Assembly (NCBI GenBank): GCA_964480435.1 | Contig: CAYZSS010000002.1 | Span: forward strand, 17,654-49,653 | Direction: 5' to 3' | Source of the DNA: an uncultured archaeon | GTDB lineage: Archaea > Iainarchaeota > Iainarchaeia > Iainarchaeales > 0-14-0-20-30-16 | Length of the DNA stretch: 32,000 bases | Part shown: piece after piece, positions 1-32,000 of the stretch | Layout: every line of letters starts with the position of its first letter | Numbering within the stretch: position 1 is the stretch's first letter | Program-made: the position numbers and the translations under genes | Notes under the pieces: model-generated | Told to the model about the DNA's origin: nothing | The model's input: the letters and a program-made list of their open reading frames with translations, nothing else | Database searches by the model: none

Positions 1-2232
1 GTATTGCTTTTCTTCATGTGATTCTGACACAGAACTATTATCTAAAAATAATTCCCAGCTTACATTTAAAGAAGAATATAATGATACAGAGGAGTCATTT
101 CTTACTTTTATTTTTATATAAATTCTGTAAGTTCCTTTTTCAACATCACTACCCTCAACCCCTTTATTCCATTTTGCAGTTAAAACTTTTCCTTCATCTT
201 CAGTAGGATTGTTTTTTTCAAAATCCTCATACATTGAATCTATCTGGGAAGATGCATAATCCCCAATTATAAACAACGGATCTTGCTCTACATCTGTGGA
301 ATTAGTGCCTGTGATATATTGGAATTCCATTTCACTTACATCTTGATACAAATGAATATCATATCCCAAATAAACTTCTTTTCCAATTTCAAAGGATGTT
401 TTTTCGCCACCCATAGAATCAAAAATACCTAAAAATGTTACTCTTGCTTTTTCTTCATCATCTTTAAATTTTTGTGGTTCTAAATTTACATTTCCGTCCC
501 AAATAATTTGTGGGGTTAATACTCTTGATTCACTAAAGAATGGTAAATAACCCTCACTTTTAACTTCAAAAAACTTTTTTGTCCCTGCTTTCAAAGAAAA
601 AGTCATTTTTCCTTTGTTATCCGAAAGTTTTGAACCCAATTTTTCTATATTTGTGCTTTTATTAAAAAAAGAAAATTCTGCAAAAGGAATAGGATAGCCT
701 AAGTCATCTAAAACAGAAATATCAAAACTTCCATTTCCTAAATATAAAAATACTTTTACTTCTTCTTGTGGTATTTCAGTATTACTTGTTTCAGTTACTT
801 GGACTTGATCACTCATTCCTTCAGAGTATCCTTTATAAGCCCTAAAAAGATATGCCCCATCTTGAGAGATTGTTACATGTGTATAACCATTAGTATCTGT
901 TTCTGGGATAACATAGCTAAATATTTCAAACCCAGTAAATAAATCTTGAACAAATACATTTGCTCCTTCAATTGGTTTTTCATCTTCATCAAGCAATCTT
1001 ATGTTAAATTTTTTAGAATTAAAAGAAGTTATTTCTTTTACGTCAACAACAATTTCTTGTTGACCTGCAACAATGTTTATTTCTTTATTTGCAATAACAC
1101 CATAGTTTCCATCTTTAGGGTTTATATCCACTAAATATTTACCGTAGGCATATATTGGCAGAATTGCAGCATTATTTTGGCTATCTCCAGAAAATAAAAT
1201 TTCATTAGTCAAAGTTTTTAAAACAACAGAAAAATTAATATCTTCATCTAATTTTAAAACAAAGTTCCCTAAAGTATTTTTTTCTACAATTATTTTTGAT
1301 GATACTCCTGGTTCAGTTAAAGTAATTGTTTGGTTAGTAGTCAAATAGCCAGTAACAGTAACATAAACTTTGTAAATTCCTACAGGAAGAGCCTTTGATT
1401 TGTAAGACCCACTCACTGAGTAATCAATTTCAACAGGAGTGATTAAATCTTTTACATTATATACAGTTACTGTTCCATCCTTTGACGCATCTACAGAATC
1501 AACAATGGTTAATGAAATAAAAGCAGTAGGAATTTCGCTTGTGCCTCCCAAATTAGCTTGAGTTAAGCTACTAAATGTAACAATACAAGAGGTAGAATCA
1601 CAACTTTTTTGTGCTTGAGAATACCCTTCCGCACTAGCAACAATATTCAAAGTGCCACAATCATCAGGAACCTCTACTTCAACATATGCATTAGTAGTTG
1701 TTTTTGATTTTTCAGAGTCTGGCAAAGTTACATTTTCACATTCAAAATATGCGCTTGCAGAATTTACATTATCGTATCCTGACTTAAAAAATACCTCAAC
1801 AGGTATTATTTTTTTCTTAGCAGTTAGAATAACTTTGATTTCATCTGCAAAAGAAAAGGTATCATCTATGCCATACTTAGCAGTATCCACTTTTATCCTA
1901 TATGAATCACTTTTAGGCACAGCCCCTGAGAAAGTTCCATCTTTTGCTTCAAAAGAGTAATTATTATCTCCAACAAATAACGAAAATTGCAAATTATCTG
2001 CAATTTTTATTGGACCATTAAAGAATGAAATTGTTACATTTGTGTATGATGGAATTAAAGCCCAAACAACTAAACCGATAATTATCAAAAAAAGAATAAA
2101 GAAAAATATCATTGACGGCATAATTTTATCTATTTTGTCTACAATTGCATGTGCAGGAAAAATAGTGTCTAAACTATCAATCATTTTGTAGTATTTATCT
2201 TCCAAACCAAAATAGAAATCCTTAAAGCCCAT
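1..2232 (-). CDS. Large membrane-anchored surface protein with beta-sandwich (PEGA / carboxypeptidase-regulatory-like) repeats. The C-terminus runs off the left edge (at least 744 codons).
   Basis: It is absent from the supplied track because it is open at the window edge. The start is ATG at 2232-2230 (reverse complement). I translated 2232-2041 by hand as MGFKDFYFGLEDKYYKMIDSLDTIFPAHAIVDKIDKIMPSMIFFFILFLIIIGLVVWALIPSYT, which contains one hydrophobic helix. A spot check of the same frame at 1-72 and 1321-1392 found no stops. Segment 1321-1380 reads GIYKVYVTVTGYLTTNQTIT, a PEGA-like strand pair. I did not check the whole frame codon by codon. Confidence 0.6.
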   Translation of the reverse strand, partial: MGFKDFYFGLEDKYYKMIDSLDTIFPAHAIVDKIDKIMPSMIFFFILFLIIIGLVVWALIPSYTNVTISFFNGPIKIADNLQFSLFVGDNNYSFEAKDGTFSGAVPKSDSYRIKVDTAKYGIDDTFSFADEIKVILTAKKKIIPVEVFFKSGYDNVNSASAYFECENVTLPDSEKSKTTTNAYVEVEVPDDCGTLNIVASAEGYSQAQKSCDSTSCIVTFSSLTQANLGGTSEIPTAFISLTIVDSVDASKDGTVTVYNVKDLITPVEIDYSVSGSYKSKALPVGIYKVYVTVTGYLTTNQTITLTEPGVSSKIIVEKNTLGNFVLKLDEDINFSVVLKTLTNEILFSGDSQNNAAILPIYAYGKYLVDINPKDGNYGVIANKEINIVAGQQEIVVDVKEITSFNSKKFNIRLLDEDEKPIEGANVFVQDLFTGFEIFSYVIPETDTNGYTHVTISQDGAYLFRAYKGYSEGMSDQVQVTETSNTEIPQEEVKVFLYLGNGSFDISVLDDLGYPIPFAEFSFFNKSTNIEKLGSKLSDNKGKMTFSLKAGTKKFFEVKSEGYLPFFSESRVLTPQIIWDGNVNLEPQKFKDDEEKARVTFLGIFDSMGGEKTSFEIGKEVYLGYDIHLYQDVSEMEFQYITGTNSTDVEQDPLFIIGDYASSQIDSMYEDFEKNNPTEDEGKVLTAKWNKGVEGSDVEKGTYRIYIKIKVRNDSSVSLYSSLNVSWELFLDNSSVSESHEEKQY

Positions 2233-2330
2233 AAAAATCACGGTACAAGATTAAAACTATATATAAATAGTTATATGTATTAAAAAGATTACCTTTTTTG
2301 CAGTTTATTTACAGAAAAATACGGGCTTTA

Positions 2331-2807
2331 TCAAATTCTAAGAATATAAGGTCTTACTCCTTTACCAAGAGGATATTTTTCAAAGCCAAGTTTTTCATAA
2401 AATCCCTGTGCATCTTCTGTAGAATTAAGCATAATTCTTTTTAACCCATTCTTTACTGCAAAGTCTTTTACTTTATTTACAAGCAATTTGCCTATTCCAA
2501 AATGTCTCAGAACACTTGGTTTATTACCTATCTGCCCCACATAAAGATTCTGTATTATTAGTACATCTTTTACAATACAAAAATCCATCGCCCCCAAACC
2601 ATTTGGCAAGGTAATTTTATATTGCCCAGGACGAGAAAACGCTGATTCAATTTTTGCCTTAGACCACAATACATCAAGAAGTTCATCTTTTCTTTTTGAC
2701 AATTCATCTATAGCCAAAGAATACATTAAACCTTTTTCTGGATTCCGTTCAGTTATTCTTCTTTTAAGTGTTTCTATATCTTGTGCATGTATTGTTCTAT
2801 GAGACAT
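2331..2807 (-). CDS. GNAT-family N-acetyltransferase
   Basis: 158-aa ORF. It has the acetyl-CoA motif A RHFGIGKLLVNKVKDFAVKNGL and the C-terminal GFYEKLGFE that is typical of GNAT enzymes. Confidence 0.8.
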   Translation of the reverse strand: MSHRTIHAQDIETLKRRITERNPEKGLMYSLAIDELSKRKDELLDVLWSKAKIESAFSRPGQYKITLPNGLGAMDFCIVKDVLIIQNLYVGQIGNKPSVLRHFGIGKLLVNKVKDFAVKNGLKRIMLNSTEDAQGFYEKLGFEKYPLGKGVRPYILRI

Positions 2808-2866
2808 ATAGGAAAAAGACCAAGAAATAATAAAAATGTATTACAAAATTAGAAGCCTTCAAACTT

Positions 2867-2959
2867 AGGTTTTGGCAAACCTAACATTTTTTCAAAAGGC
2901 TGGACGCAGGGAGAGGGATTCGAACTGCCCTTTTAGGAAAAGGGTAAGTTGCCCAAAAA
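2867..2959 (-). pseudogene. tRNA-Ser remnant: a leader-like hairpin fused directly to the T-loop and acceptor 3' strand, followed by the trailer
   Basis: 2867-2925 repeats 2976-3034 (59 nt, 1 mismatch). That block covers tRNA-Ser positions 53-73 plus 38 nt of trailer. 2926-2959 is about 85% identical to the leader at 3098-3134 that precedes the intact tRNA-Ser. tRNA positions 1-52 are missing. Confidence 0.6.
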
Positions 2960-3013
2960 TGAATCCCTCTACATGAGGTTTTGGCAAACCTAGCATTTTT
3001 TCAAAAGGCTGGA

Positions 3014-3097
3014 CGCAGGGAGAGGGATTCGAACCCTCGCCTCCTTTCAGAGACTGGCTTTCCAGACCAGCGCGTTGAACCGCTTCGCTACCCCTGC
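3014..3097 (-). tRNA. tRNA-Ser (anticodon GGA), class II with a long variable arm, no encoded CCA
   Basis: The reverse complement reads GCAGGGGTAGCGAAGCGGTTCAACGCGCTGGTCTGGAAAGCCAGTCTCTGAAAGGAGGCGAGGGTTCGAATCCCTCTCCCTGCG. The acceptor is GCAGGGG/TCCCTGC, the anticodon arm is CTGGT-CTGGAAA-GCCAG, and the T arm is GAGGG-TTCGAAT-CCCTC. Confidence 0.9.
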
Positions 3098-3300
3098 CTG
3101 CCCTTTTTACAAAAAGGGTGAGTGGCCCAAAAAAGGCCATATCCGCAAATCAAAGATTTGGGATATTCCTTATTAAAGATATTATTCCTGGGCAAATTAA
3201 TAAAAATACATCCATAAAAACAATATAAAAATCGTTAAGGAGTTTTATACCTCCAAATTCTTTCTTTTTAGCAAACCAGAAAAGGGCCTTTATGGCCCAT

Positions 3301-3346
3301 GTTTTCTTTACAGACTGTAGCTTTCTTTTTTGAAAAGAAAGCTTAG
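3301..3346 (-). repeat. tRNA-trailer motif, copy D (polypyrimidine arm, polypurine arm, spacer, second polypurine run)
   Basis: The minus strand reads ctaagctttcttttcaaaaaagaaagctacagtctgtaaagaaaac. It begins 4 nt after the tRNA-Gly discriminator and is followed by the hairpin gggcc-ataaa-ggccc plus TTTT. Confidence 0.6.
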
Positions 3347-3349
3347 GTA

Positions 3350-3421
3350 TGCGGCCGTCGGGATTCGAACCCGAACGAACGGCTTGGAAGGCCATTATGC
3401 TAACCGTTACATCACGGCCGC
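3350..3421 (-). tRNA. tRNA-Gly (anticodon TCC), no encoded CCA
   Basis: The reverse complement reads GCGGCCGTGATGTAACGGTTAGCATAATGGCCTTCCAAGCCGTTCGTTCGGGTTCGAATCCCGACGGCCGCA. The anticodon loop is CTTCCAA and the T arm is TCGGG-TTCGAAT-CCCGA. Confidence 0.9.
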
Positions 3422-3473
3422 TCTAGTCTTTTAAAAAAAAGCTTTTAAAGTAATAAACATAAATATGGAAATA

Positions 3474-3483
3474 TTTTTATATA
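3474..3483 (+). promoter_or_regulatory. Putative TATA box for the GGDEF gene; the transcript is probably leaderless
   Basis: TTTTTATATA is centred about 24 nt upstream of the ATG at 3503. No Shine-Dalgarno-like purine run lies in between. Confidence 0.35.
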
Positions 3484-3502
3484 GATTTAATTTATATTTG
3501 TT

Positions 3503-4492
3503 ATGGTTCCAAAACCCAAGAGAGTAATACCTAAAGCAGGACAAACACAATTACCAGGCGTAGGTGCAAAATTTCTTGGGAGACACCATGAACAAAGGGT
3601 AATGAGAGCAATATATACTAAAACAAAAGATCCTAAAGCACCGATAGACCGAAGAATACACCCAAAAAACAGCCCAATGGGTAGAGCACAACTACTTGAT
3701 TTTATAATAGAAAACCACGACCTTCTAAAAGATAGAGCAATAGGCGAATTTTATGAAGATATAAGAGGCATGACCCAAACCGAAATAAAATCACGAAAAG
3801 AAGAGTTAGATTCTTTTTTAAGGGTTTTAGATGAAACATATAAAAAAATAAGAAAAGGAAATCTTGAAACTTTAGTAAATTACGCCGAAAGAGATGAAAA
3901 AACGCTATTATTAACTGCACAAGGATTTATTACAAGAATAAGGCAGTATGTAACTAATCCACACAGAGTATTTGGCTATTTTGTAATTGATATGAATAAT
4001 CTAAAAAGAATTAATGATGGGATATCACATACACTTGGAGACAGTTATCTTAGGACAATGGGTGAAATTGGATTAGAATTACAAAAAATATATGCTCAGT
4101 CAAATATTAAGTTCACTTTTGCAAGAACTGGCGGAGATGAATTTGAAATTTTGTTAAGCATGCCCAGAGATAAAGGATATAATTATGAAGAAACTGCAAA
4201 AAACTTTATTAGACAAATTAGAGCAATAGGAAAAAAAAGATGGGATGAAAAAAGAACAAGAGTAGCAACCGAATTAAGAATTGCAGAAGAGAATATACCT
4301 GAAATATCTTTCGCAGTTGGCTCTTTCATTGATTTAAAAACTTGCCCAATAACAATAACAGACCCAGGAAGTTATGAAAGAATTACTCCAGAACAAAGAG
4401 ATAATATTGACCTATACATTGAAGACATAAGAGATAAAGCAGATAGACACATGCAAGAAAATAAAGCAGAAATGAAAGAAAGAAGGAGATAA
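3503..4492 (+). CDS. GGDEF-domain protein (diguanylate-cyclase type) with an uncharacterised ~125-aa N-terminal region
   Basis: It has an intact GGDEF motif (FARTGGDEFEILLS). The upstream metal and substrate motif is VIDMNNLKRINDGISHTLGDSYLR, which matches the DxxxFKxxNDxxGHxxGD pattern. A DEKTLLLTAQGFITRI segment resembles the D-x-LTGL-x-NR lead-in helix. There is no RxxD I-site 5 residues upstream of GGDEF. Confidence 0.8.
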   Translation: MVPKPKRVIPKAGQTQLPGVGAKFLGRHHEQRVMRAIYTKTKDPKAPIDRRIHPKNSPMGRAQLLDFIIENHDLLKDRAIGEFYEDIRGMTQTEIKSRKEELDSFLRVLDETYKKIRKGNLETLVNYAERDEKTLLLTAQGFITRIRQYVTNPHRVFGYFVIDMNNLKRINDGISHTLGDSYLRTMGEIGLELQKIYAQSNIKFTFARTGGDEFEILLSMPRDKGYNYEETAKNFIRQIRAIGKKRWDEKRTRVATELRIAEENIPEISFAVGSFIDLKTCPITITDPGSYERITPEQRDNIDLYIEDIRDKADRHMQENKAEMKERRR

Positions 4493-4495
4493 TAT

Positions 4496-5251
4496 TTGCC
4501 TAAACCCTACGACCCACATAAACACTTCACAAGTATAATGAATAGGGAGCAAACTAATTCTATTGATATCCTATTAAAAGCGATCTTAGAAAGTGGAGTA
4601 AAACAGGGCATGAGTCAGGAAATGACTTACAAATTATTGGAAGCAGCAAGAAGGCTTAAAGACCAAAGGCTTAGAAGAAAAAGATTAAAGGTAACATCAA
4701 AAAAAGAAGGGCTCTCATTTTGGGAAGTTAAAAAAAGAACTAATGTTTATTCTTTTAAAGAAACAAAGGAATGGACTTATAGAGATTACTATAATCCGGA
4801 TTATGTTAAAAACTCTATTTTATCTGCCAGCGTTAAAGGACCACACTTAGTATTATATGACAAAACAGGAAATCCAAGATTTGTTTTAGGATATGATTTA
4901 AACTACTGGAGGAATACTATAATCTATGCAATTCAGAAAGTAAGAACAAAAAATGCATATAGTGCAGATACCTCCGGATATTTTACTGAACGAAAAGAAT
5001 ATAGACACAAGCTGGAAGAAGAGGAAACAGAAAAATTTAAACAAGAATTAGGAATGTATCCATCCGAGTTTTTATTGTCAGAGTTTATTTTAAGAAACAG
5101 AGCACAATTGTCAACAGGAAACAAAATTTTCTTTAGGGTTGCAAAACACGACCCAATATATGCCCCCCTTATTAGTAGATTCTGTAAAAATGAGGACATT
5201 CAAGAAATAGATGTAACCAAAAAAAGAGTAAGAGAGATTCTTGGGCTTTAA
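4496..5251 (+). CDS. Hypothetical protein, translationally coupled to the GGDEF gene
   Basis: The ORF begins 4 nt after the GGDEF stop. The track start at 4496 is TTG, and the first in-frame ATG is at 4538 (MNREQTNS...). I recognise no motif. The protein is basic and rich in K, R and Y. Confidence 0.6.
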   Translation: MPKPYDPHKHFTSIMNREQTNSIDILLKAILESGVKQGMSQEMTYKLLEAARRLKDQRLRRKRLKVTSKKEGLSFWEVKKRTNVYSFKETKEWTYRDYYNPDYVKNSILSASVKGPHLVLYDKTGNPRFVLGYDLNYWRNTIIYAIQKVRTKNAYSADTSGYFTERKEYRHKLEEEETEKFKQELGMYPSEFLLSEFILRNRAQLSTGNKIFFRVAKHDPIYAPLISRFCKNEDIQEIDVTKKRVREILGL

Positions 5252-5715
5252 TATCTCTTCAATTTTACTTTTTTTAATAAATTAAAAGCTTCTTTTCCTT
5301 CTTCAACTTCACATCTATTTTTTTCAATTATTCCTAAGTGTGCTTCCCTTATCATTTTATCATTACTAAGGGCTATTTCATCAAACCCTGCTTTTTTTGC
5401 ATCAATTATGCTTGTTGAGAAATATACTTTTTTTATTCCTGCCCAGTGAATCGCGGATAAACACATAGGACATGGTTCAGTAGAAGAATATAATTCTGCA
5501 GTTTCTAATTTTATTTTTTTCAATTTTCTACAAGCTTTAGAAATACAATTTATTTCTGCATGTCTTGTTGGATCTTTTTTTTTCAAAACTGTGTTGTGTG
5601 CCTTGAATACTTTGCCATTTACCACAATAACCGCACCAAAAGGTCCACCATGTTTTTTCTTTACTGCTTTTTTTGCTTCATCAATAGCCATTAGCATATA
5701 TTTTTTTTCGTACAT
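5248..5715 (-). CDS. CDA-fold zinc deaminase, guanine-deaminase/TadA-like
   Basis: It has the HAE motif (PTRHAEINCI) and the PCxxC motif (TEPCPMCLSAIHWAGIKKVYF). The N-terminal GGPFGAVIV..NGKV resembles Bacillus-type guanine deaminase. Confidence 0.8.
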   Translation of the reverse strand: MYEKKYMLMAIDEAKKAVKKKHGGPFGAVIVVNGKVFKAHNTVLKKKDPTRHAEINCISKACRKLKKIKLETAELYSSTEPCPMCLSAIHWAGIKKVYFSTSIIDAKKAGFDEIALSNDKMIREAHLGIIEKNRCEVEEGKEAFNLLKKVKLKRY

Positions 5716-5775
5716 GTTAAATATAGAATGCCACCATATATAAAATTAATTATTACATAAGTTATTAGGGATTAC

Positions 5776-6222
5776 ATGTTACAAACTCTTAGCAAAAAAG
5801 ACATAAAAGAACTTAATGAAAAAATCAAAGTGTACAATTTAGAAATCAGTACAAAAGAAAGGGTACAAAGAATAAACAATATAATTATACAAAATAATGT
5901 GCCACTATTTTTTGAATTAGATAACAAAATTATCCCAACACTAAAAAATAATAGTTTAACATTTCCAAAAGTATACATTGACCGAGGAGCAATACTGTTC
6001 ATAGTAAAAGGAGCAGACCTAATGAAACCAGGTATTGTTTCAAATGAAGAATTTAAGAAAAATGACCTCGTTTTCATAGCTGACTCAGAACATAAAAAGA
6101 ACCTTGCTCTAGGGATCGCCCTATTTGATTCAGCTGAGTTAAAAGAGATTGAAAAAGGAAAGGTAGTAAAGAATATTCACTTTGTAGGAGATGCAATCTG
6201 GAATTTTGCCCTAAATAAGTAA
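5776..6222 (+). CDS. PUA-domain RNA-binding protein
   Basis: 148 aa. The C-terminal half, RGAILFIVKGADLMKPGIV...LALGIALFDSAELKEIEKGKVVKNIHFVGDAIW, matches the PUA pattern seen in archaeal PUA proteins. Confidence 0.7.
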   Translation: MLQTLSKKDIKELNEKIKVYNLEISTKERVQRINNIIIQNNVPLFFELDNKIIPTLKNNSLTFPKVYIDRGAILFIVKGADLMKPGIVSNEEFKKNDLVFIADSEHKKNLALGIALFDSAELKEIEKGKVVKNIHFVGDAIWNFALNK

Positions 6223-6310
6223 CAAGGTTTTATTAAAGTATCCTTACTTTTTTATTATATCTTATGGGGTTATAGTGTAGCGGCTAGCACTTCAGGCTCC
6301 AGACGCAACC

Positions 6311-6362
6311 TTTTCTTTCTTTGAAAAGAAAGAAAATCTTAGCTTCACCAAAAGAAAGAAAC
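6311..6362 (+). repeat. tRNA-trailer motif, copy A, located inside the tRNA-Trp intron
   Basis: The sequence is ttttctttctttgaaaagaaagaaaatcttagcttcaccaaaagaaagaaac. It starts 9 nt after the end of exon 1 and is about 85% identical to copy B. Confidence 0.7.
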
Positions 6363-6405
6363 ATAACCTTTTGGGGAGTGAGTGTGATGGCGGAGTTAAT
6401 TTGTA

Positions 6406-6499
6406 AAAATTAGCGATGATGATAATTGCAGGTAATAAACTTTATGTTTAGTCAATTAAGGGTTGCCAAGCTGAACACAGCGAAGGCTGACCCAATTTT
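6406..6499 (+). ncRNA. Candidate box C/D sRNA embedded in the tRNA-Trp intron
   Basis: A box C-like ATGATGA lies at 6416-6422. CTGA occurs at 6471-6474 and 6487-6490. A terminal stem pairs AAAATT (6406-6411) with AATTTT (6494-6499). The region is locally GC-rich. I found no convincing C' box or guide-target pairing. Confidence 0.3.
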
Positions 6500-6728
6500 G
6501 GCAGACGGTGCCTTTCAAGAAGCCAATTTTGTGAAAACAAAATTGCTTCAGGACCTAAAGAACTCTTTTGGAAGAAGCAAATTCCCTTAGGGAATTTCTT
6601 CAGCCACAGAAATACTTTTGCTTTACACAAAAGTAATTTCTTTGCAAGAGCAAAAGGTTCTTTTTGTTATTAAAAGGCTCGGGAGACACCTGCGGACCAG
6701 GGTTCGAGTCCCTGTAACCCCACTATTC

Positions 6729-6785
6729 TTTTTCTTTCTTTGGAAAAGAAAGGAAAAAGCATAAGTTCACCAAAAAGAAAGAAAC
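6729..6785 (+). repeat. tRNA-trailer motif, copy B
   Basis: The sequence is tttttctttctttggaaaagaaaggaaaaagcataagttcaccaaaaagaaagaaac. It starts 7 nt after the tRNA-Trp discriminator. Confidence 0.7.
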
Positions 6786-6836
6786 TAGTGAATAAAAAAA
6801 CAGCAGATTTATTAAATCAAAAACTTATTATATACA

Positions 6837-7367
6837 ATGATGGAAGAAATTGAAATAAAAATTCTTGAAATTAACAAAGACGAAGTCATAAAAAAACTAA
6901 TTAAATTAGGTGCAAAAAAAGTATTCGATGGCCCAATGAATTCAATTTATTTAGATAGAGATAAAGAACTAAGAGATACAAAAAAAACTTTAAGAATCCG
7001 TCAAAAAGGAGACAAATGCATTGTTACTTTTAAAATAAAAAAAGAAGACAGAGATGTAAAAATTGCAGACGAATATGAAACAGAAGTTAAAGACTTTGAA
7101 GAAGCAAAACTAATTTTTAAAAATTTAGGATTCGACGAATATAAAACAGATTTCAGAAACAGAGTTTCCTATAAATTAAAAAATTCATTAGTTGAAATTG
7201 ACACTTTCCTTAAAGCCCATAATTACGTACCAACATTTTTAGAAATTGAATCTCCAAATAAAGAAGAAATAAAAGAAGTTGCTAAACTATTGGACTTTTC
7301 AGAAAATCAATTAAAACCATGGTCTGGAAAAGAAGTTTTAGAATATTATAAAAAAAAGAAAAAATAA
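6837..7367 (+). CDS. CYTH-domain protein (triphosphate tunnel metalloenzyme / class IV adenylyl cyclase-like)
   Basis: The N-terminal EIEIK matches the ExExK CYTH signature. At 176 aa the size and the alternating charged beta-strand pattern also fit. Confidence 0.75.
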   Translation: MMEEIEIKILEINKDEVIKKLIKLGAKKVFDGPMNSIYLDRDKELRDTKKTLRIRQKGDKCIVTFKIKKEDRDVKIADEYETEVKDFEEAKLIFKNLGFDEYKTDFRNRVSYKLKNSLVEIDTFLKAHNYVPTFLEIESPNKEEIKEVAKLLDFSENQLKPWSGKEVLEYYKKKKK

Positions 7368-7381
7368 AAAAAAGAATTAAA

Positions 7382-7465
7382 CCACGAAGTGGCTTTTTCG
7401 CGAACCTTTTGGAAAAAGGCTCCCACGAAGTGGCTTTTTCCCAAGGCTTTTTTGAAAAAAGCCTT
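7382..7465. terminator. Bidirectional terminator region between the convergent CYTH and thermosome genes
   Basis: Two identical 18-nt units, ccacgaagtggctttttc (7382-7399 and 7423-7440), each form the hairpin CCAC-GAA-GTGG followed by T5. Two palindromes are also present: ccttttggaaaaagg (7405-7419) and aaggcttttttgaaaaaagcctt (7443-7465). The latter overlaps the thermosome stop codon. Confidence 0.5.
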
Positions 7466-9089
7466 AATCCATGTCGCCCATTCCAGGAGGCATGCCTCTT
7501 GGGCCTTTTGATCTTCCGCTTCCTGCAATTATATCATCAATTCTTAGAATCATTTGTGATACTTCTGACCCTAAGTTTATTGCTTGGATTTTTATGTTTG
7601 TTGGTTCAATTACATTAAGTTTTTCCATGTCAGCAATTGTGCTATTCAGAACATCAACACCGCAGGCAACTTCTCCTTTTTTATGTCTATTTTTCAAGGC
7701 AACTAAAATATCTAAAGGATTCATACCAGCAGATTCTGCCAAAGTTCTAGGAATTATTTCCAAAGCACTTGCAAACGCATCTATTGCCAATTGTTCTCTT
7801 CCGCCAATTTCTTTTGCATATTCTCTTAATCTAATTGCAACTTCCATTTCGCAGGATCCACCACCAGCAACATATTTACCTGATTTTAATGAAGAAGTTA
7901 CTGCGCCTAAAGCATCAACGATTGCTCTTTCTGCTTCATCCACAACGTGATCTGTTCCGCCTCTAACAAATATTGTTACTGCTTTTGCATCTTTACAGCC
8001 TTCAATAAATACCATTTCTTCTCCAGATATTTTTTTTTCTTGAACAATATCTGCATTCCCTAAATAGGTTTTATTTATTTCTTTTATTCTTGATGCAATT
8101 TTTGCACCTGTTGCTTTTGATAGTTTATCAATATCAGATTTTTTTACTCTTCTTATTGCCATAATTCCTGCTTCAGATAAAAAGTGTTGTGCTAAATCAT
8201 CAATTCCTTTTTGGCAAATTACTACATTTGCTCCAGATGCTTTTATTTTTTCTATCATATCAGAAATCATTCTTTCTTCTTGTTCTAAGAATTGTTCTAA
8301 TTGTTCAGGACTACTAATTTGCACTTTAGTATCTGTTTCTGGACTTTTTATTTCCAGAGCAACATCCAATAAAAGTATTTTTGCGTTACTTATTTTTTTT
8401 GGCATGCTGTTGCTTACAATTTCTTTATCAATTACTATTCCTTTAATCAATTCGCTGTCCTCTAAACTTCCACCAGATTTTTTTTCTATTTTTATGTAGT
8501 CGTTATCATAAATAACTTTATTGTCTTCAATAACAATAATTTGGGAAACTGCATCAATTACTAACTTAGCAAATTTTTGACAAGATTCTGCTGCCTTTCC
8601 AGTCATTGATGTTATTGCAATGTTATATAATTTCTTTTCATCTTTGTGGTCTACTTTGTATGAAATGTCATTGTAATATTCAATTGCTTTTGTTGTAGCC
8701 AATCTGTAACCATTAATTATACTTGAAGGGTGTATTCCATTATCCAAAAGTTTTTCTGCTTCTCCTAATAACTCTCCAGCAACCACTACAGCTGTTGTTG
8801 TTCCATCCCCTATTTCAGAGTCTTGGGTTTTTGCAATATCAACCATCATTTTTCCAACAGGGTGCTCAATAGCTATTTCCTTTAGAATTGTTGCCCCATC
8901 ATTTGAGATTGTAACATCTCCCATTTCATCAACAATCATCTTGTCCATTCCTTTAGGACCCAATGTTGACCTTACTGCGTTGGCCACTGCTCTAGCAACC
9001 AAAATATTTACTCTTTGAGCATCTTTTCCTCTAATTCTCTTTGATCCTTCTTCTAAAAAGGCATTCTGTTGATTCTGCATTTCTGCCAT
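7464..9089 (-). CDS. ths: Thermosome subunit (group II chaperonin)
   Basis: 541 aa. It carries [15 protein letters not shown], a full equatorial/apical/equatorial layout and a C-terminal [10 protein letters not shown] tail. The Shine-Dalgarno sequence GGGGTGAT lies 5 nt upstream of the ATG. Confidence 0.97.
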
Positions 9090-9180
9090 TATATCACCCC
9101 AATAATAATAATTTCTAATAATTAGTACAAATATAGGAGTTAAAATCTTTAAAAAGCTTCCTGATTTAATAAATTACAAT

Positions 9181-9708
9181 TTAACCCATAAATTCTCTTT
9201 TAAGAATACCAAAATAATAGGCATCCACTTCTTTACCTTTTTCAAAAAAGTATGCCCTGATGACTCCTTCTTTTTTTGCCCCAAATTTCATTAAAGATCC
9301 CTCTCCTCTCGGGTTATCTGATCTTACTCTAAAATACACTTTATTACAATTCAATTTAAATAAATAAGATAAAAATAATTTTAAAATTTGGTGAAAATGA
9401 CCTTTACCCCAATACTCCTTTGCCAAGTAATAGCCTAATTCACAATTTTTATTTAAATAATTTGGGGTAGCTGTAATAGTACCAATAAAGTTATTTTCAA
9501 AAAGTATTCCATACTGATATTTTTTTTTATTATTCATTTCTTTCCAGCTTTGTCTAATATCTTGTTTAATTGACTCTTGCGTTTCAATTGGTTCATTATA
9601 GCTTTTGTGCATTTCATTTACTTGCTTAAAAATTGTCGATGCATCAGCTAATTTAAGTTTTCTGAAAACAATTTTATCTAAAACTATTGATTCGTCAAGA
9701 TAATTCAT
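9181..9708 (-). CDS. GNAT acetyltransferase, RimJ/RimL-like
   Basis: 175 aa. The motifs are YWGKGH, then VYFRVRSDNPRGEGSLMKFGAKKEGVIR, matching the N-x-x-S...K-x-GF..EG pattern. Confidence 0.7.
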   Translation of the reverse strand: MNYLDESIVLDKIVFRKLKLADASTIFKQVNEMHKSYNEPIETQESIKQDIRQSWKEMNNKKKYQYGILFENNFIGTITATPNYLNKNCELGYYLAKEYWGKGHFHQILKLFLSYLFKLNCNKVYFRVRSDNPRGEGSLMKFGAKKEGVIRAYFFEKGKEVDAYYFGILKREFMG

Positions 9709-9743
9709 AATATATGGAGCGCAATAAAGATTAAAAAGGTTAA

Positions 9744-10115
9744 TCAGGAAAGCTGTTTTTTCTTATTGTACCACCCAAAGATAAACAAAACCCCGATAAC
9801 AAAGGCAAACCCTGAAATCTGTATAACCCAGGATAAAACATACCATTCAAAAGGGATTCTTATTATCAGAATTATGTAAAGAATACCTGCAAGAATAAAG
9901 ATAATACCACCAACTATCTCATACTTCCAGGATATGATTACAGCTACAAGTAAGATTAAAGCAGGCACGTTATGTATAAAAAGAGCAAAGACAGTTTGCC
10001 AAAACCCCAATCCATTACCAAAAACATCCAAAGACATCAAAAACAAGAAACAGACAAAGATTATTGCCAATATTCTGGGAGTCCAGTATAAAAACTTGCT
10101 AACTTTTCTATCCAT
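9744..10115 (-). CDS. Small integral membrane protein (about 4 TM helices), function unknown
   Basis: 123 aa, almost entirely hydrophobic segments (ILAIIFVCFLFLMSL, ALILLVAVIISW, GGIIFILAGILYIILII, VIQISGFAFVIGVLFIFGW). Confidence 0.6.
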   Translation of the reverse strand: MDRKVSKFLYWTPRILAIIFVCFLFLMSLDVFGNGLGFWQTVFALFIHNVPALILLVAVIISWKYEIVGGIIFILAGILYIILIIRIPFEWYVLSWVIQISGFAFVIGVLFIFGWYNKKKQLS

Positions 10116-10204
10116 TTCTAGTATATACTCCCTACCTATTTAACCCTTACCTTATCAGCGTTTTTTCCCTTTTCTTTAATAACATTTCGGAACTTTGTTA
10201 TCCT

Positions 10205-12115
10205 ATGGAGAAAATAGAATTACTTTTACCAGCAGGGAACTGGAGTTGCATTAGGGCAGCAGTAGAGAATGGAGCAGACGCAATTTATTTTGGTACTACT
10301 GAATTTAATGCCAGACGAAAAGCAGACAACTTCTCAATAGAGGATGTGAAAAAGGTTGTTTTTTATTGTCACAAAAACGGAGTTAAAGTATACTGCACAT
10401 TAAATGTACTTGTAAAAAATAGCGAAATTACCAGTTTTTTTGCAACAGTAAAAACACTTTATTTAGCAGGTGTAGATGCAGTAATAGTACAACATATTTC
10501 TTTTATTGATATTATAAAACAAAACTTTCCTGGCATGGAAGTACACCTTTCAACACAGGCAGCAATTAGTAATTCATATTTCTCAGAATTAATAAAAGGT
10601 GCAGACAGAGTTATTCTACCAAGAGAATTCAGTCAAAAAGAAATAAAAGATTTTATTAAAAAAACGAAACTTCCTGTTGAAATCTTTGTGCAGGGGGCAT
10701 TATGTTTTTCTTACAGTGGGAAATGTTTATTTTCTAGTTTTCTTGGCGGTCGATCAGGAAATAGAGGCTTGTGTGCTCAACCCTGCAGAAAAATATTTTC
10801 GGGGTCACGTTTATTAAGCATGAAAGAGTTAAGTTTAATTCAAAAAATCCCGCAAATTATTGATAGTGGAGTTTCTTGTGTAAAAATTGAAGGACGATTA
10901 AGAAACGAAAAATATGTAGCAGCAGCAACAAGAGTTTATAGACTTGCAATTGATTCTTATTACAAAGGAACATTTAAAGTAAATCCCGAAAGTTTTAAAG
11001 AATTAGAATTTGCTTTTAATCGTGAATTTACAGAGGGTTATTTTTCTGAAAAGAAAGATTTAGTTTCTCCAGAGAATGCAATGTCACGGGGATTATATTT
11101 AGGCACTTTAGAAGAAGGAAATTTAATAAAAATTACAGAGGATTTATCTGTTGGAGATGGCCTGGGAATTTGGTTAAAAAACAAAGTGGATGGAGCAAAG
11201 GTAAAAAAAATGGAACGTGATGGAAAACCCATTACTGATGCACGAATGGGAGATACAGTAAAAATTAATATAAAAGCGCCGGCAGGAACAAAAATTTACA
11301 AAACATCATCCCAAAAAGAGCTTACCGCCAGAGAAATAAGGTTTGATAAGAGAGCACAAATTTTTGTAAGAAATAGAGAAAATAATCCACTTGTTTTACC
11401 TGCTATTTTGCCACAAAGATCAAAAAACCAAGAGATAATTGTAAAGATATACTCAACAGAAGAAGGCAATAAGGCATTAGATACAGGAGTAAAAGTATTT
11501 TATAATATTTTTGAAAAAGATTTTGATTCTAAATTTGGTGCTTTTGTTCCAAGAATATTATCTGATTTTGATGTTGAAAAAGCAGTTGAATTAATTAAAA
11601 GCCTTAAAGTTAAAGACGTTCTTATTGGAGATTTAGGAGTATATGCTTTACTAAAAGATTCTGGATTAAATTTGTATTTAGATTATTCTGCAAATGTCTT
11701 TAATGATTATGATATTTTGTTTTTCAAAAATGCAATTCCAATTGTTTCTCCTGAACTTTCTTTTAGAGAATTAGGAGAATTTAAAAACAAGAATTTTGTT
11801 GTACTAACACACGGAAAAATAGTTTTTATGAACACAAAGTATAACCAACTTCCAAGTTCATTAACTGATGAAAAAAATTATATTTTTCCAGTTAGAAAAG
11901 AGTATAATTATTATCAAATTTTAAACAGTGTAGATTTAGGATTAGTTTACAAAGTAATGGGGTTAAAAGACATAAAAATAAACAAATTCTTTTTAGATTT
12001 AGAATATGATGTTTCAGAAACAATAAAAATGTACCAAGACATTCTAGCAAGTAAAAAAGTAAATGCTGAGAAAAACAAATACACCAAAGGGCACTGGGAA
12101 GAAGGGGTACTTTAA
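10205..12115 (+). CDS. U32-family protein (peptidase U32 / RlhA-TrhP-UbiU-like Fe-S enzyme), long form
   Basis: The N-terminus is ELLLPAGNWSCIRAAVENGADAIYFG. The sequence EIFVQGALCFSYSGKCLFSSFLGGRSGNRGLCAQPCR gives CX6CX15CX3C. Confidence 0.85.
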   Translation: MEKIELLLPAGNWSCIRAAVENGADAIYFGTTEFNARRKADNFSIEDVKKVVFYCHKNGVKVYCTLNVLVKNSEITSFFATVKTLYLAGVDAVIVQHISFIDIIKQNFPGMEVHLSTQAAISNSYFSELIKGADRVILPREFSQKEIKDFIKKTKLPVEIFVQGALCFSYSGKCLFSSFLGGRSGNRGLCAQPCRKIFSGSRLLSMKELSLIQKIPQIIDSGVSCVKIEGRLRNEKYVAAATRVYRLAIDSYYKGTFKVNPESFKELEFAFNREFTEGYFSEKKDLVSPENAMSRGLYLGTLEEGNLIKITEDLSVGDGLGIWLKNKVDGAKVKKMERDGKPITDARMGDTVKINIKAPAGTKIYKTSSQKELTAREIRFDKRAQIFVRNRENNPLVLPAILPQRSKNQEIIVKIYSTEEGNKALDTGVKVFYNIFEKDFDSKFGAFVPRILSDFDVEKAVELIKSLKVKDVLIGDLGVYALLKDSGLNLYLDYSANVFNDYDILFFKNAIPIVSPELSFRELGEFKNKNFVVLTHGKIVFMNTKYNQLPSSLTDEKNYIFPVRKEYNYYQILNSVDLGLVYKVMGLKDIKINKFFLDLEYDVSETIKMYQDILASKKVNAEKNKYTKGHWEEGVL

Positions 12116-12166
12116 ATAGATACATATATATATTTTTTAGTTAATATAGGATATTAAGGTGTTTTT

Positions 12167-14593
12167 ATGGGCAATGAAAGCAGTGCTATAAAAAAAAAGG
12201 ATAATCTTTTAACTTATGATAGTAATAACAAAGAAAAAACAAATAGCATTAGAAGACACCCACAAAAAGCAGAAATTACAACAAAAAAATTAATAATTGC
12301 ATTAAGCATAATAGCAATTATTGTTATTTTATTAGTAGCAGGATATTTCCTATTTTTCCATAAAAATACAGCAAAAACACAACAAGCAGTTATTTTTAAT
12401 AACGGGATATTTATAAAAAAAATCCTGCCAGGAAACCCAACCACAGAGTTTTTGACTTTAGATAATGCACAAGACTATTTTTTAATTGCTTTTTCTCCAA
12501 CTGATTCCAAATTAAAAACAGACAATGCAATATTAACCCTAGAAAAAAACATCTACTTAATTGCAACCACAAATATTTTTGACATAGAGTTAACCTACAA
12601 TTCAAAAAGTTGCGGGCTATATTTGCCAATAAAAACAGCAAATTATAATGATTTTACAGAAGAAGAAAGAACAGAATTAATCAATAAAATAAAAGAAGAA
12701 TATTACCCTGAACTAGATTGCGACTTAGTTAATGTATTTGAAAAAAGCATTATTGAAGAGTTAAATAACGAAATTGTAAAAGGCAATTTAAAAGCACAAA
12801 AAAATACAATAATTTATCTAGCTGCTAAATCAGATGCATTTACTACATACTTAGATGCAATAACCAATTCTGCAAATAATGAACTTAAAAAAGCAAGGAT
12901 AACAAAACAGTATTCAGCCATACCTTTAGACATCAGTTTGGAAGTAAATAAAAATAGCATAAATCCGATTGATGATGATTTTGTAATAAAAATTACTGCA
13001 AATAAACCACTTTTTAAAGAAGACTATATTCTAAATGTTGTAGAAGTAACAAATAAAGAGACATACCCTTTAGCAACAGAATCCAGCCCATATCAAGAAC
13101 AGCCTTTTGTTGCAACAAATTATTGGGATGGTAGCATTAACCAAGGAAAGTTTGGATTAAAATATAAAAAAGCAACATATAATTTAGAAGTAATTAGTAA
13201 ATCCACAAACCAGGTACTTGCAAAAACAACAATAAACACAGACCCAGGGGACCTGTATACAATAGAATACAATTACTATGATTTAAAAAAAGCAATACCC
13301 CCCGAAAAGTATTCCCAATTAAGTTTATATAACCAAGAATCAGAAAAGATACCTTTAATCTTTGATAAACTAGAAAGCAACCCACAAATTGCAAGCACAA
13401 ACCCAGAAATAAAAATAACAACACATAAGACTTATCAAATCCACCCAAAAAGTATTCCGGCTTATAAATTTACACCTTCTGAAACAGAAGTCATTAAATT
13501 ATTAGAACAGTTACCATTTTTGGAAAATATGGAGAATTTATTTTTAAGAGAGCAAGGGGTTTTTGAAAAAAATCTAAACCCTGCACAATTTAAAGCCTTA
13601 AATGATTTAGTTGAAAAAAATGTTATTTATTTAGGACAGCCATACATTGCAACAGTAACTCCCGATTTTACAGAAAGAGATAATTTAATAGACACATCCA
13701 CATTAACTACTTCTTTTTTCGACATAAAACAAATTGAAATAAACACATTTCTTTTTTCACACCCATGTGCAAACAAAGACGACACTGTTTGCTTAATGCA
13801 AGCCGCATATTTGCGCCAATTACCAAAGGATGGTGATATAGGCGGTTATGCAAACTTAGAAAAAAATGCAGATATTAACAAAGATTTTATTATTACTGCA
13901 AAAGAAGGAACCAACAAAGATTGGTTATTTATTGCCCCACACGGTGGAGTAATAGAACCAGGAACAGACCTTCTTGCAGCGGATTTAGCTAGCGAGGGTA
14001 ATTATGGGCTATATACTTTTGTAAGCAATAATCAGGTTTGTTTTGAAAATGAGTGCAGGTCAATGCATATGACATCAACACAATTCGATGAGCCAAGCAT
14101 GTTTAAATTAATAGATGATTATAATGAAGGAGTTGCAATATCTTTACACTGTTATGGAAGTAATGCAAAAGATGATCCTTACCCTGGAGAAGAAAATGAA
14201 CATATAGTAATTGGTGGACAAAACCATAATTTACAAATACTAATGGTAAAAGAATTAACTCAATTAGGATTTACGGGGTTAGAAATAAGAGCAAAAGATT
14301 ATGCTGACAATTTAACTGAATTAAATAAACTTAGGGCTGCTGTCCCAAGCAGTGTAGAGGTTTCTATAAATGGATTATTTGCGGGGGTAGATTCAGCAAA
14401 TATGGTAAACCTTAGCAAAGACAAAGGAGTTCAAATAGAAATTAGCAGAAAATATATGCGAAAATTTATTATCCTTAACTCAGAATGTGGATTTACAAAA
14501 ACCCAGACATATCATAATTTTGTTACTGGTTTAATTAATGCAATGCACCAATATGAATCAGAGTATATTTATCAAGATGTGGTTGAAAGTTAG
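12167..14593 (+). CDS. Type II membrane-anchored surface protein with a C-terminal poly-gamma-glutamate-hydrolase-like (PghP/DUF867) domain
   Basis: A K-rich N-terminus is followed by one TM helix (LIIALSIIAIIVILLVAGYFLFF). The C-terminus reads LFIAPHGGVIEPGT...MHMTSTQFDEP...ISLHCYGS...IVIGGQNHNL...GVQIEISRKYMRKF, which matches the PghP family pattern including the H/E/H zinc ligand positions. The Shine-Dalgarno sequence is AAGGTG. Confidence 0.8.
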   Translation: MGNESSAIKKKDNLLTYDSNNKEKTNSIRRHPQKAEITTKKLIIALSIIAIIVILLVAGYFLFFHKNTAKTQQAVIFNNGIFIKKILPGNPTTEFLTLDNAQDYFLIAFSPTDSKLKTDNAILTLEKNIYLIATTNIFDIELTYNSKSCGLYLPIKTANYNDFTEEERTELINKIKEEYYPELDCDLVNVFEKSIIEELNNEIVKGNLKAQKNTIIYLAAKSDAFTTYLDAITNSANNELKKARITKQYSAIPLDISLEVNKNSINPIDDDFVIKITANKPLFKEDYILNVVEVTNKETYPLATESSPYQEQPFVATNYWDGSINQGKFGLKYKKATYNLEVISKSTNQVLAKTTINTDPGDLYTIEYNYYDLKKAIPPEKYSQLSLYNQESEKIPLIFDKLESNPQIASTNPEIKITTHKTYQIHPKSIPAYKFTPSETEVIKLLEQLPFLENMENLFLREQGVFEKNLNPAQFKALNDLVEKNVIYLGQPYIATVTPDFTERDNLIDTSTLTTSFFDIKQIEINTFLFSHPCANKDDTVCLMQAAYLRQLPKDGDIGGYANLEKNADINKDFIITAKEGTNKDWLFIAPHGGVIEPGTDLLAADLASEGNYGLYTFVSNNQVCFENECRSMHMTSTQFDEPSMFKLIDDYNEGVAISLHCYGSNAKDDPYPGEENEHIVIGGQNHNLQILMVKELTQLGFTGLEIRAKDYADNLTELNKLRAAVPSSVEVSINGLFAGVDSANMVNLSKDKGVQIEISRKYMRKFIILNSECGFTKTQTYHNFVTGLINAMHQYESEYIYQDVVES
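12261..12773. repeat. 513-bp dispersed repeat, copy 1 (partner at 26203-26715)
   Basis: The two copies sit at a constant offset of 13942 at both ends, with mostly third-position differences. 12674-12747 is identical to 26616-26689 (74 nt). Confidence 0.85.
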
Positions 14594-14629
14594 TTTATCT
14601 TCAAGGGTTATGTTATTAACAAGATAAAC
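14593..14629. terminator. Inverted repeat between convergent genes
   Basis: GTTTATCTT (14593-14601) pairs with AAGATAAAC (14621-14629). This is a 9-bp stem with a 19-nt loop, followed by an A8/T5 tract. Confidence 0.3.
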
Positions 14630-14654
14630 AAAATAAGACAAAAAAAAGTTTTTA

Positions 14655-15035
14655 TTACTTCTTTTTTGTAATATTGTCTATTCCTTTTTCGATAGCAGAA
14701 ATAAGACTTCTCTCAGTACCATATTCTAAAAATATCTGGGATACTGCTTTAAGTGATCCTGATAACTCTGAGCCTCTTTTATAGATGCAAATTATTGGTA
14801 TTAGTTTTTTGTCTGCCCAACCCAATTCAATACCTAATCCTATTGAAGGATTTGATACGTCTGCAATAACTAAATCACAATCAGTATTAAAAAACTCTTT
14901 TGAATTATAGGGTGCTGTTGAATGTTCGTGTGGCAAAACAAAATTATGAATTTTATTTAATGCACTTTTCCTTATTGGATCATATAGTTCTTTCTTAAAA
15001 TCAAAAGAAGTTGAGTGTGCAACATAAATATTCAT
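14655..15035 (-). CDS. Nucleoside 2-deoxyribosyltransferase-like Rossmann-fold protein
   Basis: 126 aa. CDLVIADVSNPSIGLGIELGWADKKLIPIICIY resembles the D-x-G-T-x-x-E-x-G-x-A...PV motif of the NDT/Rcl-type family. The assignment is tentative. Confidence 0.45.
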   Translation of the reverse strand: MNIYVAHSTSFDFKKELYDPIRKSALNKIHNFVLPHEHSTAPYNSKEFFNTDCDLVIADVSNPSIGLGIELGWADKKLIPIICIYKRGSELSGSLKAVSQIFLEYGTERSLISAIEKGIDNITKKK

Positions 15036-15065
15036 AAAATAATTAGAATTCTAAAATTTATAAGC

Positions 15066-17147
15066 CTATTGGATTTTCAAATGTTCATAAAGTTTATCCC
15101 TAGTCTTTTGTCCAATTAGCCCTGCCAGCTTTATTGGGTCTGCTTTCTTTATGTCTCCAATATTTCTGATTCCTACGGAATAAAGCTTTCTTGCTTTTAC
15201 CCTTCCAATACCAGGAAGCTCCACCAAGAATAGCAACTCTTTTCCAACACCATATCTTAGTCTATATTCAAACAAAGACATATCTTTAATCAAATCAGCG
15301 TAGCCCTGTTTATCAACAATTTCTGCTAATGCTCTTGTAGCATATGCGATCCATTTCATGGATTCTACTTTCTGGTGCAATATGCCTGGCTGAATATCAT
15401 ACTTATCCAACAGTTCCTGCTCAGAAACTTCGCTTACCCAGTCATAAAATATTTTCAAAAGCAAGAACTTATTTGGGAGATCGTATTCTTCAAAAATTTC
15501 ATACTGATTTTTTAAAAAATAACTGCTTTTTTCAGTTAACTCAAGTCCAATTTCATTTTGCCCCGCTTTTGGAATAGTAGGATATGGTTTCAGTTCTATT
15601 GTATTTATTAAACAATAAAGCAAGGAATAATCACTTTTATGCCCACTCAAAAAATCAAGATAATTCAAAATATTATGTGCTGAAAATGGGTCAATGTAAA
15701 GTTCAGAAACCCTTTTTCCTATTGGAGTTGCCGATATTTTTTCTCCAAATTCTATAAAACCATATTCTCGCAATTCATCTAATACAGAACGTATTCTATC
15801 ATAAAGCAAATAATCATTTTTAAATTGCAAGTAATACAAAGTTTGGCTGAAAAAGTTTTTCATAGTCTCGTCATCATACACAAACTCACTTGCAATTAAT
15901 GAAAGCAATAATGTTCGCAAAACAGCAAGATTTCCAATTTGGGATAACACTTCTTCTGGCTCTGCCAAAACAAACTCTTCAAACAATTTATCTTTTTCAC
16001 GCTCATCTTTTGAAAGAATTATTGATTCCCCAAAATCATCATACCCAAGCCGTCCAGCTCTTCCAGACATTTGAAGATATTCTCTTACGGGTATTTTTGC
16101 CATTCCAGTTATTGTGTGCCGAAACACGCTATGAATTATTACTCTGTATGCTGGCATATTAATTCCTGCTGCAAGAGTTGGAGTAGCAGAAATTACTTTT
16201 ATTTTTCCATTTCTAAAATCATTTTCTATTTTTTCTCTTAATTCAGCTCTTATTCCTGCATGATGAAATGCAACCCCATTTTCCATTAGAGAAATTATTT
16301 CTTTATCAAAACTCGTTAAAGATTCCGAATCTAAATCATAATTATTTATTTTATCTTTTAAAACAAAAGTTTTCAATTGATTTGCTAAAGATTGAGCATT
16401 TTTTCTTGTATTTGTAAAAATTATTGCTTGTTTATTTTTATTAACGGTGTCTTTAATGATATTATGTAATTCTTTTGAAATCTCACGAGGGATTTCTTCT
16501 ATTTCTTTTTCAAAATATATTTTATTATCTACTAATACCCCTTTTCGTAAATTAACTGGCCTAAATTCAGAATAAATCTCTTCAGCATTAAGCCAATCTG
16601 CCAGCTGTTTTGAATTAGGTATTGTTGCACTAAGCCCAACTATTTGCAGGTCTTTTATCATATTTCTTAACTGTATTACTGATACTTCTATTGTAGGCCC
16701 TCTGTCAGAGTCAAGAATATGCAATTCATCAATTACTAATAGCCCAACAGCATAAAGCCAAAAAGATTTGTGCCTAATCAAAGAGTCTAGTTTTTCATAA
16801 GTAGTGAAAATAACATTATAATTTTCTAAATATTTCGAACTAGAATCTAAATCGCCAATTGAGATGGCACATTTTATTCCAAATTCTTTTTCATATTTTT
16901 TTTTAAAATTTGAATAGTGTTCACTTGCTAAAGCCTTAAGCGGACAGGTGTAAATTACCTTGCGTTTTTTATTTAAAATAGTATCAAGGGCAACAATTTC
17001 AGCCACTAATGTTTTTCCTGAAGAGGTTGGGCTTGCAACAACTAAGTTTTTATCTAAAAAATTAAAAGATTTGTTTTGGATTTCATTAAAATCAGGTATT
17101 TTGCTAAGCTCTTTTACTTTGCTTAACAAATCACTTCTATTTATCAC
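15066..17147 (-). CDS. hel308: Hel308 / Ski2-like DNA helicase
   Basis: Motif I is SPTSSGKT, motif II is VIDELH, and motif III is LSATIPN. It also has VAFHHAGI and motif VI MSGRAGR. The C-terminal helix-hairpin-helix is LPGIGRVKARKLYSVGIRNIGDI. Confidence 0.9.
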   Translation of the reverse strand: MINRSDLLSKVKELSKIPDFNEIQNKSFNFLDKNLVVASPTSSGKTLVAEIVALDTILNKKRKVIYTCPLKALASEHYSNFKKKYEKEFGIKCAISIGDLDSSSKYLENYNVIFTTYEKLDSLIRHKSFWLYAVGLLVIDELHILDSDRGPTIEVSVIQLRNMIKDLQIVGLSATIPNSKQLADWLNAEEIYSEFRPVNLRKGVLVDNKIYFEKEIEEIPREISKELHNIIKDTVNKNKQAIIFTNTRKNAQSLANQLKTFVLKDKINNYDLDSESLTSFDKEIISLMENGVAFHHAGIRAELREKIENDFRNGKIKVISATPTLAAGINMPAYRVIIHSVFRHTITGMAKIPVREYLQMSGRAGRLGYDDFGESIILSKDEREKDKLFEEFVLAEPEEVLSQIGNLAVLRTLLLSLIASEFVYDDETMKNFFSQTLYYLQFKNDYLLYDRIRSVLDELREYGFIEFGEKISATPIGKRVSELYIDPFSAHNILNYLDFLSGHKSDYSLLYCLINTIELKPYPTIPKAGQNEIGLELTEKSSYFLKNQYEIFEEYDLPNKFLLLKIFYDWVSEVSEQELLDKYDIQPGILHQKVESMKWIAYATRALAEIVDKQGYADLIKDMSLFEYRLRYGVGKELLFLVELPGIGRVKARKLYSVGIRNIGDIKKADPIKLAGLIGQKTRDKLYEHLKIQ

Positions 17148-17778
17148 TTACCCACCTAGAAATTACTTTATAGCTTAAAATCAGATCATCAACACCTTTA
17201 AGAGTCTCAGAAAAAAGGATAATTTTCTTTTCCGAAATGCCTTTTTTTATATCTATAGCCTGTATTATCTGCTCTCCAAAGCCCTTATCCTTGTAGACTA
17301 CAGAGTGTTCTAGGGTTTCAATTATATTATCCCTAAATGTTTGGTTACCCATAAAAGCAAGAATTATTTTTTTAAGTTTAGGATCTGAAATTAGTTCAAG
17401 CGGGATTCTTAGTTTTTTTATTTCTTCTCTATAATCTTTATCAGTCATAGATCTCATTTTATGTTTCCAATAAACCGAATCAAAAAATCTCTTTCGCTTT
17501 GTGGTTTTAATATAATTGACAGCATCAAAGTTTATTTTCTGCCAGACCTTAAGTTTTTCCATAAGATCTTCTTTTTGTTTTAACAGTTCCCCCAGTTCAT
17601 CCTTTATTTTTTGTTTACTAGGATATGTAACTCTTAGCTGAGGCGTATATTTAGTTTTTACTATGCCACCTTTCTTAAAATAATAAATTACGGCACTCTT
17701 CTCTTTGGACTTTAATTTTTTAACCTCATTACTATATGTTTTTTCAAACTGCCCAAAGGAGGTATAAAGATTACCCAT
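17137..17778 (-). CDS. Hypothetical protein, 213 aa, overlapping the hel308 start by 11 nt
   Basis: I prefer the ATG at 17778 (MGNLYTSFGQFEK...). The TATA-like TTTTTATATC lies about 25 nt upstream. The track's longer form would start inside a GC-rich hairpin. I recognise no motif. Confidence 0.55.
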   Translation of the reverse strand: MGNLYTSFGQFEKTYSNEVKKLKSKEKSAVIYYFKKGGIVKTKYTPQLRVTYPSKQKIKDELGELLKQKEDLMEKLKVWQKINFDAVNYIKTTKRKRFFDSVYWKHKMRSMTDKDYREEIKKLRIPLELISDPKLKKIILAFMGNQTFRDNIIETLEHSVVYKDKGFGEQIIQAIDIKKGISEKKIILFSETLKGVDDLILSYKVISRWVSDK

Positions 17779-17888
17779 AATGTAAAATAGTGTGTGTAAG
17801 ATATAAAAAGCTGTCCTTTTAGAAAAAAGTATGAGTGCCCCAAAACACCCTGCGGGCGCTACCCTTTTCAAAAAGCCTTTAAGAAGAG

Positions 17889-17900
17889 AAAAATATATAT
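17889..17900 (+). promoter_or_regulatory. Putative TATA box for the MBL-fold gene
   Basis: AAAAATATATAT is centred about 28 nt upstream of the ATG at 17923. Confidence 0.3.
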
Positions 17901-17922
17901 CCCCCTATTAACTATTTATAGT

Positions 17923-18576
17923 ATGCAAGCCATAAGCAATATATTTGTCCTTTATCCTGAAAAAAACAGATTCTCATCAAACACCTACCTCATTATAGGT
18001 AAGGAACCTCTACTAATAGACCCCGGGTCACATTCAAAAGAATACTTACAAAAGTTTTTGATTGAAAATGGACTCAATTTTGGAGATATTAAAAAAATTA
18101 TTCTTACACATGCACATGCAGATCATTTTAGTTCAGGGCAATACTTCAAAAATGCTATTTTTTATATTTCTGAAGAGGATGGACAATATCTTAAGACAAG
18201 AGACAACTTTTACACTATGTCAGAGTTTTTTGCAAATAAATTCTATCCTGAAAATTTAAAATACATTAAAGAAGATGATTTTTTTGATTTGGGTTGCCAA
18301 AAACTATTTGTAATTATTACCCCAGGACATACTTTAGGGGGACTATGTCTATATGATAAAGAAAATTCTTTACTTTTTTCAGGAGACATTCTATTTGAAG
18401 ATAGTTGTGGAAGATTTGATTTAATATCATCAGATAAAAATAGTGTTATAGACAGTTTAAAAAAATTACAACAAATTAATTTTAAAATTCTACTATCTGG
18501 TCACGGAATGGTATTCACTAGTTCTAAAGAAGATCAAAAAGAAAATATAACACAAATATTAAAACAAATAAAATAA
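17923..18576 (+). CDS. Metallo-beta-lactamase-fold hydrolase
   Basis: It has THAHADH (HxHxDH), then ITPGHTLGG, then SGDILF and SGHG. Confidence 0.85.
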   Translation: MQAISNIFVLYPEKNRFSSNTYLIIGKEPLLIDPGSHSKEYLQKFLIENGLNFGDIKKIILTHAHADHFSSGQYFKNAIFYISEEDGQYLKTRDNFYTMSEFFANKFYPENLKYIKEDDFFDLGCQKLFVIITPGHTLGGLCLYDKENSLLFSGDILFEDSCGRFDLISSDKNSVIDSLKKLQQINFKILLSGHGMVFTSSKEDQKENITQILKQIK

Positions 18577-18596
18577 TTAGAATAACAAAAAGTTTA

Positions 18597-19787
18597 CTAT
18601 TGTGAAATAATAAAAACCTTATCTTTAATTCTTACTCTTTCATTCACTTTCAGACCCACTTTTGAACCTTTATTTGCCTTTTGAATTGATTTCCCGTCTA
18701 TTTGTATTGAACTAACTTTCTGCCTGAAAAATGTGCTTGTTCCTTCCACCTGGATAGTATCACCTTTTTTTAATTCTGTTTGTAATTTTAATTCAAACAC
18801 ATTTATTTTTGCGTAAAAATTTGATGCATTTCCTAAATAGATTTTCTTTTCTGTTTCTAAAGATTTGTCTTTTTCATGTATGCTTTCTTTTCCAGGAGTG
18901 TAGAAATAAAAACCAGAGGTAAATCCACGGTTGTATACTTTTTTTAATTCTTCCAGATATTCTTTTTTCTTTTTTTCAGTAAATTTTCCTTTAGAAATAT
19001 CATTCAAAGCGGATTTGTAAACTTTTGCAGCAACATAAACATATTCTGCAGGCTTTGTTCTGCCTTCAATTTTTATTGCTTTAGGTTTTAAATCTGCAAT
19101 TTTATCCAGGAATTCAATTGTACAAAGATCTTTTGAACTAAAGATTGTGTTTCCAACAACATCTAACTCTTTATCAGACTCTTTCATATAAAATGTACGT
19201 CTACAGACTTGTGTACATTCTCCTTTATTTGCACTTTTATCAAAGCAATACAAACTTAAAAAACATCTTCCTGAAATTGATATGCACATACTACCATGAC
19301 AAAAAACTTCAAAATCAACCGCTGATTTTTTCTTAAATTCCTTTATTTTTTCTAAAGATAATTCCCGTGCAAGTACAACCCTATCGATTCCAAAAAATTC
19401 TTTTAATTTATTTGCGCTTAAAGAGTTACTTACAGACATTTGGGTACTAACATGTATTGGGATTTTATTTGCTTTAACTATTTCAATTACACCCAGATCA
19501 GAACAAATTATCCCATCTATTTCAGCTTTTTTTGCTTCAAAAACTATTTTTTTTATTTTTTCTAATTCAGTATCATAAACAATAGAGTTCAAAGTTAAAT
19601 ATGATTTCATTTTATTTTTATGACATAGAGAGACTATTTTTTTCAACTCTGAAACTTCAAAGTTCTTTGCAAAAGCCCTAAGGTTAAAATCATTAACTCC
19701 AAAGTACACTGCATCTGCTTTTGCTTTTATTGCTGCTTGAAGTGATTCTTTACTCCCTACTCCTACTAAAACATCTATTTTTGCCAT
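18597..19787 (-). CDS. U32-family protein, short form
   Basis: The N-terminus has KAKADAVYFG. The sequence EVFCHGSMCISISGRCFLSLYCFDKSANKGECTQVCR again gives CX6CX15CX3C. Confidence 0.85.
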   Translation of the reverse strand: MAKIDVLVGVGSKESLQAAIKAKADAVYFGVNDFNLRAFAKNFEVSELKKIVSLCHKNKMKSYLTLNSIVYDTELEKIKKIVFEAKKAEIDGIICSDLGVIEIVKANKIPIHVSTQMSVSNSLSANKLKEFFGIDRVVLARELSLEKIKEFKKKSAVDFEVFCHGSMCISISGRCFLSLYCFDKSANKGECTQVCRRTFYMKESDKELDVVGNTIFSSKDLCTIEFLDKIADLKPKAIKIEGRTKPAEYVYVAAKVYKSALNDISKGKFTEKKKKEYLEELKKVYNRGFTSGFYFYTPGKESIHEKDKSLETEKKIYLGNASNFYAKINVFELKLQTELKKGDTIQVEGTSTFFRQKVSSIQIDGKSIQKANKGSKVGLKVNERVRIKDKVFIISQ

Positions 19788-19906
19788 AAATATACCCTAC
19801 AGTATATTTTAAACGGAAAGTGTATTTATTAGTTTGCAAAATTACCAAATCAAATATCTTTTTATATTATGCCGTCCTTTATTATATGTACTTGAGAGGT
19901 GGTGCT

Positions 19907-20962
19907 ATGGACTACAAAAATCTTATTGAAAAAAACATTTATTTTGTTGAACCAAATGAGCTTCTATCAAAGATAGCAAACAAGCTAAGAACTGAAAAAG
20001 TAATATTTGTAAGAGACAGTAACAAATTTTATGGTGCAATTTCAAAAAAGAGCTTCATGCTAGTAGGTACGGATCTCTCAAAAATAAAAGCAAAAAGCAT
20101 AGTAAAAAATGTTCCTGAACTAAATAATAAAGTAAAACCCCAAGAAATAGTTGAGGCTTTCATCAATACAAACCTTGAAAAACTACCTTACTCAGAAGAT
20201 AATGAAATTATCGGATATCTTTCCCGAAATAAAGTTTTAGAACACATTATTTTGCCAGAACTTGACGGCACAGTAGGAGAAATAATGTCAACAAATGTAA
20301 TTTTCATAAACATAGATGACAACATCGCCCAAGTTTTAGCACTTCTAAAAGAGCATGGTATAAAAAAATTAGTTGTCCTTGATAAAGGAGAATTAGCAGG
20401 GGTAATAACACTAACAAACATCTTTAATTATTTTGTTACGGGGGATAGAATTAACCTAGATAATTTAAGAAATACAAATGTAAAAGAGGTAATGAAAGAA
20501 AATATTATTTCAATTGGGCCAAATAAAAATATTTCTGAAGCAATAAAAAAATTAATTAATGGAAAAACATCATCTTTAGTTGTTCATGAAAGCAGAGACA
20601 TAAAAGGAATTTTAACAAAAGCGGATGTTTTTGAAAAGTATTTAACAAAACAAAAAAAGAAAAGCTTTTCAATTCAAATAAGTTCAAAACTGGACAAATT
20701 ACCAACAGAAACAATTAATAAAAAATTAGAAAAATTAAGTAAGTTTTTCAAAGAAGATGAAGAAACACATATCTTTGTATACCTTACTTTAGGAAGTGAA
20801 AAATACAAAGGTTCACCATTAGTTAACTGTAGACTAAGGGTTGTAAACTCAAGAAATTGTGAGAATATTTCTGTTGAAGGCTGGGGTATAGATCAAGCAA
20901 TTGAACTTGCTGTAGAAAAAGTAAAAAGAAGAATTGTAAAAGGCAGAGATACCTTTTATTAA
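19907..20962 (+). CDS. Four CBS domains fused to a C-terminal RaiA/HPF-like (S30AE) domain
   Basis: I place the start at ATG 19907, preceded by GAGGTGGTG. Four CBS repeats are recognisable, for example VGEIMSTNVIFINIDDNIAQVLALLKEHGIKKLVVLD. The last ~95 aa are FSIQISSKLDKLPTETINKKLEKLSKFF...HIFVYLTL...CRLRVV...ISVEGWGIDQAIELAVEKVKRRIVK. This segment follows the E. coli HPF/YfiA beta-alpha-beta-beta-beta-alpha pattern. Confidence 0.7.
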   Translation: MDYKNLIEKNIYFVEPNELLSKIANKLRTEKVIFVRDSNKFYGAISKKSFMLVGTDLSKIKAKSIVKNVPELNNKVKPQEIVEAFINTNLEKLPYSEDNEIIGYLSRNKVLEHIILPELDGTVGEIMSTNVIFINIDDNIAQVLALLKEHGIKKLVVLDKGELAGVITLTNIFNYFVTGDRINLDNLRNTNVKEVMKENIISIGPNKNISEAIKKLINGKTSSLVVHESRDIKGILTKADVFEKYLTKQKKKSFSIQISSKLDKLPTETINKKLEKLSKFFKEDEETHIFVYLTLGSEKYKGSPLVNCRLRVVNSRNCENISVEGWGIDQAIELAVEKVKRRIVKGRDTFY

Positions 20963-21009
20963 TTTTTTATTATTTATATTAAAAAAAAAAGAAAAAAAGA
21001 ATAGATTAG
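20963..21009. terminator. Bidirectional oligo-T/oligo-A tract between convergent genes
   Basis: T6 follows the plus-strand stop directly. The A10 and A7 runs give T-runs for the minus-strand gene. Archaeal RNA polymerase terminates at oligo-T. Confidence 0.45.
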
Positions 21010-22725
21010 CTATTCTATTTCTGTTACTTTAAAGTTGTCAAAAGCTTGAGCCGAGCTAGACAAATATAATCCAATCCATCTTGCTTTTTCATCTTTTTCT
21101 GCACCGGAGTTATCCACGTATGTGGACCATTCTTCGCCATTTACATAGGCAGTGTACGTGTTGCCTTTAACAACAAATTTCAAAGTAACATCTGCCCCTT
21201 TTGCTAATGTACCTGTTGGGTTTTTCTGAAGAATATCACTCCAACCACCAGAGATACCCGCTGCTGCTTTTATCCAATATGACTCTCCAGGATAAGCAAT
21301 ACCATAAGATTCTATAAATGGCTTATAGATAAAGGTAAGACCATCAATTGCAGCATAATAAGGATATTCTGTGCCTCTTAGAACTACTCCCGCATCTAAT
21401 GAATTCTTTAGGTCCACTTCAATAATATAGTTCTTAGCGTTTACTTTTAGACCCACAAATTTTTTACCTACATAAGGAGTAGTTGGTACAACACCATCAA
21501 CCAAATATTGTAATTTTCCTGCTGCAACTCCAAAACCATTCTTTGACAAACCCCAGTCAGCCCAGTATTTTTTTGTAAATTCAGGATTTTCAAAATCATC
21601 TTTAAATCCAGTCATTACTCCTGCCGGGCCTAAATCAGTAACCCCGCTGTCAACATAGTCTTCAATAGCAGTTACTTTAAAGTTGTCAAATACTTGCCCA
21701 GTATTAGGCCAATAAAGACCAACCCAGTTTTCTTTATCCCCGCTATATTCATTTTTTTCATCTATATATGTTACAGATTCTTCACCATTTACATAGGCAG
21801 TAAATTTATTTCCTTGGACAACTACTTTCAAGTGCAAATTAACACCTTCATCTAAAGTTCCTTTTTCACTTTCCAAATATAAGGACCCCCAACTATAAGA
21901 TCTATTTGTCCAATATGCTTTTCCAGGCATCTTTGCTTCATAGGAATAATTTGATGGCAAATAAATGTATGCCAAACCGCCAAGAGATTTTTCTGGTGCG
22001 AATTCTAAACCTCTAACTATAATTCCTGCGTGTTGTGAGTTTTTTAAATCAACTTCAACAACATAATCTTTGGCGTTTACTTTTAAGCCAATAAATCTTT
22101 CACCAACAATTTTTGTATCTGGAACTTTTCCATCAATTAAATATTGAAGACCACCATTTACAACTTCAAAAGAATTTTCTCCAAAGCCCCAACTAGCCCA
22201 ATATTTTGCACTATAATCTGCGCTTTCAAAATTATCAGAAAAAGGCAGTGACACTCCGCTATCAGTTACTTCTGAATTATTTTCTGTTTTTGTTTCATCT
22301 GTATAAGTTTGTGTATTATCTATTGATTTTGTTTCAGTATCAGTAATTGTTGTTTCTGCAGTTACAATTTCTTCTGGATTCCCAGACTCAATTAATTTTG
22401 AGCCATTAGCAATAACACACATTACTTGGTTATCACTTTCTCTAATATACACTGTTATATGTGTACTGTCCTGATAAAAATCTGCAACCCAGTAAGGCAC
22501 AGCTTTCATCTGCACACCACATTCTTCTTTTATTTTATCTAAATATTGATCTACAACATCTTGCTCCCATAATGCCATTTTAAATTCTGCATTTGGGTAT
22601 TGTGCTAAAAAAGCCTGTACTTGTGGCAATCCTTTTGCTACACTTTCCACGCCCCCACTACCAACACAACCAGATAGTGATAAAACCAATACTAATGTTA
22701 ATACCCCTACTATTGTTTTCCACAT
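21010..22725 (-). CDS. Secreted lipoprotein with two tandem ConA-like/LamG (DUF1080-type) lectin domains
   Basis: The signal peptide plus lipobox is VLVLSLSGC. A Thr/Glu-rich linker follows. Two ~200-aa repeats lie at about 21661-22248 and 21013-21612. Each starts D(N/D)FE...KYWA.WG and ends FDNFKVT(A/E)IE. The DNA repeat gttactttaaagttgtcaaa occurs at both repeat ends. The Shine-Dalgarno sequence is AAGGGGG. Confidence 0.7.
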   Translation of the reverse strand: MWKTIVGVLTLVLVLSLSGCVGSGGVESVAKGLPQVQAFLAQYPNAEFKMALWEQDVVDQYLDKIKEECGVQMKAVPYWVADFYQDSTHITVYIRESDNQVMCVIANGSKLIESGNPEEIVTAETTITDTETKSIDNTQTYTDETKTENNSEVTDSGVSLPFSDNFESADYSAKYWASWGFGENSFEVVNGGLQYLIDGKVPDTKIVGERFIGLKVNAKDYVVEVDLKNSQHAGIIVRGLEFAPEKSLGGLAYIYLPSNYSYEAKMPGKAYWTNRSYSWGSLYLESEKGTLDEGVNLHLKVVVQGNKFTAYVNGEESVTYIDEKNEYSGDKENWVGLYWPNTGQVFDNFKVTAIEDYVDSGVTDLGPAGVMTGFKDDFENPEFTKKYWADWGLSKNGFGVAAGKLQYLVDGVVPTTPYVGKKFVGLKVNAKNYIIEVDLKNSLDAGVVLRGTEYPYYAAIDGLTFIYKPFIESYGIAYPGESYWIKAAAGISGGWSDILQKNPTGTLAKGADVTLKFVVKGNTYTAYVNGEEWSTYVDNSGAEKDEKARWIGLYLSSSAQAFDNFKVTEIE

Positions 22726-22742
22726 TTTGCAGCCCCCTTAAA

Positions 22743-23171
22743 TTAAACCCCACATTGAGTCAAAATAATTGTGCCATCTTCAGCCACAGTAAACACTTTT
22801 TCTGTATTGTCCAAGTCATAGGTAAACACATTATAAAAAAAAGCATTCAATTTAACTGCTTCTGTCACATCACAGCTCAAATTAGTTGATTTTAAATATT
22901 CCTTTACATAATCAATTGCTTCTTGTTCATTTGATATTGTTTTTGTTCCTTCCATTAGTATTGGGCTAGGAGTTACTCCTGAGTCACACCAACAGGAAGG
23001 CACTAAACAGCTATAAAGTTCGCAAACATCATCTTTCACTGCTAAACAATTATCAGGCAAGTCATAATTGTTTTCATCAGATACTACACAGCCATAAAGA
23101 AAAACCAAAGAAATAGATATTACAAAAAAAGATATGAATAGTAACTTATAATTTCGCCTATGTTTTGGCAT
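22743..23171 (-). CDS. Small Cys-rich lipoprotein, function unknown
   Basis: The signal and lipobox read LLFISFFVISISLVFLYGC. The Cys cluster is CLAVKDDVCELYSCLVPSCWCDSG. It lies 17 nt upstream of the lectin gene on the same strand. Confidence 0.6.
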   Translation of the reverse strand: MPKHRRNYKLLFISFFVISISLVFLYGCVVSDENNYDLPDNCLAVKDDVCELYSCLVPSCWCDSGVTPSPILMEGTKTISNEQEAIDYVKEYLKSTNLSCDVTEAVKLNAFFYNVFTYDLDNTEKVFTVAEDGTIILTQCGV

Positions 23172-23215
23172 ATGTATATTACATTAAATACTTTTATATG
23201 TTTTTTGCATAGAAA

Positions 23216-24649
23216 TTAGTTTCCGTTATTTGATACAGAAGGCCTTAATAATAGACGATATGGGCTTGCATTCCCTACTTTTAGAGCCACATCTGTTTCA
23301 GAAATAACATCTATCTGGATAGATTTATATTTTATAAGAGCATCATTTAAATCTGAAATACTGTTTGCAGATAACACAAAATACCCATTAAAAGAAAGCA
23401 AATAATTACAGATATCATTTTGTATTAAGTTTAAAGATTTTGGGCAGAAAAACCCAGCACTAGGAATAACAAAAGCAATATTTTCTTTTGTGCCAAAACT
23501 TTTTATTATATTTTGAGATATCAAATATTTTTCAATATTATTTCCAGTAATAGTAAGAAGAGTTATTTTTCCAATTTTATTTGAAATAACTTTATCAACA
23601 CCATCCAAAGATATTTTTCCTTTGAATAAATTAGGATATGTTAATTTCAAAGTATGGGCCATTCTTTTTGCAAGATAAAGATCATATTCTTTTATTTGTT
23701 CATCAGGCCCAACTTTAGAAATATAACCTATTAATTCATCTATGCTTGCAGGGTTATTATCTTTTGCCCTTTTAAAAATTTCTTTATATTCTTTAAATAA
23801 TCCAAATAATTCTGCAAAACTCTCCAAAGAAACAGAAGACAAATCGACCCACAAATTTGAATTACTTGTACCATCATAATACAAACTTTCAATTGGAAAT
23901 CCAGTTGGCTCAGAATTAGAATTAAATTGTTTAACTAGCTCCGCGTCTGGGTTTGCTTGTTTTAAACCTAAATAAGATTTTTCAAAGTCGAATACTACTA
24001 CTGGTATAGCACCCAAAGAAAATTCTTCAGTAATGTCAAAAATAAGCCCTTTTTGATTTTCTTTTTTTCCAAATATAATTGTTTTTCTAAATGCATCGAT
24101 TTCTTCTGATGCTAATTCTTCTGATGCCTTATGCTTACCCAAAGTTAACATGTGCCCAAAATTTAATTTAACATCTGAAATCTTTTGCAGCCCAGTGGGT
24201 TTCTGCATAGCCTTAAACACATTTAAAGGATTTATAAAAAATGCTGCTTGGGCATCCTTACCTGATTCATGCAAATCCTTTAGATCAATATCATATGTTT
24301 CCGCAATATCAAATACTACTTTTTTTGTTTTTGCTAAAACTTGTATCTGTTTTGTTATTTCCCGATCCATTTCCACCTTATTATTAGGTATTGCCACAGA
24401 TGGGACAGTTAAGCAAAAAAACTTGTCTGTTCGATTTGAGCCATGGATTAAATAAAGTAAATTGTCTTTAGGCAATGTTTCTGCAAAAGACTCTAAATCC
24501 CCTTTAGCATAACCAACATAAATAACATTGATTACCAGATTAGCACTATCATTACTATACAGTTCAGTAAGTATAAAACTATCAAGCATAGACACTTTTA
24601 AGGCATGGCCATCATATTTCCCTTCAAATAAAATAGCCCAATCTGCCAT
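23216..24649 (-). CDS. Hypothetical cytoplasmic protein, 477 aa
   Basis: I place the start at ATG 24649 (MADWAILFEGKYDG...). The track's 57-codon extension is low-complexity and would overlap the divergent gene at 24729. I found no clear catalytic motif. Confidence 0.55.
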   Translation of the reverse strand: MADWAILFEGKYDGHALKVSMLDSFILTELYSNDSANLVINVIYVGYAKGDLESFAETLPKDNLLYLIHGSNRTDKFFCLTVPSVAIPNNKVEMDREITKQIQVLAKTKKVVFDIAETYDIDLKDLHESGKDAQAAFFINPLNVFKAMQKPTGLQKISDVKLNFGHMLTLGKHKASEELASEEIDAFRKTIIFGKKENQKGLIFDITEEFSLGAIPVVVFDFEKSYLGLKQANPDAELVKQFNSNSEPTGFPIESLYYDGTSNSNLWVDLSSVSLESFAELFGLFKEYKEIFKRAKDNNPASIDELIGYISKVGPDEQIKEYDLYLAKRMAHTLKLTYPNLFKGKISLDGVDKVISNKIGKITLLTITGNNIEKYLISQNIIKSFGTKENIAFVIPSAGFFCPKSLNLIQNDICNYLLSFNGYFVLSANSISDLNDALIKYKSIQIDVISETDVALKVGNASPYRLLLRPSVSNNGN

Positions 24650-24728
24650 AGTTATCACACTTAGTGTATATAAATATAAACTTAGCAAATATATACTTTG
24701 CGGATATATAATGTTATAGTGATAATTT

Positions 24729-25196
24729 ATGGTTGTTAGAAGATTACGGGGAGTAGGGGATATAAAAAGAGGAAATACCCAAAAAGCACAAATATATATT
24801 TCACAAGATTTTAGGTCCAAACCCGAGAAAAAAACAACACTAAGAGACAGAATAAGACAAATTCAGGATAATATCCAAAAAAGAAGGCTTGAAAGAATGC
24901 ACCCAGCGGTTAGACAAGCATATGTTAGCTATCTGGCTGCAGAAAAAAGTCTAAAACGATTTCAAAAAGGAGTAAAAACACTAAAAGAGCAAAATAAAGC
25001 AGAACTAGAAGAATGGAAAAAGAAGTTAAAAAATGCAGACGATGAAGAGAAAGCTGAAATTCTTACACAAGCTAAAGAAGATAGACAAAAAAGAACAGAT
25101 TATTTAGATAGTTGGAAACATGCTCTAGAAAATGCAGAAAGCGACTACAAAATAGCAAGACAAGAATTAATTGAAGCAAGAAAGGAACACGGGTAG
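24729..25196 (+). CDS. Highly charged coiled-coil protein, function unknown
   Basis: 155 aa, K/E/R-rich heptad-like sequence (KGVKTLKEQNKAELEEWKKKLKNADDEEKAEILTQAKEDRQKR). Confidence 0.5.
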   Translation: MVVRRLRGVGDIKRGNTQKAQIYISQDFRSKPEKKTTLRDRIRQIQDNIQKRRLERMHPAVRQAYVSYLAAEKSLKRFQKGVKTLKEQNKAELEEWKKKLKNADDEEKAEILTQAKEDRQKRTDYLDSWKHALENAESDYKIARQELIEARKEHG

Positions 25197-25198
25197 CT

Positions 25199-25240
25199 GT
25201 TTCTTTTTATTTTTTTAGGTTTTTTCCTGTTTTTTATTTC
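25199..25240 (+). terminator. Oligo-T terminator cluster
   Basis: The sequence gtttctttttatttttttaggttttttcctgttttttattt lies directly after the stop at 25194-25196. Confidence 0.5.
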
Positions 25241-25398
25241 ACAAATTTTTGGAATAATACAAACACCCCATATTTCTTTTAAGAATTAAACTAAACATCT
25301 CTTTTTTAAACGTTTTCCTTAGAAATATATTTAGTAAGTTGCTGATTTCCAAAAAGAGAAATCCCAACAGACACATAAAACAAGTTTTATGAGAGTAT

Positions 25399-25471
25399 AG
25401 TCCGATAGTGTAGGGGTCTATCACTCGGGGCTTTGAACCCCGAGACCGGAGTTCGAATCTCCGTCGGACTA
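25399..25471 (+). tRNA. tRNA-Gln (anticodon TTG), A1-U72 first pair, no encoded CCA
   Basis: The sequence is AGTCCGATAGTGTAGGGGTCTATCACTCGGGGCTTTGAACCCCGAGACCGGAGTTCGAATCTCCGTCGGACTA. The anticodon arm is CGGGG-CTTTGAA-CCCCG. Confidence 0.9.
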
Positions 25472-25564
25472 TAATGGGATCTTTAGATCCCAATATCCCT
25501 TGGATATCCGCGCTGTTTTCCCGAGGCTTTTTCATAAAGCCTCTTCGGATGTCCGTCGGACTAT
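25460..25564 (+). repeat. 13-nt direct repeat TCCGTCGGACTAT (25460-25472 and 25552-25564) flanking a 79-nt structured GC-rich insert
   Basis: The first copy is the tRNA-Gln T-stem/acceptor 3' end. The insert contains the hairpins GGGATC-TTTA-GATCCC, ATATCC-CTT-GGATAT and GAGGCTTT-TTCAT-AAAGCCTC. Confidence 0.75.
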
Positions 25565-25613
25565 TCTTTTCTTTTTAGAAAAAAGAAAAGCCTAAGCTTG
25601 CCAAAAGAAAAAC
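25564..25613 (+). repeat. tRNA-trailer motif, copy C
   Basis: The sequence is ttcttttctttttagaaaaaagaaaagcctaagcttgccaaaagaaaaac. It starts directly after the second copy of the tRNA-Gln 3' end and is followed by the hairpin gtggg-acaag-cccac. Confidence 0.65.
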
Positions 25614-25658
25614 GTGGGACAAGCCCACTTATTGATTTAATTCTTATTTGTGATAACA

Positions 25659-26111
25659 ATGGACAGAATTTTAGCAAAACAAAGATATAAATACCACTAT
25701 CTAAAAAAACCAGATAAATGTGTATTCTGTACAGTAGAAAAAGAAAAAATAATCTACGAAACAAAACATTCTATAATAATTCCCAATCTATTCCCTTATA
25801 TTTATGGCCATTTACTAATAATTCCAAAAAAACACGTAATACAGCCTGAAGAACTTACAAAAGAAGAAAATCAGGACTTATTAGATTGTATCTTATTTGC
25901 AAAGAAAATCCTTACTGCTGAACTAAACCCCAGAGGATTTAATATAGGGATAAATCTAGGGGATGCAGGAGGAAGTATAGACCATTTGCATTGGCACATA
26001 GTACCCAGGTTTAAAGGCGACATTGGGTTCGTATCAACAATAGGAAACTTCCAAGTATTTTCAAAAGAACCCTTAGAAATGGCAAAAGATTTGAGAAAAA
26101 GAACAATATAG
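25659..26111 (+). CDS. HIT-family protein, Ap4A-phosphorylase/nucleotidyl-transferase-like branch
   Basis: The histidine triad is IDHLHWHIVPRFKGDIGF. The N-terminal CVFC is present. I prefer the ATG at 25659 to the GTG at 25650. Confidence 0.8.
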   Translation: MDRILAKQRYKYHYLKKPDKCVFCTVEKEKIIYETKHSIIIPNLFPYIYGHLLIIPKKHVIQPEELTKEENQDLLDCILFAKKILTAELNPRGFNIGINLGDAGGSIDHLHWHIVPRFKGDIGFVSTIGNFQVFSKEPLEMAKDLRKRTI

Positions 26112-26183
26112 CTTGTAATTTTTAAACAATACTTAAATAAATACCTGCTTTTATATAATATATAAATAAATTCAGGTATACTT

Positions 26184-29042
26184 ATGGCTAACAAAAAAGG
26201 TACACAAAAAACAGAAATTACAACAAAAACACTAATAATTGCAGTAAGCATAATAGCTGTTATTATTGTTTTATTGGTAGCTGGGTATTTCTTGTTTTTC
26301 CATGAAAATGCTGCAAAGACACAACAAACAGTTATTTTTAATAATGGGATATTTACAAAAAAGATACTGCCAGGAAACCCAACCACAGAGTTTATGACTT
26401 TAGATAATGCACAAGATTATTTTTTAATTGCTTTTTCTCCAACTGATTCTAAATTAAAAACAGATAATGATGTGCTAACCCTAGAAGAAAACATATATCT
26501 AATTGCAACCAACAATGTTTTTGACATAGAACTAACATATAATTCAAAAAGTTGCGGATTATATTTACCAATAAAAACATCAAACTATAATGATTTTACC
26601 GAAGAAGAAAGAATGGAATTAATCAATAAAATAAAAGAAGAATATTACCCTGAACTAGATTGCGACTTAGTTAATGTATTTGAAAAAAGTATTATTGAAG
26701 AGCTAAATAACGAAACCCTGATGGGTAATTTAGAAGCACAAAAAAATACAACAATTTATCTGAAAGACAAAGAAGAATCAGCTTTAAAAACAGTTTATTT
26801 TAATGCAATAGATGCAGGAAAAGCCATGCTTGAAGAAGCAAAGATAAAAAAACAGTACAGCGATGTTGATTTAAAAGTTACCATGACAGCAAATAAAACT
26901 AACATAAATCCATTTGAAGATGAGTTTATAATAACTATTGTTGCAAACAAACCACTTTTTAAAAATGATTATATTTTAAAAGCTAGAGACATGTATAACA
27001 ACAAAGAGTATTACCTAGATACTGAGCCAACATCAAACCAAAATGCACCTTTCGTTGCACAAATTTATTGGGACGGTTGTATTAATAACAAAGATTATGG
27101 ATTAATGTATAAAAATGCAACATTTGATTTAAGATTAATTAGCCCTACTACAGACAGAGTATTTGATATTCAACTAGTTACAACCAATATAGGAGAATTA
27201 TATTTACCCGCATATAGTTACAATGAATTAGAAAAAGCTATACCCCCAGATAAATACTCTGAAATAGACGTATTTAATCACGAATCAAAAAAAACACCCA
27301 TAATTTTTAATTATTTTGAGGCAAACCCTGGGCCCTCAAAAAGTAGTAATCCAAATATAACCGTAACATTCAATAAAACATACCAACTACATTCAAAAAG
27401 TGTTTTTGCATACAAACTCACTCCTTCTGAAACAGAGGTAGTTAAGTTATTAGAAAAGTTACCCTTTTTGGAAAATATAGATAATTTATTTTTAAGAGAG
27501 CAAGGCGTTTTTGAAAAAGATTTTACAGAAACCCAAAAAGCAGCATTAAATAGCCTAGTTGAAAAAAACATAATTTATTTATGGCAACCATATATTGCCA
27601 CAATAACTCCAAATCTTACTGAAACAGCAAATACAGAATTAGTAACAGAGTCCAAATTAAACTGGAATTTTTTTGAAAAAAAAGAACTACTAATACGTAC
27701 TTTCCTTTTTAGTGACAAGCTATCGCTACAAGACGCAATTACAGTAATAAAAAATTCAAACTCAACTGAACAAAAGTTTGAACCAATAATAAAGATTGCA
27801 AATAAAATACGTATAAGACAAAACAAACTTAATTCTTTAAATATGGCCTATGACCTTTATGAAAGTGATTATATTCTTGCATTAAAAAATAAAAAAATTA
27901 GTTGTATTTCAGGGGCCCTACTTATTGCAAAAACAACAGATTATTTGCTTAGAGAAGCTGGAGAAAAAAATTACAAGATTTCTTTTGTAGAAGTTGAGGG
28001 GTCAGGAGAATATTGGGAAGGAGCATACAAAGGAGCACACATCATCACAAAAGTAACCATAGATGATGTAACAAAATTCTTTGATGCAACAAACAGCACA
28101 AATCAAGATGATTTTATTATTATGTACGCAGGCAAAAAATACAAATTACAAGCGAATGATTCACAAAAAACAACCTACAGAATAAGTACTGAATTCAGTA
28201 TAGAAGACACAGAACTTTTTTCAAAAATGCAAGCAAAAATTGTAAAGGGAACCGAGCTAACAACACAGGAGATTATGTCTATTCCAATTGATTTTTTGCC
28301 TACTGCCTTAAGCATTTATAACGAACTGCAAAAAAATCAAGTTATATTTTCTATATTAAGCAAAAGAAACCTTACTACCACCAGCCAAATTAAACAAATA
28401 CAAAACAAATACACTGCATTAAAAATAAACTCAAGTATCCTAAACTATTACTCCAATACCAACACAGAAATACCGTCTGAATTTGCCACCAATCAACACA
28501 ATGCTTTTTTAGATTTATATAAACAAGATGCCAACTTATATGACAACATTAATCTTTTAAGAATTTTAAGCCCAAACATTTTAGCATATAATGAACTTTT
28601 AAAAAATAAAAACACATACTCAGACATATTATGGGACAGAATTTTAACTACTTTTTCGATATTCCCTTTAGATCCAGAAAAAATGACAAAAACACAAATA
28701 GAAGATGCTAAAAAAATTATTTTCTTATATCCTGCTTATCATGAAAGCCTTTACACTATTTCAGAGCCTGATGCACCAGAACAAAAAGAGATAACCTCTT
28801 ATCAGCTCATATTAATGGGATTTGCCACATTAAGATACCAATATTATTACCTTACTAATAATCACACAGATTATGCTAATTCATTAGATAACTTTGTTAT
28901 AAAAGTAGTAAGTTACATAAATTCAAAAAAATCCGGGTTCAAACAGAGATTTGAAAACCCAGTAGTTAGTTCTAATGATCCTCTTGACAAAAAAGGAGCA
29001 CAAATTTATATTTATGGCCAGGAAACTACAGATTTTACTTAA
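26184..29042 (+). CDS. Type II membrane-anchored surface protein, paralogue of 12167-14593, with a transglutaminase-like cysteine-peptidase core and a long helical tail
   Basis: The TM helix is LIIAVSIIAVIIVLLVAGYFLFF. Residues 11-184 are about 90% identical to the paralogue. A candidate C-H-D triad reads ISC574ISGALLIAKTTDYLLREAG ... GAH619IITKV ... FFD634ATN. Confidence 0.75.
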   Translation: MANKKGTQKTEITTKTLIIAVSIIAVIIVLLVAGYFLFFHENAAKTQQTVIFNNGIFTKKILPGNPTTEFMTLDNAQDYFLIAFSPTDSKLKTDNDVLTLEENIYLIATNNVFDIELTYNSKSCGLYLPIKTSNYNDFTEEERMELINKIKEEYYPELDCDLVNVFEKSIIEELNNETLMGNLEAQKNTTIYLKDKEESALKTVYFNAIDAGKAMLEEAKIKKQYSDVDLKVTMTANKTNINPFEDEFIITIVANKPLFKNDYILKARDMYNNKEYYLDTEPTSNQNAPFVAQIYWDGCINNKDYGLMYKNATFDLRLISPTTDRVFDIQLVTTNIGELYLPAYSYNELEKAIPPDKYSEIDVFNHESKKTPIIFNYFEANPGPSKSSNPNITVTFNKTYQLHSKSVFAYKLTPSETEVVKLLEKLPFLENIDNLFLREQGVFEKDFTETQKAALNSLVEKNIIYLWQPYIATITPNLTETANTELVTESKLNWNFFEKKELLIRTFLFSDKLSLQDAITVIKNSNSTEQKFEPIIKIANKIRIRQNKLNSLNMAYDLYESDYILALKNKKISCISGALLIAKTTDYLLREAGEKNYKISFVEVEGSGEYWEGAYKGAHIITKVTIDDVTKFFDATNSTNQDDFIIMYAGKKYKLQANDSQKTTYRISTEFSIEDTELFSKMQAKIVKGTELTTQEIMSIPIDFLPTALSIYNELQKNQVIFSILSKRNLTTTSQIKQIQNKYTALKINSSILNYYSNTNTEIPSEFATNQHNAFLDLYKQDANLYDNINLLRILSPNILAYNELLKNKNTYSDILWDRILTTFSIFPLDPEKMTKTQIEDAKKIIFLYPAYHESLYTISEPDAPEQKEITSYQLILMGFATLRYQYYYLTNNHTDYANSLDNFVIKVVSYINSKKSGFKQRFENPVVSSNDPLDKKGAQIYIYGQETTDFT
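26203..26715. repeat. 513-bp dispersed repeat, copy 2 (partner at 12261-12773)
   Basis: See copy 1. It encodes the shared anchor and stalk. Confidence 0.85.
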
Positions 29043-29572
29043 TTTAATTTCATTATTAATTCTCTTTGATTTTCTAGAATTTTTTTCATTAAATCAATAT
29101 TAACATTTGTTTTTGCAACCAAACTAGCCAAATCCAATTTTATCTGAGCAATATCCTTATGAAATGAGTCCATTTTATCAAACGAAACAGAATCTAATTT
29201 TTCATAAGTTCTATTGATGTTATTATTTAAATTTTGCATACCTTCTTTATTTTCTTCTATTTGTTTTGTTGCATTATCCACAACATTCATTGCAAGATTA
29301 CTAGCCAATTCAGCCTGTTCAGCATAATCTTTTGCATTAGTTGTTGGTTTTTCTGCTACAGGAGTACTTTCTTCAACAACAAGATCTTCCTTTGGCACTT
29401 CTTTCTTAGCTTCTTCAGCAACTTCTGTATTTGAAGCAGAGCCATTAGAATCTATTGCGGATTTTACTTCTTTTTCATTATATCCCAAAGAAATAAGCAT
29501 TTGTGTTACTTCTTCCTTAGAAATACCAGAGTCAAGCATTTTTTTTGCATTTTCCATTAGAACAGAATCCAT
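29039..29572 (-). CDS. Hypothetical protein with an N-terminal UBA-like helical module, an acidic linker and a C-terminal coiled coil
   Basis: I place the start at ATG 29572 (MDSVLMENAKKMLDSGISKEEVTQMLISLGYNEKEVKSAIDS), preceded by GGTGGT. The function is unknown. Confidence 0.5.
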   Translation of the reverse strand: MDSVLMENAKKMLDSGISKEEVTQMLISLGYNEKEVKSAIDSNGSASNTEVAEEAKKEVPKEDLVVEESTPVAEKPTTNAKDYAEQAELASNLAMNVVDNATKQIEENKEGMQNLNNNINRTYEKLDSVSFDKMDSFHKDIAQIKLDLASLVAKTNVNIDLMKKILENQRELIMKLN

Positions 29573-29638
29573 AATACCACCAATCTTTGTGAATAGCAAC
29601 AAAGCTGTATTTAAATATAATTGATTTTAAGTTTATAT

Positions 29639-31162
29639 ATGTTTACCCCAATAAAAGAAAAAAAAGAATATAAAATAGCATTAATACAGCCAATAGTAAA
29701 AATAGGAAAAACCCTAAGAATACAAAAATCACCTGCTGGAATTCAATATATTGGGGCACAATTAAAAAAAGCAGGATATAAAGTAAAACTATTTCATGAA
29801 ATAATTAACAGAGCAGTAATAAAAACAGTTTTAGAATTTAATCCAGACCAGATAGGAATATCAACAATGACTGCTAATTTTTTGGCAGGAAAAGAGCTTG
29901 CATCACAAATAAAAAAACAAAACAAAAAAGTGATTATTACCTTAGGTGGCTGGCATGCAACTGGAAGTGCAAATTCATATCTAAATAATTATGAAGACAT
30001 TACAATAAAAGAAATTTTATACAAAAAGTCGCCTTTTGACTTCATTGTTGTTGGAGAAGGGGAATTAGTTTATTCTGAGTTAATAGAAAAATTAAGAAAT
30101 AATAAGCCTATTTCAGACATAGTAGGACTTGGTTACATAGAACAAAACAAAATAATATTAAGCAGGGCAAACCGTATTCTTGACCTTGATTCTTTAGAAG
30201 ATCCTATTTGGGATGGTTTAGATATAAACAAATACAGAGACCTAAGAAGCGGAGAATTAGATTTATCTTTACACATTCAAAGAGGTTGCAGATTTAACTG
30301 TGCTTATTGTTCAACCCCAAATATGTATCAAGGAAAACAGACAAGATTGTCAGCAAAAAGGGCTGCAAAACAAATAAAGTATTTGGTTGATAACTTTTCT
30401 CCAAATGTAATCACTTTTACAGATGAAGATTTTTTTGGAAATCTACCATGGATAGATGGTTTGTGTAATGAAATTATTAAACTTAAGCTTAATAAAAAAA
30501 TAAAGTTTGATACTTTTGGATCAATAAATGACATCATTAGGGCCTCAGAAAGTGGTCTTCTAAAAAAAATGAAGACTGCAGGATTCAACAGTTATTTTGT
30601 AGGTATTGAGTCATTAAACAAAAAAACATTATCAAACTATAATAGGCCAATAAAGAAAGAAAGACCTATTAAAGAGTATCTAAAAACTATACAAAAAGCA
30701 ATTGATTTATCAAATGATGCTGGGCTAATATTTTTACCAGATTATATGGTGGGAGCATTTTGGGAATCAGAAAAGGAAGTTATTTCTGGATTTAATAAAT
30801 TAAAGAAATTAAAAAATATACCTTATGTTTACTTGCCGATACTTACCCCTATGCCCGGGACTAAGCTTTGGAATTTTGTTTTTGAAAAAGATTTAATTAT
30901 AACAAAAAATGAAAAGATAGATTGGAATAAATATAATGCCAGTTCGCAGACAGTTAAATTAGGTTATGATGTGGTTAATTTACGAAACAAATTAGAAATA
31001 GAGTTTTATACTTCAAAACAATATTTAACAGAAATGAACACAAAGATAAAAACAGAAAAAAATCAAAAAAGTTATTATTTAGGGCTATTTAATAAACTTT
31101 CAAAAGACCATTCAAAAAGCGCCAAAATAAAAAATACCTTACAAAAAATAAAAAATATGTGA
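29639..31162 (+). CDS. B12-binding-domain radical SAM enzyme
   Basis: The radical SAM motif is CRFNCAYCS (CxxxCxxC). The N-terminal cobalamin-binding-like Rossmann region reads IGISTMTANFLAGKELA...VIITLGGWHATG. I prefer the ATG at 29639 to the TTG at 29621. Confidence 0.8.
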   Translation: MFTPIKEKKEYKIALIQPIVKIGKTLRIQKSPAGIQYIGAQLKKAGYKVKLFHEIINRAVIKTVLEFNPDQIGISTMTANFLAGKELASQIKKQNKKVIITLGGWHATGSANSYLNNYEDITIKEILYKKSPFDFIVVGEGELVYSELIEKLRNNKPISDIVGLGYIEQNKIILSRANRILDLDSLEDPIWDGLDINKYRDLRSGELDLSLHIQRGCRFNCAYCSTPNMYQGKQTRLSAKRAAKQIKYLVDNFSPNVITFTDEDFFGNLPWIDGLCNEIIKLKLNKKIKFDTFGSINDIIRASESGLLKKMKTAGFNSYFVGIESLNKKTLSNYNRPIKKERPIKEYLKTIQKAIDLSNDAGLIFLPDYMVGAFWESEKEVISGFNKLKKLKNIPYVYLPILTPMPGTKLWNFVFEKDLIITKNEKIDWNKYNASSQTVKLGYDVVNLRNKLEIEFYTSKQYLTEMNTKIKTEKNQKSYYLGLFNKLSKDHSKSAKIKNTLQKIKNM

Positions 31163-31167
31163 TTCAG

Positions 31168-32000: not shown

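Follow-up and report, generated by a model that had tools for sequence, protein, structure and literature searches.

The motif that borders tRNA exons in this archaeal stretch is best explained, with a probability of roughly 55%, as a structure-constrained, copy-number-variable repeat that is specific to Iainarchaeota-type DPANN archaea and confined almost wholly to the discarded parts of pre-tRNAs, with the copy inside the tRNA-Trp gene (copy A) as cis-spliced cargo. Its sites are the loops of bulge-helix-bulge (BHB) introns just after the 5' splice site and 3' trailers and, in inverted form, 5' leaders and the 3' ends of introns. Such a repeat would spread by insertion, or by recombination between tRNA loci, and would persist because RNase P, RNase Z and the splicing endonuclease cut it from the RNA; copy A would be transcribed through and removed as part of the intron. 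Selection for a folded form in single-stranded or supercoiled DNA may keep its three-block symmetry, this form presumably being a hairpin plus a third strand, the latter in the purine motif on the sense strand and in the pyrimidine motif on the opposite one.

The window, i.e., the whole stretch of 32,000 nucleotides that was analyzed (G000:C2:17654-49653), belongs to a 724-kb assembly of 30 contigs with ~31% GC and 77% completeness, in which ARAGORN run with introns finds 33 tRNA genes. Two genomes of the same genus (G001 and G002) were compared with it at orthologous tRNA loci. The repeat spans ~50 nt and consists of a pyrimidine arm (Y; e.g., TTTTCTTTCTTT), a loop of 0 to 4 nt, a first purine block (R1), a spacer of ~12 nt and a second purine block (R2). 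Searching the window for TTTCTTT-N0-10-AAAGAAA-N8-26-AAAGAAA returned six overlapping matches at exactly four loci, compared with none in 100 dinucleotide shuffles. These are copies A to D, listed with related modules around tRNA-Ser(GGA).

6309 to 6361, plus strand: copy A, in the tRNA-Trp intron (Y 6309-6322, R1 6323-6336, spacer 6337-6349, R2 6350-6361)
6726 to 6784, plus strand: copy B, tRNA-Trp 3' trailer (Y, R1, spacer CATAAGTTCACC, R2)
25564 to 25612, plus strand: copy C, native trailer of tRNA-Gln(UUG), displaced downstream
3300 to 3343, minus strand: copy D, tRNA-Gly(UCC) 3' trailer (hairpin AGCTTTCTTTT/AAAAGAAAGCT, spacer, R2 AAAGAAAA)
2978 to 3013, minus strand: tRNA-Ser(GGA) trailer, a diverged family member (AGCCTTTT/AAAATGCT, TAGGTTTGCC, AAAA)
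3099 to 3133, minus strand: inverted (leader-type) module adjoining the tRNA-Ser(GGA) 5' end
2869 to 2959, minus strand: leader-type module, 20-nt duplicate of the tRNA-Ser 3' part and second trailer-type module

A sequence-only reading of this DNA had reported four copies at these places, lying 0 to 9 nt past exon 3' ends, and both points hold: copy A starts 7 nt past the end of tRNA-Trp exon 1 (6302), B begins 3 nt beyond the tRNA-Trp discriminator at 6722, D begins 6 nt after tRNA-Gly(UCC), and C is flush with a diverged 21-nt duplicate of the tRNA-Gln 3' part. Its estimate that A and B are about 85% identical is close to the 83% (49 of 59 columns) that we obtained by alignment, the other pairs of copies being 63 to 77% identical. 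Its view that tRNA-Ser uses a different kind of trailer did not survive, since a module HMM hits the tRNA-Ser(GGA) trailer at window positions 2978-3009 with E = 4.7e-7 and places it in the same family. A second family of small hairpins with covarying GC stems and a fixed loop (e.g., GGGCC-ATAAA-GGCCC and GGGGC-ATAAA-GCCCC) is present at 3280-3299 on the minus strand, as it is after many other copies, and occurs inverted, with loop TTTAT, directly 3' of Arg, Met and Gln tRNAs.

The three blocks are tied to one another by an unusual symmetry. R1 is reverse-complementary to Y, and R2 mirrors R1, which makes it the parallel complement of Y. The spacer consensus TGTAAGTTGCCC recurs across families of the order, and a CTGCCC box on the exon side opens most copies in relatives. 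Eighty three-block copies from G000 and its relatives display 32 run-length patterns (e.g., T4CT3CT3, T6CT4, T3CT5, T3CTCT5 and T3CT4CT3), and in these 80 copies R2 tracks the pattern of Y in the same reading direction, copy by copy. The mean mirror match is 10.9 nt, versus 8.73 nt with partners permuted (maximum 9.26 in 300 permutations, z ~15), although the copies are related by descent and such covariation counts overstate the number of independent events. Block covariation was counted with a custom script, the search model of the repeat (model R1) being sequence-only, as MAFFT left the arms out of register and RNAalifold found no pairs. Between G000 and G002, the orthologous copies of A have changed in step in all three blocks.

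The sequence-only reading had recognized the pyrimidine arm, the complementary purine arm, the spacer and the second purine run, all of which are present; it had taken the second run for a direct repeat of the first, and here it erred, since this block is a mirror. Its proposal of two mutually exclusive hairpins is disfavored for the same reason: among 64 asymmetric copies, the mirror register fits better in 51 and the direct register in 3, with 10 ties. Pairing of Y with R2 as an alternative hairpin was ruled out because the third block keeps the mirror register. A long-range helix between spacer arms, joining leader to trailer or the two ends of an intron, was likewise rejected, as the arms lack covariation beyond UUUUGG/CCAAAA; leader and trailer modules are seldom found on one tRNA.

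Intrastrand triplexes have just such a layout, with a mirror purine block beside a Y/R hairpin, and the repeat has the three blocks that characterize potential intrastrand-triplex (PIT/ITx) repeats, so that triplex formation may be proposed from symmetry alone. Following the usual definitions of triplex motifs (PMC7583470), the putative third strand would lie antiparallel to R1 in the purine motif on the motif strand and would adopt the pyrimidine motif on the complementary strand. Computed as DNA, the hairpins by themselves have folding energies of -8.4 to -9.5 kcal/mol, a calculation that models Watson-Crick pairs only. A mirror third block would be a rare natural example of selection for triplex-forming potential.

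The association with tRNA genes extends to the whole genome. A strict detector that demands at least 8 nt of exact match in each of the three blocks found 13 copies in the 724 kb of G000 and 1 in 20 shuffled genomes (~0.05 per genome). Each of the 13 directly adjoins an exon border of a tRNA or a duplicated tRNA piece. Strict copies in sense orientation follow exon 1 of tRNA-Trp and tRNA-Tyr and the 3' ends of the Trp, Gly(UCC), Ser(UGA) and Cys tRNAs; others follow the duplicated 3' ends of tRNA-Gln and tRNA-Ser(GCU); and inverted ones precede the Val, Lys(CUU) and Glu(CUC) tRNAs, an uncalled tRNA on C20 and exon 2 of tRNA-Tyr. A profile of the inverted form gives 63 hits in G000, about half of them within 10 nt of a tRNA border or fragment. 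This profile also matches trailers on the opposite strand; therefore, the trailer motif and the "leader" module represent a single family that occurs in both orientations. The suggestion that the motif is a small element targeting tRNA 3' ends was the closest of the earlier alternatives, but it missed the inverted copies at 5' ends and before exon 2. Wherever a copy stands, its hairpin end faces the exon, in 13 of 13 cases in G000, 16 of 16 in G001 (11 sense trailers, plus 4 leaders and 1 pre-exon-2 copy, all antisense) and 17 of 17 in unrelated public metagenome-assembled genomes (MAGs) among the matches listed. Such strict orientation of the hairpin toward the exon suggests that some process senses how tRNA genes are built.

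The tRNA-Tyr copies lie in a gene (L031, C9:27449-27781) that ARAGORN calls tRNA-Asn(GTT); its loop reads CUGUAG-A with the intron at 37/38, and it is most likely tRNA-Tyr(GUA), no other Tyr gene having been found in G000. Its 258-nt intron opens with a trailer-type copy and closes with an inverted one, and the gene lies ~100 nt from the RNase P RNA gene. Among the few copies away from tRNAs are two tandem leader-type modules at window positions 7380-7465, each after CCACGAAGTGG, between convergent protein genes. A further leader-type module, at 17813-17846 on the minus strand, is followed closely by a distinct TATA-like box (TTTTTATATC) and, 27 nt beyond that box, by the start of a protein gene; here the promoter is not the module itself.

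Placement and symmetry can also be read together at the DNA level. A tentative interpretation is that the repeat is an intrastrand-triplex (H-DNA-like) device or mobile unit that recognizes the borders of tRNA genes, namely, the ends of the acceptor stem and the splice site in the anticodon loop, and whose insertion creates or enlarges tRNA introns. Weighing against the main reading, the repeat could be linked to no transposase, no integrase and no target-site duplication, and no Y1 transposase was found in G000 (77% complete), G001, G021 or G022. Mobilization by IS200/IS605 or RAYT enzymes was rejected on this ground, the five IS200-type copies of G007 ending in unrelated GC hairpins, and a link of casposase or Cas1 to the long duplications was dropped because Cas1 occurs in G007 only. 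Comparison of the empty tRNA-Gly(GCC) trailer of G000 with the filled one of G001 defined neither ends nor target duplications, as the downstream flanks are not alignable. By analogy with MALAT1, the inverted form just upstream of the RNase P site could instead make an RNA U-A-U triple helix that caps the upstream RNA.

The repeat family occurs across Iainarchaeota-type MAGs. It stands 1 to 8 nt after exon 1 in canonical introns of 70 to 150 nt in G007, G010, G015, G021, G022, G033, G038 and public MAGs, within Ser, Gly, Pro, Arg, Tyr, Trp, Lys, Glu and Cys tRNAs, and after the 3' ends of His, Ser, Ala, Pro, Arg, Trp and Lys tRNAs; introns of G038 and G007 hold an inverted pair of motifs plus a central hairpin in a unit of 130 to 150 nt. 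Of 83 matches examined from a pattern scan of public genomes, 54 lack the motif, most bacterial hits being due to chance, and the full motif appears, among the matches listed, only in MAGs named Iainarchaeum, "ainarchaeum," Forterrea or AR10 or in unnamed archaea. Rfam 15, at gathering and relaxed thresholds, returned only tRNA hits and chance-level matches, with no family for the repeat, and full-text literature searches retrieved nothing on the context of the motif in DPANN or Iainarchaeota.

Copy number runs from ~3 to ~35 per genome (model search matches: 6 in G022, 17 in G021, 54 in G007 and 36 in G000), and presence differs between genomes of one genus, the Gly(GCC), Gln(CUG) and Asp trailers carrying the motif in G001 but not in G000. 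This variability weighs against another interpretation, a rather unlikely one, in which the motif is a host-functional pre-tRNA element whose exon-side hairpin aids folding or processing, or whose conserved spacer is bound by a host protein; it could keep U- and A-rich flanks sequestered, present the BHB or bar exonucleases from the flanking RNA. Conservation of the spacer and the CTGCCC box across many families speaks for such a role, and in the tRNA-Ser intron of G022 CTGCC can supply the outer helix of the BHB. Orthologous tRNA-Gly(GCC) leader hairpins differ by compensatory changes. Moreover, the tRNA-Ser(GGA) intron carries the motif in four families, and the copy in that of G022 is structurally perfect though the genome is copy-poor, a combination that fits a host-level function as well as selfish persistence. 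However, motif presence is tied to no tRNA identity, congeners differ at several orthologous sites, tRNA-Trp of G001 lacks both A and B, and copy number varies about tenfold. Both orientations occur, so that a single RNA-level role cannot cover all copies, and an RNA hairpin role leaves the mirror-symmetric third block unexplained. G000 encodes one splicing endonuclease, at C12:19993-20241. Absence of RNase P as the cause of special leaders was considered and discarded: its RNA gene is present (C9:27888-28116), so leaders need no special logic. Modules are absent from the genes for RNase P RNA, SRP RNA and 5S RNA in G000.

At tRNA-Gln(UUG), an insert and a duplicate separate copy C from the gene.

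25398 to 25472, plus strand: tRNA-Gln(UUG), intact
25473 to 25543, plus strand: 71-nt hairpin-module insert (GGGATCTTTAGATCCC, AATATCC/GGATAT, leader-type end TTTTCCCGAGGC...AAAGCCTC)
25544 to 25564, plus strand: 21-nt duplicate of tRNA-Gln from T-loop to 3' end, with 2 mismatches, one breaking a T-stem pair

In G001, the motif lies directly at the intact 3' end of tRNA-Gln(UUG), a locus that shows the unfilled state of the site where G000 has its insert. It follows that copy C is the native trailer and that insert (71 nt) and duplicate (21 nt) are secondary additions in G000. Similar structures, a hairpin-module insert of 70 to 90 nt followed by a 10- to 21-nt duplicate from T-loop to 3' end, were observed at six tRNA genes (Gln, three Arg and two Ser), located in the window at 25473-25564 and 2869-3013 and elsewhere in G000 at C1:50050-50139, C8:24370-24457, C15:5460-5534 and C10:2495-2610. 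tRNA-Thr(GGU) on C10 has the mirror layout, an 18-nt copy of its 5' end lying upstream of it.

Partial duplication of the tRNA 3' end is what an att scar leaves, and it is found at the Gln gene, the three Arg genes and the two Ser genes. The modules might accordingly be scars of integrase-mediated integration into tRNA genes, the duplicated pieces being att sites. The span from T-loop to 3' end is the classical att sublocation within tRNAs, a mirrored 5' duplicate exists at Thr(GGU), and the arrangement resembles the model of tRNA disruption by an inserted element put forward for Caldiarchaeum tRNA-Thr (PMC3293823). We nevertheless regard this origin as unlikely: the inserts measure only 70 to 90 nt and hold no ORF, no integrase-bearing element lies between the repeats in G000, and the single tyrosine recombinase of this genome is sited elsewhere, on C5. 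Most motif copies, in introns and simple trailers, have no duplication, and integration leaves both the three-block symmetry and the fixed orientation unexplained.

An equally improbable proposal is that of a promoter or insulator cassette, in which the inverted form is a tRNA promoter or a bidirectional terminator plus insulator and the trailers are the same cassette reversed. Leader-type modules do lie at a fixed 2 to 5 nt before ~15 tRNA 5' ends, often after TTATACTTAAGCGAAG-like TATA and purine-rich boxes, and the tandem pair at 7380-7465 between convergent genes would suit an insulator. Yet the T/A part of the hairpin is centered ~13 nt before the mature 5' end, too near for a TATA box; the module at 17813-17846 has a distinct TATA box after it; a promoter aimed into a tRNA from its 3' side, or placed before a 20-nt tRNA fragment, has no evident use; and the motif inside introns argues against efficient termination. 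Upstream of ~8 tRNA genes of G000 (e.g., C18:110-160 and C9:13380-13440), the leader-type module is itself preceded by a conserved box, either TTATACTTAAGCGAAG or a GGAATATCC...GGATATGG hairpin, which may be the real tRNA promoter region.

Copy A raised the question of whether tRNA-Trp is one gene or two.

6266 to 6302, plus strand: tRNA-Trp(CCA) exon 1 (ARAGORN -i; BHB cofold)
6303 to 6687, plus strand: tRNA-Trp intron, 385 nt at position 37/38
6688 to 6722, plus strand: tRNA-Trp exon 2 to discriminator (ARAGORN; BHB cofold)

ARAGORN with introns calls a single tRNA-Trp at 6266-6723 with a 385-nt intron at 37/38. In a cofold of the junctions, the anticodon stem (CAGG/CCUG) is followed by a 3-nt bulge (ACA), the CUCC/GGAG helix of 4 bp and another bulge; on the 5' side, the AGA bulge is possible with an outer helix of 2 bp. 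The intron thus has the makeup of a canonical archaeal BHB, i.e., position 37/38, two 3-nt bulges and a 4-bp helix. Its sequence is mosaic, comprising copy A, a conserved core (~6375-6440), other dispersed repeats (~6509-6647) and an inverted, leader-type module whose hairpin loop is interrupted in G000 by ~133 nt of other repeats, its halves lying at ~6487-6512 and 6665-6687. The core is the only part of the intron kept in the three congeners; it contains C/D-box-like strings (GTGATGG and GCGATGATGA), as in euryarchaeal tRNA-Trp introns, and gave nothing above chance against Rfam (sR39, E = 4.2). The segment at ~6509-6647 is another dispersed repeat, with 75 to 81% identical copies on contigs C22, C3, C8 and C27 of G000 upstream of other tRNAs.

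Promoter and exons of tRNA-Trp are common to G000, G001 and G002, the acceptor pair 6:67 being U-A in G000 and C-G in the other two, a compensatory difference. The interior of the gene varies among them. G001 has an 88-nt intron with neither copy A nor the leader-type module, and a plain TTTTTT trailer stands in the place of copy B, whereas the 268-nt intron of G002 holds copy A and an intact leader-type module. Copy A is a lineage-specific gain, and its nearest relative is the trailer of tRNA-Asp in G001 (90% identity).

If the motif were an archaeal terminator, exon 1 would be released alone, and tRNA-Trp would be a tandem split tRNA joined by trans-splicing. The Y arm is indeed T-rich (T4-T5) and sited where G001 has its plain T-run, a leader-type module stands just before exon 2, and the motif is found 3' of many tRNAs. 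In Nanoarchaeum equitans, the halves of split tRNAs lie at separate loci with their own promoters and join through complementary GC-rich sequences of 12 to 14 nt. tRNA-Trp resembles these genes in that a tRNA half adjoins non-tRNA sequence and a BHB forms at the junction; it differs in that its exons are 385 nt apart on one strand, share a single upstream promoter conserved in the three congeners and form their BHB in cis. No separate promoter for the 3' half was found, nor any TATA-like box 24 to 30 nt upstream of exon 2, and the halves lack long joining complementarity of the N. equitans type, with only 2 bp of outer helix past the BHB. In the motif-filled introns of 70 to 86 nt in Ser, Gly, Pro, Arg, Glu and Lys tRNAs of relatives, some with T5-T6 runs, the motif plus ~20 nt reach exon 2; no room is left for a promoter, so RNA polymerase must read through the motif, T5-T6 runs included. 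Several other T4-T5 runs also occur within the tRNA-Trp intron. The intact BHB, the congener without copy A, the obligatory read-through and the missing TATA-like box together make it unlikely that copy A is a terminator splitting tRNA-Trp, and the split-gene scenario raised by the sequence-only reading can be set aside as highly improbable.

Termination at trailers is a separate matter. A T-run directly follows the gene there, as in archaeal oligo-T terminators (T5 in trailers B and C, T4 in D), and replaces the plain T-run, so that the T-rich arm of the trailer copies may double as a candidate oligo-T stop. The same sequence also occupies 70- to 86-nt introns of essential tRNAs, which polymerase must transcribe through, and these intron copies argue, if indirectly, against efficient termination by the motif. 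We know of no archaeal terminator that includes a hairpin, a spacer and a mirror block. A T-rich hairpin that follows a tRNA exon is not necessarily a terminator.

Returning to the reading of the motif as a tRNA-border repeat, its closest counterparts in form are the bacterial BoxC/PIT/TMECO repeats, potential intrastrand-triplex sequences with no known function (Holder et al. 2015, PMC4666352). Both groups are dispersed, intergenic three-block repeats that allow a hairpin plus a third strand, vary in copy number and context, and have no known promoter or terminator activity or function. PIT/TMECO repeats are bacterial, GC-richer and have no tRNA association (the word "tRNA" is absent from PMC4666352), whereas the repeat described here is archaeal and A/T-rich, carries a conserved 12-nt spacer and occupies tRNA borders in fixed orientation. 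In behavior, the shared introns of Thermoproteales and the Caldiarchaeum model would be the nearest analogs. As the work of Fujishima et al. (2010) is presented in PMC4033280, related introns are common to different tRNA genes in Thermoproteales ("intron transposition"), similar sequences in different tRNA species implying gain by copying; against that account, the Iainarchaeota sequence stands out as a defined three-block repeat that sits at 37/38, is also found in trailers and leaders and belongs to a DPANN lineage. REP/BIME elements and MITEs are likewise short, palindromic, dispersed units, occurring singly or in inverted pairs (here, the ~130- to 150-nt units in introns of G038 and G007) and in mosaics with other hairpins, with covarying stems. 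The present repeat departs from them in that no cognate RAYT/Y1 or defined target-site duplication was found and in that it targets a structural boundary of tRNA genes, not intergenic DNA at large.

For genome annotation, the repeat accounts for tRNA finders missing or miscalling genes in these archaea. On the origin of tRNA introns, a 2026 preprint reporting a census of Asgard tRNA genes states that "how they arrive remains open" (10.64898/2026.10.13.758758). Across a whole order, many canonical introns consist mainly of a recognizable repeat, and the same repeat is found at trailers and leaders; with filled and empty sites in related genomes, it offers a concrete system in which intron gain by insertion or copying can be tested. 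If the repeat were a triplex device that recognizes tRNA gene borders, it would be the first concrete vehicle for tRNA intron gain.

What the first reader, a model, noticed from the sequence alone, without database searches (positions are those of the whole stretch)
12167..14593. Cassette-swapped pair of surface proteins: shared anchor and stalk, unrelated C-terminal enzymes (partner gene at 26184-29042)
The 808-aa and 952-aa proteins are both type II membrane-anchored, with a K-rich N-terminus followed by one TM helix. Conservation along them is mosaic. It is about 90% aa identity over the first ~175 post-anchor residues and about 50% over the middle ~230 residues. It rises again to about 75% in the block YK(F/L)TPSETEV..LPFLEN..LFLREQGVFEK..PYIAT. 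Homology stops abruptly after a shared TFLFS pentapeptide (13745-13759 and 27699-27713). Downstream of that junction the sequences are unrelated: a 277-aa PghP-like hydrolase versus a 442-aa region with a Cys-His-Asp peptidase-like core. This layout is the hallmark of bacterial polymorphic toxin/effector families (CdiA, Rhs, MafB), which have a conserved delivery or presentation module, a short conserved junction and swappable C-terminal domains. I am not aware of such a system being described for an archaeal symbiont. Unlike classic systems, no small same-strand immunity ORF follows either gene. That fits effectors aimed at another organism's envelope rather than at kin.
Basis: partly seen in the sequence, partly recalled or inferred. 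Interest (0 to 1): 0.8.

Follow-up and report, generated by a model that had tools for sequence, protein, structure and literature searches.

The report
Two archaeal surface enzymes sharing one stalk
Two neighbouring genes of a small uncultured (DPANN-type) archaeon encode membrane-anchored surface proteins with the same roughly 500-residue stalk but unrelated enzyme heads; this looks like ordinary gene duplication plus replacement of one head, not a swappable-toxin system.

Summary
A (12167-14593, 808 aa) and B (26184-29042, 952 aa) are 64% identical over 515 aa, and similarity stops at TFLFS. Both genes were assembled identically in independent samples.

A's head is a PghP/YndL-family zinc gamma-glutamyl hydrolase (Pfam 101 bits). 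All five residues needed for PghP activity are conserved. B's head has no detectable homologue. Its Cys-His-Asp core remains an untested motif-level idea.

The polymorphic-toxin reading is not supported.
- A profile search of 1.84 billion protein representatives found only A, a B-type cluster and one distant protein sharing an 86-aa block.
- The B-type orthologue keeps the same head, about 51% identity across the junction, and the same gene neighbourhood.
- There is no immunity gene, orphan cassette or delivery domain.

The mosaic conservation has two causes. One is a 5' gene-conversion tract (dS 0.42 between paralogues, against about 1.6 to the orthologue). The other is unequal selective constraint (dN/dS 0.13, 0.40, 0.16).

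Best reading: B-type is ancestral. A arose by duplication and replacement of the head with a PghP module that also occurs as a stand-alone secreted protein. Both are tethered ecto-hydrolases.

A side finding: variation between strains clusters in the middle region that includes the Ig-like domain, not in the heads. Interest is moderate to low.

The parts
12167..14593 (+). Gene A: 808-aa signal-anchored surface protein with the shared stalk and a PghP-family head
   Evidence: ORF and translation. Identical protein on three independently assembled contigs.
12290..12358 (+). A: the single hydrophobic anchor (aa 42-64, LIIALSIIAIIVILLVAGYFLFF), preceded by a K/R-rich tail of 41 aa
   Evidence: Kyte-Doolittle 19-residue maximum 3.05. 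10 K+R against 5 D+E before it. No other hydrophobic segment.
12251..12781 (+). A: gene-conversion tract (aa 29-205), covering the anchor and the conserved N domain with two invariant Cys (C149, C185)
   Evidence: dS between A and B is 0.42 here, against 0.97-1.15 in the rest. dS of either paralogue to the L006 orthologue in the same region is about 1.6. 88% nt identity over 300 nt (D1). Cys invariant in A, B and P0002.
12782..13411 (+). A: variable middle region (aa 206-415); aa about 249-359 is predicted as a 7-strand Ig-like beta-sandwich
   Evidence: 47% identity to B and dN/dS 0.40. AF2 pLDDT is 64-83 only for this stretch. Foldseek hits Ig-like domains with probability 1.0.
13412..13651 (+). 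A: conserved block of about 80-90 aa, predicted helical (KTYQI...TPSETEV...LPFLEN...EQGVFEK...LVEKNVIYLGQPYIAT)
   Evidence: dN/dS 0.16. This is the only part shared with the distant protein P0003 (hhalign probability 96%, 86 columns).
13745..13759 (+). A: TFLFS, the last shared residues and the breakpoint of the head replacement
   Evidence: Reads TLLIS in the B orthologue and QFLFS in P0003.
13760..14590 (+). A head: PghP/YndL-family Zn gamma-glutamyl hydrolase domain (aa 532-808) with H592, E597, H634, H661, E758. It carries a 26-aa insertion from K710.
   Evidence: PF05908 E 6e-29. PDB PghP/YndL profile hits at 6e-25 to 7e-22. Residues map to PghP H40/E45/H78/H103/E165 (PMC6506827). Insertion shown.
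26184..29042 (+). Gene B: 952-aa signal-anchored surface protein with the shared stalk and an orphan head
   Evidence: ORF and translation. Identical protein on independent contigs. Full-length orthologue P0002/P0007/P0008 at 51% identity.
26232..26300 (+). B: the single hydrophobic anchor (aa 17-39)
   Evidence: Kyte-Doolittle maximum 3.09.
26193..26723 (+). B: partner of the gene-conversion tract (aa 4-180)
26724..27356 (+). B: variable middle region (aa 181-391). This is where strain-level replacements cluster in the orthologue.
27357..27596 (+). B: conserved helical block (aa 392-471)
27699..27713 (+). B: TFLFS
27714..29039 (+). B head (aa 511-952): orphan domain. Its most conserved core is aa 547-636 (nt 27822-28091), which holds the head's only Cys (C574) plus invariant H619 and D634. 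A long predicted alpha-helical region follows.
   Evidence: No Pfam, NCBIfam, PHROG, PDB or phage hit. 53% identity to the orthologue. Core identity 0.67-0.73. AF2 pLDDT 42.
29039..29602 (-). Convergent downstream gene (187 aa, predicted soluble, coiled-coil-like). It is not an immunity gene.
   Evidence: Opposite strand. 61% identical to the syntenic ORF in L006, so it is more conserved than B itself.
14655..15035 (-). Convergent downstream gene of A (126 aa; weak resemblance to nucleoside 2-deoxyribosyltransferase). It is not an immunity gene.
   Evidence: Opposite strand. Only ORFs of 66 aa or less lie on the + strand downstream of either gene, and they overlap these genes.

Best explanation
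A and B are paralogous, N-in/C-out, single-pass cell-surface proteins of a small-genome, low-GC archaeon. Its nearest named relative in public data is annotated 'Candidatus Diapherotrites' (DPANN).

The two proteins share a presentation scaffold of about 470 aa:
- a strongly constrained N domain with two invariant cysteines;
- a fast-evolving middle region containing an Ig-like beta-sandwich;
- a constrained helical block of about 90 aa.

The scaffold holds an enzyme head outside the cell.
- B carries the ancestral head. It has an orphan alpha/beta core with an invariant Cys/His/Asp, followed by a long helical region.
- A arose by duplication of a B-type gene 14 kb away on the same strand. Everything after TFLFS was then replaced by a PghP/YndL-family zinc gamma-glutamyl hydrolase module. 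That module also exists as a small stand-alone secreted protein in similar low-GC groundwater contigs.
- Later, a gene-conversion event of about 530 nt re-homogenised the anchor and N domain of the two copies.

Inferred function: both are tethered ecto-hydrolases acting on an external polymer. A would cut gamma-glutamyl (isopeptide) linkages, in a poly-gamma-glutamate matrix or capsule or in gamma-Glu bonds of a wall peptide. B has an unknown substrate. The shared N domain would bind a common partner such as the cell's own surface layer or a host surface.

Shown: the architecture, the paralogy, the PghP membership with intact catalytic residues, the conversion tract, the conserved synteny of B, and the rarity of the family.

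Inferred: the topology, the direction of the head replacement, the enzymatic activity, the substrate, and the role in any host interaction.
For: Paralogy and breakpoint.

Independent assemblies.

Topology: one N-terminal hydrophobic segment with the positive charge on the inside, and invariant Cys pairs in the ectodomain.

A head:
- PF05908 at 101 bits against a cutoff of 22.
- PDB PghP/YndL hits at 6e-25 to 7e-22.
- About 30% identity to 160 Bacillus and Staphylococcus phage PghP genes.
- H592/E597/H634/H661/E758 align with PghP H40/E45/H78/H103/E165, whose mutation impairs activity (PMC6506827).

Stand-alone relative: P0010 is 267 aa with an N-terminal hydrophobic leader. It is 38% identical from A residue about 539 to the end of the domain.

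B-type is ancestral and vertically inherited:
- Orthologues P0002/P0007/P0008 have the same head.
- Neighbours are conserved: the convergent 187-aa ORF at 61%, RtcB, RNase HII, tRNA-Gln, and a 477-aa gene at 65%.
- A and B are closer to each other than to the orthologue in every region.

Gene conversion: dS between A and B is 0.42 in A29-205 and about 1.0-1.15 elsewhere. dS to the orthologue is about 1.6 in that same region, so synonymous sites there are not unusually constrained.

Unequal constraint: dN/dS is 0.13 (N domain), 0.40 (middle) and 0.16 (block). The same high-low-high profile appears against the orthologue.
Against: - No enzymatic or localisation data exist.
- Both AF2 models are poor (pLDDT 42 and 41), so the folds of the N domain, the block and the B head are unknown.
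- The direction of replacement rests on a single sister lineage. Whether that lineage also has an A-type gene could not be checked, because its contigs end before the equivalent locus.
- Synonymous sites outside the conversion tract are saturated, so the age of the duplication relative to the lineage split is poorly resolved.
- The distant P0003 carries the conserved block and an FLFS motif followed by yet another unrelated C-terminus. This leaves some room for a wider head-exchange pattern than the two architectures seen.
- The word-indexed protein search missed B although B is in its collection. Negative results from that tool are therefore weak. The exhaustive search sees only one representative per 50% cluster.
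Confidence: 0.6

Rival explanations
1. Polymorphic toxin/effector family. A conserved delivery or presentation module with a conserved junction carries interchangeable C-terminal toxin cassettes used against other cells.
For: - There is a shared N-terminal module, an abrupt loss of similarity after a short shared motif, and two unrelated heads.
- A distant protein, P0003, has the conserved block, an FLFS motif and a third, unrelated C-terminus.
- Polymorphic toxins do exist in archaea (cited in PMC6393860).
Against: - Only two architectures plus one remote protein turned up among 1.84 billion representatives.
- Every B-type relative keeps the same head, with similar divergence on both sides of the junction.
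- B sits in conserved housekeeping synteny.
- There is no same-strand downstream immunity candidate and no orphan cassette.
- There is no Rhs, VENN, HINT, DUF4157 or secretion-associated domain.
- The TFLFS motif is not conserved as such in the orthologue (TLLIS).
- An uncleaved N-terminal membrane anchor argues for a tethered protein, not a delivered one.
- The strain-variable part is the middle region, not the head.
Confidence: 0.08
2. Episymbiont host-attack or attachment tools. Both heads are isopeptide-bond hydrolases aimed at a host envelope: gamma-Glu bonds by A, and Lys/Ala isopeptide bonds by a transglutaminase-like Cys-His-Asp head in B, as in pseudomurein endoisopeptidases. The hypervariable Ig-like patch would set host specificity. 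This is a more specific version of the best explanation.
For: - The relatives are DPANN-type (PIU02546.1, 'Candidatus Diapherotrites archaeon').
- The PghP active site is intact.
- C574/H619/D634 are invariant within the most conserved part of B's head. In the low-confidence model, Cys lies just before a helix and His on a strand.
- Nonsynonymous strain differences cluster in the middle region, as reported for surface proteins of Nanoarchaeota (PMC6142677).
- Cell-wall hydrolases are common in Nanoarchaeota genomes (PMC12352652).
Against: - No statistical similarity links B's head to any Cys peptidase or transglutaminase family in Pfam or PDB.
- hhalign against the pseudomurein endoisopeptidase PeiP of phage psiM2 gives probability 0.2%.
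- No host is known.
- PghP-family enzymes are characterised on poly-gamma-glutamate, not on wall peptides (PMC4497714, PMC6506827).
- A symbiotic lifestyle for this lineage is assumed, not shown.
Confidence: 0.2
3. Nutrient scavenging. A degrades environmental poly-gamma-glutamate or gamma-glutamyl peptides at the cell surface to supply glutamate to an auxotrophic cell. B is an unrelated surface protein that merely shares the anchor scaffold.
For: - PF05908 membership with an intact site.
- Tethering keeps the products near the cell.
- Small-genome archaea lack many biosynthetic pathways. This is general knowledge and was not tested here.
Against: - No transporter or glutamate-utilisation genes lie next to A. 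Its neighbours are a U32-family protein and the Hel308 helicase.
- There is no evidence for a gamma-PGA source in the habitat.
- It does not explain the concerted evolution of the shared N domain.
Confidence: 0.1
4. Assembly chimera or collapsed duplication that creates a false shared region.
For: Metagenome assemblies can produce chimeras at repeats. The two genes share stretches of up to 97% nt identity.
Against: - Identical full-length A and B proteins were recovered from separate assemblies of different samples.
- The contig break in ERZ27248937 falls in the CBS-domain gene, not in the repeat.
- The copies are diverged throughout.
- An orthologue of B with the same junction and head exists in other MAGs.
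Confidence: 0.01

Closest known systems
Poly-gamma-glutamate hydrolases PghP (phage PhiNIT1), YndL/PghL and PghZ (Pfam PF05908, formerly DUF867)
   Same: A's residues 532-808 match the family far above threshold. They conserve the Zn ligands and catalytic residues (H592, E597, H661; H634, E758) and are about 30% identical to phage enzymes (PMC6506827, PMC4497714).
   Different: Known members are stand-alone proteins of about 200 aa from phages, prophages and bacteria. Here the domain is fused to a membrane-anchored stalk of about 530 aa in an archaeon, carries a 26-aa insertion (from K710) and has a Cys-containing pre-domain of about 45 aa. Its substrate is untested.
Bacterial polymorphic toxin systems (CdiA-CT, Rhs, MafB) and the archaeal polymorphic toxins described by Makarova et al. 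2019
   Same: Homologous N-terminal part, a sharp breakpoint, and unrelated C-terminal domains in two paralogues.
   Different: Only two architectures are found. The head is fixed across orthologues and the gene sits in conserved synteny. There is no immunity gene, no orphan cassette, no delivery or pre-toxin domain, and the junction motif is not conserved. The protein is anchored rather than released.
Modular secreted or anchored cell-envelope hydrolases that share a targeting module but differ in catalytic domain, for example the modular peptidoglycan hydrolases surveyed in archaea (PMC12352652)
   Same: One presentation or targeting module is combined with different hydrolase domains through duplication and domain shuffling. 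The location is extracellular, and such enzymes are frequent in DPANN-type genomes.
   Different: The shared module here has no Pfam family and is found in only two lineages. It is N-terminal and membrane-anchored. One head is an orphan.
Pseudomurein endoisopeptidases PeiW/PeiP (peptidase C71) and the transglutaminase-like Cys-His-Asp superfamily
   Same: Ordered Cys...His...Asp, invariant, in the most conserved part of B's head with spacing 45/15. That this spacing lies in the range of the superfamily is my recollection, not a test.
   Different: No detectable sequence or profile similarity. The structure model is too poor to compare.
Rapidly diversifying hypothetical cell-surface proteins of Nanoarchaeota (PMC6142677)
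   Same: Clusters of nonsynonymous differences between near-identical strains in an exposed region of a surface protein.
   Different: A different protein family. Here the variation is confined to short patches of the middle region, which includes the Ig-like domain.

Membership tests
Polymorphic toxin systems (CdiA/Rhs/MafB type) | Homologous N-terminal regions carry many alternative, unrelated C-terminal toxin domains across strains and species | tested here: not met
   An exhaustive profile search of 1.84e9 representatives gave 3 proteins. All 5 members of the B-type cluster have the B head. Scans of GTDB species genomes, JGI metagenomes and IMG/VR added only one B-type locus. Caveat: only one representative per 50% cluster was searched.
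Polymorphic toxin systems (CdiA/Rhs/MafB type) | Cognate immunity gene immediately downstream on the same strand | tested here: not met
   The downstream genes are convergent, and one of them is conserved at 61% in the orthologous locus. Same-strand ORFs are 66 aa or shorter and lie inside those genes.
Polymorphic toxin systems (CdiA/Rhs/MafB type) | Orphan C-terminal cassettes (with junction-coding DNA) near the main gene | tested here: not met
   tblastn of the N module, the block and both heads against the window and all fetched loci finds only the full genes.
Polymorphic toxin systems (CdiA/Rhs/MafB type) | Dedicated secretion, delivery or pre-toxin domains (Rhs core, VENN, PT-HINT, DUF4157 and others) | tested here: not met
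   No such Pfam or NCBIfam hits were found in either protein.
Gamma-PGA hydrolase family PF05908 (PghP/YndL/PghL) | Significant match to the family profile over the whole domain | tested here: met
   101.3 bits against a gathering score of 22, profile positions 4-188 of 191. PHROG 4175 at 4e-21. PDB PghP/YndL at 6e-25 to 7e-22.
Gamma-PGA hydrolase family PF05908 (PghP/YndL/PghL) | Zn ligands His40/Glu45/His103 and residues His78/Glu165 that are required for activity in PghP | tested here: met
   They align with A's H592/E597/H661 and H634/E758. Residue roles are taken from PMC6506827.
Gamma-PGA hydrolase family PF05908 (PghP/YndL/PghL) | Zn-dependent endo-hydrolysis of poly-gamma-glutamate | not testable with these tools
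   This needs a biochemical assay of the recombinant head.
Transglutaminase-like / papain-like Cys peptidases (including peptidase C71 PeiW/PeiP) | Detectable sequence or profile similarity to a member family | tested here: not met
   There are no Pfam hits at E up to 10 for the head or its core. The PDB profile search is empty. phmmer with the core gives only chance hits at E of 0.05 or more. hhalign against PeiP gives probability 0.2%.
Transglutaminase-like / papain-like Cys peptidases (including peptidase C71 PeiW/PeiP) | Catalytic Cys at a helix N-terminus, followed by His and Asp on beta-strands | tested here: inconclusive
   C574/H619/D634 are invariant between B and its orthologue in the best-conserved stretch. 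In the AF2 model, Cys (model residue 69) precedes helix 71-86, His (114) lies in strand 113-121, and Asp (129) follows strand 124-127. The pLDDT is 42 overall, and Foldseek finds nothing.
Ig-like beta-sandwich domains | Seven-stranded sandwich fold | tested here: inconclusive
   This is the only confidently modelled part (pLDDT 64-83, seven strands). Foldseek gives probability 1.0 to Ig-like domains over about 125 residues, but TM-scores normalised to the query are low because the rest of the model is poor. The best Pfam hit is Bact_surface_Ig-like at E 0.2.
Type II (signal-anchor) membrane proteins | Single N-terminal hydrophobic span, positive charge on the N-terminal side, and the bulk of the protein outside the cell | tested here: met
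   This rests on a hydropathy and charge calculation only, because no dedicated predictor was available. Cleavage as a signal peptide is not excluded.

The most novel reading that the evidence does not exclude
The pair may be the visible part of a lineage-specific 'tool-holder' system of an episymbiotic archaeon. A concertedly evolving, membrane-anchored stalk with strain-hypervariable patches would present exchangeable isopeptide-bond hydrolases. These are a gamma-glutamyl Zn hydrolase, a new Cys-His-Asp enzyme, and a third head in the distant P0003. They would open or remodel a host envelope. That would be a tethered, immunity-free archaeal analogue of polymorphic effectors.
Probability: 0.12. 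Interest if true: 0.65.

Novelty: new member of a known kind. Interest (0 to 1): 0.33.

Why it matters
If the best reading holds, this is a clean small example of how streamlined archaea diversify their surface enzymes. A gene is duplicated, one copy keeps the anchoring scaffold and gains a different catalytic head, and gene conversion then keeps the scaffold uniform.

It also places a PghP-type gamma-glutamyl hydrolase on the surface of a DPANN-type archaeon. It defines three orphan sequence modules (the N domain, the 90-aa block and the B head) that have no family assignment. The heads give concrete enzymes to test for how such cells interact with partners or polymers.

It does not reveal a new kind of conflict system.

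Tried and rejected
- Word-indexed homologue searches with the shared module, the B head and the A head. The first two returned nothing beyond A itself, and missed B even though B is in the collection. I therefore treat these negatives as weak and relied on the exhaustive search.
- Scans for related loci. GTDB species genomes gave one B-type locus. JGI metagenomes gave nothing in two scans, one with the whole module and one with the block including P0003. IMG/VR gave nothing for the module or the B head.
- AlphaFold2 on the B head and on the shared module, each with a 3-sequence alignment. Both were poor (pLDDT 42 and 41).
- Foldseek against the PDB. The B head gave only noise, E at least 0.34. 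The module gave only generic Ig-like hits.
- Test of the Cys-His-Asp idea by Pfam at E up to 10, PDB phmmer and hmmsearch, phage tblastn, and hhalign against PeiP from phage psiM2. Nothing was found. The weak resemblance of the core to antibody VH domains (E about 0.05) was judged to be chance.
- Homology of P0003 beyond the block. hhalign of the C-termini gave probability 0.3%, so I rejected it.
- Immunity-gene idea. Rejected on strand, conservation and ORF content.
- Assembly artefact. Rejected.
- Diversity-generating retroelement as the source of the variable patches. No reverse transcriptase lies in the window, and substitutions in the patch are not restricted to adenines. I did not pursue this further.
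- Naming the organism from neighbouring proteins. The clusters carry no names.

Full report
**Observation.** The window contains two same-strand ORFs, A (12167-14593, 808 aa) and B (26184-29042, 952 aa). BLASTP aligns A29-538 with B4-517 at 64% identity (328/515, E = 0) and finds nothing credible afterwards. DNA repeats between the genes are confined to the shared part. The breakpoint falls right after TFLFS at the stated coordinates. Each protein has one N-terminal hydrophobic span preceded by net positive charge. The roughly 175-residue high-identity stretch includes the anchor. The 'Cys-His-Asp peptidase-like core' of B is only a motif pattern.

**Not an artefact.** Proteins identical to A and to B are encoded on contigs assembled independently from two ENA samples and one JGI sample. 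The contig break in one assembly lies in an unrelated CBS-domain gene. B has full-length orthologues in other MAGs.

**Context.** The window has about 30% GC. It encodes an archaeal Hel308 helicase, a thermosome subunit and other housekeeping genes. One member of the B-orthologue cluster is PIU02546.1, annotated 'Candidatus Diapherotrites archaeon', a DPANN name. A DPANN-type archaeon is therefore likely. Its lifestyle was not tested.

**Anatomy of the shared part.**
- After the anchor comes an N domain (A66-205) under strong purifying selection (dN/dS 0.13), with two cysteines invariant in A, B and the orthologue.
- A fast-evolving middle region follows (A206-415, dN/dS 0.40). Residues about 249-359 are the only confidently modelled part of the AF2 model. 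They form a seven-strand sandwich with pLDDT 64-83 that Foldseek matches to Ig-like domains.
- A constrained block follows (A416-495, dN/dS 0.16), predicted helical.
- A loose tail ends in TFLFS.
- None of these modules matches Pfam, NCBIfam, PHROGs or the PDB.

**Heads.**
- A532-808 is a PghP/YndL-family domain. It scores 101 bits on PF05908 against a cutoff of 22, gives PDB profile hits at 6e-25 to 7e-22, and is about 30% identical to 160 Bacillus and Staphylococcus phage genes.
- The five residues whose mutation impairs PghP (H40, E45, H78, H103, E165; PMC6506827) align with A's H592, E597, H634, H661 and E758. The head looks catalytically competent.
- Relative to its homologues, A's head has a 26-aa insertion.
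- B511-952 has no detectable homologue outside its own orthologues.
- B's best-conserved stretch (B547-636, 0.67-0.73 identity to the orthologue) holds the head's only cysteine (C574) plus invariant H619 and D634. The low-confidence model puts Cys before a helix and His on a strand.
- Nothing links B's head statistically to Cys peptidases. This includes a direct profile comparison with the pseudomurein endoisopeptidase PeiP.

**Relatives and history.**
- An exhaustive HMMER search of 1.84 billion cluster representatives with a profile of the shared module found three proteins: A, P0002 and P0003.
- P0002 is a 945-aa B-type orthologue, 51% identical over 931 residues with the same head.
- P0003 is a 713-aa protein that shares only an 86-column block (hhalign probability 96%). 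In the BLASTP alignment it also shares an FLFS motif. Its N- and C-termini are different.
- All members of the P0002 cluster are B-type.
- The B orthologue lies in the same neighbourhood as B. The shared neighbours are tRNA-Gln, the convergent coiled-coil ORF (61% identity), RtcB, RNase HII and an upstream 477-aa gene (65%).
- A and B are closer to each other than either is to the orthologue in every region. Identities for A-B, A-P0002 and B-P0002 are 0.89/0.61/0.60 (N domain), 0.47/0.39/0.39 (middle) and 0.63/0.53/0.61 (block).
- The simplest history is that a B-type gene was duplicated in this lineage and the copy's head was replaced by a PghP module.
- The closest PghP relatives are P0010 and P0009. 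P0010 is a 267-aa stand-alone protein with an N-terminal hydrophobic leader, from a 32% GC groundwater contig. It is 38% identical from about 8 residues after the junction to the end of the domain. P0009 is a longer, truncated protein with different flanks. The module therefore circulates among different architectures.

**Why the identity is mosaic.** There are two separable causes.
- Constraint differs along the protein. The same high-low-high profile appears against the orthologue.
- The 5' roughly 530 nt (A29-205 and B4-180) have dS 0.42 between the paralogues, against about 1.0-1.15 downstream. Both paralogues show dS of about 1.6 to the orthologue in that same region. Synonymous sites there are thus not unusually constrained, and the tract was homogenised by gene conversion well after the duplication.

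**Test of the polymorphic-toxin idea.** The defining features were examined one by one.
- Many alternative heads: not found.
- A same-strand immunity gene: absent. The downstream genes are convergent, and one of them is conserved at 61% in the orthologous locus.
- Orphan cassettes: absent.
- Delivery or pre-toxin domains: absent.
- A conserved junction motif: it reads TLLIS in the orthologue.
- The head and stalk of B have co-diverged.
- The protein appears tethered by an uncleaved anchor.
- Polymorphic toxins are also already known from archaea (Makarova et al. 2019, cited in PMC6393860 and PMC12352652).
- The only observation in favour is P0003, a third C-terminus behind the block.

**Mechanism proposed.** These are tethered ecto-enzymes on a common stalk. 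A cuts gamma-glutamyl linkages with a Zn site like that of PghP. B performs an unknown reaction, possibly thiol-dependent. The shared, concertedly evolving N domain binds a common partner. Whether the target is a host envelope (rival 2) or an environmental polymer (rival 3) cannot be decided here.

**Side observation.** Differences between near-identical strains of the B orthologue are concentrated in short patches of the middle region.
- P0002 and P0007 differ at 40 residues, and 28 of these fall in residues 226-360.
- L006 and L012 differ by 42 nt in 2838. Fourteen of these nt cause 11 amino-acid changes within residues 181-225.
- The variable element of this family is therefore the middle region, which includes the Ig-like domain, not the head. 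This fits reports of rapidly diversifying surface proteins in Nanoarchaeota (PMC6142677).

**Verdict.** The pair is real and cleanly described. It is best filed as duplication plus domain replacement in a lineage-restricted family of archaeal surface enzymes, not as a polymorphic toxin system. It is a new member of a known kind and of moderate to low interest. The main open points are the orphan head of B and the substrate of A.

Noticed in passing
L006:263-3100 vs L012:4009-6846; proteins P0002/P0007/P0008: Near-identical strains of the B orthologue differ mainly in short patches of the middle region. In aa 181-225, 14 nt differences give 11 amino-acid changes. P0002 and P0007 differ at 16 residues in aa 316-360. 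The heads are almost invariant. This suggests diversifying selection or patchy recombination on an exposed surface.
   Followed up: partly
window 2852-2925 and 2961-3034: A 74-nt tandem direct repeat (91% identity, 109-nt period) includes the last 21 nt of tRNA-Ser(GGA) (3014-3097, minus strand) and the sequence downstream of it. ARAGORN and Rfam detect no second tRNA. It may be a remnant of an integration site or a local duplication.
   Followed up: partly
window 25398-26111; L012:3703-4009: The 3' end of tRNA-Gln (25398-25472) is partly repeated at 25544-25579 (75% identity). A HIT-family gene follows (25650-26111), and that gene is missing at the orthologous site of the sister lineage, where tRNA-Gln lies directly upstream of the B orthologue. 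This may be a small insertion next to the tRNA.
   Followed up: partly
window 3503-4492 (+): A 329-aa ORF has a GGDEF (diguanylate-cyclase-type) domain (PF00990, E 1e-9, 38.7 bits against a cutoff of 23.8) in an archaeal context. From my own knowledge, not checked here, such domains are uncommon in archaea.
   Followed up: no
window 21010-23171 (-): A 571-aa protein has two DUF1080/3-keto-disaccharide-hydrolase (ConA-like) repeats, which appear as internal DNA repeat D6 (21013-21090 / 21661-21738). A 142-aa ORF follows. Neither gene has a counterpart between the CBS-domain gene and the 475-aa gene in L012, so this is a lineage-specific insertion of another probable surface protein.
   Followed up: partly
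window 10205-12115 (+) and 18597-19787 (-): Two U32-family paralogues (636 and 396 aa; the best NCBIfam similarity is to TrhP/UbiU-type enzymes) flank the region that contains gene A and Hel308.
   Followed up: no
window 7382-7417 and 7423-7458: Two adjacent copies of a 36-nt element (CCACGAAGTGGCTTTTTC...) lie between the ORF at 6837-7367 and the convergent thermosome gene. They look like paired hairpin terminators.
   Followed up: no
tool behaviour: The word-indexed protein search did not return B or P0002 for queries 64-100% identical to them, although both are in the collection. Negative results from that search should be treated with caution.
   Followed up: yes

Follow-up and report, generated by a model that had tools for sequence, protein, structure and literature searches.

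A tethered PghP-type zinc hydrolase head on a lineage-specific stalk in a small uncultured archaeon, probably exposed at the cell surface

The window analysed here is a stretch of 32,000 nucleotides, in which the open reading frame (ORF) 12167-14593 encodes a protein of 808 amino acids, with the frame intact across all 808 codons. Its C-terminal third carries a hydrolase domain, hereafter the head, while the preceding stalk recurs in a second gene of the window. The features to which the text refers are the following.

12122..12166, + strand: upstream region, as read from the sequence, with an AT-rich TATA-like stretch (12122-12148) and a Shine-Dalgarno-like AAGGTG (12156-12161)
12167..12289, + strand: basic N-terminal tail, aa 1-41, with 10 K/R and 5 D/E, predicted to be cytoplasmic
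12290..12358, + strand: single transmembrane (TM) helix by Kyte-Doolittle hydropathy, aa 42-64 (signal anchor)
12359..13780, + strand: lineage-specific stalk module, aa 65-538, shared with the paralogue
13781..14590, + strand: PghP-like (PF05908 / M86) zinc hydrolase head, aa 539-808 (Pfam, AF2, Foldseek, VIA)
13940..13957, + strand: zinc ligands H592 and E597 (HGGVIE)
14039..14056, + strand: clade-specific Cys pair C625/C630 in a predicted beta-hairpin, probable disulfide (alignment and model)
14066..14077, + strand: H634-x-T636-S637 motif, PghL His77, Thr79 and Ser80, for substrate and catalysis (alignment)
14147..14149, + strand: third zinc ligand, H661
14276..14353, + strand: 26-aa insertion, ~aa 704-729, present in the product of this ORF only (alignment)
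14438..14461, + strand: catalytic E758, then S760, R761 and R765, with M764 in the column of PghL Arg171 (alignment)
14655..15035, - strand: gene of 126 aa with a weak nucleoside deoxyribosyltransferase-like match, inserted together with the hydrolase gene
26184..29042, + strand: paralogue of 952 aa, alike in anchor and stalk, its C-terminal head of 435 aa being different

The AAGGTG ends 5 nt ahead of the ATG, and the upstream region may act as promoter and ribosome-binding site. The TM helix is the sole Kyte-Doolittle peak above 1.6 within the protein (maximum 3.05); five K/R lie in the 15 residues that precede it and two after it, and it is from the positive-inside rule that the tail is assigned to the cytoplasm. 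The product would accordingly be a type-II membrane-anchored surface protein, made of tail, one TM helix, a spacer of ~475 residues and a C-terminal head. A first-pass annotation of this DNA had described a hydrolase cassette displayed on a membrane stalk outside the cell, starting at 13760 (aa 532). The architecture holds, for the stalk is shared with the paralogue up to aa 538, where that similarity stops, and the head with the hydrolase of a congener from aa 542, so that the proposed start falls within ~10 residues of the true module junction; moreover, the five motifs it had quoted are all in frame (aa 585-600, 632-644, 657-665, 679-690 and 754-767). As to the outside presentation, support is indirect: the basic N-side of the single TM helix, the signal peptides of five relatives, and a Cys pair invariant in their clade together suggest that the head probably faces outward.

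The head (aa 539-808) is a genuine PF05908 / MEROPS M86 domain with the PghP fold. The Gamma_PGA_hydro profile (PF05908) matches aa 561-768 with an E-value of 1.9e-27 and 96.4 bits, against a curated cut-off of 22 bits (94.7 bits in the whole-genome scan), and PHROG 4175, 'poly-gamma-glutamate hydrolase', matches with an E-value of 5.3e-20; the family proposed by the first-pass annotation is therefore confirmed far beyond chance by the very profile search it had suggested. Matches of the head in the PDB by sequence are 21dc, YndL/PghL and PghP. The AlphaFold (AF2) model (pLDDT 93.6, pTM 0.91) retrieves 21dc, 3a9l and 5onj with Foldseek (E 2e-15 to 5e-13, TM by target 0.85-0.86) and with VIA (Z 24.6-25.8, rmsd 1.8-1.9 A), a second tier in VIA being made of Amidase_3 and FGase at Z ~12. 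The comparison with the PghP crystal structure, likewise suggested beforehand, gives Z 25.8 and rmsd 1.9 A over 202 of the 207 residues of 3a9l.

PghP of the Bacillus phage PhiNIT1 (3a9l, M86.001) and the hydrolase of phage PM1 (21dc) share with the head both the Pfam family and the fold (Z 25.8 and 25.5, rmsd 1.8-1.9 A, ~200 residues), at a sequence identity of 23-29%. Yet PghP consists of one free-standing domain of ~200 aa encoded by a phage, whereas the head is the C-terminus of a membrane-anchored archaeal protein, and it has in addition a predicted disulfide hairpin, a Gly-Glu loop and the 26-aa insertion. The zinc ligands of PghP are H40, E45 and H103 (PMC6506827); they correspond to H592, E597 and H661 of the head and to H41, E46 and H102 of PghL (HMMER alignment to 5onl and 3a9l; PMC6506827). 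The HxxxxE...H pattern read earlier from the letters is thus that of the zinc site, and it is invariant in 107/107 aligned family members. E758 is also invariant in this alignment, and H634 (found in 105/107 sequences), T636, S637 and N745 are nearly so. The five residues that impair PghP when mutated are all present in the head, as H592, E597, H661 and, for H78 and E165 of PghP, H634 and E758, and the catalytic residues are all kept despite an identity of only 39-44% between the head and its nearest relatives. As no catalytic residue is missing and the fold is that of PghP, the head is most likely an active endo-hydrolase, as are PghP-family enzymes, whose products are di- to pentamers with no free glutamate (PMC6506827).

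The head falls in a small exported clade which comprises proteins of its own genus, of Woesearchaeota, and unplaced metagenome proteins, and which forms one branch with an SH-aLRT of 99. The Woesearchaeota proteins (about 408 aa, 'poly-gamma-glutamate hydrolase family protein' at NCBI) and the metagenome relatives (267-790 aa) all bear export signals; classical signal peptides start five members of the clade, and in the Woesearchaeota group a hydrophobic segment comes after an RR motif. Common to them and to the head are the Cys pair, the Gly-Glu loop, an S-R-x3-R helix and a lead-in motif before the domain. Their N-terminal carriers differ entirely, from a bare signal peptide to an unknown region of 530 aa or a helical region with the RR motif and hydrophobic segment, and the stalk of ORF 12167-14593 is found on none of them. 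A P0-type L10 marks one locus with a Woesearchaeota-type member (L096) as archaeal, and the neighbourhood of that member has no RimK-type ligase. For the metagenome members of 760-790 aa and 267-274 aa, Pfam matches of the neighbouring genes gave no diagnostic taxonomic signal.

The substrate cleft is where the clade departs from PghL/YndL of Bacillus subtilis, which is known in complex with a gamma-PGA hexapeptide (5onj). PghL contacts gamma-PGA with eight side chains (Asn73, Ser74, His77, Thr79, Ser80, Asn151, Thr168 and Arg171), of which four are kept in the head, as H634, T636, S637 and N745 for His77, Thr79, Ser80 and Asn151; the equivalent of the catalytic Glu165 is kept as well. By contrast, the column of Asn73 holds C630, and Asn73 is replaced throughout the exported clade; that of Ser74 holds Arg631, with Arg or Lys across the clade; those of Thr168 and His144 hold Arg761 and Phe738, likewise across the clade. 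The column of Arg171 holds M764, and it is Met, Ile or Leu in 13/13 clade members versus Arg in 85/94 other family members; Arg765 follows one position later, on the same helix as Arg761. The R171S mutant of PghL has no activity on gamma-PGA. With Asn73 and Arg171 replaced clade-wide, gamma-PGA specificity cannot be assumed for the head, and its substrate may be other than classical gamma-PGA. Three basic cleft residues (R/K631, R761, R765) are invariant or conserved in the clade. The Cys pair C625/C630 is invariant there, the C625 column being missing from the 94 other members; it sits on a hairpin of strands 85-87 and 90-92 of the head model (model numbering), and a C625-C630 disulfide is probable from alignment and model. 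The Gly-Glu loop is also invariant in the clade and lacking in the 94 others. Lastly, the 26-aa insertion, with a helix at 177-186 in the model (model numbering), adjoins the cleft-edge loop described in PMC6506827.

The stalk has another history. Its aa 66-538 are 64% identical to aa 4-517 of the paralogue, with no similarity beyond aa 538, and 52% identical to a protein of a congener; a TM-anchored protein of 1731 aa from another family of the same order is colinear with it at 24% identity (E 6e-13). The module has no Pfam family and no Atlas match, and a word search among 5.8 billion proteins found no further homologues. A weak stalk match in another genome (G166) was spurious, the protein being a CDC48 ATPase, and a match of the insertion region to a 4818-aa Gordionus protein (18 stretches) was a repeat artefact. 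The AF2 model of the stalk, built from five sequences, is poor (pLDDT 58.7) and was for this reason left out of the fold search. The head, on the other hand, is 39% identical from aa 542 to a protein of a congener with an unrelated N-terminus, which is both its closest relative and its sister in the tree. At the DNA level the first ~200 codons are 81-96% identical to the paralogue, including an identical run of 74 nt, a pattern that shows ongoing exchange between the 5' parts of the two genes. Judged on its sequence, ORF 12167-14593 is a chimera, with a stalk from the paralogue family and a head from a different gene, recently joined.

The paralogue has a full-length orthologue in the congener (51% identity). 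No match to its head was obtained by Pfam, by PDB sequence search, by a two-sequence profile against the PDB or by word search; a Cys-His-Asp motif, together with an Atlas score of 0.86, is what makes it reminiscent of transglutaminase-like isopeptidases. One stalk is hence found on two heads, and one head type on unrelated carriers in two congeners, as in a carrier with swappable heads.

In both congeners U32 and hel308 adjoin, 14 and 21 nt apart; here the hydrolase gene lies between them together with its 126-aa neighbour, which is missing from this locus in both congeners. Neither direct nor inverted repeats were seen flanking the 2.9-kb insertion, nor any compositional anomaly. PF05908 is present in only 2/215 genomes of the phylum, and one congener lacks the gene. 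Taken with the insertion between U32 and hel308 and with the different origins of stalk and head, this distribution indicates that the hydrolase gene was inserted recently and is accessory. The genome itself (0.72 Mb, 77% complete) has genes for a thermosome and Hel308, in keeping with the archaeal, reduced-genome setting surmised at first. PGA_cap, CapC, Mur_ligase_M (PgsB/CapB type), RimK and gamma-glutamyltranspeptidase (GGT) were not found in it, a wording preferred to 'absent' because the genome is only 77% complete, and this makes a self-made substrate unlikely; nor were genes for gamma-glutamyl polymer synthesis seen beside the ORF. That synthesis genes of its own were not found fits a non-self target and is no proof of one.

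An attached life on other cells is assumed for DPANN archaea, and very few molecules of their interface are known. The PghP family is otherwise known from capsule-breaching phages, Bacillus phages using it to cut poly-gamma-glutamate. Against this background the explanation that I regard as the best, with somewhat better than even confidence, is that of a tethered, outward-facing zinc amidohydrolase of the PghP/PghL type in a small DPANN archaeon, cutting gamma-glutamyl-type bonds in a probably foreign substrate. The short basic tail, the TM helix and the stalk would hold the head at the cell surface; zinc would be bound by His-Glu-His, with Glu as general base; and the head would cleave gamma-glutamyl-type amide bonds in an extracellular acidic polymer or peptide. 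Since no pathway to such a polymer was seen and the gene was added recently as an accessory, the substrate is most likely foreign; it could come from the capsule or wall of a partner or host cell, or be an environmental polymer in free form. The first-pass annotation favoured the envelope of a partner. The ORF is, in any case, a concrete and easily expressed candidate for a DPANN cell-interface molecule, as a predicted outward hydrolase.

A rather unlikely alternative keeps the fold and catalytic centre and shifts the specificity to another amide, such as a gamma-glutamyl or isopeptide bond of a wall peptide (pseudomurein, peptidoglycan stem, glutaminylglycan). The systematic replacement of the Asn73 and Arg171 equivalents on a single well-supported branch argues for it, as do the predicted disulfide hairpin and the Gly-Glu loop, both particular to the clade, and the insertion next to the cleft-edge loop, particular to this protein. 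However, the gamma-glutamyl recognition residues are all kept, Arg765 and Arg761 may substitute for Arg171 from the same helix, and action on wall peptides is not known for any member of PF05908. With the catalytic centre kept and the cleft systematically altered, the exported clade offers a direct biochemical test for substrates of PF05908 other than gamma-PGA of the Bacillus type; if the enzyme simply degrades gamma-PGA, it is an ordinary new member of the family with an unusual architecture. Nutrient scavenging is also unlikely: a surface enzyme would depolymerise environmental poly-gamma-glutamate or gamma-glutamyl peptides, and the glutamate oligomers would be taken up by a biosynthetically poor archaeon, with no partner envelope being targeted. 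A reduced genome, a tether that would free the products at the cell surface and three basic residues suited to a polyanion are consistent with this; yet endo-hydrolases of this family release di- to pentamers rather than free glutamate (PMC6506827), a GGT to finish the degradation was not found in the genome, and a gene missing from one congener and from 213/215 genomes of the phylum would be odd for core nutrition.

Walls or polymers with gamma-glutamyl bonds do occur in some archaea (the glutaminylglycan of Natronococcus, the PGA of Natrialba), and a membrane tether would retain the enzyme on its own surface, so that it might trim a polymer of the archaeon itself, like bacterial PgdS and CapD-type enzymes. 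This is very unlikely, for the synthesis genes were found neither in the genome nor among the neighbours of the ORF, and the insertion is species-specific, missing at the locus in both congeners. Least credible of all is an evolutionary by-product of recombination, unexpressed or non-functional: the chimeric nature and recent insertion of the gene are clear, and its 5' end is still being exchanged with the paralogue, but its frame is intact, its catalytic residues have all been kept in spite of the divergence from the nearest relatives, and a Shine-Dalgarno-like motif and an AT-rich stretch lie upstream.

The tethered hydrolase acting on a foreign substrate can be extended to the paralogue, whose second, different head shares the lineage-specific stalk. 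The two proteins might then be DPANN-specific modular contact effectors, whose gamma-glutamyl hydrolase and transglutaminase-like isopeptidase heads open envelope polymers of the host that have gamma-glutamyl or isopeptide links, for attachment or tapping by the episymbiont, heads being swapped by recombination as hosts change; I consider this extension speculative and quite improbable. In architecture only, the pair resembles polymorphic or modular surface proteins, in which one N-terminal carrier is common to C-terminal heads that can be exchanged, and the homogenised 5' DNA is a further likeness. Unlike polymorphic systems, the pair comes without immunity genes, recognised toxin domains or a secretion-system context, and with only two copies per genome; it belongs to no described polymorphic-toxin family. 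What the locus does put on show, with unusual clarity, is the assembly of surface proteins, through an insertion between U32 and hel308, a head and a stalk from different genes, and a homogenised 5' end.

The hydrolase gene is a single intact frame of 808 codons (12167-14593, forward strand), and an AT-rich stretch and AAGGTG, the latter 5 nt ahead of its ATG, are compatible with independent expression. The hydrolase domain makes up the final third of the frame. The first-pass annotation had assigned it to the PghP-like poly-gamma-glutamate hydrolases and placed it as an extracellular cassette on a membrane stalk; the five motifs which it quoted lie in frame at residues 585-600, 632-644, 657-665, 679-690 and 754-767, and a profile search bears out the assignment, with a match to PF05908 (Gamma_PGA_hydro) over residues 561-768 (E 1.9e-27, 96 bits against a Pfam threshold of 22 bits). 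PHROGs returns 'poly-gamma-glutamate hydrolase' (5e-20), and the sole solved relatives by sequence are the phage PM1 hydrolase (21dc), PghL/YndL (5onl, 5onj) and PghP (3a9l). An AlphaFold2 model of residues 540-808, built on a 107-sequence alignment (mean pLDDT 93.6, pTM 0.91), ranks 21dc, 3a9l and 5onj at the top in Foldseek (E 2e-15 to 5e-13, TM by target 0.85-0.86). Superposed on PghP (3a9l) with VIA-align, the model reaches Z 25.8 at an rmsd of 1.9 A over 202 of 207 residues, with Z 25.5 to 21dc and 24.6 to 5onj, against only about 12 for the next tier, namely Amidase_3 amidases and N-formylglutamate amidohydrolase.

The zinc ligands of PghL (His41, Glu46, His102) correspond to His40, Glu45 and His103 of PghP, which is impaired by alanine at these positions as well as at His78 and Glu165 (PMC6506827). 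In the HMMER alignment to PghL, the five activity residues map to H592, E597, H634, H661 and E758. The HxxxxE...H zinc positions recognised in the first reading are thus H592, E597 and H661, all invariant in the 107-sequence alignment, as is E758, while H634, T636, S637 and N745 are nearly so; nothing in the sequence suggests a dead domain. The substrate cleft is altered. Half of the eight PghL side chains that touch the gamma-PGA hexapeptide are kept (equivalents of His77, Thr79, Ser80 and Asn151). In the exported clade, which unites the window's head with a 596-aa protein of a congeneric genome, Woesearchaeota proteins and unplaced metagenome proteins, the Asn73 column holds a second cysteine (C630), Ser74 is replaced by Arg/Lys and Thr168 by Arg, and the Arg171 column is Met/Ile/Leu in 13/13 members versus Arg in 85/94 others, an invariant Arg lying one position further on. 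Since PghL R171S has no activity on gamma-PGA, the catalytic chemistry of the family can safely be inferred for the clade, but specificity for gamma-PGA cannot.

HMMER, run exhaustively against 1.84 billion representatives, retrieved 595 relatives, of which only nine real ones fall at E < 1e-24, the next following after a gap at 1e-14. These nine and their close copies form one branch (SH-aLRT 99), within which the window's domain, the congener protein and one metagenome fragment group together (SH-aLRT 99), in a quick IQ-TREE phylogeny (LG+G4, 94 rows, those below 170 aa excluded). Those members with a named source belong to the window's own genus or to Candidatus Woesearchaeota, the remainder being unplaced metagenome proteins; one is truncated. 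The family is rare in the window's phylum, where it turned up in two of 215 species genomes, each from this genus. Invariant in the clade are the cysteines C625 and C630, one on each of the facing strands (85-87 and 90-92) of a hairpin predicted in the model. The clade is further marked by an inserted loop with an invariant Gly-Glu (G674-E675), absent from the 94 other family members, and by S-R-x3-R in the helix after the catalytic Glu. The Gordionus (horsehair worm) 4818-aa repetitive protein P0036, with 18 matches in the region of a 26-aa insertion (about residues 704-729) found only in the window's protein, was dismissed as a compositional or repeat artefact.

Five clade members (P0004, P0031 to P0034) have a classical signal peptide at the N-terminus, and in the Woesearchaeota members, of roughly 400 aa, a hydrophobic segment comes after an RR motif. 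In Woesearchaeota proteins P0005-P0011, P0007 and P0035 (loci L007, L096) the motif is twin-arginine-like (RRxFLK type); motif and hydrophobic segment lie some 130 residues into the annotated protein, behind a conserved helical region. For a Tat-type signal this internal position would be odd, and translation may in fact begin at a start codon further downstream. The sole hydrophobic segment of the window's hydrolase protein (residues 42-64) follows a tail with 10 K/R among 41 residues, and five K/R stand in the 15 residues ahead of the helix against two in the 15 after it, a distribution that favours N-in/C-out. Together with the export signals of the relatives and the conserved cysteine pair, this indirect evidence makes it likely that the head faces outward.

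The proposed stalk architecture was recovered, with a TM anchor at residues 42-64, a stalk in common with a 952-aa paralogue and the hydrolase as C-terminal head. The segments that bear on its origin are:

12116-15065: insertion of about 2.9 kb, with the hydrolase gene and a 126-aa gene
12261-12773 and 26203-26715: 5' parts of the two stalk paralogues, probably homogenised
L092:5274-10469 (G042:C1): distant stalk homologue from another taxonomic family of the same order, 1731 aa

The paralogue shares 64% identity, in its N-terminal part, with residues 29-538 of the hydrolase protein, the likeness ending at residue 538. The paralogue has a full-length congener orthologue (51% identity across 931 residues), so its arrangement is the older one. 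From residue 542 onwards, the head is 39% identical to the 596-aa congener protein, in which it follows a signal peptide and a Cys-rich N-terminus unrelated to the stalk. A homologue of that Cys-rich region, secreted and 313 aa long, is encoded in the window's own genome (L086; G000:C14:32-973, reverse strand). It lacks a hydrolase domain and shares 40% identity with the first 150 residues of the congener carrier, a further sign of shuffling of heads and carriers among secreted proteins of the genus. The convergent U32 and hel308 genes are 14 and 21 nt apart in the two other genomes of this genus; here the hydrolase gene and the 126-aa gene lie between them. The latter, with a weak nucleoside deoxyribosyltransferase-like match, is missing from this locus in both congeners and hence is no conserved partner of hel308. 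No repeats were found flanking the insertion. On these sequence comparisons, the hydrolase gene is to be regarded as a chimera of recent origin, accessory and specific to this species. DNA identity between the stalk paralogues is 81-96% over the first ~200 codons (including a 74-nt identical run) and ~60-78% over the remainder, a drop indicating homogenisation of the 5' part, which points to putative gene conversion of the anchor-proximal part. The distant 1731-aa homologue is likewise TM-anchored and is colinear with the stalk (24% identity, E 6e-13); its C-terminal region gives a Peptidase_M64 match below threshold (E 6e-4).

The paralogue bears a different head, with a Cys...His...Asp motif (ISCISG / GAHIIT / FDATN) conserved unchanged in the congener orthologue:

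27735-28400: Cys...His...Asp motif of the paralogue head, residues 518-740 of the forward-strand frame 26184-29042

Its spacing resembles that of transglutaminase-like cysteine peptidases, and a protein atlas returns transglutaminase-like clusters at a score of just 0.86; nothing matched this head in searches of Pfam and PDB or with a profile. A transglutaminase-like nature is a lead only.

As to function, the best-supported reading is that of an outward-facing, membrane-tethered zinc endo-amidase, which would cleave gamma-glutamyl-type bonds in an acidic polymer or peptide. The archaeon is unlikely to make the substrate itself, for searches of its genome, 77% complete, found no PGA_cap, CapC, Mur-ligase of the PgsB/CapB type or RimK-type ligase. 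The enzyme may serve in scavenging, a reading slightly weakened as a purely nutritional role by the fact that PghP-family enzymes yield oligomers, not free glutamate (PMC6506827), and that gamma-glutamyltranspeptidase was not found in the same 77%-complete genome. It may also attack a partner's envelope, or have a specificity shifted towards a wall peptide.

The first-pass observation is confirmed, and its reading of family and architecture is supported. Archaeal PF05908 genes had been counted in five archaea (Mamberti et al. 2015; PMC4497714), and the Woesearchaeota relatives already carry the family name in NCBI annotation; a literature search found no paper tying the family to DPANN archaea. 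What is new is the membrane-stalk architecture for a PF05908 head, the definition of an exported clade with altered cleft, the reconstruction of the gene's chimeric origin, and its pairing with a paralogue bearing another head.

The window is AT-rich and archaeal (GC ~30%), with no local compositional anomaly, and encodes a thermosome, a Hel308 helicase with archaeal domain 4 and two U32-family proteins. The assembly of 0.72 Mb (30 contigs, completeness 77%) implies a DPANN-sized genome of roughly 0.9 Mb. On the reverse strand, a 533-aa frame (23216-24820) matches no Pfam family, and two stretches of a 570-aa frame (21010-22725) match the 3-keto-disaccharide hydrolase (DUF1080) family; overall, the window seems to encode many uncharacterised proteins, possibly of the cell surface.

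Follow-up and report, generated by a model that had tools for sequence, protein, structure and literature searches.

A compact HibA/AHA-type protein, a probable ribosome hibernation factor, in an Iainarchaeum-like archaeon

A gene at positions 19907–20962 (+ strand) of the window, by which we mean the whole 32,000-nucleotide stretch of archaeal DNA that we analyzed, very probably codes for an orthologue of HibA (also described as AHA), a factor in archaeal ribosome hibernation, and its product would act by the published mechanism. Judged from its alignments, the protein is a compact member of the HibA/AHA family, with a shortened loop between its third and fourth CBS domains and a very short C-terminal tail. 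We refer to the gene as hibA. The original prediction had proposed a ribosome hibernation factor from the DNA letters. The idea is right, but it was already published and the family was previously known.

HibA was defined by Madru et al. (bioRxiv October 2025, then Nat Commun April 2026; PMC13324472) as four CBS domains followed by an HPF/RaiA domain (PAB0961 of P. abyssi, TK1186 of Thermococcus), and 47% of archaeal genomes, spread over every major lineage, carry it. In the P. abyssi 70S–HibA structures (PDB 9SR9–9SRF, also 9T7H) the C-domain occupies the mRNA/tRNA channel of the 30S subunit; on the 50S subunit, the CBS module is seen at three places: the PTC, reached via loop residues 190–207, uL5, and the L1 stalk (PMC13324472). 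The uL5 and L1 stalk poses do not need the PTC loop. HibA binds AMP with a Kd of 12 μM at the CBS3/CBS4 interface, better than ADP or ATP, and its conserved CBS residues lie in the core, not at ribosome contacts (PMC13324472). AHA, which is HVO_2384 of Haloferax volcanii, has the same 4xCBS–HPF architecture, holds two AMP molecules at CBS3/CBS4 and inserts its "loop 3" in the PTC, and 3160 homologues have been counted in 17 archaeal phyla (Souza et al., EMBO J October 2026; PMC13728122). In both HibA and AHA, the archaeal β2–β3 insertion of the HPF domain contacts uS12 and decoding bases. Binding to the 70S ribosome with occlusion of the mRNA/tRNA sites, and a role in stationary-phase survival, are on record for the P. 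abyssi/T. barophilus and H. volcanii proteins only, and neither paper makes a long PTC loop in or after CBS3 a criterion for membership (PMC13324472, PMC13728122). The original prediction also stated that the archaeal hibernation factors described so far have no relation to HPF. This is out of date, since HibA (bioRxiv October 2025) and AHA both carry an HPF domain.

Results

Domain architecture and homology

We searched the 351-residue protein against Pfam. Four CBS stretches were matched by PF00571 (E 2.2e-29), and Ribosomal_S30AE (PF02482) was matched at residues 268–346 with 28.7 bits (E 2.2e-6, gathering cut-off 23.7). When the C-terminal 96 residues were searched alone, the PF02482 match rose to 30.0 bits. 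The fusion of four CBS repeats to an HPF/RaiA-like domain, as originally read from the sequence, was thus borne out, as was a significant profile match of the C-terminal end. The NCBIfam model TIGR00741 (yfiA) scored 18.2–19.3 bits, below its cut-off of 40.9, so the protein should not be taken for a bacterial-type HPF orthologue. On these matches, the C-terminal domain is related to bacterial HPF/YfiA at the superfamily level only.

The first Bateman module, comprising CBS1 and CBS2 (19913–20260, +, approximately residues 3–118), contains the GhhS/T motif and lacks the ribose-binding Asp at the +6 position. CBS3 (20273–20440, +, approximately residues 123–178) has the motif G165-V-I-T168-L-T-N171, the last position of which is Asn here and Asp in 60 of 75 family sequences. 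A shortened connector (20441–20476, +), the counterpart of the HibA "PTC loop" and AHA "loop 3", leads to CBS4 (20477–20653, +, approximately residues 191–249). CBS4 has the motif G234-I-L-T237-K-A-D240, which hardly varies across the family: T stands at the T237 position in 70 of 75 sequences and D at the D240 position in 69 of 75. The putative nucleotide-site residues of CBS3 and CBS4, T168/N171 and T237/D240, are therefore all present. The HPF/RaiA domain (20666–20944, +) is basic (computed pI 9.4), keeps the family motifs R309-x-R311 and E324-G-W-G327, and is followed by a very short C-terminal tail (20945–20959, +). Its β2–β3 hairpin insertion, residues 292–312, has the 21 residues that are both the mode and the median of the family, and aligns with the HibA segment.

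Comparison with PDB sequences using phmmer aligned the protein collinearly with P. abyssi HibA, chain H of 9SR9 (query residues 31–345 against 36–370, E 1.2e-26), and with a second ribosome-bound archaeal CBS–HPF chain, 9l96_a (E 1.7e-19). The hibernation-factor reading is upheld by this collinear, full-length homology to a HibA that has been solved on the ribosome, and the published family to which the protein belongs is HibA/AHA. A C-domain profile built from ten clade sequences matched P. abyssi HibA at E 2e-14 and 9l96_a at E 9e-11, and reached the bacterial HPFs of Listeria, E. coli, L. lactis, B. subtilis and V. cholerae at E 4.5e-5 to 5e-3. By these profile comparisons, the HPF resemblance of the C-terminal domain far exceeds chance. 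Sequence identity to characterized HibA is low, about 25–29% to the Thermococcales representative, and public records name the window protein "CBS domain-containing protein".

The same generic name is given to chain a of PDB entries 9L96, 9L98, 9L9C and 9L9V, a 406-residue protein with an HPF-like end, which is deposited together with a uL16 chain. A full-text literature search for the source of 9L96 found no paper citing the code, and the PDB deposition of AHA itself, 12DM, is distinct from 9L96. Apparently, chain a of 9L96 gives a third structure, obtained independently, of a factor of the HibA/AHA type.

Predicted structure

We used AlphaFold2 (AF2) with a 75-sequence alignment of full-length homologues to predict the structure of the whole protein (pLDDT 92.7, pTM 0.90). 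The model contains four β-α-β-β-α CBS units. A Foldseek search with the full-length model returned CBS tetrads only, including the ribosome-bound SriA–D, MJ1225, AMPK-γ and Dri (E 1e-18 to 1e-14). The PDB copy searched ends on 2026-04-08, and 9SR9 and 9L96 were absent from the matches.

Since the full-length search matched only CBS tetrads, the HPF fold was checked with a separate C-domain model, folded alone from the ten clade sequences (pLDDT 82.7). Among the matches listed for this model, ranks 1–26 were all HPF/RaiA/pY-type ribosome factors and non-HPF folds appeared from rank 27. The best match was Listeria HPF (8uu4_w, TM 0.79, rmsd of 1.9 Å over 100 columns), and the list then includes chloroplast pY, E. 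coli HPF and E. coli YfiA. The topology of the C-terminal domain is identical to that of HPF in both the full-length and the C-domain models, and structure prediction thus gave the HPF fold that the original prediction had anticipated.

The shortened CBS3–CBS4 loop and C-terminal tail

We compared segment lengths within the 75-sequence alignment, in which P0035 stood in for Thermococcales (E 6e-213 to 9sr9_H, same numbering). The CBS3–CBS4 linker, residues 172–194, has 23 residues against a strongly modal 31, and the 8 missing residues fall in the loop. AF2 modeled the loop remnant as a short helix, residues 184–189, not as a long loop. A long PTC loop, as formed by HibA residues 190–207 or AHA loop 3, is therefore absent from the window protein. 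Past the position aligned to HibA residue 370, the C-terminal tail has 6 residues; the median of the 74 homologues is 20, and P. abyssi HibA has 22. The β1–α1 insertion is also shorter, with 12 residues against 15 in Thermococcales, and the whole protein has 351 residues where P. abyssi HibA (9sr9_H) has 392. The combination of a short linker and a short tail was seen only in the window protein's own clade, 6 of the 75 sequences.

Given the truncated PTC loop and the lack of a C-tail extending to the side of mRNA exit, the window protein may not share every part of the published binding mode. From these lengths, we suggest that the HibA of this clade probably relies on the 30S plug and steric occupancy, not on deep insertion into the PTC.

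Co-variation of the shortened HibA elements with a loss of ribosomal partners was considered and rejected, since both partner elements, the tail of uS19 and the loop of uL16, remain intact. The uS19 protein has 132 residues, of which residues 2–131 align to P. abyssi uS19, C-tail included, and the PTC loop of uL16 is conserved in this genome. The uL16 (L10e) gene itself (L017:1285–2001, −) encodes 239 residues, compared to approximately 165–180 in solved archaeal ribosomes; the extra 65 or so residues form a Lys/Ala/Glu-rich C-terminal extension.

Gene start and surroundings

The hibA reading frame is intact, with 351 codons and a stop. Read from the sequence only, a Shine-Dalgarno-like GAGAGGTGGTG (19894–19904, +) lies 2 nt upstream of the ATG at 19907, and a TATA-like A/T-rich stretch, TTTTATATTA (19860–19869, +), suggests a promoter. 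Three homologues of exactly 351 residues from the homologue search span the whole query. The start at 19907 is preferred because of the Shine-Dalgarno-like sequence and these homologues. A public collection holds a 358-residue version of the protein, the start of which would correspond to an in-frame ATG at 19886, 7 codons upstream. We rejected this start, since the Shine-Dalgarno-like sequence would fall inside the coding region and the 351-residue homologues favor 19907; a longer reading from a GTG at 19820 was set aside on the strength of the same sequence and homologues. Two antisense open reading frames within the gene, 20188–20421 and 20556–20714, were taken as shadow frames.

The hibA transcription unit is monocistronic, with a divergent gene upstream, encoding a U32 peptidase of 396 residues (18597–19787, −), and a convergent gene downstream, encoding a lectin-like lipoprotein (21010–22725, −). 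We sought a functional link between hibA and its neighbors and found none; the only conserved neighbor is a convergent gene of 477 codons, and we claim no operon. The representative of that gene in the window (23216–24820, −) encodes a protein without family assignment, of 534 residues from a TTG start or 477 from an internal ATG. Relatives of this protein are encoded by the convergent downstream neighbor of hibA in L006, L007 and L009–L011, which represent both sampled genera of the family. In the window, two lipoprotein genes (21010–23171), coding for the lectin-like 3-keto-disaccharide-hydrolase repeat protein and a Cys-rich protein, separate it from hibA, in what looks like an insertion. 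Searches of Pfam and the PDB gave this protein no assignment, with a sub-threshold TagH SH3-like match only. The U32 peptidase has a paralogue less than 9 kb away (10205–12115, +, 636 residues), and the divergent arrangement of the 396-residue U32 peptidase and hibA is kept in the same-genus relatives L006 and L007.

Host genome and distribution in relatives

The assembly comprises 724 kb in 30 contigs and is estimated to be 77% complete. The host is an archaeon: aSBDS is present and, among the control genomes, was matched in archaeal ones only, Hel308 with archaeal helicase domain 4 is encoded, and uS19 and uL16 are of archaeal type. A homologue of 77% identity is labeled Candidatus Iainarchaeum sp., of the DPANN lineage. 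We found one HPF domain in this approximately 77% complete genome and no standalone CBS tetrad of the Sri/ARC type, the only other CBS protein found being an MgtE transporter. The single HPF domain and the lack of a detected standalone tetrad fit the reported mutual exclusion of HibA and standalone CBS factors (PMC13324472).

Each of the six other genomes of the family has a full-length hibA homologue, at 77–34% identity, and such homologues also occur in several further families of the order. Of 151 genomes sampled from the phylum, 21 were matched by the C-domain profile of the clade; this profile is narrow, and a genome without a match is one in which nothing was found with this query. Thirteen of the 21 matches lie in open frames of 349–426 residues (fused) and eight in frames of 98–126 residues (standalone HPF). 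The eight standalone HPF/RaiA-like frames all come from genomes of the same order. Madru et al. reported HPF-only proteins mostly from DPANN and Nitrososphaerales and proposed repeated loss of the CBS module (PMC13324472), and the mixture of fused and standalone frames, as read from frame lengths, appears consistent with their account. At a wider scale, a word-indexed homologue search retrieved 5 relatives only, and an exhaustive search of representatives gave 3982 matches at E ≤0.001, the best 150 of which are mostly full-length proteins of 350–400 residues.

Discussion

Comparison of the window protein with known systems indicates what it shares with each. As in HibA/AHA, four CBS motifs precede the HPF/RaiA domain in a full-length collinear alignment (E 1e-26), the β2–β3 hairpin insertion and the RxR and EGWG motifs are present, and the archaeal host also has aSBDS. 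The nucleotide-site T in CBS3 and CBS4 and the Asp in CBS4 are likewise shared, whereas the ribose position of CBS3 is Asn and not Asp. With the bacterial and plastid HPF/RaiA proteins (YfiA, pY; PF02482) the C-terminal domain shares its fold (TM 0.6–0.8) and a detectable sequence homology, and the 30S site of those proteins is the same site bound by the C-domain in the archaeal homologues. Unlike them, the window protein places the domain behind a CBS tetrad, carries the archaeal hairpin insertion and has no 100S/long-HPF dimerization domain. The N-terminal tetrad resembles those of SriA–D/ARC from Methanosarcina and Methanolobus (Foldseek match to 9znf_4, SriA/B, E 3e-18) and of Dri from Thermoproteota (E 4e-15), which are ribosome-bound and sense adenine nucleotides; however, these lack an HPF domain, and Dri has two tetrads. 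It also resembles the AMPK γ subunit and MJ1225, with a CBS tetrad fold and nucleotide sites 3 and 4 (Foldseek E ~1e-15), although here there is no kinase complex and the tetrad is tethered to a predicted ribosome-binding domain.

[quoted passage not shown] In starvation, idle 70S ribosomes would thereby stay assembled, silent and protected. An adenine nucleotide, most likely AMP, would be expected at the CBS3/CBS4 junction. HibA and AHA both bind AMP, but the suggestion that the factor is energy-charge-gated exceeds the data, as AMP or ATP had no clear effect on the binding of HibA to ribosomes (PMC13324472). For the window protein, the analysis establishes the domain architecture, the fold, the collinear homology to solved HibA, and the conservation of the motifs and of the gene among relatives; ribosome binding, nucleotide binding, any energy gating and the physiological role are all extrapolated from these homologues.

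We weighed three other explanations. The protein could be a CBS-tetrad transcriptional regulator of the HhpR/CM-3 type, with an unrelated accessory domain as its HPF-like end, as might be read from a weak NCBIfam match to HhpR (30.6 bits) and from the JGI automatic name of a 62% identical homologue, P0005 ([quoted passage not shown]). We consider this very improbable. The score is far below the NF053603 cut-off of 520, our Pfam search of the protein found no DNA-binding domain, and its best relatives over the full length are HibA chains bound to the ribosome. HhpR is, moreover, a separate CBS-module family, CM-3, which has no HPF domain (PMC13324472), whereas the window protein has one. Nor do we give any real weight to the idea that the HPF-like resemblance arose by chance or convergence and that the C-terminal domain serves some other purpose. 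With the single sequence, Pfam gives a modest E-value (2e-6), and TIGR00741 falls below its cut-off, but PF02482 is above its gathering cut-off, the profile matches HibA and many bacterial HPFs significantly, and the 26 best-ranked of the fold matches listed are HPF/RaiA/pY proteins of identical topology; the profile matches and the fold search together effectively refute this idea.

Closer to the preferred reading is a HibA homologue that docks on the 30S subunit and has lost its large-subunit/PTC function, so that it amounts to an HPF with a nucleotide-sensing appendage, or its CBS tetrad mainly binds another partner. The joint shortening of linker (23 against 31 residues) and tail (6 against 20), found only in the clade, points this way, as does the short helix modeled by AF2 in place of the long loop. 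Standalone HPF frames in the same order show that the CBS module is dispensable there, and the location of the conserved CBS residues in the core, away from ribosome contacts (PMC13324472), would also fit. Against it, the whole CBS tetrad persists across the clade with good conservation, an argument that its function is maintained, and the loop is not needed for the uL5 and L1 stalk poses, two of the three described for HibA (PMC13324472). We regard the loss of the large-subunit/PTC function as improbable, and retain the reading of the window protein as an orthologue of HibA/AHA.

A more specific proposal, which we offer tentatively and judge somewhat doubtful, is that the Iainarchaeum-like clade has a minimized HibA, in which most of the PTC loop and the C-tail were lost while the uS19 tail and the uL16 loop were kept, and which would silence ribosomes via the 30S plug and bulk occupancy alone. 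If true, the clade would provide a natural deletion experiment on which HibA contacts are dispensable, and the minimized protein may reflect a streamlining of hibernation in genome-reduced symbionts.

For annotation, the "CBS domain-containing protein" becomes a HibA/AHA-type ribosome hibernation factor, and beyond that the assignment has little importance of its own. Structure–function work on the family has so far covered Thermococcales and haloarchaea only; the analysis extends the family by a DPANN (Iainarchaeota) clade in which the protein is consistently shortened, and this compact form could help to establish whether hibernation requires the PTC loop and the C-tail. It also indicates that even a genome of which about 0.7 Mb was assembled (77% complete by estimate) retains a dedicated hibernation factor.
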